Shown here piece after piece: positions 1 through 41,617 of a stretch of DNA of 41,617 nucleotides. This DNA is from Cyclobacteriaceae bacterium (lineage in GTDB: Bacteria; Bacteroidota; Bacteroidia; Cytophagales; Cyclobacteriaceae). Each line of letters starts with the position of its first letter. Within the stretch, counting starts at the first letter, position 1. Under the pieces are notes generated by a model. It made no database searches and was not told the origin of the DNA. It was given only the letters and a program-made list of their open reading frames with translations. The stretch spans positions 1 through 41,617 of the forward strand of contig JBJKSY010000070.1 of assembly GCA_046703645.1 (NCBI GenBank), written 5' to 3'. The position numbers and the translations under genes were made by a program.

Positions 1-327
1 ATCCCGGAGGATATTACGCCGATCATAAAGAAATCCTGCTGGGGCTGTCACAATTCACAATCTCATAATGAGAAAGCCAAGGGTAAACTTGCCTTTGACC
101 AGTTTGATAAAATGAAAAAAAGGGAAATCGTAGGTATTCTGGGAAAGATCAATGAAGAGGTTAAGAAGGGGAAAATGCCTCCTCCCAAGTTTCTCGAAAA
201 ATTCGAAAACGCAAAACCCACGAATGAAGAAGTCCAGAAATTATTATCCTGGACAGATAAAGACGCAGACAAGATGATGAAAAGGAAGGGACAGGACGAG
301 GATAAAAAAGAAGATAAATCCATGTAA
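1..327 (+). CDS. Haem-binding-domain protein (Haem_bd / CxxCH family), 5' end cut by the window edge
   Basis: Frame 1 is open from nt 1 through the listed ORF at 112-327. A CWGCH haem-attachment motif lies at nt 37-51. The protein is paralogous to the next ORF (EEVKKGKMPPPKF versus EEVKKHDMPPGNY). It ends in a Lys/Glu/Asp-rich tail. Confidence 0.6.
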   Translation: MPEDITPIIKKSCWGCHNSQSHNEKAKGKLAFDQFDKMKKREIVGILGKINEEVKKGKMPPPKFLEKFENAKPTNEEVQKLLSWTDKDADKMMKRKGQDEDKKEDKSM

Positions 328-333
328 TTTCCT

Positions 334-783
334 ATGAAGAAAATTATTGGCGCTGTCATTATCCTTCTGGTGGTAATCCAGTTCATAAATTCAAAATTGC
401 CGGCGACATCAGCTCCCGGTCCCAAAGACGTTGCTGTAGTTGAAAAAATGCCGAACGATGTTAAGGAACTTATGGTCAAGTCCTGTTATGACTGCCATTC
501 CATGGAAACCAAATATCCATGGTACAGCCATATAGCTCCTATGAAATGGCTGGTAAAAAGCGACATCAATGAGGGCCGTCATCATGTTAACTTTTCCAAT
601 TGGGGAGATTACTCCGATAAGGAAAAGATGAAAAAATTTGATGATATTCATGAAGAGGTTAAAAAACACGATATGCCTCCCGGAAATTATCTCCTCATGC
701 ATAAGGATGCCCGGTTATCGGACAGTGACCGTCAGAAAATAGTTTCCTGGGCGGATTCAACTGCCGATAGTTACCTGAATTAA
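334..783 (+). CDS. Haem-binding-domain protein (Haem_bd family) with an N-terminal membrane anchor or signal
   Basis: 149 aa with a hydrophobic N-terminus (IIGAVIILLVVIQF). It carries a CYDCH CxxCH motif followed by YPWYSHIAPMKWLV, which is typical of the Bacteroidota/Planctomycetota haem-binding domain. It starts 6 nt after the previous stop. Confidence 0.65.
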   Translation: MKKIIGAVIILLVVIQFINSKLPATSAPGPKDVAVVEKMPNDVKELMVKSCYDCHSMETKYPWYSHIAPMKWLVKSDINEGRHHVNFSNWGDYSDKEKMKKFDDIHEEVKKHDMPPGNYLLMHKDARLSDSDRQKIVSWADSTADSYLN

Positions 784-801
784 GTGATTTCTTTATACTG
801 G

Positions 802-828
802 AAAGCCACAAATTTTGTGGCTTTTTTT
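802..828 (+). terminator. Rho-independent terminator after the haem-binding gene pair
   Basis: AAAGCCACAAA / TTTGTGGCTTT inverted repeat followed by a T-run, about 20 nt after the stop at 783. Confidence 0.65.
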
Positions 829-968
829 ATTTTATACCTGCCAAGGTTCATATATTTATTCCTTAAATAATACTATGTTTCATATAATATATTGATCATT
901 ATTAAAGCATTATTCCTGGCAGCTTCCATTTGCCGGATTTTATTTATTCTGATCGCACACAGATATTT

Positions 969-2528
969 ATGAAAAAAATAATATTATGGATCGTTGCTCT
1001 TCTTCTATTGGTCCTGATCTCTTCAGGTTTATTTTTTTATAAGAATCTTTATAACCGTCATCCGGGATATTTATTAAAAATATCACTCAAAGATAATTAC
1101 CCCGGAACCCTGAAAGCAGGGTTCGCAGCAATTCCGATTACACCCTCAGTTCCGGACAGGTGGACAGACAGGAATCATGACGGGCAATATAATCCCAAAG
1201 ACGGGGATACTTATGAAGATCTGAATAATAACGGAATATTTGATGCAGTCTGGATGGCCGGATTCCAAAACCGCAGGCCGGCCAACGGTATTCATGATAA
1301 CCTTTGGGCCAGGACCATGGTCCTGGATAACGGGAATAAAAGGATAGCCATTGTAAGTGTAGATATTATCGGCTTCATGCATGATGATGTAATCGACGTC
1401 AGGAATAAGATCCCAAAAGACCTTCATATAACATATTCAATCATCTGTTCCACTCATACCCATGAGGGGCCTGATATGCTTGGTCTTTGGGGCAAAACTT
1501 ATCTGAAAAGCGGTGTGAACAGGGACTATATGAACTTTGTTAAGAGCAAGATCGTTGAATCCATAGTTTCGGCCACTATGTCGCTGCAACCGGCAAGTCT
1601 TATTTTCAGCCAGGATCTTAATGATGCCGACTCGCTTGTAGTTGACAGCCGGCGTCCAATTGTGAAGGATCCCGGGATCAGGGTTCTGAGAGCAATAGAC
1701 CCACAGGATCATCACACCCTGGGCACATTGGTAACCTGGGCTTGCCATCCGGAAATTTTATGGAGTCACAACCTTTTGATTACCAGTGATTTCGTTAACT
1801 ATGTCAGGCAGGGGATCGAAAACGGGATTTATGCCGGCGACAGCCTTGTGGAAAGTGGAACCGGTGGCGTTGCCGTCTACATTAACGGATGCATAGGAGG
1901 ATTAATGACTATGGACCCGGAAACTGCGGTTTATGACCCCTGGCTTCACAAGGATTTCAAAGAACCGTCTTTTGATAAGGCACGGTCACTCGGTTACCGG
2001 ATCGCTTCTATCGCCCTTCACTCAGAAACACGGGATGCCGACACAATAAATACTGCTTCTATGGCTCTTGTGGCAAGAACATTATCGTTACCTTTTAATA
2101 ATAAGTTATACCGGTTGGGAGCTGCCCTGGGTGTGATCGACAGAGGGATCAACGGCTGGTGGACAGTGCAATCGGAAGTAGCCGCGCTAAGGATCGGGCC
2201 TGCGACTTTTTTAACCATGCCCGGCGAAATGTATCCTGAAATTGTCAACGGGGGAATCGTGAATCCCACGGGAGCCGATTACTCTATTTCACCTATCGAG
2301 GTCCCTCCCATCCGATCCCTCATTTCATCAAAATATAAATTCGTTTTCGGATTGTCGAACGACGAAATCGGTTATATAATCCCTCAGAGCGAATGGGATG
2401 TAAAACCACCTTACCTCTATTCAGCCAAAGAATCACCTTATGGTGAAATTAATTCACTGGGACCCCAAACCGGCCCTTTGGTCTATACTGCACTGGCTGA
2501 TGTGATCAGGCAGCTACAGCAGCCCTGA
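969..2528 (+). CDS. Neutral/alkaline non-lysosomal ceramidase-like hydrolase, membrane anchored
   Basis: The ORF track starts at a TTG (930). The ATG at 969 gives MKKIILWIVALLLLVLISSGLFF, an N-terminal TM anchor. The CSTHTHEGPD motif resembles the THTHxGP zinc site of neutral ceramidases. Length is about 520 aa. Confidence 0.5.
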   Translation: MKKIILWIVALLLLVLISSGLFFYKNLYNRHPGYLLKISLKDNYPGTLKAGFAAIPITPSVPDRWTDRNHDGQYNPKDGDTYEDLNNNGIFDAVWMAGFQNRRPANGIHDNLWARTMVLDNGNKRIAIVSVDIIGFMHDDVIDVRNKIPKDLHITYSIICSTHTHEGPDMLGLWGKTYLKSGVNRDYMNFVKSKIVESIVSATMSLQPASLIFSQDLNDADSLVVDSRRPIVKDPGIRVLRAIDPQDHHTLGTLVTWACHPEILWSHNLLITSDFVNYVRQGIENGIYAGDSLVESGTGGVAVYINGCIGGLMTMDPETAVYDPWLHKDFKEPSFDKARSLGYRIASIALHSETRDADTINTASMALVARTLSLPFNNKLYRLGAALGVIDRGINGWWTVQSEVAALRIGPATFLTMPGEMYPEIVNGGIVNPTGADYSISPIEVPPIRSLISSKYKFVFGLSNDEIGYIIPQSEWDVKPPYLYSAKESPYGEINSLGPQTGPLVYTALADVIRQLQQP

Positions 2529-2609
2529 TCTTTCCTTCCCGGTAGTAATTGCAGAATAGGTTTAATAACTTTACCCTGTATACGTTCATTCATCGATAAT
2601 TTTTTTGAT

Positions 2610-3866
2610 ATGATATCGCGAGAGAAAGTAAAAAATGTTCTTGATCACAAAGCTATAGACGGAATAGCTGTTGATTTTGGAGGCACCCCTGTCACAGGAA
2701 TTCATGTCCTGGCTATAGAACGGCTAAGGGATTATTATGGACTGGAAAAAAGACCGGTCAGGGTAACTGAACCGTACCAGATGCTGGGAAAGATCGAAGA
2801 AGATCTTGCCGAAATCATGGGAATAGATATTGCAGGCATAAACCCAAGGAATGATATGTTCGGCATTCCTGATGATGGAAAATATAAAGAATTCCGGACC
2901 TTCTGGAACCAGGTAGTTCTTATACCTGAAAAATTTAACACCCGTCTGGATCCCCATGGCGACCTGCTGGTATTTCCTGAAGGCGATACCTCCGTCAGGC
3001 CCAGCGGTAAAATGCCGAAGACCGGGTATTTTTTCGACGCAGTAATCAGGCAGGAACCCATCGAGGAAGACAAACTGAACCCGGAAGATAACACGGAAGA
3101 GTTTGGACTTATTACCGATAGTGATCTGGATTATTGGAAAAGGGAAATAAATAAAGTAAGTAACTCCGGGAAAGCGGTTGTTGCCAACTTCGGAGGAACG
3201 GGACTGGGAGATATAGCGCTGGTTCCCGGGTTAAACCTGAAGCGACCCAAAGGTATCAGGGATGTTGCCGAATGGTATATGTCGGTGATCATTCGCCCTG
3301 AATATATACATGCCATTTTCAATGAACAAACAGAAGTGGCCCTCATGAATCTTGAAAAAATCTATAAGGTTGTGGGCGACAATGTTGATGTAGCTTATAT
3401 CTGCGGAACTGATTTCGGCACACAGGATTCACAGTTTTGTTCCCTTGAAACCCTTCATGAATTATTCATCCCCTATTATAAGACTATAAACAGGTGGATA
3501 CATGAACATACTACCTGGAAGACCTTTAAACACTCCTGTGGCTCGGTCGAGCCTTTTCTTGACAGTTTTATCGATGCCGGTTTTGATATTCTGAACCCGG
3601 TACAGATAAATGCCAAAGGAATGGATCCCGTTCACCTGAAAAAAACATATGGTGACAGGATCGTCTTTTGGGGTGGTGGCATCGACACACAGGTAACTCT
3701 CCCTTTCGGGACACCTGCAGATGTTACAGTCCAGGTAAAAAATAATTGCCGCATATTTTCCGAAAATGGAGGATTCATATTTAATACCGTCCACAATATA
3801 CAGGCTAATGTTCCTGTTGAGAATATAGTGGCCATGATCAATGCCCTCCAGGAATTTAAAAACTGA
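2610..3866 (+). CDS. Uroporphyrinogen-decarboxylase (URO-D) family protein, long MtaA/CmuA-like form
   Basis: 418 aa with URO-D-like TIM-barrel sequence features. It has a KHSCGS (HxCG) zinc-type motif and a C-terminal GGFIFNTVHNIQ strand at the position of the MtaA GC motif. It is about 85 aa longer than the MtaA-like paralogue at 4950. Confidence 0.6.
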   Translation: MISREKVKNVLDHKAIDGIAVDFGGTPVTGIHVLAIERLRDYYGLEKRPVRVTEPYQMLGKIEEDLAEIMGIDIAGINPRNDMFGIPDDGKYKEFRTFWNQVVLIPEKFNTRLDPHGDLLVFPEGDTSVRPSGKMPKTGYFFDAVIRQEPIEEDKLNPEDNTEEFGLITDSDLDYWKREINKVSNSGKAVVANFGGTGLGDIALVPGLNLKRPKGIRDVAEWYMSVIIRPEYIHAIFNEQTEVALMNLEKIYKVVGDNVDVAYICGTDFGTQDSQFCSLETLHELFIPYYKTINRWIHEHTTWKTFKHSCGSVEPFLDSFIDAGFDILNPVQINAKGMDPVHLKKTYGDRIVFWGGGIDTQVTLPFGTPADVTVQVKNNCRIFSENGGFIFNTVHNIQANVPVENIVAMINALQEFKN

Positions 3867-3869
3867 AAT

Positions 3870-4775
3870 ATGAAAAAGCTTTCCCGATCCTCCATTATCC
3901 TCGAAGGGAATATTACACCGGTAAACGCCAATTACTACATGGAAAAAGGATTCCTGGTGGCCGACTCCCTGTTTCACCCGAGAGAACTCCAGGAAATTGC
4001 CGACGAAGCAACAACCATATTAAGAGGCGGGCGTGGCAAGGTGGAAGGGATCAGGAAAATTTCAGAAAAGGCTGATGATCTTTCCGTGATCGGGCAATAC
4101 AATGCCATTCATTTTCCGCATAAAATCTCCCCGCTTATTCTGAAATATATTAAACATCCCAGAGTTGTGAGAATCCTTAAAACCCTGATAAGCCCTAACA
4201 TCAAATGCATGCAAAGCATGTTTTTTGTCAAGGGACCCGGAAAACCGGGCCAGTCGTGGCACCAGGATGAATATTATATACCTACCCGTGACAGGTCTCT
4301 TATCGGAGCATGGATTGCCATTGACGATGCTGACATCGATAATGGTTGCCTTTGGGTCATTCCGGGATCCCACAGGGATGGAATTATCCGGCGGATTCTC
4401 CCCATGGAAAATAAGGAATACCGTGAACAATTTTCCTGTGAGTTATCTCCTTTTATCGAAGAAGATGCAATACCGGTTCAGGTGGAAAAAGGAAGCGTAG
4501 TTTTTTTCAACGGATACCTCTTTCACCGTTCTTTGCGCAACAAGACTGAAGATCGCTTCCGCAGGGCGCTTGTTTCACATTACATGAGTGCGGAATCCAT
4601 GCTGCCCTGGAACTGGGATGGAAGGATCGAATTAAAAGATGACATGAGGGAAATTCTCATGGTCAGCGGCAGGGACCCCTACGCCTATAAGGGAATCGAT
4701 AATATAACATATCCTTATCTCAGGGGTGAGTCTAAAAGCTTTGATGAACAGCAAAAGTCCGTCAGGAAAAAATGA
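3870..4775 (+). CDS. Phytanoyl-CoA dioxygenase (PhyH) family Fe(II)/2-oxoglutarate dioxygenase
   Basis: GQSWHQDEYY supplies the HxD iron ligands. GSVVFFNGYLFHRSLRN supplies the distal His and 2OG-binding Arg. It starts 3 nt after the upstream stop. Confidence 0.75.
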   Translation: MKKLSRSSIILEGNITPVNANYYMEKGFLVADSLFHPRELQEIADEATTILRGGRGKVEGIRKISEKADDLSVIGQYNAIHFPHKISPLILKYIKHPRVVRILKTLISPNIKCMQSMFFVKGPGKPGQSWHQDEYYIPTRDRSLIGAWIAIDDADIDNGCLWVIPGSHRDGIIRRILPMENKEYREQFSCELSPFIEEDAIPVQVEKGSVVFFNGYLFHRSLRNKTEDRFRRALVSHYMSAESMLPWNWDGRIELKDDMREILMVSGRDPYAYKGIDNITYPYLRGESKSFDEQQKSVRKK

Positions 4776-4949
4776 ATACAGGAAAAACCAGGAAATTGAA
4801 GATCTCAATATGCGGCATAAAGATTTTTAACGGGTTTGCTGAAATTGGTTAATATGGGCCACAGATCTGCAAATCCTGAGTAGTATCATGTTTTTTTAAT
4901 GACTAATTTTTAATATTTAAAACCGCAATATATCCCGGCTGGGATTTTT

Positions 4950-5948
4950 ATGAATAAAAAGCAAAAATTCAATCATTTGCTGAATGGGGAACGGCTGCAT
5001 GAATTCGTTTTTTTCAGGCCGATCCTTATGCATTTTGCTGCGCGTTTCAATCATAAGACCTACAGGGAATTTGCTACGGATTACAAGATTTTAGTAGACA
5101 GCAATATAAGGGCGATGGAATATTTTGACACAGACATGGTAAGTCTCATATCCGACCCCTACCGCGAAACTTCCGCTTTTGGCGCCAGTATCCGGTTTCC
5201 CAAAGAGGCTGTTCCCATCTGCGAGGCTCCCCTGATCCGGAAAATGCAGGATGTGGAGGATCTGAAAATTCCTGATGTTTATTCGAATGAAAGAACCCTG
5301 GACCGTATCAAAGCCGCCAGGGAATATGACCGTTTATTAAAAGGCAGCATACCGGTCAGTGGCTGGGTTGAAGGCCCCCTTGCTGAAGCCTGCGATCTGG
5401 CCGGCGTAAACGATATGCTGACAAACCTCCTGACAGATCCTGATTTTTCGAACAGGCTTCTTGATAAATGCATGATTACTGCCATGGATTTCTCAAGGGC
5501 CCAGATATTGGAAGGATGTGATCTTATCGGTATCGGCGACTCAATCTGCAGCCAGGTGGATAAAGACACCTACGACCTGTATGTGAAGGACCGACATATT
5601 CAGCTCATTGATTTTATCCACCGGAACGGTGCAGCCGTCAAGCTGCATATATGCGGTAATATTACACACCTGCTCCCGTCACTGTCGGAGCTGGGTTCCG
5701 ACATTATTGACCTGGACTGGAATGTAGACATGGAATATGCTTACCAGGTGCTTGGACCGGAAATTGTCAGGGGAGGAAATATCAATCCCGTGGAATTACA
5801 ATATGCCACATCAGAAAGGATCTCTTCCATGACATCTTCCCTGCTTGAAAAGGAAAGCGGCCGTAAATACCTGCTCGCCGCCGGATGTGAAATTACGGTC
5901 AATACTCCCTATGAGAATTTAATGGCTATGAGAAAACCAATGAAATAA
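4950..5948 (+). CDS. MtaA/MtbA-like methylcobamide methyltransferase (URO-D family, zinc dependent)
   Basis: 332 aa. The HxC...C zinc motif is complete: H233-I-C235-G in KLHICGN and C313 in LLAAGCEI. This spacing matches the HxCx(n)C motif described for methanogen MtaA. The N-terminus is of the LNGE type typical of the family. Confidence 0.7.
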   Translation: MNKKQKFNHLLNGERLHEFVFFRPILMHFAARFNHKTYREFATDYKILVDSNIRAMEYFDTDMVSLISDPYRETSAFGASIRFPKEAVPICEAPLIRKMQDVEDLKIPDVYSNERTLDRIKAAREYDRLLKGSIPVSGWVEGPLAEACDLAGVNDMLTNLLTDPDFSNRLLDKCMITAMDFSRAQILEGCDLIGIGDSICSQVDKDTYDLYVKDRHIQLIDFIHRNGAAVKLHICGNITHLLPSLSELGSDIIDLDWNVDMEYAYQVLGPEIVRGGNINPVELQYATSERISSMTSSLLEKESGRKYLLAAGCEITVNTPYENLMAMRKPMK

Positions 5949-5958
5949 ATTTTTTACT

Positions 5959-6627
5959 ATGAACGAACTGCTGGAAAAAATTGCACATTGCGTTGAATTC
6001 GGGAAAGTCAATAAAACTTCCCCCTATCCTCCTGACATGAAAGGCCAGGAAGGTGCAGATGAACTTACCAAACAAGCACTAGAGGCAAATATTGCAGCCG
6101 ACGATATCCTTAAAAAAGCCCTCGTCCCTGCAATGGAAAAAGTTGGAATAAAATTCAGGGAGAATAAGATTTTTGTACCCCAGGTACTGATGTCCGCCAA
6201 AGCAATGAATACTTCTATAACTCACCTGAAGCCGTTTTTCCAGAGTGGAGAAGTAAAAAGAAAAGGAACTTTTATCATCGGGACTGTCGCCGGAGACCTT
6301 CATGATATTGGGAAAAACCTGGTTGCCATGATGGTGGAAGGCAATGGTTTTGAAGTAGTAGATCTGGGTACTGATGTAGGCGCCGAACAATTCCTGAAAG
6401 CAATAAATGATCACCCGGGAAGCTTTATGGGAATATCCGCCTTGCTGACCACTACCATGGTCAACATGGAAGGAATTGTAAGGGAAGTGAAAGGAAACTT
6501 TCCTGAAACAAGAATTGCCATTGGAGGCGCACCTGTAAATGAAGATTTCAGAAAAAGAATAGGTGCTGATTTTTATGCGCCTGATCCCCAGGGTATCGTC
6601 GAATATCTGAACGCCCAGGCTGGTTGA
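5959..6627 (+). CDS. Corrinoid (cobalamin-binding) protein, MtaC/MtbC/MetH-B12-domain type
   Basis: An N-terminal helical cap is followed by a Rossmann B12-binding domain. The DxHxxG motif is GDLHDIGKN (nt ~6295-6312), with a downstream SALLTTT motif. Length is 222 aa. Confidence 0.85.
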   Translation: MNELLEKIAHCVEFGKVNKTSPYPPDMKGQEGADELTKQALEANIAADDILKKALVPAMEKVGIKFRENKIFVPQVLMSAKAMNTSITHLKPFFQSGEVKRKGTFIIGTVAGDLHDIGKNLVAMMVEGNGFEVVDLGTDVGAEQFLKAINDHPGSFMGISALLTTTMVNMEGIVREVKGNFPETRIAIGGAPVNEDFRKRIGADFYAPDPQGIVEYLNAQAG

Positions 6628-6693
6628 CATTCTTCTAATAAGAAATATTGAAAAAGGCTTTTTCAACTTTTCATAAAATTTAATCTTATTGTA

Positions 6694-7599
6694 ATGGCAA
6701 GTATTCTCAAGGCACTGCAGGCAAAAAAAATATTAATCTCCGATGGAGCCTGGGGCACTTTTTTTCAGTTAAAGGGTTTAAAGCCCGGCGAGTGTCCTGA
6801 ATTATGGAACATTGAACATCCTGATGAAGTCCTCGACATTGCCAGAAGTTATATCCTTGCCGGATCCGATATCATAGAAACCAACAGTTTCGGGGGATCT
6901 TCCATTAAACTGGAGGGTTACGGCTTGAAAGAAAGGGCTTTTGAAATCAATAAGGCGGCAGCATCCATTTCCAGGAAAGCAGCAGGCAGGGAACATCTTG
7001 TTCTCGGTTCCATTGGGCCAACGGGCAAGCTTCTGATGATGGAAGAAATATCCGAGGCTCAGTTGTATGAATCAATCAGGGAACAGGCCCTGGCCCTTGA
7101 AGATGGTGGTGCCGATGCATTGGTTGTTGAAACCATGACCGACCTGCAGGAAGCTCTTATTGCAGTCAGGGCTGCCCGGGAAAATACAGGTCTTGAGGTA
7201 GCCTGCACAATGACTTTCGACAAAACGGTTTCAGGTGAATTCCGCACCATGATGGGTGTAAGCCCGGCAGAAATGACTCAGGCACTTGTTGAAGCGGGTG
7301 TAAACATGCTGGGCACCAATTGCGGCCATGGAATGAAAGATATGGAAGGGATCGTAAAGGAGATCAGAAAAGTCGATGAAAAAATTCCCGTCCTTGTTCA
7401 TGCCAATGCCGGGATCCCGGTATACCATGAGGGTAAAACCCTTTACCCGGAAAGTCCGGAAATAATGGCGGGCTATATAAACCCGCTAATTACAGCAGGC
7501 GCAAATATCGTGGGCGGATGTTGCGGTACCACACCGGAGCATATTCACAAAATCAAAGAAGTAGTTTATAAACGCAAGAGCAATAATCCCAATGGCTGA
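6694..7599 (+). CDS. Homocysteine S-methyltransferase domain protein (MetH N-terminal module type)
   Basis: ILISDGAWGT at the N-terminus, ETNSFGGS, a zinc-ligand Cys in GTNCGHG, and the GGCCGTTPEHI Cys pair. Length is 301 aa. Confidence 0.85.
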   Translation: MASILKALQAKKILISDGAWGTFFQLKGLKPGECPELWNIEHPDEVLDIARSYILAGSDIIETNSFGGSSIKLEGYGLKERAFEINKAAASISRKAAGREHLVLGSIGPTGKLLMMEEISEAQLYESIREQALALEDGGADALVVETMTDLQEALIAVRAARENTGLEVACTMTFDKTVSGEFRTMMGVSPAEMTQALVEAGVNMLGTNCGHGMKDMEGIVKEIRKVDEKIPVLVHANAGIPVYHEGKTLYPESPEIMAGYINPLITAGANIVGGCCGTTPEHIHKIKEVVYKRKSNNPNG

Positions 7600-8530
7600 T
7601 AAATCGTATATTCCGGTTGTGATAATCACCGGATTTCTGGGAAGCGGGAAAACGACACTGATCAGGAGAGTGATTGAAGGTTATGCCACCAGGTACAGGG
7701 TTGGAGTAATTATAAATGAATTTGCTCCCGCCGGAGTAGACGGGATAACATTAAAGGAAATACCACAGAAATTCATACTGAAGGAAATCAATAATGGAAG
7801 CATTAGCTGCATGTGCCGTCAGGAGGATCTCGTAGAGGCGCTGACCAGGATGATAAATGACCACGACCCTGACCTTATACTGATAGAAACTTCCGGCCTG
7901 TCCGATCCCCTGGGTGTTATCGAATATTTCAGCCAGGAAAACCTTAAAGGAAAAGCGTACCCTGCCTATACCTACTGCCTCATTGATGCAGCCAATTTTT
8001 CAAGGGTATCGGAAATTTCAGATATATCACTTCACCAGATCCTGGCAGCCGATGAACTCATCATCAACAAATCGGATCTTTCCAATCCTGGCTCCCTGGA
8101 GGAATTATCGGAAGAATTAAAAAAGATCAACCCGATGGCCGGTATTACAATAACAGATCATGCCGATGCTGACCTGGCTATGGGTTTATCCTGTGCGGAA
8201 AATAAGGGACCTGTCGCAAAATATGACAAGCTCCCTGCCGATCCCGACCACCTCTGCCCTGCCCTTCAGGTAGGTGTGATCAGGACCGCCAGGGAAATTT
8301 CCCCTGAAAAAGCCTATGATTTCCTGAATGAGTTCCTTCCGGTCACCCTTCGAATAAAAGGATACCTGAAGCTGAACAACGGGCACTCAATGGCTGTGCA
8401 GGCAGTATATGATAACCTTGTATCTGAAGAATTGTCCTACAACGAAAACTCTTCAGTCCTGGTTGCTATAGGAAATGATTTCAATATCAGGGATTTTAAT
8501 GAAAGATTCCGTGAATATTGCGAAGCCTGA
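7592..8530 (+). CDS. CobW/HypB/UreG-class G3E family GTPase (COG0523-like)
   Basis: P-loop GFLGSGKTTL, Walker B LIETSGLSDP, and NKSD specificity motif. The C-terminal region is CobW_C-like. The start overlaps the upstream stop by 8 nt (ATGGCTGA). Confidence 0.85.
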   Translation: MADKSYIPVVIITGFLGSGKTTLIRRVIEGYATRYRVGVIINEFAPAGVDGITLKEIPQKFILKEINNGSISCMCRQEDLVEALTRMINDHDPDLILIETSGLSDPLGVIEYFSQENLKGKAYPAYTYCLIDAANFSRVSEISDISLHQILAADELIINKSDLSNPGSLEELSEELKKINPMAGITITDHADADLAMGLSCAENKGPVAKYDKLPADPDHLCPALQVGVIRTAREISPEKAYDFLNEFLPVTLRIKGYLKLNNGHSMAVQAVYDNLVSEELSYNENSSVLVAIGNDFNIRDFNERFREYCEA

Positions 8531-8531
8531 T

Positions 8532-9227
8532 ATGGATTATAATTCTTTTCATTTCAGATTCCCCGAACTTGGCCTTACCAGGGAAAAGATTGCAAGGGTA
8601 ATGGGTTACGACGATGGTATCGCTCCGGAACCCTTCGATGACATCATTGAGGAAGTGCTGGATGCAGCGCCCGATTATTGTGATATAACAGGAGGTTATG
8701 TCTTAAGGGAAAATATCCATATCGACAGGATCAATCAAAGTATCAGGATAGATGATGTAACCTTCGATCTTAAGAGAATTATTACCAACCAGCTCAGGAA
8801 ATCAGAGCATGTTGCTTTATTCCTCTGCACAGCCGGTGCCGGGATAGGTGAATGGTCAGGGAAGCTGATGAAGTCGGGTGACATGATCAAGGGATATGTT
8901 GTCGATGTAACCGGCTCGGAAACAGTGGATGCCGCCATGGATATCATCCAGGACGGTATGGAAAAGGAATTAAAGGTTAAGGGACTTAAGATTACCGAAC
9001 GGTACAGCCCCGGTTATTGCCAATGGCAGGTAAGTGAACAAAAAAAGCTTTTCAGCTTCTTTCCTGAAAATTTCTGCGGTGTCAGGTTATCCCCTTCATC
9101 ACTGATGTATCCCATTAAATCGATCAGCGGTATTATCGGAATCGGCAAAGAGGTTAAACGAAAAGGATATTCCTGCAATTTATGTGATATGAAGGATTGC
9201 TTATACAGAAGGAAAAGACACGTGTAA
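8532..9227 (+). CDS. Stand-alone vitamin-B12-dependent methionine synthase activation (AdoMet reactivation) domain protein
   Basis: I prefer the ATG at 8532, 1 nt after the CobW stop, over the track start at 8475. ERYSPGYCQW and SISGIIGIG resemble MetH activation-domain motifs. The C-terminus carries a CNLCDMKDC cluster. Confidence 0.65.
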   Translation: MDYNSFHFRFPELGLTREKIARVMGYDDGIAPEPFDDIIEEVLDAAPDYCDITGGYVLRENIHIDRINQSIRIDDVTFDLKRIITNQLRKSEHVALFLCTAGAGIGEWSGKLMKSGDMIKGYVVDVTGSETVDAAMDIIQDGMEKELKVKGLKITERYSPGYCQWQVSEQKKLFSFFPENFCGVRLSPSSLMYPIKSISGIIGIGKEVKRKGYSCNLCDMKDCLYRRKRHV

Positions 9228-9231
9228 TTTA

Positions 9232-9435
9232 TTGAGTGATTGAGTGATTGAGTGATTGAGTGATTGGGGATTGAGTGATTGGGGATTGAGTGATTGGAGA
9301 TTGAGTGATTGGCGATTGAGTGATTGGCGATTGAGTGATTGGGGATTGAGTGATTGGCGATTGAGCGATTGGCGATTGAGCGATTGGCGATTGAGCGATT
9401 GGCGATTGAGCGATTGGCGATTGAGCGATTGGGGA
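9232..9435. repeat. Intergenic tandem repeat: 3 extra 8-bp half units (TTGAGTGA) followed by 12 copies of a 15-bp unit TTGAG[T/C]GATTGG[G/A/C]GA
   Basis: Read directly from the sequence. The units are head to tail with no spacers. Variation is confined to unit positions 6 and 13, and variants are clustered: T-type units come first and C-type units last. Confidence 0.95.
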
Positions 9436-9576
9436 TTTGAAGTTATTTTAAAACACCTCAAACAAAATATTTAATCAGGAGTTAAACAGTATAAGTAACT
9501 CTGGAGGTATCTTTTTTCATTTTAAGGAGTTGCGAAGCACGACATTTAAATTTTCGACCATAATTCATTTAGCGAT

Positions 9577-10599
9577 ATGAAATACAAACAACTAGGGAAC
9601 ACGGGTGTCCTGGTTTCAGAATTATGCCTTGGGGCAATGACATTCGGAGGGAAAGGATTCTGGGAGGCCATAGGCCGTTTGCCGCAGGAGGAAGTAAATC
9701 AATTGGTTAAAACTTCCCTGGATTCGGGGATCAATTTCATCGACACTGCTAATGTTTACTCAGAGGGCCAGTCGGAGATTCTGCTTGGGAAAGCATTGAC
9801 GGATCTGGGTATAAACCGGCAGAAAGTGGTAGTTGCCACCAAGGTGCGGGGGCGTGTCGGTGATGGTGCCAACCAGGTAGGCCTGTCAAGGCTTCATATT
9901 GCCGATTCGGTAAATGACAGCCTGCAGCGTTTAGGGATCGATCATATCGATCTCCTTTATATTCATGGTGTTGATCCGATCACGCCCCTGGAAGAAACCA
10001 TGCGTGGCCTTGAAGATGCGGTAAGGTCGGGAAAGGTGCGATATCTCGGGATAAGCAATCATCCGGCCTGGATGGTAGTGAAAGCCAATTCAATTGCCGA
10101 AAAAATGGGATGGACAAAATTTGTGGCCCTTCAGAATTATTATACTATCGCAAGCAGGGACCTGGAAAGGGAGATAATTCCAATGGCTAAAAGCGAGGGT
10201 CTTGCCCTGATGCCATGGAGCCCGCTTGCCGGTGGTTTCCTTTCGGGAAAATATACCAGGGAAAAAGCCAGGGCAGGGAACAGTCGACGTGATGAATTTG
10301 TTTTTCCGCCCATAGATAAGGAAAAGGCCTTTTACATTATCGATGCAATGGCCATCGTTGCCAAAAATCACGAAGTATCTGTAGCCCAGGTAGCACTGGC
10401 ATGGATGCTCAGGAAAGAAGGTGTGACCAGTATCATTATAGGTGCCAAAACCAATGAACAGCTATTGGATAATATAGCCTCCACAGGCCTGGACCTGTCA
10501 GAAGAAGAGATGAGCCGACTGGATTCACTGAGTGCCATGAAACCCGAATACCCGGGATGGATGGTCGAAAGACAATCCCAGGGAAGAATGCCTTCCTGA
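9577..10599 (+). CDS. Aldo/keto reductase family oxidoreductase
   Basis: 340 aa. LGAMTFGG, the FIDTANVYSEGQSE motif, and IIIGAKTNEQL near the C-terminus form a typical AKR (Tas/YajO-like) pattern. Confidence 0.9.
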   Translation: MKYKQLGNTGVLVSELCLGAMTFGGKGFWEAIGRLPQEEVNQLVKTSLDSGINFIDTANVYSEGQSEILLGKALTDLGINRQKVVVATKVRGRVGDGANQVGLSRLHIADSVNDSLQRLGIDHIDLLYIHGVDPITPLEETMRGLEDAVRSGKVRYLGISNHPAWMVVKANSIAEKMGWTKFVALQNYYTIASRDLEREIIPMAKSEGLALMPWSPLAGGFLSGKYTREKARAGNSRRDEFVFPPIDKEKAFYIIDAMAIVAKNHEVSVAQVALAWMLRKEGVTSIIIGAKTNEQLLDNIASTGLDLSEEEMSRLDSLSAMKPEYPGWMVERQSQGRMPS

Positions 10600-10628
10600 T
10601 AAATATGACAAACGATATTATTTTGCCT

Positions 10629-10662
10629 GGCCCGGCGCAGTAACCGGGTCATTTTATTTTTT
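10629..10662 (+). terminator. Possible weak terminator after the AKR gene
   Basis: GCCCGG...CCGGGT short hairpin followed by CATTTTATTTTTT. The stem is only about 6 bp. Confidence 0.3.
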
Positions 10663-10783
10663 CAATAATTAGCTTTATATGAAAGAGCATCCTGTAAAAG
10701 GATTATAATCCGTTAGTGATCCCGGAATAAATTCGAAAATTGATTTCTTTTGATAAAAGAATAAGTCATTTTTTGCCGAACCT

Positions 10784-11164
10784 ATGAATAAAAGAGCTGA
10801 CAATGAAGCCCCTTTTGCCATAAATCGCTGGGGCTGGAAATTTCATCATATCGGAATTCCTACAAATTATAAAAAGAAGAATGAAAAGTATTTATCCGGC
10901 TTCAGGATGTATGTTTCAGGTTTCAGCACAAGCCCTTACGGAATTGAATGGATGAGATTTGAAAAGGGCAGCACTGTTCCCATTCTGATAAGGAAAGTTC
11001 CACATATAGCTTTCGAGGTGAAAAATATTGAACATGAAATTAAAATCCATAAACTGAAAGTGATATCCCCGGCAGGTTCTCCGTCAGAAGGTGTCAGGTC
11101 AGCCATGATCGAGCATGACGGGGCGCCCGTGGAATTGATAGAATTTGATTTTAATAAAGCCTGA
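10784..11164 (+). CDS. Small VOC (glyoxalase/dioxygenase-fold)-like protein
   Basis: 126 aa. FHHIGIPT and VPHIAFEV are His-containing strands and PVELIEF lies at the C-terminus. These resemble the paired beta-alpha-beta-beta-beta modules of the VOC superfamily. Confidence 0.45.
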   Translation: MNKRADNEAPFAINRWGWKFHHIGIPTNYKKKNEKYLSGFRMYVSGFSTSPYGIEWMRFEKGSTVPILIRKVPHIAFEVKNIEHEIKIHKLKVISPAGSPSEGVRSAMIEHDGAPVELIEFDFNKA

Positions 11165-11214
11165 AAATAATCAACAAGGACGCTTAGAATTAGAAATCGT
11201 TCCGAATTGTAACA

Positions 11215-12012
11215 ATGGTGACTCCTTTTAAAACTTTATTATTCGACCTTGATGAAACATTGATGGAGGAATGGAACTCCGCGAAATATTGTATTATAAA
11301 TACTTTTTCCCGGTTGAACACTGGCACAGATCCTGAAACATTCGTTGATATCCTTATTGAAGAAGCACGGATTCTCTGGCATGCTACACCTGTATATCCG
11401 TTTTGCCGGAGTGTGGGCATTAGTTCGTGGGAAGCTCTATGGGCGGACTTTGACGGTGCAAATGAGAATTTCGAATATTTAAGGGGTTATGGAAAAGAAT
11501 ACCGGACGCGGGCATGGCTAAATGCTTTACACAGAACAGGTAATACTGACCTGTCTGCGGCCCGGGAATTAAGTGAATATTTTAAGAAATACAGAAATAC
11601 CAGGCATATTCTTTTTCAGGACGCCCTACCCTGCCTTCAGAAATATAAGAGCCGGTTTAAGTTTGGATTGGTCACTAATGGTGCCCCTGATATTCAACAA
11701 AAAAAAATTAAAGGCGGAAATCTGGCGCATTGGTTCGACAAGGTTATTATTTCCGGTGATTATGGTAAAGGTAAACCTGACCCTGAGATCTTCCTTGAAC
11801 TTGTCGACAGGCTGGGCAGCAATTCCGGGAATACATTAATGATCGGTGATAGCCTTCAAACGGATATTGCCGGCTCAAAAAAAGCAGGGATCATGAATAT
11901 CTGGTTAAACCGTAACGGAAAACCCAATGATATCCCGGATTTAAGCCCAGGACATGAAATCCGGAATCTTCTTGAGCTTGACGGCGTATTAGAGAATTCT
12001 TATAATTGTTGA
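11215..12012 (+). CDS. HAD-superfamily hydrolase (subfamily IA-like)
   Basis: LLFDLDETL is the DxDxT nucleophile motif. LVTNG, GKGKPDP and MIGDSLQTDIAG are motifs II-IV. Confidence 0.85.
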   Translation: MVTPFKTLLFDLDETLMEEWNSAKYCIINTFSRLNTGTDPETFVDILIEEARILWHATPVYPFCRSVGISSWEALWADFDGANENFEYLRGYGKEYRTRAWLNALHRTGNTDLSAARELSEYFKKYRNTRHILFQDALPCLQKYKSRFKFGLVTNGAPDIQQKKIKGGNLAHWFDKVIISGDYGKGKPDPEIFLELVDRLGSNSGNTLMIGDSLQTDIAGSKKAGIMNIWLNRNGKPNDIPDLSPGHEIRNLLELDGVLENSYNC

Positions 12013-12050
12013 ATTGAAAATCAAATTCTCACCTTTATATAAAAAGTGCC

Positions 12051-12758
12051 ATGAATGAAGATAAAATATGCCTCGTCACCGGGGCAAGCAGCGGCATGGG
12101 GTTTGCAATAGCTGAATTCCTGAAAAATGAACATTACCAGGTGATTGTCACCGCGCGAAGAAAAGAACGGCTCATGCAACTGGGTTTCGAAGAAGAAGAT
12201 GTAATTGCCGGGGATCTGAATTCAACTGAATTCCAGGATTCAATTGAAAAATATATTTTTAACAAATACGGGAAATGTGATTTCTTGTTTAATTGTGCCG
12301 GGATCATCGAGGTGGGAACCATCGAAGAGATCGATATCGATATTATGGCATCGATGATCCGGTTAAATGTTGAATCCACCTTCCGCATAACCTACAAATT
12401 CCTGAAACATTTCAAAGAGCAGGGTTACGGCCATATTATAAATATTTCCAGTGTCCTGGGGACCAAGGTAAGGGCAACTGCAGGAGCTTATGCCGCTACC
12501 AAGTATGCTGTCGAGGCTTTGTCGGAAGCCCTGCGTATGGAGTTGACAGGAACACCGATCAAGATCTCATGCATTGAACCCGGACTGGTCCTCACCGAAT
12601 TTCATAACCGCTGGAAAGTTCATCCCCGGGAAAGTATGCACATTACAGAACCATTATCTGTAAATGATATAGTTAAATCGGTAAAATATATAATGGAGCA
12701 GCCCGACCATGTGAGAATCCCCAGGTTGATGATCCTACCCAGGGACCAGAATACCTGA
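12051..12758 (+). CDS. Short-chain dehydrogenase/reductase (SDR) family oxidoreductase
   Basis: VTGASSGMG cofactor motif, NCAG, and the catalytic YAATKYAV (YxxxK) motif. Confidence 0.9.
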   Translation: MNEDKICLVTGASSGMGFAIAEFLKNEHYQVIVTARRKERLMQLGFEEEDVIAGDLNSTEFQDSIEKYIFNKYGKCDFLFNCAGIIEVGTIEEIDIDIMASMIRLNVESTFRITYKFLKHFKEQGYGHIINISSVLGTKVRATAGAYAATKYAVEALSEALRMELTGTPIKISCIEPGLVLTEFHNRWKVHPRESMHITEPLSVNDIVKSVKYIMEQPDHVRIPRLMILPRDQNT

Positions 12759-12938
12759 ACCGGAAGCAATGAATTTCACACCGGAATATCCGGTCCGTGA
12801 GTTTTTGTCCGGTCGGAATTATAAATTATGTTAAATATCAGCTCCAGGGCCCCTTCTATGACCTGTGTCATAAAATATTTTATCCCGGAATCTGTTGTAA
12901 ATAAAAACATCCGGAATAATCTTTAATACAGGAAGCAT

Positions 12939-13325
12939 ATGGCGAAGGCAATGAGGCAAATAAGATTTCACAGGGTGAATCCTTTTATTCCTGTCAGGAA
13001 TTTAAAACAGACACTTGACTTTTAGCGCGATAAACTTGGATTCTATGATGAGTGGACATGGAACGATTCCGACGGCGGCATACAGCGGGATGACATGCGA
13101 CTGATGTTCAGTGAGGAACCGGCATACAGTAATTCTGTGAACAACCAGGATTTTAAATATTTCCTGATGTGGTTTGTGGATGACCTGGAAGATGTCTTTA
13201 CTGAGTTCAAGAACAGGAATATCGATTTTCAATACGGGATCGAAGTCAAACCATGGGGACTTCGTGAATTCGGGATCCGCGATCCGAACGGATACCTGAT
13301 CCGCGTTGCAGAAAATTATTTGTAG
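12939..13325 (+). pseudogene. Glyoxalase/bleomycin-resistance (VOC) family gene interrupted by an in-frame TAG
   Basis: The ATG at 12939 is in frame with the listed ORF 13095-13325. The translation reads MAKAMRQIRFHRVNPFIPVRNLKQTLDF*RDKLGFYDEW..., with TAG at 13023-13025. The VOC consensus has Tyr at that position (FY-x-x-LGF). The reconstructed length of about 128 aa is typical for the family. Confidence 0.6.
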
Positions 13326-13488
13326 AGTTAAAGGCGAATCGTATATTCTTCCGGCATGATAAACCAGGAAGTGATCACATATTATTTGTAATTTTTTTAT
13401 TAAAAATTAATCCTTTCCCGATAAAATGATCATCCGGAATTGGGATTCATACAGCTATTTTATATTTTAATATCTTACCGGGATTTCA

Positions 13489-13923
13489 ATGACATCACAG
13501 GCGAAAGACTCACAATCCGAAATTACCACTGATAAATCAAGGCTGGATATAAACCTTATTCACAACTTCCTTTCCCGGGAATCCTACTGGGCGAAAGGCC
13601 GCAGTCTGGATACCGTCAGGAGATCCATTGATAACTCATTATGTTTCGGGGTTTTTGTCAACCACCAGCAGGTGGGCTTTGCCAGGGTGGTAACGGATTA
13701 TGCGGTATTTGCCTGGGTCATGGACGTCTTTGTCCTGAAAGAATACAGGGGCCGCGGTTACGGGAAAAAACTGATGGAATTCATCGTTCACCATGAAAAA
13801 CTGCAAAACCTGAAACGCTGGGGACTTGGAACCGAAGATGCCCACGGACTATACGAAAAATTCGGGTTCACGCCGCTTACGAAATCGCAAAATATGATGG
13901 AAAAAATTTCCGGGAAAAAATAA
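13489..13923 (+). CDS. GNAT family N-acetyltransferase
   Basis: 144 aa. The acetyl-CoA-binding motif is RGRGYGKKLMEF (R/Q-x-x-G-x-G/A), and the GFARV strand precedes it. Confidence 0.8.
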   Translation: MTSQAKDSQSEITTDKSRLDINLIHNFLSRESYWAKGRSLDTVRRSIDNSLCFGVFVNHQQVGFARVVTDYAVFAWVMDVFVLKEYRGRGYGKKLMEFIVHHEKLQNLKRWGLGTEDAHGLYEKFGFTPLTKSQNMMEKISGKK

Positions 13924-14026
13924 TCTGACTTTCCCTTTTCAAATTCATATAAGGTAACCGGAGAGTTTTTCACAAATTGAATGATATCCGGCTGACTGCC
14001 GGGATAAATACCTGAGATTATAGTCT

Positions 14027-14563
14027 TTATTCCGGAACTTTTTCCAATAATCTTTTCTTAGAAGGGATCAGGGTTCTGAATTCATCGAGCAGGATAGCCG
14101 ATCTGTCGGTAACTTCTTCCCTGTTGCCTATCGTCACTGCCAGGTCCATACGGATACCTCCTATAAAATTCCCATCATAATCCTTAAGCGGCCTGATGAT
14201 AACATAATAGGGATCCTTTTTGAGCGGTTTCCTGAAATATATCTTCCCTTTATCTATTACTTTGCGTTCACGGTGCGTACATTCTGACCCCGTGAAAATA
14301 CTGTCAGTGGAAGCCACCACCCTGCAACCATTTCTATCAGTTAAAAATATCCTGAATGCTCCCACTTCCGGGTGGGTTCCGACAAACTCATCAATGATCT
14401 GTTGCGCAAAAATTTCACCAGCCGGTTCAGGTTGTATTGAAAGCTGCTGAGCGTGTAACCCTGACGGAAACAATAAAATTAAAATTGTTGCCGTCAAAAT
14501 AAGTATACTATTTATTCGGTCCGTTAAATGTCGGCTGGGTCCAGGTAAATGATCCTGTTCCAT
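14027..14563 (-). CDS. Hypothetical secreted protein (start uncertain)
   Basis: The open frame extends to 14605 (TTG). ATG candidates are at 14578 and 14563. A hydrophobic segment ILILTATILILLFPSGLHAQQ looks like a signal peptide. I recognise no confident family. Confidence 0.4.
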   Translation of the reverse strand: MEQDHLPGPSRHLTDRINSILILTATILILLFPSGLHAQQLSIQPEPAGEIFAQQIIDEFVGTHPEVGAFRIFLTDRNGCRVVASTDSIFTGSECTHRERKVIDKGKIYFRKPLKKDPYYVIIRPLKDYDGNFIGGIRMDLAVTIGNREEVTDRSAILLDEFRTLIPSKKRLLEKVPE

Positions 14564-15047
14564 CGGGGACTCTTGCATAGGATAATTCTTGTGTCTGTGC
14601 ACCAAAGGTCACTTCATCGATAACCGCTTTGTCAGGAGCGGAAAGGATGACCATTTCACCTTCCGAAGATAGCTTGAAATCTGCATGCAGACCTTTCTGA
14701 TTAAGGTCTTTGTCGGCCCAGATAATCAGATAACTTTTCGCTCCGATTTTGGTCCCCTTGGGAAAAGACCATTTTGTCGGCTCTTTTTTGGAATCGCTTA
14801 GGTAATACCCTGAAAGGTCAATATCCTTATCCGATAAATTGTACAGCTCAATCCAGTCATCATACTGGCCATCCTGGTCCTTAACGGTAGTAGTATTTTT
14901 TGACATCAGTTCATTGATGACAAGAACCCCTTTCAGGTTGGATGTAGGATTTTCCTTCGCACAGGAAACTCCAAGGGCCACGGTCAACAGGACAAATGGG
15001 AAGAAGATATTCCGGCCGGAAACCGCAGTATTAGATAAAAATTTCAT
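14508..15047 (-). CDS. Lamin-tail-domain (LTD) lipoprotein
   Basis: The ATG at 15047 gives MKFLSNTAV...LTVALGVSCAKE, a lipobox Cys. VINELMSKNT...DDWIELYNLSDKDIDLSGYYLSD is the characteristic LTD core. Confidence 0.75.
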   Translation of the reverse strand: MKFLSNTAVSGRNIFFPFVLLTVALGVSCAKENPTSNLKGVLVINELMSKNTTTVKDQDGQYDDWIELYNLSDKDIDLSGYYLSDSKKEPTKWSFPKGTKIGAKSYLIIWADKDLNQKGLHADFKLSSEGEMVILSAPDKAVIDEVTFGAQTQELSYARVPDGTGSFTWTQPTFNGPNK

Positions 15048-15221
15048 AGTGTGATTTTTTAAGAAATCAGCCCTCAAAGGTATTTAAATAGTACGATCCT
15101 GAAAGGATAAATACGAAAATAAATAGAACATCAGGAATGACCCGGGATATTTTGTAAATTGGGATACGCGAACGACCAGGGTTGATAATTTTTGTCCCGG
15201 AATCATTTTTAATTATTTTTT

Positions 15222-16358
15222 ATGAAAAACAATTGCTTCCTTGTATTGGGCGGCTATGGAAATGCAGGATTACCTATTTGCAGATTGCTTTTATCAGAAA
15301 CCGGCCTCAATATTCACCTGGCCGGCAGGGATCTTCAGAAAGCAAAATCCGCGGCGGATGAGTTGAACAGGTTATTTCCGGGAAACAGGGCCAGCGGGAT
15401 GAAAGTGGATGCCGGTAATACAGACGACCTGAAAGCCGCATTCCGGAATATCGATATGGTTGTAGTTGCATCCAGTTCCTCACAATACACCCGCGAGGTC
15501 GCGTCAGCCTGCCTTGAAGCCGGGATCGATTATTTCGATATTCAATATGCTGCAGGTAAATTCGAAGAATTGAAGGCCTTTGAGTTTAAGATACAGGGCT
15601 CAGGGAGGTGTTTTATCTCGGAAGGCGGGTTTCACCCGGGTCTTCCTGCCGCCCTTATTCGGTATGGGGCAAATTTCTTTGATTCCCTGGAAAAAGCAAT
15701 CACCGGCAGTCTGATCAGGATGAACTGGAAAAACCTGCGATTTTCAGAAACCACAGCAAGGGAATTTACCCGGGAACTTATCGATTTCCAGGGAACATTC
15801 TACAAGAACGGGATATGGAGAAAAGCAAGCTTATGGACCACCCGCGATTTTATTAAAGTGAATATGGGAAAACCATATGGAAAACAAATGTGCACCCCGA
15901 TGTTCCTGGAAGAATTAAGAGAACTTCCGGAAGAATTTCCTTCCCTGAAGCATATGGGTTTTTATGTGGCCGGGTTTCACTGGTTTGTGGATATGTTTAT
16001 CTTCCCTGTCATATTTCTTTTCCTGAAAATATTTCCCACACTGATGCTCCGGCCCATGACAAGGCTTCTTACGGGAAGCCTGAGATATTTTACTGGGCCT
16101 CCCTATATAACAATTTTAAAACTGGAAACGGAAGGTCTTCGTGAAAACCGCAGAAAACGGCTCGATATCCTTCTGAGTCATCCCGACAGTTACCAGTTTA
16201 CTGCTATTCCGGCTGTAGCCTGCTTACTGCAGTATCTGGACGGTTCAGCCAGGAAACCCGGACTCTGGTGCATGGGCCGGATCGCAGATCCAAAACGATT
16301 AATGGCCGACATCCGAAGAATGGGAATTGAATTTCAAATTACTGAAGCTCCTATTTAA
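15222..16358 (+). CDS. Saccharopine dehydrogenase-like NAD(P)-binding protein with a hydrophobic C-terminal region
   Basis: LVLGGYGNAG Rossmann motif at the N-terminus, followed by HLAGRD. Hydrophobic segments lie around FYVAGFHWFVDMFIFPVIFLFLKIFP. Confidence 0.65.
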   Translation: MKNNCFLVLGGYGNAGLPICRLLLSETGLNIHLAGRDLQKAKSAADELNRLFPGNRASGMKVDAGNTDDLKAAFRNIDMVVVASSSSQYTREVASACLEAGIDYFDIQYAAGKFEELKAFEFKIQGSGRCFISEGGFHPGLPAALIRYGANFFDSLEKAITGSLIRMNWKNLRFSETTAREFTRELIDFQGTFYKNGIWRKASLWTTRDFIKVNMGKPYGKQMCTPMFLEELRELPEEFPSLKHMGFYVAGFHWFVDMFIFPVIFLFLKIFPTLMLRPMTRLLTGSLRYFTGPPYITILKLETEGLRENRRKRLDILLSHPDSYQFTAIPAVACLLQYLDGSARKPGLWCMGRIADPKRLMADIRRMGIEFQITEAPI

Positions 16359-16377
16359 CTTTTTTATATTTTCAATT

Positions 16378-16899
16378 ATGACAATAAAATACAAAGCCTC
16401 TCTCGACCTCTTGGCAATAGTGATCACCCTTCTTGTATTAGGTTTATTTATTTTTATCGGTCAGTTTAGTGTGAAAGGATTATTATCGGCTAAAGGAGAC
16501 ATTTCAGTAATTATTATTCAAGCCCTTGTCCTTTTCTTTCTTGCCGCTACATTCTTCGGGTGTTGGTTCTTCGCTCCTTCATCCTATTCCGTCAATGACC
16601 GATTCCTGATTATCAACAGGCCTGTCGGTAACATTAAATTTCCTATTTCCTCCATAAAGACGATCCAACAGCTTAATCCCGGTGAGATGAAAGCCGTGAT
16701 CAGGACCTTTGGCGTCGGAGGTCTCTTTGGCTATTATGGAAATCATTATTCCTCGAAATTCGGCAATGTAATTTTTTATGCAACCCGCCTGAACCGTAAA
16801 GTCCTTATAGAAACCCGGGAAGGGAAAAAGATCATCATTACTCCAGATGATGACGCCCTCGTTGTCCATTTAAAACAACTTCTTGAGAAAATTTCCTGA
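16378..16899 (+). CDS. Membrane protein with a bacterial PH-like domain
   Basis: I prefer the ATG at 16378, after the upstream stop at 16358. Two N-terminal TM helices are followed by a YSVNDRFLIINRP...IKFPISSIKTI region resembling bPH domains. Confidence 0.45.
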   Translation: MTIKYKASLDLLAIVITLLVLGLFIFIGQFSVKGLLSAKGDISVIIIQALVLFFLAATFFGCWFFAPSSYSVNDRFLIINRPVGNIKFPISSIKTIQQLNPGEMKAVIRTFGVGGLFGYYGNHYSSKFGNVIFYATRLNRKVLIETREGKKIIITPDDDALVVHLKQLLEKIS

Positions 16900-16986
16900 T
16901 CCATAATATTTAATTCAGTTCAATAAATCATAAATATCTGTATATCAATCACTTGATAATAAAATAATTATTTTTATAAAAATATT

Positions 16987-17000
16987 ACTATATTTATAGT
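16987..17000. promoter_or_regulatory. Candidate BlaI-family operator palindrome ACTATA-TT-TATAGT
   Basis: Two 6-bp perfect inverted arms lie 33 nt upstream of the blaI-like ATG in a very AT-rich leader. BlaI/MecI/CopY repressors bind dyads upstream of their own operon. In such AT-rich DNA the dyad could arise by chance. Confidence 0.3.
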
Positions 17001-17032
17001 TATATTATTAAATAAATAATTACATTCGGGTC

Positions 17033-17410
17033 ATGAAAGAACTGACAAAAGCGGAAGAACAGGTAATGCAATGTATCTGGAAACTGGAAAAAGCATTTCT
17101 GAAAGACATTGTAGAACAGCTACCTGATCCTAAACCTGCCTATACGACAGTATCGACGGTTATCAGGGTGCTTGTAAAAAAGGGGTTCCTGAGCTATCAT
17201 AGTTACAGCAAAGTGCATGAATATTATCCCCTGGTCTCAAAGGATGAATATTTCCGGTTTCACCTTAAAGGGATCGTCAATAATTTCTTTAACGGTTCCG
17301 TATCAAGTTTTGCTTCCTTTTTCACGGATGCCGAGAACATCAGTCTCAGTGAGCTGGAAGTTATTAAAAGAATGGTAGAAGATAAGATCAAAGAGAAAAA
17401 AATCAATTGA
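17033..17410 (+). CDS. BlaI/MecI/CopY family transcriptional repressor
   Basis: 125 aa. The LTKAEEQVMQCIW winged-helix start and YTTVSTVIRVLVKKGFL recognition helix are both typical of the Penicillinase_R family. Confidence 0.9.
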   Translation: MKELTKAEEQVMQCIWKLEKAFLKDIVEQLPDPKPAYTTVSTVIRVLVKKGFLSYHSYSKVHEYYPLVSKDEYFRFHLKGIVNNFFNGSVSSFASFFTDAENISLSELEVIKRMVEDKIKEKKIN

Positions 17411-18702
17411 TGAATTTTCTGCTAGCCTATTTATTAAAAAGCAGCCTCATTATGGCCCTGCTTTACCTGTTTTACATCGTATTTCTTTCGGGTTTCACCT
17501 TTCATCGTCTGAACCGGGTTTTCCTGAATCTAATTTCATTATTATCAGTCATTCTGCCCTTTTTATCCGGCCTGATTGTTTTTCCGGGGCAATGGGCAGT
17601 CAACCTGGACCCCTCATATAATTACAGGGAATTTATAAATTCAGGAGAGATTGGCCAGGCAGTCAATCATACGATCCAGGTCTGGTCATTCAGTACAGTC
17701 CTTATTTATGTTTATTTCATGGGTATATCGTTCATGTTTTTACGTGGCATACTTTTGATCCGCAAAATGATCTTGTTTAAAAAACTATCCGTAGTTTCAA
17801 GGTCAGGGAAATTAACCATCATCAGTTCAGATTTGTTTACTTCTCCTTTTTCATTCTTTCATTGGATTTATGTACCGGCAGATTTTCAGAAAATACCAGG
17901 TTTTGAATCCCTGTTAATGCATGAACGTACGCATGCCGAACAACTTCATTCCGCTGACTTGTTAATAATGGAAATCTGCAGTATGTTTTTCTGGTTCAAC
18001 CCTTTTGTCTTTCTTTTAAAGAAATCACTGAAAAGAACCCATGAATACCTGGCCGATAATTCCGTGATCAGCCAGGGAGTTTCCACGCAGGATTACCTCA
18101 GGTTACTGGTATCCTGCATTGAATCAGGGTACTCATCAGGATTGATTCACACATTTAAAAGTTTAACCATTAAAAAAAGAATAGAAATGATAACCAAGAA
18201 TAAAACCCCAAAACTCAGGAAGTATATCTATTTATTGATATTTCCGTTTTTAATTTTACTTACAGTCGCATTTTCCGGCACGTCGCTTGGAAACGGTCCG
18301 CCCAGTATTTGTCCGGTAAAATATATAAAAATTACAAGCGCCTTCGGAATCGAAAGAGTTAACCCTATAACGAAAAAATCAGGACGGCATAGCGGCATCG
18401 ATCTTAAAGCTCCTTCAGGGACTCCTGTTGTAGCCCCGGCATCAGGGGTTATTATGGAGGCCGGATGGGATAAGGACTATGGGTACAACATACTTATCCG
18501 GCATGACAAGGAATTCGAAACTTTCTATGAACATCTTCAGGATATTTCCGTAAAAAAGGGCGATCATGTCACCCTGGGCCAGGAAATCGGACATGTTGGA
18601 TCCACGGGAATTTCCACCGGGCCACACCTCCATTATGAAGTGATCAAAAACGGCGTAAGGGTCGATCCCCAGGACTACTTCGGAAAACAGGATCAGAACT
18701 GA
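17410..18702 (+). CDS. BlaR1-like M56 metallopeptidase signal transducer fused to a C-terminal M23 (LytM-type) peptidase domain
   Basis: The ATG at 17410 overlaps the blaI stop (TGATG). The track start at 17407 is a TTG. There are multiple TM helices and an HERTHAEQLH (HExxH) M56 site. The C-terminal HSGIDL ... GSTGISTGPHLHYEV motifs are M23 type. Confidence 0.85.
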   Translation: MNFLLAYLLKSSLIMALLYLFYIVFLSGFTFHRLNRVFLNLISLLSVILPFLSGLIVFPGQWAVNLDPSYNYREFINSGEIGQAVNHTIQVWSFSTVLIYVYFMGISFMFLRGILLIRKMILFKKLSVVSRSGKLTIISSDLFTSPFSFFHWIYVPADFQKIPGFESLLMHERTHAEQLHSADLLIMEICSMFFWFNPFVFLLKKSLKRTHEYLADNSVISQGVSTQDYLRLLVSCIESGYSSGLIHTFKSLTIKKRIEMITKNKTPKLRKYIYLLIFPFLILLTVAFSGTSLGNGPPSICPVKYIKITSAFGIERVNPITKKSGRHSGIDLKAPSGTPVVAPASGVIMEAGWDKDYGYNILIRHDKEFETFYEHLQDISVKKGDHVTLGQEIGHVGSTGISTGPHLHYEVIKNGVRVDPQDYFGKQDQN

Positions 18703-18750
18703 TATAACCAAATATCCCATTTTAACCCGGGCAGACTACCCGATATCAAC

Positions 18751-18830
18751 AGCAGGATCTTTTTCCCAACTCCTGGCACTGCATTAACCAGGTAAAGATT
18801 TTTAAAATCTTTCAGGAAAAAGATCCTGCT
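18751..18830. repeat. Nested inverted-repeat (hairpin) element
   Basis: AGCAGGATCTTTTTCC (18751-18766) is the perfect reverse complement of GGAAAAAGATCCTGCT (18815-18830). A second small palindrome AAAGATT-N5-AATCTTT sits inside the loop. Confidence 0.7.
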
Positions 18831-18956
18831 TTCCCCCTTATCTCATTCGCATATCTTCTTTCTTTAGCTTCAGGATTAGGCCGGATAAGCAGACAAATAC
18901 TATATTAGGAGTTTATATACCAAGGGTATTCATCACGGTTAACTTACTTCTAAAAA

Positions 18957-20414
18957 ATGGCAACCGAAAAATCAGTTAAGGAATTAATCCTGGCATTGGT
19001 GTCAGTTCTCCTTACTGGAAGCATGTTGTATTATTCCCTGGGGCTCAGCGGGTCCTACGGGTTCCTTTTGTGGTTTGCTCCAATTCCCCTGATGATTATA
19101 TCGTTTTATTCGGGTCCGCGGAAGGCCTTCTTTCTGGCTTTTGCCGCCTATGGGATCGGGATATTCAGTTGGCATTCCTATTTAAAGAAACTCATGCCCG
19201 AATTCAGGGTTGATTTTATATTGTTTTTACAGGCCCTCATCTTTGCCTGCGTGATTGCCCTTTCCAGGAAAATAGTTATCAGAACAAGGAAATGGTACTC
19301 GGTTTTTGCCCTGCCGGCAATTTGGGCAGCAGTTGAATTCATGATCTCAATGTATTCGCATGACGGAACCTTCGGCAACATTGCCTATACGCAATCCAAC
19401 TATCTTTACCTGGTACAAATTGCTTCAGTAACCGGGATAACTGGCATTACCTTCGTAATTTTATTATTTCCGTCAATGGTATCCGTGGGCTGGTACCTGC
19501 GGCAGGAAAAAAGACAATGGATGGCAACAATTTTTGTTCCCTCCTTTCTGCTCGTTTTTGTTTTTCTATTCGGTTTGATTCATCTCAGGCGTAAGCTACC
19601 GGATGATCTCAAAGTTGGGATTTCGGTAATAAAGGAAGGGCTTCACAATAATAGCGGCAGGCCTGACAATTCCAGGGACCTGAGTGTTGCCGGCTTCTAT
19701 GCCAACCAGGCCGATTTGCTTGCCCGGCAGGGAACCGGCATCATTTTATTACCGGAACGTGCTCTTAGTCTTGAAAAAGGTTCGGATTCAAGCATCATTT
19801 CCATGATTTCGAAAACTGCAAGAACTTATCATTGCTGGATCGCTTCGGGATATACAAATCTTGAAAATCAGGTAAAAAGGAATTCAGCCTTTGTGATGGA
19901 TTCCTCCGGCCGGAGGATACTCGATTACAACAAGGTGGACCTTGTCAGTGGATTTGAGAATGTATTTATGCCCGGAAAAAATATCGGGATTTTTGATTAT
20001 CGTGGAGTCAGTGCCGGAGTTGCGATCTGCAAGGATCTCGATTTTCCGGATTATATCCGAAAATACGGGAAGAATCATATTTCGTTCCTTTTGGTTCCGG
20101 CCTGGGACTTCGGTGACGATGCCTGGCTACATTCACGGATGGCGATTATGAGAAGTATTGAAAATGGGTTTTCACTGGTAAGAGCGGCCAGGTATGGGAG
20201 AATTACCATCAGTGATCCTGAAGGCCGGATTAAAGGAGAAGTCTCCTGTACCGATGGCGCAGGCTATAATCTTGTGAGTTATATTCCTGTAGTTCCGCTG
20301 AACACATTCTATACAAGGTTCGGGAATTGGCTGGGTTTCTTTCTTGTTTTTATATCCCTGATTCTTATAATTCTTTCCGTGTTTAAAAATCGTTCAGTGA
20401 ATAATTCTCAATAG
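18957..20414 (+). CDS. lnt: Apolipoprotein N-acyltransferase-like protein (polytopic membrane domain plus carbon-nitrogen hydrolase domain)
   Basis: The N-terminal half has multiple hydrophobic helices. The CN-hydrolase triad context is LLPERAL (Glu), YNKVDLV (Lys) and AICKDLDFPD (Cys). A terminal TM segment WLGFFLVFISLILIIL closes the protein. Confidence 0.65.
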   Translation: MATEKSVKELILALVSVLLTGSMLYYSLGLSGSYGFLLWFAPIPLMIISFYSGPRKAFFLAFAAYGIGIFSWHSYLKKLMPEFRVDFILFLQALIFACVIALSRKIVIRTRKWYSVFALPAIWAAVEFMISMYSHDGTFGNIAYTQSNYLYLVQIASVTGITGITFVILLFPSMVSVGWYLRQEKRQWMATIFVPSFLLVFVFLFGLIHLRRKLPDDLKVGISVIKEGLHNNSGRPDNSRDLSVAGFYANQADLLARQGTGIILLPERALSLEKGSDSSIISMISKTARTYHCWIASGYTNLENQVKRNSAFVMDSSGRRILDYNKVDLVSGFENVFMPGKNIGIFDYRGVSAGVAICKDLDFPDYIRKYGKNHISFLLVPAWDFGDDAWLHSRMAIMRSIENGFSLVRAARYGRITISDPEGRIKGEVSCTDGAGYNLVSYIPVVPLNTFYTRFGNWLGFFLVFISLILIILSVFKNRSVNNSQ

Positions 20415-20704
20415 AAGTTTACCCCCTTTAAGAACCGGGTAGCAAATTCTTTTATCTGAATTTTCCAACAAATTTCAAATTCGGATCTTCAGGCAGGAAC
20501 AATATTCTTGATTTACCTGGTTACAGGAACCAGGTTTTCCGATCAATTTGAACTCATCTTTTTATTCATTATATTACATTTTCCTGGCAGGAATTAAAAC
20601 CCTGAATATCCGGCTGAAGCCAGCAGAAACAATAATTACCAAGAAGGACCTTTAATCTCAGTTACTGAACTAACAAATAATCTTCCCACTAAACTCAAAA
20701 CCAC

Positions 20705-21274
20705 ATGAAAAGACAAAAATCATTATCGCCGATCTTAATCGCATTTTTCATAGCGCTTCTGGCCCTGGCATGCCAGCCCATGAAATCCGACGAAGGTCAA
20801 AATGCCATGGCTTCAAATGCTGTTAAAAAAGCAGTTTGTGTTCTTCATCCCACACAGGGCAAAAATGTCTCCGGAATTGTGACATTTACCCAGGTTGACA
20901 ATGGTATCCAGGTCGAAGCCGATATTGATGGCCTTACTCCCGGTCAGCACGGATTTCATGTTCACGAATACGGGGATTGTTCAGCTCCGGACGGTACTTC
21001 CACCGGCGGGCACTTTAACCCGGATCATAAAAACCATGGCGCACCCACAGATGCCGAAAGGCATGTAGGGGATTTGGGCAATGTAACTGCAGACAGTACG
21101 GGACACGCCCACTTGTCTATGATTGACAATGTTATCAGTTTCAGCGGTCCTCATTCAATTATCGGAAGGGGCATTATTGTCCATGCGGGCGAAGATGACC
21201 TTAAAACACAACCTACCGGTAATGCAGGTGCAAGAGTAGCCTGCGGCACAATAGGTATTGCCAAATCAGAATAG
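20705..21274 (+). CDS. sodC: Cu,Zn superoxide dismutase, lipoprotein or periplasmic form
   Basis: LLALACQ lipobox, GFHVHEYGDCS, the HVGDLGN motif and GNAGARVACGTIG are diagnostic SodC motifs. Confidence 0.95.
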   Translation: MKRQKSLSPILIAFFIALLALACQPMKSDEGQNAMASNAVKKAVCVLHPTQGKNVSGIVTFTQVDNGIQVEADIDGLTPGQHGFHVHEYGDCSAPDGTSTGGHFNPDHKNHGAPTDAERHVGDLGNVTADSTGHAHLSMIDNVISFSGPHSIIGRGIIVHAGEDDLKTQPTGNAGARVACGTIGIAKSE

Positions 21275-21313
21275 GAATGCCGTCAAAAGGTCTTCACCTA
21301 TAATAAATCCCGG

Positions 21314-21350
21314 ATGCCGGTTCTTGTTAATCCAGGAACCGGCATTTTTT
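21314..21350 (+). terminator. Rho-independent terminator after sodC
   Basis: A 10-bp perfect stem, ATGCCGGTTC (21314-21323) / GAACCGGCAT (21336-21345), is followed by TTTTT. Confidence 0.75.
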
Positions 21351-21528
21351 AACGCATAATTCATCAATTCTTCAGGATAAAATTGATTTTTATTTGCAGG
21401 GTGATTTCATTTGTCTTCCTTTAACATATCGGGAGGGATATTGATTCCGGAAAGTGGCGATCTGCTGGCGAAGATGTATATTTATTGATGTTGAAATTAT
21501 CCATATTCATTAATATGGAAATTACATT

Positions 21529-22191
21529 ATGTTTAAAAAGTTAATTTCCTATTTTATTCCTTTTACAAAAAAAATCAAAACCCAATTCAGTGGTCTCCTG
21601 GAAGTCCGCTGGATCAACGGCCATAAAGTACTGGATACTTCCAATGCCAATTATTCTTATGGTTCATCACAAAGGATATTAAAATTTGCCCTTGAGCATA
21701 TTGAACTTGGCGAGGTAGAAAATATTCTTTTGCTTGGGCTTGGAGGCGGTTCAGTGATAAAAACTTTACGCGAACATTTTTCCTTCGCGGGATCCATAGT
21801 GGCCGTTGATATTGACCCGGTGATCATTCGCATTGCTGAAGAGGAATTCTCGGTATTCGAAAATGAAACCACAAAGATAGAATGTGATGATGCTCTTGAT
21901 TTTCTGAAAAAGGACAAAAACTCTTATAGCCTTATAATCGTTGATTTGTTTATCGACAATAAAGTTCCTGATAAGTTTCTTTCCGTTATTTTCTGGGAAC
22001 ATATATGCAGGAGAATGAAAGTAAACGGATTTCTTATTTTCAATTCCATCAGCTCAGTTGATTACAATATAGAACCCGTAAAAGAAGAGCTTGAAGGATT
22101 AGGAATGACCCTTCAGGAATTTAATGAAGTGGAAGGAACGAACAGGATCGTCATAGGGAAACTACTACCTCTCCCTGACGATGATCAATGA
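21529..22191 (+). CDS. Spermidine-synthase-like class I SAM-dependent methyltransferase-fold protein
   Basis: ILLLGLGGGS is a glycine-rich motif I. VAVDIDPVIIRIA and IIVDLF acidic strands resemble spermine/spermidine synthase family proteins. Confidence 0.55.
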   Translation: MFKKLISYFIPFTKKIKTQFSGLLEVRWINGHKVLDTSNANYSYGSSQRILKFALEHIELGEVENILLLGLGGGSVIKTLREHFSFAGSIVAVDIDPVIIRIAEEEFSVFENETTKIECDDALDFLKKDKNSYSLIIVDLFIDNKVPDKFLSVIFWEHICRRMKVNGFLIFNSISSVDYNIEPVKEELEGLGMTLQEFNEVEGTNRIVIGKLLPLPDDDQ

Positions 22192-22341
22192 TCGACTTCC
22201 GGTCTATTTTAAAGTCTTAATTGGTATTTTAATCGAAATGTTTTAAAGAATCGTTATACGACGGCCATTTTATTGAAAATAATAAATCTTAATTTATTTT
22301 GCCTTTAATATTATAATCGGCCTGTTATTTAAAGTGATCAG

Positions 22342-23493
22342 TTAATCGCTGCAATCAGTGGTAAAATACACATTGGGGCTGCCATCTGAAACTACATCAA
22401 ACGGAAGGGGCATGGCCCAGGTGCATACTTTTTCAAGACCGGGCATATCCGTTATTTCGAGTGCTGCATTGGCCAATGATCCTGTGCCAAGGCTTCTGTT
22501 TTCTGAGATATCCAGGCTGGTCAGTAGATTTTTCCCGCACCATAAATACTTTAAGTTGACAAGGTTCGAAACGTCAAGTGTGGTGATTTGATTATCATAA
22601 CATTCCAATAATTCCAGGGAAGTGTTATTGGAAACATCCAGGCTTGTCAATTGATTATTTACACAGTAGAAATTTATTAAGCCGGTCAGATTTGATATAT
22701 CAAATTCACTGAATTGATTATTATAACAACCTAAAGTCTCTAAAGAAGGATTATTGGAAACATCCAGGCTGGTCAACAGACTTCCCCAACATCGCAATTC
22801 CTTAAGCGCTGTATTTTTTGAAATATCAATATTTGAAAACCGGCCACCGCCAAATTCCAGATATAATAAATCAGGCAGGTTGGAAACATCAAGTGATGAC
22901 AATTGGTTATCCTCACAAAAAAGCATGATCAAGCCAGGTTGGTTTGATAGGTCAAGAGAATTTAACTGGTTATGATCACAGCCAAAATATTGTAACTCGG
23001 AGTTTTTCGAAAGATCCATGCCAGTCAATTGATTTTCACTGCACCAGAAACTAATCAATGCAATATTTTTGGAAACATCAATCGTTTTTAACTGGTTGTC
23101 GATACATATAAGATATTTTAAAGAAGTGTTATTGGAAATATTCAGGGATGATAAATTATTATTACTGCAGTCCAGAAATTGCAAGTCTGTATTATAGGAG
23201 GCATCAATAAACGACAATTGGTTATTCCTGCAATTCAGGCAGTCCATGTTGATAAATGCTTCCAGACCGCTGATGTCTGAAATCCCACAATTCGAGACAT
23301 CCAGATTCCTGACAAATTCCGCTTCAATTGAACTTATATTGCCATCCTTGTTTGTATCAACACCTCTTTTAATAAGCGCATTAAGAAATTTATCATCCTT
23401 TATTGTGACAATACTAAGCTGATCATTCTTATTGCACTGAATTAAAAAGATTAAGGGCAACATGTACATCATCAATCTGACTATTAATTTCAT
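22342..23493 (-). CDS. Leucine-rich-repeat (BspA-like) surface lipoprotein
   Basis: LIFLIQCNKN lipobox and a DTNKDGNISSIEAEF segment. Roughly a dozen 21-23-aa repeats follow, of the form LxxLxCxxNQLTSLDVSNNxxL. Confidence 0.85.
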   Translation of the reverse strand: MKLIVRLMMYMLPLIFLIQCNKNDQLSIVTIKDDKFLNALIKRGVDTNKDGNISSIEAEFVRNLDVSNCGISDISGLEAFINMDCLNCRNNQLSFIDASYNTDLQFLDCSNNNLSSLNISNNTSLKYLICIDNQLKTIDVSKNIALISFWCSENQLTGMDLSKNSELQYFGCDHNQLNSLDLSNQPGLIMLFCEDNQLSSLDVSNLPDLLYLEFGGGRFSNIDISKNTALKELRCWGSLLTSLDVSNNPSLETLGCYNNQFSEFDISNLTGLINFYCVNNQLTSLDVSNNTSLELLECYDNQITTLDVSNLVNLKYLWCGKNLLTSLDISENRSLGTGSLANAALEITDMPGLEKVCTWAMPLPFDVVSDGSPNVYFTTDCSD

Positions 23494-23697
23494 GATATAT
23501 CATGTTTAATGTGTTTATAATCAACAAGATAGCAAAAAGAAAAAATATATTTAAATTAAATTTCCATTTTCATTGATTAAAACTGAAGAATATTGATGTG
23601 TCAACAGTTTGTAATTTCTATAAAATGGCCATCAAGTGTATTTTTTAAGCTCGGCCGGAAAGAATATTCTGCCCTCCGGTCCCCGGATTCCCCATCC

Positions 23698-25215
23698 TTA
23701 TTGTTTTATGGAACTTTGAATAAACGCTGAAACATTATTCTTGAATTCAGTTGCCGATGCAGGTTCAACATACATCATATGGCCCGCGTTAAAATATTTC
23801 ATCGTAATATTTTGTCTCAGTTTTTTCTCAAGTCCCATATGGTCAAACGTATATTCAGTCCCGTAAAAAGGTGTTGCCAGGTCAAAGTACCCGTTAAATG
23901 CCAGCACCTTCAGGTCAGGGTTCCGGCTCATGGCTTCCGCCAGATCAACGGCTGTATTTGGAGGAGTCCCTTCACCTCCGCCGTTTTTATTATGTTTCAT
24001 ATCCCACTTGAATCCTTCAGCACCATAAGCATTGGTATGATAGGCATATTTTTTATCCACCTTAAGTTCACCGTAGTAATAATTCATGAATGCGGCTGTA
24101 AAAGCAGGTTCAATGGCAGAACTTTGAGGGTCAAAACGGGCAAATTCACCCAATAGGTCCTGGGAAACTCCTGTATATCGTGCATCAAGTCTGCCCACCG
24201 TTTCGTGGTCCTGCCTCAGCAATTCCTTGGTAAACTGGGGCTCGCTAACCCGTAAATTGGCTTTGAGAATATAATCTTTGCTAAGACCCGTGAACGAAGA
24301 TAATTTTCCGGCAATATCTTCCTTTTCAGAATCTGAAATGGCATCCCCTTTCATGAGTGCATTGGCATATTCACCTCCCGCAAAAGATCTGGCTTTTTCC
24401 AGGAAGGCATTCAAATCAGAGGGCTTATCGGTCAATTTATTATGGTACCATGCTACAGCCGCATAAGTGGGTAAATACAGGATATAGGAAAGATCATCAC
24501 CCTGGGAAAAATCGAGAGTATGAAAATCAAGAACTATTGAAACAAGGATGATCCCATTCATGGTCATACCCATATTTTCCTGCAGGTAATCGGCCACACC
24601 TGCACTTCGCGTGGTTCCATAACTTTCGCCCAGAAGGAATTTCGGGGAATTCCAGCGGTCATTATCAGTTGTATATTGCCTTATGAATTCACTGACTGAT
24701 TTTATATCCTGGTCCACTCCCCAGAAATCCGTATTCTTTGCCTTTCCTATTGCATGGCTTAAACCGGTGCCTACGGGGTCTATTATGACAAGATCTGTTA
24801 CGTCGAGAATAGAATTGGCATTGCTCTCTATTTTATAAGGCGGAGGAGGAGTGACATCCGGGTCATTTACCACAACTTTTTCCGGGCCCAGGATTCCTAT
24901 ATGCAGCCACATGGATGATGATCCCGGTCCGCCGTTATAGGCAAAAGTGACAGGGCGTTTTGAAAGGTCACTTTCTCCGTCTTTGGTATATGCTACATAT
25001 CCAAACAGGGCAATGGGTTCATCCTTCTCATTCCTGAGGATCAATGCCCCTGCGGTAGCAGTATAATTAATGGTTTTCCCGTTCAGGACTATGCTGTGTT
25101 TTGTAACTGATTTGATAGCTGAAGGAATAGTCTGGGTTGAATCCGCCGGTTTGACACCTGCATAACTGACACAAGAAAAGAAAGTCAATATCAACAATGC
25201 AATTACATTTTTCAT
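23698..25215 (-). CDS. Peptidase S10 family serine carboxypeptidase, secreted
   Basis: A signal peptide is present. NGGPGSSSMWLH and the GESYGT nucleophile motif match the family. The C-terminal NAGHMMY carries the catalytic His context. Confidence 0.8.
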   Translation of the reverse strand: MKNVIALLILTFFSCVSYAGVKPADSTQTIPSAIKSVTKHSIVLNGKTINYTATAGALILRNEKDEPIALFGYVAYTKDGESDLSKRPVTFAYNGGPGSSSMWLHIGILGPEKVVVNDPDVTPPPPYKIESNANSILDVTDLVIIDPVGTGLSHAIGKAKNTDFWGVDQDIKSVSEFIRQYTTDNDRWNSPKFLLGESYGTTRSAGVADYLQENMGMTMNGIILVSIVLDFHTLDFSQGDDLSYILYLPTYAAVAWYHNKLTDKPSDLNAFLEKARSFAGGEYANALMKGDAISDSEKEDIAGKLSSFTGLSKDYILKANLRVSEPQFTKELLRQDHETVGRLDARYTGVSQDLLGEFARFDPQSSAIEPAFTAAFMNYYYGELKVDKKYAYHTNAYGAEGFKWDMKHNKNGGGEGTPPNTAVDLAEAMSRNPDLKVLAFNGYFDLATPFYGTEYTFDHMGLEKKLRQNITMKYFNAGHMMYVEPASATEFKNNVSAFIQSSIKQ

Positions 25216-25257
25216 GGTTATAATTATTAATTAAATTTTAAATGGCAAGGTCCATGT

Positions 25258-25283
25258 AAAAAAGCATCCCATAGCGGGATGCT
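25258..25283 (-). terminator. Rho-independent terminator after the beta-helix gene
   Basis: On the minus strand the element reads AGCATCCC-GCTAT-GGGATGCT followed by TTTTTT. It lies 67 nt downstream of the stop at 25350. Confidence 0.7.
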
Positions 25284-25349
25284 CCGGAATTCTCCTATAA
25301 TTAAACTTACTATGTAAAGAATTAATCCGTATCATTCTATATCAGAATT

Positions 25350-26765
25350 TTATCTAATCATCATAGGCGTATCAAGGGAAGGTTCGGAGAAGATCGGATC
25401 ATGGTCATAGGTAACCTCAGGCTGTGGAAGGTTCCGGGTTGATCTATAAAATGACCAATACTGGTTATTATCAAAAACTGCGGATTTAAAATTCCCGCCG
25501 ATAAATTGATCTCCCCTGGCCGTCATCGTAAAGATATTGTTTTCGAAAGAAAAGCCTTTATAGGTCCCCGGTTCGAAATATACATCATGTCCCTGATCAC
25601 TGATCACAATATTGTCGAAGATCTTACAGTTCGTCATTGGGATAGCCGAGGGATCGCACCATATATGAATACCCGCATGACTGTTCTTTGAACCGTCATT
25701 CAGACTTGTATTGAACCGGATAATATTATCATTCCATTCAGCAGCTCCCCTATACTGGAACAATCCATATCCACCTCCTTCATTGTAAGCAGAGTGATTG
25801 TACTGCATTATTGAATGCGTTACCCCCCCGTCAAGATCGAATCCTCCCCCATCCTTGCCTTTGACTGACGTCTTATTGTGATGGGAATAACAGTATTGTA
25901 TGGTGATACTATCGCACATATAAGCCCAGATACCGACCGGTCCATTGCCATCCCTGGGCATATCCCATCCATTATTCATTGCTTCACAGTATTCAACGAT
26001 CCCCCTGGTAACCCCGCCGATCAGGATTCCGTTCCCGCTATGATTATCCCTGACCAGGGGACATCCCGGGTTGTTCTCAGCTACACAGTACCCGATATAG
26101 AGGTCATGTAATGTCTTGAAACCGGAACCGTTATTATATACATATTCCTCCCCCGATTCTGCGTCGATACCGGCAAAGCCATTATTATGCGCATAAATAT
26201 GGTGGACACGGATATTCCCCCCGCCTGTTATCCGAATGCCGCTCCACATGAACCCTGATGCATTTACACTGTCTATTTCTGCATATTTTGCATATCTTAA
26301 CTCTATTCCATTGCCCAGATTGCCGTTATTCCTGCCGTTCCCGGTTATATTCAGGTTACGAATTAAAACATGATTGCAATTTTCAATAAGAATACCGGTA
26401 GAATCTCCTGCATCAATAGTAGCCCTTCCATTACCATATGAGCATATTATTAACGGGGATTTATCCGTACTTACAATACCTTTTATCCGCATGTAGCCTT
26501 CAAAATGCTGGTTATTTTTCAAATGGATAACAGAACCCGGATTTAGCTGAATTTTATTGAGCCTTTTCAAGGATTTCCATGGTTTCATGGGTGACATCCC
26601 CTGATTATGATCATTGCCGGTTTCATTATCAATGTAATAGTTTTTATTTTTTTCCGACAAACCACGATTACATCCAGGCAGGCCCAGGATAATCAAAAAA
26701 TAAAATGCCGTGGCTAATGCAGTAAGCCTGTAAAAATGATGAATCCTGAAGTTAACAATTCTCAT
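25350..26765 (-). CDS. Right-handed parallel beta-helix repeat lipoprotein (pectate-lyase-fold)
   Basis: The ATG at 26765 gives MRIVNF...ILGLPGCN, a lipobox. Recurrent short motifs of the NxxIxNxxI and GIxIxxxxNxxI type are characteristic of PbH1 repeats. Confidence 0.7.
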   Translation of the reverse strand: MRIVNFRIHHFYRLTALATAFYFLIILGLPGCNRGLSEKNKNYYIDNETGNDHNQGMSPMKPWKSLKRLNKIQLNPGSVIHLKNNQHFEGYMRIKGIVSTDKSPLIICSYGNGRATIDAGDSTGILIENCNHVLIRNLNITGNGRNNGNLGNGIELRYAKYAEIDSVNASGFMWSGIRITGGGNIRVHHIYAHNNGFAGIDAESGEEYVYNNGSGFKTLHDLYIGYCVAENNPGCPLVRDNHSGNGILIGGVTRGIVEYCEAMNNGWDMPRDGNGPVGIWAYMCDSITIQYCYSHHNKTSVKGKDGGGFDLDGGVTHSIMQYNHSAYNEGGGYGLFQYRGAAEWNDNIIRFNTSLNDGSKNSHAGIHIWCDPSAIPMTNCKIFDNIVISDQGHDVYFEPGTYKGFSFENNIFTMTARGDQFIGGNFKSAVFDNNQYWSFYRSTRNLPQPEVTYDHDPIFSEPSLDTPMMIR

Positions 26766-27000
26766 CTGACAACCTGGTTTCGGCATCCGATTCGGTCAAA
26801 CAAAGTGTTTCAGAATACAATGCCCGGCATCTTTAATAAAAGTAATTGAATTCCGTAAAATCAAAAAAATAAGGAAAGGTTATTTTTATTGATATTTATA
26901 ATTTTCATTTTTCGCTACATAATTATATTGTTATTAATCCTTCCGGCATTGAATATCTTTGCCAAAACCTTCACTTGTTCCAGATTGCAATCGCCGATGC

Positions 27001-28281
27001 CTAATTACAGGAGTCATTAATTTTGCCAGGTGTTCCCAGGTCCGTGGTATTGTATTCAGAAGTTGAGACACACCAGTTGGTTCCACTCAGGGCATCGTCT
27101 GCATTCAGATGCATCGGGTCCAGGCAGATGGATGCCCCCAGTCCATCAGGGAAGCCCGCCAATCCGTAATTCACTTCGGCAATAATATTTCCGTTGGTAC
27201 CGTCGGTTCCATAATTTGAAATCAAAAGATCATCGCCGGTATTAGGCAATGAAAAACTGCTTCCATAAACATATTTCCTGTCCACATTACAAGCCTGTTC
27301 TGTCCTCACCAATGTAAAATACTCGAGTGGCGGCAATAAGATATGTTCATCGATTACATGCATGTTGGTGGTTCCTCTTTTCAGGACAAGGTGAAAAAGA
27401 TCGATGGTATCAGCTGACGAATTATATAATTCAAACCATTCTCCCTGGGTATCAAGGAGGGAGTCCGGGTCATACATGATTTCAGAAATTACCAGGTTTC
27501 CATAAGCTATTTCATCCGGTCCCGGGCTTAGTCCCCCATCATTCAGATTTATGATCCTTGTAGTCAGGGATTCATCCACCTCAAGGCCGACGATTGCTGC
27601 CGGGTCGGAAATCTGGGCATCCATATGAATTTCATAATATTTTTGCTTTTCCGGTTCATCGATCGTACCCTGAAGTATTTTCTCTCCCGTTGTTCCATCC
27701 GGCTTGCCGTATTGAAGTTGGCAAACAATAGACATCGGTTTCAGGGCAAAGTAGGCTGATCGGTTTTCTCCCTTAGTGAACAGGATTGACGTGTCACTAT
27801 TGCTGATTGTTGTGGAATAATCATCGAACATACTTATTATATTTTGTGAATAGATCACAGCCACTTTACAATTCCCCAATGAACAGAGGATCGAAAGATT
27901 TTTTATTTCACCCGATCCAAGGCTCACGGAATCAGAGTATCCTGAAAAATAAGGACAATCAAACCCGCCGGGCAGGAGTCTTCCTGAAGTTGCCGAAGCA
28001 TAGTAAGTACCCGGTTCCAGTATTAAAGTATCGGGCATTTCCGCATACCGATCATAAAAGGCTATCTCCGATCCGTCAGACCTGTAAAGATCGATCCTGA
28101 AATCATCCGTCACAACAGATGAGGTACGGGAATCAGTATGCTGTACAGCAATATCAATCCCCAGGTTTACCCTCAGCCCTGTGGCGGTGCTGTCTCCATT
28201 GAACAGATGATCTTCCCGCTGACAGGCGGCAAGTAAAAGCCATAACATGGCCTTTACAAGAATTTTTGTATAGGTTTTCAT
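27001..28281 (-). CDS. DUF4493-like lipoprotein with a C-terminal lamin-tail domain
   Basis: LLLAACQ lipobox. The N-terminal region (FDCPYFSGYS..., CKVAVIY) resembles Bacteroidota DUF4493. The C-terminal LVISEIMYDPDSLLDTQGEWFELYNSSADTIDL is an LTD core. Confidence 0.7.
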   Translation of the reverse strand: MKTYTKILVKAMLWLLLAACQREDHLFNGDSTATGLRVNLGIDIAVQHTDSRTSSVVTDDFRIDLYRSDGSEIAFYDRYAEMPDTLILEPGTYYASATSGRLLPGGFDCPYFSGYSDSVSLGSGEIKNLSILCSLGNCKVAVIYSQNIISMFDDYSTTISNSDTSILFTKGENRSAYFALKPMSIVCQLQYGKPDGTTGEKILQGTIDEPEKQKYYEIHMDAQISDPAAIVGLEVDESLTTRIINLNDGGLSPGPDEIAYGNLVISEIMYDPDSLLDTQGEWFELYNSSADTIDLFHLVLKRGTTNMHVIDEHILLPPLEYFTLVRTEQACNVDRKYVYGSSFSLPNTGDDLLISNYGTDGTNGNIIAEVNYGLAGFPDGLGASICLDPMHLNADDALSGTNWCVSTSEYNTTDLGTPGKINDSCN

Positions 28282-28364
28282 AGCTGGTGAATTTTTTCAC
28301 AAAATCAGGAAAAAAAATATGAAATCAAAAAACCTGGGGGAAGATTAATCGGTAATTTAATATT

Positions 28365-29792
28365 GTGAAGAAGATAATTCCCATCTCTCTTATAATTCTC
28401 GCTTCCTGCGGACAGAAACAATTTACAGGAATATTTGAACCTCCAAATATTATCCTGATTTTGGCTGACGATCTTGGCTATGGGGAACCGGGTTGTTACG
28501 GGCAGCAATTGATCAGGACAGCGAATATTGACGAATTAGCAAAAGACGGCATTAAATTCATGGATTTTTATGCAGGATCTCCGGAAGGCACCCAATCAAG
28601 ATGTGTGCTTTTGACGGGATTACGTGCAGGTCATGCACCTATCAGTGGCTACCGCGAAGAAAAATTCAACGGAGGGTACCAATTGCCCTCCTCTGCCCGG
28701 ACCCTGGCAGACCTTGTAAAACAGGCCGGCTACAGAACTGCTTTGATCGGAAAATGGGGATTAGGCGCCCAAGGATCCCCGGGCGACCCTCAAAAACATG
28801 GATTTGAAGAATTTTACGGCTATTATGATCCGGTGCGTGCGCATAACTCCTTTCCCGAATACCTGTACAGAAACGGGAAAAAAGAATTTTTAAATAATCA
28901 TGTAGTTTATATCGCCGGGAAAGACAGTATGAAAAATGCAGGAAGCTTTGCAATAGTTAAAGAAGAATATTCAAATGACCTGTTCCTTGATGAAGCCCTG
29001 AAATTCATTACAAGGGATAAAAATAATCCATTCTTTTTATTCCTTTCCTTAACCATTCCCCACATAAACGACGAAGCTCCTCCCGGAGAAAAATGTGAAG
29101 CTCCGGATTCATCGGTTTACATGGGGAAAGGCTGGGACCGTGATAAGGAACTCTACGCATCATCTATAACACGCATGGACGGTTACCTGTTCAGGATCCG
29201 AAAGCAAATCAAGGAGCTGGGGCTGGATAAAAGCACGATAATTTTCTTTTCCAGTGACAACGGACCTGAGGCCGGTGAAAGTCAGTTTTTCAATGGCACC
29301 GGCGATCTAAGGGGACATAAGGGAGAACTTTATGAAGGAGGCATAAGGGTTCCGCTTATTGCCTGCTGGCCGGGACAGATCAGGCCCGGGCGAACCTCGG
29401 ATCTCATTGCCGGTTTTCAGGATTTTCTGCCGACAGCCTGTGACCTGGCTGGGATCCGGATCCCGGGAAATATTGACGGAATTTCCATTTTGCCGGAATT
29501 ACTCGGTTATACCCAGAAAAAACATAAATATTTATATTGGGAACTTCATGATCCGGTTAATTCTCAGGCAGTTCGATACGGGAATTGGAAAGGCATCAGG
29601 AAAAATATCAGGTTGCATCCCGACGCCCCGGTCGAGTTATATGACCTGGAAAATGATCCGGGGGAAATGCATAACCTTTCTGCACGATATCCTGCTATCG
29701 AAGAAAAAATGAAACTTATTATGACCAAAGCTCAAAGAAGCGATGTGCGGGGGTCATCATTTTCTTCTGAATATGATGGAAATGAAAAATAA
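28365..29792 (+). CDS. Sulfatase-family (alkaline-phosphatase superfamily) lipoprotein with a degenerate active site
   Basis: A GTG start gives MKKIIPISLIILASCGQ, a lipobox. PNIILILADDLGYG, FFSSDNGP and HKGELYEGGIRVP are standard S1 sulfatase blocks. The expected C/S-x-P-x-R box reads G-T-Q-S-R, and GKWHLG reads GKWGLG. Confidence 0.8.
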   Translation: MKKIIPISLIILASCGQKQFTGIFEPPNIILILADDLGYGEPGCYGQQLIRTANIDELAKDGIKFMDFYAGSPEGTQSRCVLLTGLRAGHAPISGYREEKFNGGYQLPSSARTLADLVKQAGYRTALIGKWGLGAQGSPGDPQKHGFEEFYGYYDPVRAHNSFPEYLYRNGKKEFLNNHVVYIAGKDSMKNAGSFAIVKEEYSNDLFLDEALKFITRDKNNPFFLFLSLTIPHINDEAPPGEKCEAPDSSVYMGKGWDRDKELYASSITRMDGYLFRIRKQIKELGLDKSTIIFFSSDNGPEAGESQFFNGTGDLRGHKGELYEGGIRVPLIACWPGQIRPGRTSDLIAGFQDFLPTACDLAGIRIPGNIDGISILPELLGYTQKKHKYLYWELHDPVNSQAVRYGNWKGIRKNIRLHPDAPVELYDLENDPGEMHNLSARYPAIEEKMKLIMTKAQRSDVRGSSFSSEYDGNEK

Positions 29793-29833
29793 ATTCATTT
29801 GGGGATCCTTTAATATTTAAAAAATCACTCAAT

Positions 29834-29848
29834 CGGTTCATGGAACCG
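29834..29848 (+). terminator. Possible short hairpin after the sulfatase-like gene
   Basis: CGGTTC-ATG-GAACCG. The stem is only 6 bp with a 3-nt loop, and the downstream T-tract is weak. Confidence 0.2.
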
Positions 29849-29873
29849 TCAATTTGAAATAATTTTAGGATCT

Positions 29874-30740
29874 ATGAAAATAATGAATATATCTTTCATT
29901 CTGTTTTTAATTATTTTCAACCGGCCTGCCTCCGTTTCTGCACAAGACAAACACGATCTTTTATGGAAAATTTCAGGCAATAACCTTCAACATCCATCCT
30001 ACCTTTACGGAACGATCCATCTTCTTTGCCAGGAAGAACTTCATCTCAGCGATAGCGTGCAAAAGTCGATTGCTGAGACTTCGGAAACGATCCTTGAAAT
30101 CAATCTTAATGATCCCACGGTTCCGGAGAAAATACAAAGGGGAATGATTCTTGAAAACGGAAGCCGGCTAAGCCAATATGTCTCGGAGGCTGATTACAAT
30201 TTAATGAAAACGTTTTTCAGGGATTCCCTTCAGCTTAACCTCAATACACTGGATCATATTAAACCCATGTTCCTCATGACCCTGATGGTTCCCCGGATCA
30301 TGAACTGCGCAACAGTTTCACCGGAAAAGAAAATAAACGACCTGGCTGCACGGGATCACCGGATCATTCAGGGCCTGGAAACCGTCGAGGAACAGGTAGA
30401 TTATATTAACCGGATCAGCCCAACCGAACAGGCAAAAATGCTTCTTGAATCCATCCGGAATTATGATTCAACACGCATTCAATATCATCAAATGGTTAAG
30501 CTTTATAAAGCAGAGGAGATCGACTCACTGTTTAACTATATCGATGACAGGAATTCTGAATTTGCAGGACTTACATCCACCCTGGTAACGGAAAGGAATG
30601 AATCATGGGCATCAAAAATTGATCAAATAATTAGGAAACGTGCCTCATTTATTGCCGTAGGTGCCGGTCATCTTGGAGGTGAAAAAGGACTCATAAGCCT
30701 GCTTTCCGCCAGGGGATATAAATTAACACCTGTGGACTGA
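29874..30740 (+). CDS. TraB/GumN family protein, secreted
   Basis: A signal peptide is followed by LLWKISGNNLQHPSYLYGTIHL, the family signature. The C-terminal FIAVGAGHLGGEKGL motif also matches. Confidence 0.8.
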   Translation: MKIMNISFILFLIIFNRPASVSAQDKHDLLWKISGNNLQHPSYLYGTIHLLCQEELHLSDSVQKSIAETSETILEINLNDPTVPEKIQRGMILENGSRLSQYVSEADYNLMKTFFRDSLQLNLNTLDHIKPMFLMTLMVPRIMNCATVSPEKKINDLAARDHRIIQGLETVEEQVDYINRISPTEQAKMLLESIRNYDSTRIQYHQMVKLYKAEEIDSLFNYIDDRNSEFAGLTSTLVTERNESWASKIDQIIRKRASFIAVGAGHLGGEKGLISLLSARGYKLTPVD

Positions 30741-30763
30741 AATATCCATCCCCTTAAAAAGTT

Positions 30764-31984
30764 TTAAGGATTTACATTCAGTTGCGCATCAATTTCACTT
30801 CTCCGTTTTTCCATTCTTTCAGAAATCTCCTTATAAATATCAACCAGGTCATATTTTAATTTAGCCAGGTTGGTAGGTCCGTATTTATCATAAACGGATG
30901 GAAGGATCATTTCCTGAACCATATAATAAGGTAACAGTTCATTATAAATTTCTTTGAGAACTTTTTTTAATTTTTCGGCAGTAAGTATTTCAAGTAAGTG
31001 TTTATATTCCAGCAGGTAAATATGGTATATATACGGATCTCCTGCCATTGCAGCATCCAGCCTGTCCTCACAGGAAAATATAAATTTATTCTTCAGATTT
31101 TTATTTCGGGCTATATTTCCTTCGTGCGGATATTCCATCATCAGGTCGTCGAAGTCCCATGGAATAATATTGAATTTTTCCGACACAGGATTCCAGTAGA
31201 AATAAACTTCGTCGGTATAATCCCCGTTTTTAAAAATATCATTGAAAATAAGCCAGTCGAAATACTCCGTCAGGGAAAGTCGCGATGAAATGGAATCATA
31301 CAAGGCCTGGCCCTGGTATTTGCGGATCTGATTCCCGTAGAGCCATTTGAATTTATTTTTCAGTTCATTTCCGTCCGAAGAATTCCTGTTGTCTCCATAT
31401 GTTTTCCTGATTTTGGCATTATATCCCCTTCTCAGGACCATCGGGGAACCACAACGCTGGATTGCAAAATCGGATGGAGGATAACATGCCATATAAATTC
31501 CTTCGCAGGAACCGTCAAGATATAACGATGCAAAACAGTGATCAGGGATATTTAGGCCAAAAATATTCAGGATATGATATGCCAGGGTATTCCTTGCATA
31601 GTCTTTATCCATGTTCAGGCTTATCGCATAGAATTTCTTAAAAGATAGCGTGTCGGTATTCCTGTCAGAATAAAATAAATATCTTTTATCCGGTTTTACG
31701 TTGAAACTTTTCCTGCGGTAGTAAATGGAAGTTGTCCCCCTTACCTTTATTTCCCGCGCTATTCCGGATACATGATTTATCTCGAAAGGAACATCAGTAA
31801 ATGAAAGCTCATCACCCAGGGCAAGACTCTTATGAACCATTGGCACCTGGCTTTCTTTAAGGTAAAAATTGATTACGTTGATATTATGCACAGCGGAGTC
31901 CTTATTCAGTGATAACGGGGCCGGGATTTGCGCCGCCGCGTAAAAGGAAGAGCAAATCAAAAAAATGAAGATCATTTTTTTCAT
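30764..31984 (-). CDS. CotH kinase family protein, secreted
   Basis: I prefer the ATG at 31984 because the track start at 32002 is a TTG. A signal peptide is present. YARNTLAYHILNIFGLNIPDHCFASLYLDGSCEGIYM and IIPWDFDDLM resemble the conserved CotH blocks. Confidence 0.6.
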   Translation of the reverse strand: MKKMIFIFLICSSFYAAAQIPAPLSLNKDSAVHNINVINFYLKESQVPMVHKSLALGDELSFTDVPFEINHVSGIAREIKVRGTTSIYYRRKSFNVKPDKRYLFYSDRNTDTLSFKKFYAISLNMDKDYARNTLAYHILNIFGLNIPDHCFASLYLDGSCEGIYMACYPPSDFAIQRCGSPMVLRRGYNAKIRKTYGDNRNSSDGNELKNKFKWLYGNQIRKYQGQALYDSISSRLSLTEYFDWLIFNDIFKNGDYTDEVYFYWNPVSEKFNIIPWDFDDLMMEYPHEGNIARNKNLKNKFIFSCEDRLDAAMAGDPYIYHIYLLEYKHLLEILTAEKLKKVLKEIYNELLPYYMVQEMILPSVYDKYGPTNLAKLKYDLVDIYKEISERMEKRRSEIDAQLNVNP

Positions 31985-32223
31985 TTCTTCCGGGGGGTTC
32001 AATAAGTGGGTTTATCCATTACAGGAAAAAAAATCATTCCTGCTGTTGTGAAATAAAAATGCCTGAACTTTATTATATATGGATTACAATTTAAAACCAG
32101 CCTGGTGATCTTTCTAACGTAAAAAGAAGTTGTTTAGGTTCATAAGGGAAAATATTTCACCGGGTATTAAGTTTCCTGGAAATTCAGATTTTCAAGTAAA
32201 TACACCTGGCCGGCCCGGAAATG

Positions 32224-33474
32224 CTACGATCTGACAAGTTCAAGATCCGGGGAGATTTTCAGCCAAAGTAAAGCCCCGGCTATTGCCAGCAGGGCAGCAA
32301 TATGGAGGGCATTTTCCCAGCCGATAAAGGAGGCAAGCACCGGCGTAAGTGCGGGAGAAATAAACCCGCCCAGGTTGCTACCCATATTCATGATACCGCC
32401 GGCTGTTCCGCTTTTTCTGCCTGATATATTCATCATCATGGTCCAGAAGGGACCCTCCACGCTGAGTATCAGGGCGGTGGCAAAAGCGAGAGAAATGGCT
32501 GCCATCACCGGGCTTGAGGTATGTGCCCCTGCTGATATAAGAACCCCGGATACTCCCATCCCGATTACAGGTACAATTCTTCTTCCCCAAACCGGGCCCA
32601 GTCTGCCGTCTGACAGCCTGTCTGAAACATATCCTCCCAGGGGTATGGATATTATGGACAGGATCCATGGAAGGCTGCTCATCCATGCGCCGCTCAAAAG
32701 GTCAAAATGACGTTCCTGAACCAGGTAAAGGTAGAACCAGGATACGAAAATATAGCCCACATAACCCTGCAGGGTATAACTGGCAGTGAGGAGGATAAAG
32801 CTCAGCCCTGTCAGGGGTTTACCTTCCGGTAATTCATCCCCGATCTGCTCATCCTTATTGATCACCTTTCTTTCAACTTCATGGACGGGTCCTTTTATTC
32901 CCAGCCAGAGAATAGCTATGATGAGCGCGGGGAAAGATGATGCCAGCAGGGCTATCCGCCAACCCCAGTGAACCATGATGTTTGAAACCAGAGGAGGTGC
33001 AAGTGCGGAGCCAATTCCTATGGAGGCAATCACAAATCCGTTTGCCCTTCCCTGGAATCGCGGCATGATCCATCGTGAAACTCCCTGGGCTGCTCCGGGA
33101 TAGGTCGGTGATTCTGCAATTCCTAAAAGGATCCTTATTACAATGAAAGCCATAACCGCCGCCGAAACTGTCATTTGAAAGGGTCCCCATCCAATTACGG
33201 CCTGGATAGCCGTAGTTCCTACCCACAGCCAGGAAGCTATTGCCAGTACCCTCCTGGCCCCCCATTTATCGGCCATGATCCCTGCAGGCACCTGGAATAA
33301 GGCATATCCCAACAGGAACCCGCTGAATATCCTGCCCATTTCGATCTGGGACAATTGAAAGTCCTTCATCAAGAGGGCTCCGGCGGTTGAAACATTCACC
33401 CGGCAAATGTAGCTGGCTGTTGCCGTGGCGCTAAGCATGGCCACCATGCCCCAATGTGTTCTGGAATTTTTCAA
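32224..33474 (-). CDS. MFS transporter (anion:cation symporter-like)
   Basis: 416 aa with about 12 hydrophobic helices. The GIMADKWGARRV loop 2-3 motif (G-x-x-x-D-R/K-x-G-R-R/K) is present. Confidence 0.85.
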   Translation of the reverse strand: MKNSRTHWGMVAMLSATATASYICRVNVSTAGALLMKDFQLSQIEMGRIFSGFLLGYALFQVPAGIMADKWGARRVLAIASWLWVGTTAIQAVIGWGPFQMTVSAAVMAFIVIRILLGIAESPTYPGAAQGVSRWIMPRFQGRANGFVIASIGIGSALAPPLVSNIMVHWGWRIALLASSFPALIIAILWLGIKGPVHEVERKVINKDEQIGDELPEGKPLTGLSFILLTASYTLQGYVGYIFVSWFYLYLVQERHFDLLSGAWMSSLPWILSIISIPLGGYVSDRLSDGRLGPVWGRRIVPVIGMGVSGVLISAGAHTSSPVMAAISLAFATALILSVEGPFWTMMMNISGRKSGTAGGIMNMGSNLGGFISPALTPVLASFIGWENALHIAALLAIAGALLWLKISPDLELVRS

Positions 33475-33926
33475 CGTAGTCGCTTATGCATTATTATTTC
33501 CGATTCGCCTTCTACAATATAATCATTGAATTCACCGACTTTTTTAAAGCCTAAATTTTCATATAATGCGTATGCCCTGTGATTAAAGGATGATACACAA
33601 AGAAAAAGGTGTTTGCTTTCCTTCCTGAAAAGATTTTCCGCAAATGTGATCATTTTAGCGCCGATCCCTTTGCTCCGGAAATCCTTGCTTACAACAATGG
33701 ATTTTATATAAGGGGAACCAGCCACACCCCTGGGGTCAAGCAAAATCATCCCACAGGGTTTATTCCCTGAACGGGCAACATATATAGAATATTCCGGATC
33801 AGTGCAGGTTTTAAGGCAGGCTTCATAAGAAATTCCCAGCGTGATCCACGGGTCCGTTATTGACATCTGCCTGGCAGACCATTCTTTTTCACTTTCGGTT
33901 GCCGGCCGGATTATGATCTCATCCAT
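33471..33926 (-). CDS. GNAT family N-acetyltransferase
   Basis: 151 aa with the FRSKGIGAKMITF acetyl-CoA motif. Its stop overlaps the MFS start by 4 nt, so the two genes are probably co-transcribed. Confidence 0.8.
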   Translation of the reverse strand: MDEIIIRPATESEKEWSARQMSITDPWITLGISYEACLKTCTDPEYSIYVARSGNKPCGMILLDPRGVAGSPYIKSIVVSKDFRSKGIGAKMITFAENLFRKESKHLFLCVSSFNHRAYALYENLGFKKVGEFNDYIVEGESEIIMHKRLR

Positions 33927-34095
33927 TGATCTGTTTCTGAAACTCAGTATAATTTTTATCCGGAAAAATATAAAACAACCCGAAAATATGGAATTGAAGT
34001 GAGATTTAATCTTACAGGATACATAAATAATTTAATTACCCGGCCCATGAATTTTAAAAAATCATTATTAACTTTCGAGCGGAGGTAACTTGATC

Positions 34096-34842
34096 ATGTT
34101 TACCCTCATCCAGCGAAGCCAGATATTAATTAGAATATTTATTAACGTACTGATATTTTCTTCCTGTACGATTTTCCACAGTGATATAAAATGCCCCGGC
34201 GAATTTTCAAAAAATCCAGGCTTTCAAATCAAGCAAAAAGTTTATAAAAGTAAATATTCAGGCAAATCCCGGTCCCGTTTCAGTGCAAAAAATAAAAAAA
34301 TCACTTATCATTCCTATCGCGTTGCTACACCGGTGAGAAATTTACGATCCCCGATTATTATACCTCCTCTTGCCCTGAACGATGATCAATTTCTTTTCAA
34401 TGAAATTCAACTGGCTCCCGTTACAATTCCCCTTGAGTCCGACACAGGATTCCAATCGGAAATTTTTCATCCGTTGCATATCCCATTTCTCAATGGAAAT
34501 AATATTAATCATCCATTCAATCTTAAAATAACTGCAAAGAAGATTGCCGGCGATTCTTCCGGTTATCAATTGAAGAACATTAAACAAGTACGAAAGGCCC
34601 GCGGATTTGCATTAGTTTCTTTCATACTTTCCGTTCTGGCTTTTCCCCTGCTTGCCCAGATGCCGGCGGGGACGATCCTGGCCCTGTTGGCAGTTATCAC
34701 GGGAGGAATTGCATTTGGGAGATATATGAAAAATCCTGCAGACAAGAATAAAGGATTGGCCCTGATTGGAATTATTTTAGGCAGCTTCCTCCTGGGACTA
34801 TCCGTCTTTGTAATCCTGGATATTATAGCATTTACTTTTTGA
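34096..34842 (+). CDS. Hypothetical lipoprotein/membrane protein with a C-terminal two-helix (DUF4190-like) anchor
   Basis: I prefer the ATG at 34096 because the track start is a TTG. LIFSSCT is a possible lipobox. The middle is basic and low complexity. Two C-terminal TM helices are present (FALVSFILSVLAFPLL, LALIGIILGSFLLGLSVFVIL). Confidence 0.4.
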   Translation: MFTLIQRSQILIRIFINVLIFSSCTIFHSDIKCPGEFSKNPGFQIKQKVYKSKYSGKSRSRFSAKNKKITYHSYRVATPVRNLRSPIIIPPLALNDDQFLFNEIQLAPVTIPLESDTGFQSEIFHPLHIPFLNGNNINHPFNLKITAKKIAGDSSGYQLKNIKQVRKARGFALVSFILSVLAFPLLAQMPAGTILALLAVITGGIAFGRYMKNPADKNKGLALIGIILGSFLLGLSVFVILDIIAFTF

Positions 34843-34913
34843 AAAGATCGTCAATAAGCCTTAGGCCATCATTCAAAAGACCAAACCTGCATATATTTTT
34901 GTTTTATACCGGC

Positions 34914-35645
34914 TTATAAGAATTCTTTAAGATCTTCAGCCTGCCTTACAAACGCCTCGGCATATTTAGTGCCGCACTGAAAGCCCCTGAAAGCGTTCAT
35001 CTTGGAATGAAAACTGTAAAAATCGTCAGGATCCTGGCTGGCATGAAGAAAACAGGCTTTCTTCTTGATGGGTTCAAATTGAGTGATATCTGCAAAAACG
35101 GTGGGGCTGTAGGTCTGGGTCTGTTCGCCCGTCAGGACTTCATAGTAATACAGGGAAAATCTTCTGTTCAGGCTGAGCCATGTCCCGTAAACAAGGAGGG
35201 ATAAATGCCTGTGATCGGGATGCGTGTCTATCGGCCATTGAGTAAAAACGATATCCGGAGAAAGATCGCCAATCATTTTTTTCATTTTTTCATATTCGCC
35301 TGCATTAATAAAAGTGCTGCCGTCAACCTGTCCGAAAAACAAAGGTTCGGCGCCAAGTAATTTGCAGGCCGCTCTTGCTTCCTTTTCACGGATCGCGCTT
35401 GCTTCTTCATGGGTTTTCCCCGGAATTCCGGCTTCCCCCTTAGTAAAATACAGGATTGTCAGTTTATGGCCTTCACTGATCAGGCGAGCCGCAGTACCAC
35501 CGCATCCTGATTCCGGATCATCAGGATGGGCCCCTGTGATCAGGATGGAAGAATTCCCGGCTTCGCGGCTGCGTACATGGGAAAACGGGAAAAAGGCTGA
35601 TGCTGAAACCAATGCCCCCGAACGAAGTAATTCTCTCCTTTTCAT
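34914..35645 (-). CDS. PIG-L/LmbE family deacetylase with a Tat-like signal
   Basis: The N-terminus is MKRRELLRSGALVSASAF. GAHPDDPESGCGG and IDTHPDHRH are the zinc-binding signatures of PIG-L deacetylases. Confidence 0.8.
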   Translation of the reverse strand: MKRRELLRSGALVSASAFFPFSHVRSREAGNSSILITGAHPDDPESGCGGTAARLISEGHKLTILYFTKGEAGIPGKTHEEASAIREKEARAACKLLGAEPLFFGQVDGSTFINAGEYEKMKKMIGDLSPDIVFTQWPIDTHPDHRHLSLLVYGTWLSLNRRFSLYYYEVLTGEQTQTYSPTVFADITQFEPIKKKACFLHASQDPDDFYSFHSKMNAFRGFQCGTKYAEAFVRQAEDLKEFL

Positions 35646-35731
35646 TTTCTTATCATATTTTTTAAGAAATTTAGGCCTTATTTGATAAATATCTGATCGT
35701 TTTTTAGTATTTAACCCTTAATTATCCTGAA

Positions 35732-37699
35732 ATGAAGAACCGGTTGCCTGTTTACATGCTGTTGTTATCCGCAATAATTTTTATGACCCATTGTACAAGC
35801 CGTCACAGGACCTGGACATTGTCCTCTCCCGACAAAAACTTGACCATTATTTTAAACTGGCAGAACAAAGACTCAGCCAGTGCAGAACTTACCTACTCTG
35901 TTACTTCCAATTTCGGGGATCAAACAGATACGATAATCGAAAGTTCTCCCCTTGGCATAAAAAGGAAGGATGCAGATTTTTCAAAGCATCTAATACCAGG
36001 TAAGAACGACAAGCAAAATCAGATTAATGAAACCTATGATATGCTTACAGGAAAGCAAAAGGTAATAGAAAATAATGCCAATACCCTAAGCGTAAACTTC
36101 AGGACAAAATCCGGAAAATCCCTTTTCATCGATCTGCGGGCTTACAATGACGGAGTGGCCTTTCGATACAGATTCCCGGAGACCGACAGCACGATCTATA
36201 CAGTCACTGGAGAATCTACAGGATTTCATATCCCCGTCCCCGGAAAATGCTGGATGCAACCCTATGATCATGTAACCAGGTATTCCCCGGCTTATGAAAC
36301 ATATTATCAGAACGGAATCGATATCGGAACAACGTCACCTATTGATAACGGATGGTGTTTCCCTGCTTTGTTTAACACAAAAGGCGTATGGATGCTCATC
36401 AGCGAAGCTAACCTGGGACCCGATTTCTATGGGGCCCATCTGCAACCTGAAGCTAAAAACGGAATGTACCGGATCCGGTTGCCCGAAAAGGAAGAGGCCC
36501 TGGAAAAATGTTCCCGTTACCCTTCTTCCACGCTTCCCTGGGCAAGTCCCTGGCGACTGATCATCGCCGGGAAAACACCGGGCACAATCCTGGAAAGTAA
36601 CATGGTCAACAATTTAAGCGATCCTTCCAAAATCAAGGATACAAGCTGGATTGTTCCAGGAAAGGCGTCCTGGAGCTGGTGGAGCGATCCGCCAAGCCCC
36701 CGTGATTATCTCAAGCAACTTCCCTTTGTTCAGCTTGCAAAAGAAATGAATTGGAAATATACCCTCGTCGATGCCACCTGGAACATGATGAAAAACGGGA
36801 ATGTCGGGAAACTTGCCAAATATGCCGACAGCCTTGGAGTCGGGCTCTGGCTCTGGTATAACAGCGGCGGCCCCTATAATACAGTTACTGAAGCTCCCAG
36901 GGATCGCATGTTTGACAGGAAAATAAGAAGGGAGGAATTTAAGCGCATCAGCGAAATGGGGATCAAGGGCGTAAAGATAGATTTTTTCCAGAGCGATAAA
37001 CCTGCTGTCATTAAATTATACCATGATATCCTGGAAGATGCCGCTGATTTCAAGATCATGGTGAATTTTCACGGCTGCACAATTCCAAGGGGCTGGGCCA
37101 GGACCTATCCCAATAACCTTAGTTGCGAAGCCGTAAAAGGTGCGGAAAATTACCAGTTCGATCCGACCTTTCCCGAAGAAGCTCCTATCCAGAACACCAT
37201 CCTTCCTTTTACTCGGAATGCAATCGGTTCAATGGATTATACGCCGGTAGCCTTTTCCGACCAGACCTATAAACATCTTACAACATGGGCTCATGAGCTG
37301 GCACTCACGGTGGTCTTTGAAAGCGGTATTGAACATTTTGCCGATAAAGTTTCAGCTTATCTGAACCTTCCTGATTTTGCTAAAAAATTCCTGAGCGAAG
37401 TTCCCAACACCTGGGATGAAACGAAATACCTTGAAGGTTACCCGGGAAAATATCTTGTACTGGCACGCAAAAAGAACAATACCTGGTATGTCGGAGGGAT
37501 TAACGGGTTAAATGATTCAACATCCGTAACCATTCAAATGCCTTTTATAGATGACGGCAGTTATCTGTTGGAAATAATTACGGACGGTGAAAGACCAGGG
37601 ATGTTCATGTATTACAAGAAACCCTTTGACCGAAACACTAAAATTCCGCTGACCCTCGAACCCCGGGGTGGATTTGTCGCCAGGCTTTTAAAACCGTAA
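35732..37699 (+). CDS. Glycoside hydrolase family 97 (alpha-glucosidase/alpha-galactosidase type) lipoprotein
   Basis: IFMTHCTS lipobox. Length is 655 aa. YTLVDATWN, GVKIDFFQSD and NFHGCTIPRGWARTYPN blocks are typical of GH97. Confidence 0.85.
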   Translation: MKNRLPVYMLLLSAIIFMTHCTSRHRTWTLSSPDKNLTIILNWQNKDSASAELTYSVTSNFGDQTDTIIESSPLGIKRKDADFSKHLIPGKNDKQNQINETYDMLTGKQKVIENNANTLSVNFRTKSGKSLFIDLRAYNDGVAFRYRFPETDSTIYTVTGESTGFHIPVPGKCWMQPYDHVTRYSPAYETYYQNGIDIGTTSPIDNGWCFPALFNTKGVWMLISEANLGPDFYGAHLQPEAKNGMYRIRLPEKEEALEKCSRYPSSTLPWASPWRLIIAGKTPGTILESNMVNNLSDPSKIKDTSWIVPGKASWSWWSDPPSPRDYLKQLPFVQLAKEMNWKYTLVDATWNMMKNGNVGKLAKYADSLGVGLWLWYNSGGPYNTVTEAPRDRMFDRKIRREEFKRISEMGIKGVKIDFFQSDKPAVIKLYHDILEDAADFKIMVNFHGCTIPRGWARTYPNNLSCEAVKGAENYQFDPTFPEEAPIQNTILPFTRNAIGSMDYTPVAFSDQTYKHLTTWAHELALTVVFESGIEHFADKVSAYLNLPDFAKKFLSEVPNTWDETKYLEGYPGKYLVLARKKNNTWYVGGINGLNDSTSVTIQMPFIDDGSYLLEIITDGERPGMFMYYKKPFDRNTKIPLTLEPRGGFVARLLKP

Positions 37700-37747
37700 A
37701 GCACCCTGTGATTCAAAATATGAAAATCAATTATTTTAAAAACGAAT

Positions 37748-39505
37748 ATGAAAATCATTCTTGTTATAATAACGGCCGGCTTCCTTTTATTGGCTGCCTG
37801 CCGGGAAAAACAGACCCCTGCAACTGTCATGTCGAATAATGATTCTGTCTTTCAGGCATTTTCGGATAATTTCCTGGACGGGTATTTTTCCTGGAGACCT
37901 CAGCTTGCCGTATACATGGGACTTCATGACTATGATGGTAAAATAACGGATTATAGCAAATCATCCATTGACAGGGAACTTGAGAGGTTAAAGGAATATG
38001 AATCCAAAATAGCAGGCCTGGCACCCGGTTCGCTGAGCCCAAAAGTGTACTATGATCAGCGAATTATATTATCGGGGATCCGGAAAGAGATTTTTAATTT
38101 CGAGGATATGAATTCCTACACATTGAACCCGATGACCTATGCGGGCTCAATGGATGTGAACATATATATCAGCAGGAATTTCGCCCCGCTTGAAAACAGG
38201 ATCCGGTCAATCATTGATATTGAAAACAAAGCGCCGGAAGTTTTTGATGCCGCCAGGGCGAACCTTCAGGACTCCTTACCTCTCCCCTATATTCAACTGG
38301 CGGTCGATATTGCGAAGGGTTCGGCCGACTTTCTCTCCAAAGATCTGGTAATGGCTCTTAAAGGCGAAAAAAATGATACATTAATGACTGCCTTCAGGAA
38401 ATCCAATAAAACCGCCATCGACCAGCTCAATTCCTTTGCCGCCTACCTTGAAAAGGAAAAACTCCCGAAAGCCAATAATAAGTTTGCAATCGGAAAAGAA
38501 AAATATCAGAGAATGCTGGAAACGGAATACATCGATCTGTCCCCGGATACACTTCTTACCATAGGACTTGCACAACTGAAAAAGGAACAAATGAATTTCG
38601 ATGCAGCCGCTCATATCATCAACCCGAACGAAAAACCCATTGATGTTTACCATGATATTCAGAAAGAACATCCGACAGCAGATAACCTGATACCCAGGGC
38701 CCGCCAGGATCTCGAAAAAATCAGGCAATTTATTGTTACAAATAAAATCGTAACGATCCCATCAGATGTCAGGGCAACTGTAAAAGAGACTCCTCAATAT
38801 GCACGTTCAACCAGCACGGCATCCATGGATACGCCTGGGCCTTTTGAAACCAGGGCCACCGAGGCTTATTATTATGTAACACCGGTGGATCCGTCCTGGA
38901 CTGCCCGGCAGAAGGAAGACTGGCTCAGGATGTTTGATTTTTATACCATGGACAATGTAAGTGTCCACGAAGCTTACCCCGGACATTATGTCCAGTTCCT
39001 GCATCTCAATGCTTCCCCTGCCACAAAAATTGAAAAGATATTCGGCAGCTATGCTTTCATAGAAGGCTGGGCGCATTACTGTGAAGAAATGATGATCGAA
39101 CAGGGCTGGGGAAATGACGGAGATCCGGTAACGGCTGCCAAATACAAACTGGCTCAGTCAGGGGATGCGCTGTTGCGCTTGTGCAGGCTTTGCGTTTCTC
39201 TCCAGGAACATTGCAAAGGGATGACAGTAGACCAGGCTACAAAATTTTTTATGGATAACTGGTACCAGGGAGAAAATCCTTCGCACCAGGAAGCTCTTCG
39301 CGGCACCTTCGACCCGGGATATCTATTTTATACCCTGGGAAAATGGCAGATCATGAAACTCAGGGAGGATTACAAAAAACAGGAAGGTGATAATTATTCC
39401 CTGGAGAAATTCAATGACCTGATACTTGATAACGGGATGCCCCCGATCCGGTTACTGCGCGAGGTCCTGCTGAAAGATAAAAACCAATGGGATGCAATTC
39501 TTTAA
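37748..39505 (+). CDS. DUF885 family protein (putative metallopeptidase-like) lipoprotein
   Basis: LLLAACREK lipobox. Length is 585 aa. The HEAYPGHY motif and overall layout are typical of DUF885. Confidence 0.8.
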   Translation: MKIILVIITAGFLLLAACREKQTPATVMSNNDSVFQAFSDNFLDGYFSWRPQLAVYMGLHDYDGKITDYSKSSIDRELERLKEYESKIAGLAPGSLSPKVYYDQRIILSGIRKEIFNFEDMNSYTLNPMTYAGSMDVNIYISRNFAPLENRIRSIIDIENKAPEVFDAARANLQDSLPLPYIQLAVDIAKGSADFLSKDLVMALKGEKNDTLMTAFRKSNKTAIDQLNSFAAYLEKEKLPKANNKFAIGKEKYQRMLETEYIDLSPDTLLTIGLAQLKKEQMNFDAAAHIINPNEKPIDVYHDIQKEHPTADNLIPRARQDLEKIRQFIVTNKIVTIPSDVRATVKETPQYARSTSTASMDTPGPFETRATEAYYYVTPVDPSWTARQKEDWLRMFDFYTMDNVSVHEAYPGHYVQFLHLNASPATKIEKIFGSYAFIEGWAHYCEEMMIEQGWGNDGDPVTAAKYKLAQSGDALLRLCRLCVSLQEHCKGMTVDQATKFFMDNWYQGENPSHQEALRGTFDPGYLFYTLGKWQIMKLREDYKKQEGDNYSLEKFNDLILDNGMPPIRLLREVLLKDKNQWDAIL

Positions 39506-39801
39506 ATATCCGTACTTAATTTATGAATTGACCTGAGTTTAATTAAATCGCAGTTTATAGGAGAACGTTTTGCATTCTTTGAACATCAGCTTTCCGTATG
39601 ACTGATTCATTGGTGAATTTTTAATAGTGCCTATTAATAATAATCGGCCATGAATCCAATACTTTCAGTACGCAACCGACGATAGAAAAATACTTTACGA
39701 TCAAACGGGGAAAGGATGTCCTGACCTGTGAAAAATGAGCGAAATTCCTGCAAAAAAAATAATATTGAAATAAATCCACGTTATCCTTAAAATGTATTTT
39801 C

Positions 39802-40539
39802 TTGAAAAAGTTATATCTCACGCTGATCCTGCATTTAATGATCTCCGGGGTTTGTTTCGGTCAGTACAGATTTCATCGGAATTCATCCTTTCAGAATAAC
39901 CGCGACGTCGGATATATAAGTTTCAGAAAAAATGTTGTTCCTGCCTGCCTTATCACCGGAGGCATACTGATTGATGCATTTCATATTAAGAAGCAGGTAC
40001 AGGATTTTTTTCCGGGAACGGATATTCACATTGAAGATTTCCTGCAGTATGTACCCATTGCGATCCTATACGGGGGAGATCTTGTGGAAGAAGATCATGC
40101 CAATACGGTATTTGACCAGACAAAATATTTGATCATTTCAGAACTCGCTACCGGCATTCTTACCCATGCCTTAAAATTATCCATACCTGAAATGCGTCCC
40201 GACGGAGGCACCCAGTCATTCCCCTCAGGGCATACCTCCCTGTCCTTTTCTGCCGCTTCGGTTGTATATAATGAATTCATAGACGACAATTCCAAACTCG
40301 CATCATGGGGATATACATTTTCAACGGCTACCGGTTTGTTACGTATCACCAACAACCGTCACTGGGTTCCTGATGTGCTGGTGGGCGCCGGGATGGCCAT
40401 GATCATTACCAACCTGGTATATTATTTTGAACCGCTGAAAAACTGGGACCCCTTCCACTGGAATAACAGGTATGCTGTCATCCCGCAGGTTCAGCCTGAC
40501 CTAAAAGCATTCGCTATAAGCATCTCATACAGGCCATAA
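39802..40539 (+). CDS. PAP2 (type 2 phosphatidic acid phosphatase) family protein
   Basis: A TTG start gives MKKLYLTLILHLMISGVCFG. All three acid-phosphatase motifs are present: K-x6-RP (KLSIPEMRP), PSGH, and R-x5-H-x3-D (RITNNRHWVPD). Confidence 0.8.
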   Translation: MKKLYLTLILHLMISGVCFGQYRFHRNSSFQNNRDVGYISFRKNVVPACLITGGILIDAFHIKKQVQDFFPGTDIHIEDFLQYVPIAILYGGDLVEEDHANTVFDQTKYLIISELATGILTHALKLSIPEMRPDGGTQSFPSGHTSLSFSAASVVYNEFIDDNSKLASWGYTFSTATGLLRITNNRHWVPDVLVGAGMAMIITNLVYYFEPLKNWDPFHWNNRYAVIPQVQPDLKAFAISISYRP

Positions 40540-40715
40540 TAGAAATTTATTGCGGATTGCAATTAATCACGGCCTCATATCATTCCCTGAAAGGATTATC
40601 TTTTAACCCTTCAGTTCTATGCGGCCGGGAATTACCCGGCAAAATAAGCGATTTTTCTTTGCCCCGATTCGGGAAAATTTTGATAAATTGTCCGGGTTAA
40701 AGAACTTTTAATACC

Positions 40716-41617
40716 ATGAAATTTTTTATACCGGGAATTATCCTCCTGCTGTTCATTATCAATCCTGCAACCGGCCAGCCAAATTATGATGAATCCAAGG
40801 TGCCGGTCTTCACGCTTCCTCCCCTGCTTTCAGCACAGAACGGAAGTCAGATTACCACTCCTGATGCCTGGTGGCATATACGCCGTCCGGAAATCCTGAA
40901 CATGTTCCGGGAAGAGGAATACGGGAAGGTGCCTGACAACCGTGTTCAGGTTGATTACAAGATCCTGACAGATATAAAAGGGGATCTTGGGGGAAAAGCC
41001 GACATGCAGGAAGTTCAGATGATCATTTCAGGGAATAATAAAACCCTGATCGCTAATCTCCTGATCTATCTTCCCTCGGATGCCAGTGGTCCTGTGCCGG
41101 TATTTCTTGGTTGTAATTTCAATGGAAATCAGGCAGTATTTCCTGACCCGGCAATTCAATTAAGTCCGGGATGGGTTATGAATAATCCTATGCTGGATAT
41201 AGCCGATCATAAGGCCAATGATGTATCCCGTGGATCTGACGAGGAAAGATATCCTGTTTTAAGAATTCTTCAACGGGGATACGGTTTTGCCACTTTTAAT
41301 TATGGTGATATCGATCCGGATTATAACGGAGGTTTTTCGGAAGGCCTTCAGACCCTATTCTATAAACCGGGTCAGACAAAACCGCTTCCGGATGAATGGG
41401 GAGCCATAGGGGCCTGGGCATGGGGTCTCAGCCGGGCTATGGATTACCTTGTTAAAGATCCTGGCGTCGACCCGAAAAAAGTGATTGTTTTCGGTCATTC
41501 AAGGTTGGGAAAAACGGCATTATGGGCAGGCGCCACCGATCAGCGCTTTGCCATGGTTATTTCGAATGAATCGGGATGCGGAGGAGCCGCCCTTTCAAAA
41601 AGAAAGTTCGGAGAAAC
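40716..41617 (+). CDS. Carbohydrate esterase family 15 (glucuronoyl esterase)-like protein, 3' end cut by the window edge
   Basis: This CDS is not in the ORF track because it has no stop before the window end. My own translation from the ATG at 40716 gives a signal peptide, then WGAIGAWAWGLSRAMDYL, then the GHSRLGKTALWAGA nucleophile block (the GxSRxG motif of CE15). Confidence 0.75.
   Translation, partial: MKFFIPGIILLLFIINPATGQPNYDESKVPVFTLPPLLSAQNGSQITTPDAWWHIRRPEILNMFREEEYGKVPDNRVQVDYKILTDIKGDLGGKADMQEVQMIISGNNKTLIANLLIYLPSDASGPVPVFLGCNFNGNQAVFPDPAIQLSPGWVMNNPMLDIADHKANDVSRGSDEERYPVLRILQRGYGFATFNYGDIDPDYNGGFSEGLQTLFYKPGQTKPLPDEWGAIGAWAWGLSRAMDYLVKDPGVDPKKVIVFGHSRLGKTALWAGATDQRFAMVISNESGCGGAALSKRKFGE

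Follow-up and report, generated by a model that had tools for sequence, protein, structure and literature searches.

A putative cobalamin-dependent methyl relay resembling methionine synthase without its folate module in a Cyclobacteriaceae bacterium

The window, which is the whole stretch of 41,617 nucleotides analysed here from a Cyclobacteriaceae bacterium, carries near its start seven co-directional genes for URO-D-like, corrinoid-related and accessory proteins, preceded on the same strand by the first two features listed:

334..783, + strand, small Haem_bd (PF14376) protein with CYDCH at residue 51 (Pfam, 3.9e-45)
930..2528, + strand, hydrolase, secreted or membrane-anchored, with weak similarity to the N-terminal domain of neutral/alkaline ceramidase (Pfam Ceramidase_alk, 1.2e-10)
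2610-3866, + strand, long URO-D protein (ORF listing)
3870-4775, + strand, PhyH protein (ORF listing)
4950-5948, + strand, short URO-D protein (ORF listing)
5959-6627, + strand, corrinoid protein (ORF listing)
6694-7599, + strand, homocysteine S-methyltransferase (ORF listing)
7592-8530, + strand, CobW-like GTPase (ORF listing)
8532-9227, + strand, reactivation protein (listed ORF 8475-9227; start adopted at 8532)

The junctions along the seven genes are, in order, a 3-nt gap, a 174-nt gap, a 10-nt gap, a 66-nt gap, an 8-nt overlap and a 1-nt gap. The last of these results from the start assigned to the reactivation protein, because the ATG at 8532 lies directly past the CobW stop codon (8528-8530); all of 15 homologues align from the same Met. 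The initial annotation had described the seven co-directional genes with their coordinates, junctions, domains and motifs, and this description held when compared with the ORF listing, Pfam and the motif positions. The clustering exceeds chance, as the same order and strand are found in dozens of genomes at 35-80% identity with differing flanks.

The Haem_bd gene is the second copy of a tandem pair, the first copy being truncated by the window start (1-279). The nearest relatives (L005, L006) likewise have a tandem Haem_bd pair upstream of the cluster, and a strong terminator-like hairpin is present at 800-826, between the Haem_bd gene and the next gene. The Haem_bd gene may be no more than a context gene, and its tie to the methyl-relay system proposed below is uncertain. 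The real start of the ceramidase-like hydrolase is probably a Met at about 969. Homologues of this hydrolase (51-69% identity) are encoded directly 5' of the long URO-D gene in Cytophagales relatives (L002, L005, L010-L012), and no terminator-like site was found between its gene and position 2610. By inference, the hydrolase might liberate a methylated substrate.

Three of the seven proteins correspond to MetH modules. The corrinoid protein consists of a helical cap and a Rossmann domain (Pfam B12-binding_2, 2e-18; B12-binding, 2e-23). His-on binding is predicted for this protein because it contains D113-x-H115-x-x-G118, within GDLHDIG at 112-118, and S160-x-L162 (the DxHxxG and SxL motifs). 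Its matches to the NCBIfam MtgC-like (4.6e-54) and pyl_corrinoid (7e-48) models both remain under cut-off, and homologues with 62-81% identity occur in 28 related loci. The homocysteine S-methyltransferase (Pfam S-methyl_trans, 7e-70) aligns end to end, over residues 8-295, with the Hcy barrel of T. maritima MetH (residues 10-291; 2e-53), with conservation of DGAxGT, ETNxFG, ETxxD, NC and GGCCGTTPEH. The zinc ligands Cys210, Cys276 and Cys277 lie in NCGH at 209 and GGCCGT at 274, and the gene adjoins the corrinoid gene in 23 of the 28 loci. Homology suggests that this protein is the methyl-corrinoid:homocysteine methyltransferase (MT2), which would produce methionine.

The reactivation protein has only a weak Pfam match to Met_synt_B12 (4e-7; 30 bits against a cut-off of 25). 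A match was also obtained to TM0269, which serves T. maritima as a free-standing reactivation protein for MetH (PDB 1J6R; 6e-8 for the single sequence, 2.5e-13 for the family profile), and a weak one to the human MetH activation domain (2O2K). The reactivation protein contains R157-x-x-P-G-Y162, conserved Cys163, Cys182 and a C-terminal C215-x2-C218-x4-C223; the Cys residues are invariant in 16 homologues, and CxxCxxxxC is present in 147 of 150 representatives of the family. Because of this added Cys motif, the protein is no plain copy of the MetH domain, and the Cys set might bind a metal or an Fe-S centre. On the basis of homology, the protein is proposed to bind AdoMet and to remethylate reductively the inactive Co(II) corrinoid protein. 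The initial claim that three MetH modules are present as separate polypeptides is thus upheld by alignments and motifs for the Hcy, corrinoid and reactivation proteins.

The CobW-like GTPase belongs to the CobW/COG0523 G3E family (Pfam cobW, 7.5e-40, and CobW_C; top PDB match YjiA). It retains the P-loop GFLGSGKTT, and NGSISCMC replaces the canonical GCxCC metal motif, NGS(V/I)(F/S)C(V/M)C being found in all 11 CobW homologues within clusters. The GTPase gene occurs in 13 of 28 clusters and invariably separates the homocysteine methyltransferase gene from the reactivation gene; its product might be an accessory chaperone for a cofactor or metal, as inferred. The PhyH protein, of the Fe(II)/2-oxoglutarate dioxygenase family (Pfam PhyH, 6.4e-39; top PDB matches PHYHD1 and PhyH), has H131-x-D133 and a distal His. 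Its gene follows the long URO-D gene by 3 nt; orthologues (63-75% identity) are found only in L005, L006 and L008 and are absent from every other cluster. PhyH is a lineage-specific extra confined to the closest relatives, and it might act in an O2-dependent manner on the substrate or product of the long URO-D's pathway.

The long URO-D protein (418 aa) matches Pfam URO-D over residues 217-415 only (5e-12) and has an HSCG motif at 308. H308, C310 and H395 are invariant across 20 homologues, and H395 aligns with the second zinc Cys of MtaA-like paralogues; a His308-Cys310-His395 metal site is predicted. The top match of the AF2 model (pLDDT 70, pTM 0.76) is MtaA (4AY7; E 2.5e-10, TMt 0.65), followed by UroD. 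A pterin-binding barrel was rejected for this protein, as the AF2 model matches the MtaA and UroD folds. The gene directly adjoins the corrinoid gene in L053, L054, L057 and L075. In the absence of biochemical data, the balance tips slightly toward a substrate:corrinoid methyltransferase (MT1), whose substrate is probably an O-methylated sugar.

The short URO-D protein (332 aa) matches Pfam URO-D over its full length (7.5e-54) and NCBIfam MtaA/CmuA under cut-off (1e-32). In an alignment with MtaA (PDB 4AY7), H233-I-C235 and C313 coincide with the zinc-site motifs LHICGN and GC, both of which are preserved. There are 2876 homologues at E<=1e-20, and homologues with 66% identity are solitary in apiosidase, apionate-lactonase and GH36 sugar loci. 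A second substrate:corrinoid methyltransferase is proposed, again by inference without biochemical data; methyl-corrinoid:thiol transfer is a possible alternative role. The His-Cys-Cys zinc site goes with S/Se-methyltransferases rather than O-demethylases (Kountz and Balskus), and its presence in the short URO-D counts against an O-demethylase reading.

The cluster neighbourhood recurs in Cytophagales, Bacteroidales and one Bryobacteraceae MAG, in which the long URO-D gene lies with corrinoid, homocysteine methyltransferase and short URO-D genes (L073; 36-43% identity). One-strand clustering at 28 loci includes the homocysteine methyltransferase in 23, the long URO-D in 21, the reactivation protein in 19 and the short URO-D in 17. 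The conserved core is the corrinoid protein, the stand-alone homocysteine S-methyltransferase and the stand-alone MetH-type reactivation protein with its Cys tail. Minimal hubs contain these three alone, without a URO-D, and some clusters can do without CobW and the short URO-D. A URO-D–thioredoxin fusion is encoded in most relatives and not in the window. The expected conservation of the neighbourhood in related genomes was thus found, but conservation does not extend to the seven genes as a unit.

The long URO-D family comprises over 8000 protein clusters, with 595 or more genome hits, and 60 of 80 retained long URO-D loci have no corrinoid genes within 10 kb. On one contig of 6,507,791 bp, a solo long URO-D lies at 3.33 Mb (L065) and a hub at 5.16 Mb (L089); in a second MAG, the long URO-D likewise occurs both on its own and within a cluster (L066, L082). 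A hub-and-spoke layout, in which one corrinoid/homocysteine methyltransferase/reactivation hub serves several URO-D methyltransferases, is inferred with a modest preference. Some URO-D spokes would lie beside the hub, as in the window, and others would be scattered among sugar-utilisation loci. No paper on such a system was found in the literature searched.

The immediate neighbours of the 60 solo long URO-D genes are enriched for GFO_IDH_MocA, ROK, sugar transporters, fucosidase, sulfatase, GH3, hexokinase and 3-keto-disaccharide hydrolase, and the trio GFO_IDH_MocA–long URO-D–ROK kinase recurs. Clusters also contain inserted GH36-like, GH120-like, fucosidase, hexokinase and GH5 genes, hubs are found inside GH2/GH20/GH92 or GH3/GH42/GH95/rhaM loci, and cluster regulators are of the GntR plus sugar-binding type or AraC. 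The methyl donor of the long URO-D, left open by the initial annotation, is likely an O-methyl sugar, as inferred from this genomic context. The inference rests mainly on Bacteroidales relatives (~60% identity), because the flanking genes in the window encode the ceramidase-like hydrolase, haem-binding proteins and an aldo-keto reductase and do not obviously form a polysaccharide-utilisation locus.

A Pfam search found no Pterin_bind match among the non-overlapped ORFs of the window that are 100 aa or longer, and no pterin or methyl-THF domain in either URO-D ORF, the rest of the window or ~25 related clusters. The claimed absence of a pterin-binding module from the window thus held; such a domain in the URO-D ORFs had been named as a refutation. 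From the 41.6-kb window alone, a pterin-binding partner at another genomic site cannot be excluded. A rival reading is a housekeeping split methionine synthase, whose methyl-THF subunit is encoded elsewhere or replaced by a URO-D paralogue such as the URO-D–thioredoxin fusion, with the other URO-D proteins as side inputs. In its favour are the minimal hubs without URO-D, three loci with the hub 3-9 kb from homocysteine-making genes (homoserine O-acyltransferase, Cys_Met_Meta_PP enzyme, aspartokinase), the separate locus of the pterin subunit in Ruegeria and Phaeobacter (PMC12478193) and the score of the homocysteine methyltransferase against the NCBIfam model of the MtgE/Bhmt-like stand-alone subunit (6e-75). 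Against it, no pterin-binding gene lies in the ~25 clusters or their 10-kb flanks, hubs have sugar-type regulators and lie inside glycoside-hydrolase loci, and no member of the URO-D fold is known to bind folate. This reading is considered unlikely.

Slightly less likely still is S/Se demethylation, in which the His-Cys-Cys URO-D would act on a methylthio or methylseleno compound (methanethiol, DMS, methylthio-sugars or MMPA), passing the methyl group to methionine and freeing the S/Se moiety. The exact MtaA His-Cys-Cys site of the short URO-D is typical of the S/Se-methyltransferases of the superfamily, and mlp clusters similarly combine several URO-D paralogues and a corrinoid protein without a folate methyltransferase. 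However, the site of the long URO-D is His-Cys-His instead, the surrounding genes relate to sugars rather than to sulfur or selenium, and the reactivation protein is of the MetH type, not Ram/RACE. Moreover, mlp clusters are confined to obligate anaerobes, whereas carriers of the present cluster include aerobes (Cu/Zn SOD and PhyH are both encoded in the window).

In a third reading, the direction is biosynthetic: the corrinoid would be loaded, for example, from AdoMet via the reactivation protein, the URO-D proteins would methylate a sugar hydroxyl or thiol, and the homocysteine methyltransferase would only balance the pool. The short URO-D keeps the MtaA site, and MtaA/MtbA-type enzymes physiologically move methyl groups from corrinoid to thiol. 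However, methyl transfer from methylcobalamin to an alcohol is disfavoured on both thermodynamic and mechanistic grounds, the known O-methylation of sugars relies on AdoMet-dependent enzymes, and the genes nearby have catabolic roles (glycosidases, kinases and transporters), making this reading very unlikely.

The preferred reading, held by a narrow margin and without biochemical data, is a multi-component cobalamin-dependent methyl relay that is methionine-synthase-like but lacks the folate module. Both URO-D proteins would move methyl groups from non-folate donors to the Co(I) corrinoid protein, the long one from an O-methylated sugar released from glycans and the short one from an O- or S-methyl compound. 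The homocysteine S-methyltransferase, for which homology is strong, would take the methyl group off methyl-Co(III), yielding methionine and Co(I). As inferred from its homology to TM0269 and to the activation domain of MetH, the reactivation protein would rebind the Co(II) corrinoid protein and restore methyl-Co(III) with AdoMet and reductant. The CobW-like GTPase would load cofactor or metal, and PhyH would be a lineage-specific add-on. The relay from a non-folate donor via corrinoid to homocysteine, as initially suggested, is thus supported and sharpened, with methyl flow and acceptor remaining inferences from homology. Homocysteine as the only methyl sink limits flux, and bulk catabolism would need homocysteine regeneration.

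No characterised close homologue was found in the full-text literature searched, and no NCBIfam model reached cut-off; the initial statement that no characterised system of this composition was known in Bacteroidota likewise stands for that literature. If the relay is real, it would provide an oxygen-independent route for sugar demethylation, with MtaA-like methyltransferases standing in for the folate-binding piece. The closest precedent is MtgBCDE of Ruegeria, a split methionine synthase/glycine-betaine demethylase, in which MtgC was demonstrated in 2025 to be common to the betaine methyltransferase and the split methionine synthase, although Ruegeria uses different protein families (PMC12478193).

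The locus comprises seven genes on the + strand, arranged in two blocks (the first ending at 4775, the second starting at 4950), with the following products.

2610-3866, + strand: long URO-D protein (Pfam URO-D 5e-12, C-terminal half only)
3870-4775, + strand: PhyH dioxygenase (Pfam PhyH 6e-39)
4950-5948, + strand: short, MtaA-like URO-D protein (Pfam URO-D 7.5e-54)
5959-6627, + strand: corrinoid protein (Pfam B12-binding_2 and B12-binding)
6694-7599, + strand: homocysteine methyltransferase (Pfam S-methyl_trans 7e-70)
7592-8530, + strand: CobW-like GTPase (Pfam cobW and CobW_C)
8532-9227, + strand: reactivation protein (Pfam Met_synt_B12, weak, 30 bits against a cut-off of 25)

The ORF listing gives the last frame as 8475-9227. 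In all likelihood the reactivation gene starts at ATG 8532, one base past the stop codon of the CobW-like GTPase gene, and its homologues all align from this Met. With this start, the junctions within the blocks are a 3-nt gap, a 10-nt gap, a 66-nt gap, an 8-nt overlap and a 1-nt gap; a 174-nt gap parts the two blocks. The initial annotation had described seven co-directional genes with these coordinates and junctions, which hold exactly given ATG 8532 (ORF listing and homologue alignment); its domain calls are all upheld by Pfam, and the motifs it quoted are all found at the quoted residues. No cobalamin riboswitch or other RNA family was detected in an Rfam scan of the whole window, a sigma-70 promoter scan remained at background (22 found, 21 expected), and the Bacteroidota -7 motif TAnnTTTG is missing from all five intergenic gaps checked.

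Upstream of the locus, a ceramidase-like gene (930-2528) is kept in Cytophagales clusters. Tandem small Haem_bd genes (PF14376, CxxCH) lie further upstream at 1-279 and 334-783, and a similar pair precedes the cluster in the two closest relatives (L005 2926-3851, L006 4966-5840); it is conceivable that these proteins supply electrons for corrinoid reactivation. Downstream, a tandem array at 9238-9437 (15-nt unit GATTGAGTGATTGGC, 13.3 copies, 95% matches, perfect register) starts 11 nt past the stop codon of the last cluster gene. This array is the sole one in the window, is missing from all 94 related loci, and lies at the left edge of a segment that breaks synteny with relatives. In four related loci (L002, L009, L010 and L011), the next genes after the reactivation gene are one for DUF4493/LTD on the - strand and one for a sulfatase on the + strand; the window orthologues of these genes are at 27001-29792, indicating that a 17.8-kb segment (9228-27000) intervenes. 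This segment encodes an aldo-keto reductase, HAD, SDR and GNAT proteins, a BlaR1/M23-BlaI pair, Lnt, Cu/Zn SOD, an LRR protein, an S10 peptidase and a beta-helix protein. Two overlapping - strand ORFs, 14027-14605 (no Pfam match) and 14508-15077 (Lamin Tail Domain), might represent a single frameshifted gene or a mis-called start. The aldo-keto reductase gene (9577-10599) was considered as a member of the unit and ruled out, as it lies next to the cluster in no relative.

Three of the proteins correspond to MetH modules. The homocysteine methyltransferase aligns over its whole length to the Hcy barrel of Thermotoga maritima MetH (2e-53 to 1Q7M) and keeps the Cys3 zinc site (C210, C276 and C277) together with the DGAxGT, ETNxFG and ETxxD motifs; its match to NCBIfam PRK07534 (6e-75, 252.6 bits) is under the 338-bit cut-off. 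The corrinoid protein contains D113-L-H115-D-I-G118 (DxHxxG) and S160-A-L162 (SxL), and NCBIfam places it in the "methyltransferase cognate corrinoid protein" group (MtgC-like 4.6e-54, under equivalog cut-offs). By sequence, the nearest structural relative of the reactivation protein is TM0269 (PDB 1J6R; 6e-8 alone, 2.5e-13 with the family profile), which in T. maritima reactivates MetH as a free-standing partner protein. The RxxxGY motif is kept as R157-YSPG-Y162, from which AdoMet binding is inferred. The family of this protein includes 4568 representative clusters, all of stand-alone proteins of about 230 aa, and has invariant cysteines that are missing in TM0269: C163, C182 and a C-terminal CxxCxxxxC, in the contexts PGYCxW, NFCG and CxxCxxxxC, the last being present in 147 of the 150 top representatives. 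Because these conserved cysteines are absent from TM0269, they might form an undescribed metal or Fe-S site, a possibility resting on sequence alone.

Neither URO-D protein is regarded as a true uroporphyrinogen decarboxylase, because both have methyltransferase-type metal-site motifs and adjoin corrinoid genes. In the short URO-D protein, each residue of H233-x-C235...C313 has its aligned counterpart in the zinc-site motifs of MtaA (4AY7), and in the long URO-D protein H308, C310 and H395 match the MtaA-type H-x-C...C site only in part. The AF2 model of the long protein (pLDDT 70, pTM 0.76) is one MtaA/UroD-like barrel with an insertion; in the PDB it matches MtaA best, followed by uroporphyrinogen decarboxylases. 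Against NCBIfam MtaA/MtbA/MtsA-type models, the best scores of the URO-D proteins are 118 and 114 bits (cut-offs 244 and 235), and no NCBIfam equivalog reaches its cut-off for any locus protein. The labels given in public records are "uroporphyrinogen decarboxylase family protein", "methyltransferase" and "hypothetical protein". Cluster URO-D proteins fall into four subfamilies, i.e., the long His-Cys-His, a 338-aa His-Cys...His, the MtaA-like His-Cys-Cys and a thioredoxin fusion, of which the window carries only the long and the MtaA-like short ones. The fusion (538-539 aa) combines a URO-D barrel (FVCGH...GC) with two Thioredoxin_3 domains bearing a CAPC motif and is encoded in most of the hubs in relatives, a hub being the genes for the corrinoid protein, homocysteine methyltransferase and reactivation protein. 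Examples are as follows.

L002, 12787-14403: URO-D–thioredoxin fusion
L085, 13034-14653: URO-D–thioredoxin fusion
L089, 8309-9928: URO-D–thioredoxin fusion
L090, 8252-9871: URO-D–thioredoxin fusion

No remnant of the fusion gene was found in the window by tblastn. This protein might serve as a second acceptor enzyme, in redox repair or as a general donor module.

The pterin-binding barrel PF00809 has no match in any non-overlapped window ORF or in the related clusters scanned. A pterin domain hidden in the Pfam-silent N-terminal half of the long URO-D protein was considered and is ruled out by the single-barrel AF2 model; a pterin-binding gene elsewhere in the genome remains conceivable.

The CobW-like GTPase retains the P-loop of COG0523/CobW metallochaperones and lacks their GCxCC metal motif, in whose place all 11 cluster homologues (the window protein and those of L002, L010, L011, L042, L053, L069, L085, L087, L089 and L090) carry NGS(V/I)(F/S)C(V/M)C. 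The cluster GTPases thus form their own subfamily without this hallmark motif, and they diverge faster than their neighbours (32-36% versus 55-80% identity). The PhyH gene is limited to the window's nearest relatives (L005, L006 and L008).

Homologues of the URO-D proteins are numerous (2876 for the short one at E<=1e-20; more than 8000 protein clusters for the long one at E<=1e-10). A scan of one genome per species yielded at least 595 stretches encoding a long URO-D relative, and the family is frequent among Bacteroidales from sediment, soil and the digestive tract. The best 80 stretches were surveyed in detail: these include Cytophagales (Roseivirgaceae, Cyclobacteriaceae) at 64-74% identity, which are the closest kin of the window, Bacteroidales (Prolixibacteraceae, Mariniphaga, Draconibacterium and others) at about 60% identity, and one MAG each from Planctomycetota, Bryobacteraceae and Chlorobiota. 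Window proteins were mapped onto the fetched loci, and partners were counted in the 28 loci that have a corrinoid gene.

Table. Partner genes in the 28 loci with a corrinoid gene
Homocysteine methyltransferase: 23 of 28
Long URO-D protein: 21 of 28
Reactivation protein: 19 of 28
Short URO-D protein: 17 of 28
URO-D–thioredoxin fusion: 15 of 28
CobW GTPase: 13 of 28

All partner genes in these loci are on the same strand, and two of the five loci without a homocysteine methyltransferase gene are on truncated contigs. A typical operon encodes, in order, a GntR/sugar-binding regulator, long URO-D, short URO-D, the corrinoid protein, URO-D–thioredoxin, homocysteine methyltransferase, CobW and the reactivation protein. 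In the Bryobacteraceae locus, the long URO-D, corrinoid, homocysteine-methyltransferase and short URO-D genes remain together at only 36-43% identity, suggesting functional coupling beyond shared descent alone. Minimal clusters hold the genes for the corrinoid protein, homocysteine methyltransferase and reactivation protein and nothing more, which points to this trio of MetH modules as the core. The explanation that the genes are clustered by chance is excluded by this conservation.

The genomic context of the relatives is one of sugar metabolism. In 60 of the 80 surveyed loci the long URO-D gene is solo, with none of the three hub genes within 10 kb, and the genes adjoining these solo long URO-Ds are rich in sugar functions: GFO_IDH_MocA (8) and ROK kinase (8), as well as sugar transporters, alpha-L-fucosidases, sulfatases, GH3, hexokinase, 3-keto-disaccharide hydrolase and GH120. 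The order GFO_IDH_MocA, long URO-D, ROK is recurrent; the downstream ORF is ROK in seven of eight tested, and the upstream ORF is GFO_IDH_MocA in both of two tested. Short URO-D homologues at 66% identity stand alone in apiosidase/apionate-lactonase/GH36 loci. In some clusters, GH36-like, GH120-like, fucosidase, hexokinase, GH5-like and xylose-isomerase-like genes lie between the long URO-D and corrinoid genes, and hubs are surrounded by GH2/GH20/GH92 or GH3/GH42/GH95/rhaM genes. On one Prolixibacteraceae contig of 6,507,791 bp, a solo long URO-D gene is located at 3.33 Mb (L065) and a hub at 5.16 Mb (L089; in order, AraC regulator, corrinoid protein, URO-D–thioredoxin, homocysteine methyltransferase, CobW and reactivation protein), and another MAG holds both solo and clustered copies of long URO-D (L066, L082). 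The simplest reading, modestly favoured as part of the whole model, is that many substrate-specific URO-D methyltransferases, including those encoded away from the hub (spokes), share one hub; from genomic context, the spoke substrates would be methylated sugars freed by adjoining glycosidases.

Two alternatives bear on this context. In the first, the locus would be a housekeeping split methionine synthase whose folate subunit is encoded elsewhere or has been replaced by a URO-D paralogue. Minimal hubs exist, and in one Bacteroidales lineage three hubs lie 3-9 kb from opposite-strand genes for homocysteine synthesis, i.e., homoserine O-acyltransferase (HTS), a Cys_Met_Meta_PP enzyme and aspartokinase, located as follows.

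L089, 17129-20803: homocysteine-biosynthesis genes
L093, 15732-19406: homocysteine-biosynthesis genes
L094, 9944-13618: homocysteine-biosynthesis genes

However, the regulators are of sugar type, the surroundings contain glycosidases and a pterin gene is consistently not found, making this explanation unlikely. In the second, which follows a proposal made for mlp clusters, the locus would salvage methyl-sulfur or methyl-selenium compounds. With its His-Cys-Cys site, the short URO-D protein agrees with the S/Se rule from Kountz and Balskus, but the neighbours are sugar genes and the long URO-D site is His-Cys-His; this too is considered unlikely. A relay running in the direction of biosynthetic methylation is thought to be very unlikely.

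The favoured reading is a relay of methyl groups from a non-folate donor. URO-D methyltransferases such as MtaA, MtsA and OdmB/VdmB activate a heteroatom via a zinc site and exchange methyl groups with Co(I)/methyl-Co(III) corrinoid proteins. The MetH Hcy barrel moves the methyl group from methylcobalamin onto zinc-bound homocysteine, and the MetH activation domain and TM0269 remethylate Co(II) using AdoMet and an electron donor. By analogy, a URO-D methyltransferase at the locus would move a methyl group from its donor, an O-methyl sugar and possibly also S-methyl compounds, to the corrinoid protein; the homocysteine methyltransferase would pass it to homocysteine, yielding methionine; and the reactivation protein would repair the oxidised corrinoid cofactor. 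Such repair would suit an aerobe, as the window encodes Cu/Zn SOD and an O2-dependent dioxygenase.

The domain identities, motifs, clustering, failure to find a pterin module and sugar context of relatives are shown, whereas the relay as a whole is inferred and biochemically unproven; the evidence tips slightly in its favour. Confidence is a little greater for the corrinoid-to-homocysteine half, which is likewise inferred without assay data. For the window's own locus, an O-methyl sugar donor is only a tentative suggestion that falls just short of being favoured, because the genes around it, which encode a ceramidase-like hydrolase, haem-binding proteins and an aldo-keto reductase, do not clearly make up a polysaccharide-utilisation locus. 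Two of the locus proteins, the CobW-like GTPase and PhyH, are left unexplained by the mechanism, as are the Cys tail on the reactivation protein and the fusion to thioredoxin seen in relatives. The initial annotation had claimed three separate MetH modules and no pterin-binding module in the window; the former held, the same trio being the conserved core of minimal clusters in relatives, and the latter held in Pfam scans of non-overlapped ORFs. The gene neighbourhood proved conserved across related genomes, though with PhyH only in the nearest ones. The proposal of a non-folate methyl relay to homocysteine is supported by the domain, pterin and neighbourhood checks, still without biochemical proof.

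In a bolder reading, which is speculative and at present more doubtful than not, the locus would belong to a B12-dependent, O2-independent network for sugar methyl-ether demethylation in Bacteroidota and a few other phyla. Here, URO-D methyltransferases of glycan loci would all feed one common corrinoid protein, a MetH-derived module would make methionine, and the Cys-rich reactivation protein and non-canonical CobW GTPase would keep the system working in air. Sugar methyl ethers, e.g., 6-O-methyl-galactose, 2-O-methyl-fucose, 2-O-methyl-xylose and 4-O-methyl-glucuronate, block glycan catabolism, and no oxygen-independent route for sugar demethylation is described in the literature searched. 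If true, the system would fill this gap, tie polysaccharide breakdown to vitamin B12 supply and provide an extra folate-independent path to methionine, in which glycan methyl ethers feed the methionine methyl group. The principle, demonstrated only recently, of a split synthase acting as a catabolic demethylase hub would also reach a second phylum and other enzyme families. Two uncharacterised protein subfamilies are flagged in any case, namely reactivation proteins with a Cys tail and CobW GTPases without CxCC.

No description of a Bacteroidota URO-D/corrinoid/homocysteine system was found in the full-text literature searched; by sequence and context, the locus is likely a widespread, unannotated type of multi-component corrinoid methyltransferase/split methionine synthase. 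Like MetH, including the split T. maritima TM0268 and TM0269, it has a Hcy Cys3 zinc barrel, a DxHxxG B12 domain and TM0269-like reactivation. Unlike MetH, it has no pterin (methyl-THF) barrel, distributes its modules over three ORFs rather than one polypeptide, and adds the reactivation Cys set, URO-D methyltransferases and a CobW-like GTPase. Judged by sequence, it thus resembles MetH minus the folate half-reaction, and it does not qualify as MetH for want of the pterin module and single-chain architecture. MesA/MesB core methionine synthases also make methionine without folate from a methyl-corrinoid protein and are MetE-like barrels (Price et al., 2021; PMC7857596), whereas the catalyst at the locus is an S-methyl_trans domain of MetH type, served by a dedicated corrinoid protein and reactivation factor.

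Among demethylating systems, anaerobic O-demethylases (Acetobacterium dehalogenans Odm/Vdm, Desulfitobacterium hafniense, Methermicoccus Mto) demethylate phenyl methyl ethers; their MT2 is pterin-binding and forms methyl-THF or methyl-H4MPT, and their activator is an ATP-dependent RACE/RamA Fe-S protein. They share the logic of the locus, in that one corrinoid protein and one MT2 serve a number of MT1 enzymes, each with its own substrate and some belonging to the UroD superfamily, but the MT2 of the locus is a homocysteine methyltransferase, its activator is not RACE and its context points to sugars; neither Pterin_bind nor DUF4445/RamA-type proteins were found in the window or related clusters. 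Type 1 mlp clusters are known from obligate anaerobes, chiefly Firmicutes; their activator is of the Ram/RACE kind, and they are linked to S/Se metabolism (Kountz and Balskus; PMC10418091). Multiple MtaA-like URO-D paralogues and a corrinoid protein without a clustered folate methyltransferase are common to both, without membership of the Mlp1-3 clades being implied, but mlp clusters have no homocysteine methyltransferase, and their host physiology, activator and context are unlike those of the locus, where no Ram/RACE was found. Cytochrome P450 sugar O-demethylases of marine Bacteroidota are oxidative and O2-dependent and release formaldehyde (PMC6292453). The proposed job, stripping methyl ethers from algal sugars for catabolism beside glycan-degrading genes, is alike, but the route at the locus would be O2-independent and save the methyl group in methionine.

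In logic, the closest known system is MtgBCDE of Ruegeria pomeroyi, with the three-part split MetH of Phaeobacter inhibens, both from aerobic bacteria (Price et al.; PMC12478193). Its parts include an MttB-family betaine methyltransferase, an essential pterin-binding MtgD, and RamA and DUF1638 reactivation proteins (PMC12478193); none of these domains (MtgD pterin, MttB-family MtgB, RamA/DUF1638) was found in Pfam scans of the window or related clusters. The locus differs in its URO-D donor enzymes, MetH-type reactivation, sugar-catabolic context and lack of a clustered pterin subunit. Both systems have a stand-alone corrinoid protein and a stand-alone homocysteine-binding subunit, without orthology to MtgC/MtgE being implied. 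Both would link demethylation to methionine synthesis, with the corrinoid protein serving that subunit as well as a catabolic substrate methyltransferase, and in Ruegeria the corrinoid protein is genetically required for both glycine-betaine demethylation and methionine synthesis (PMC12478193).
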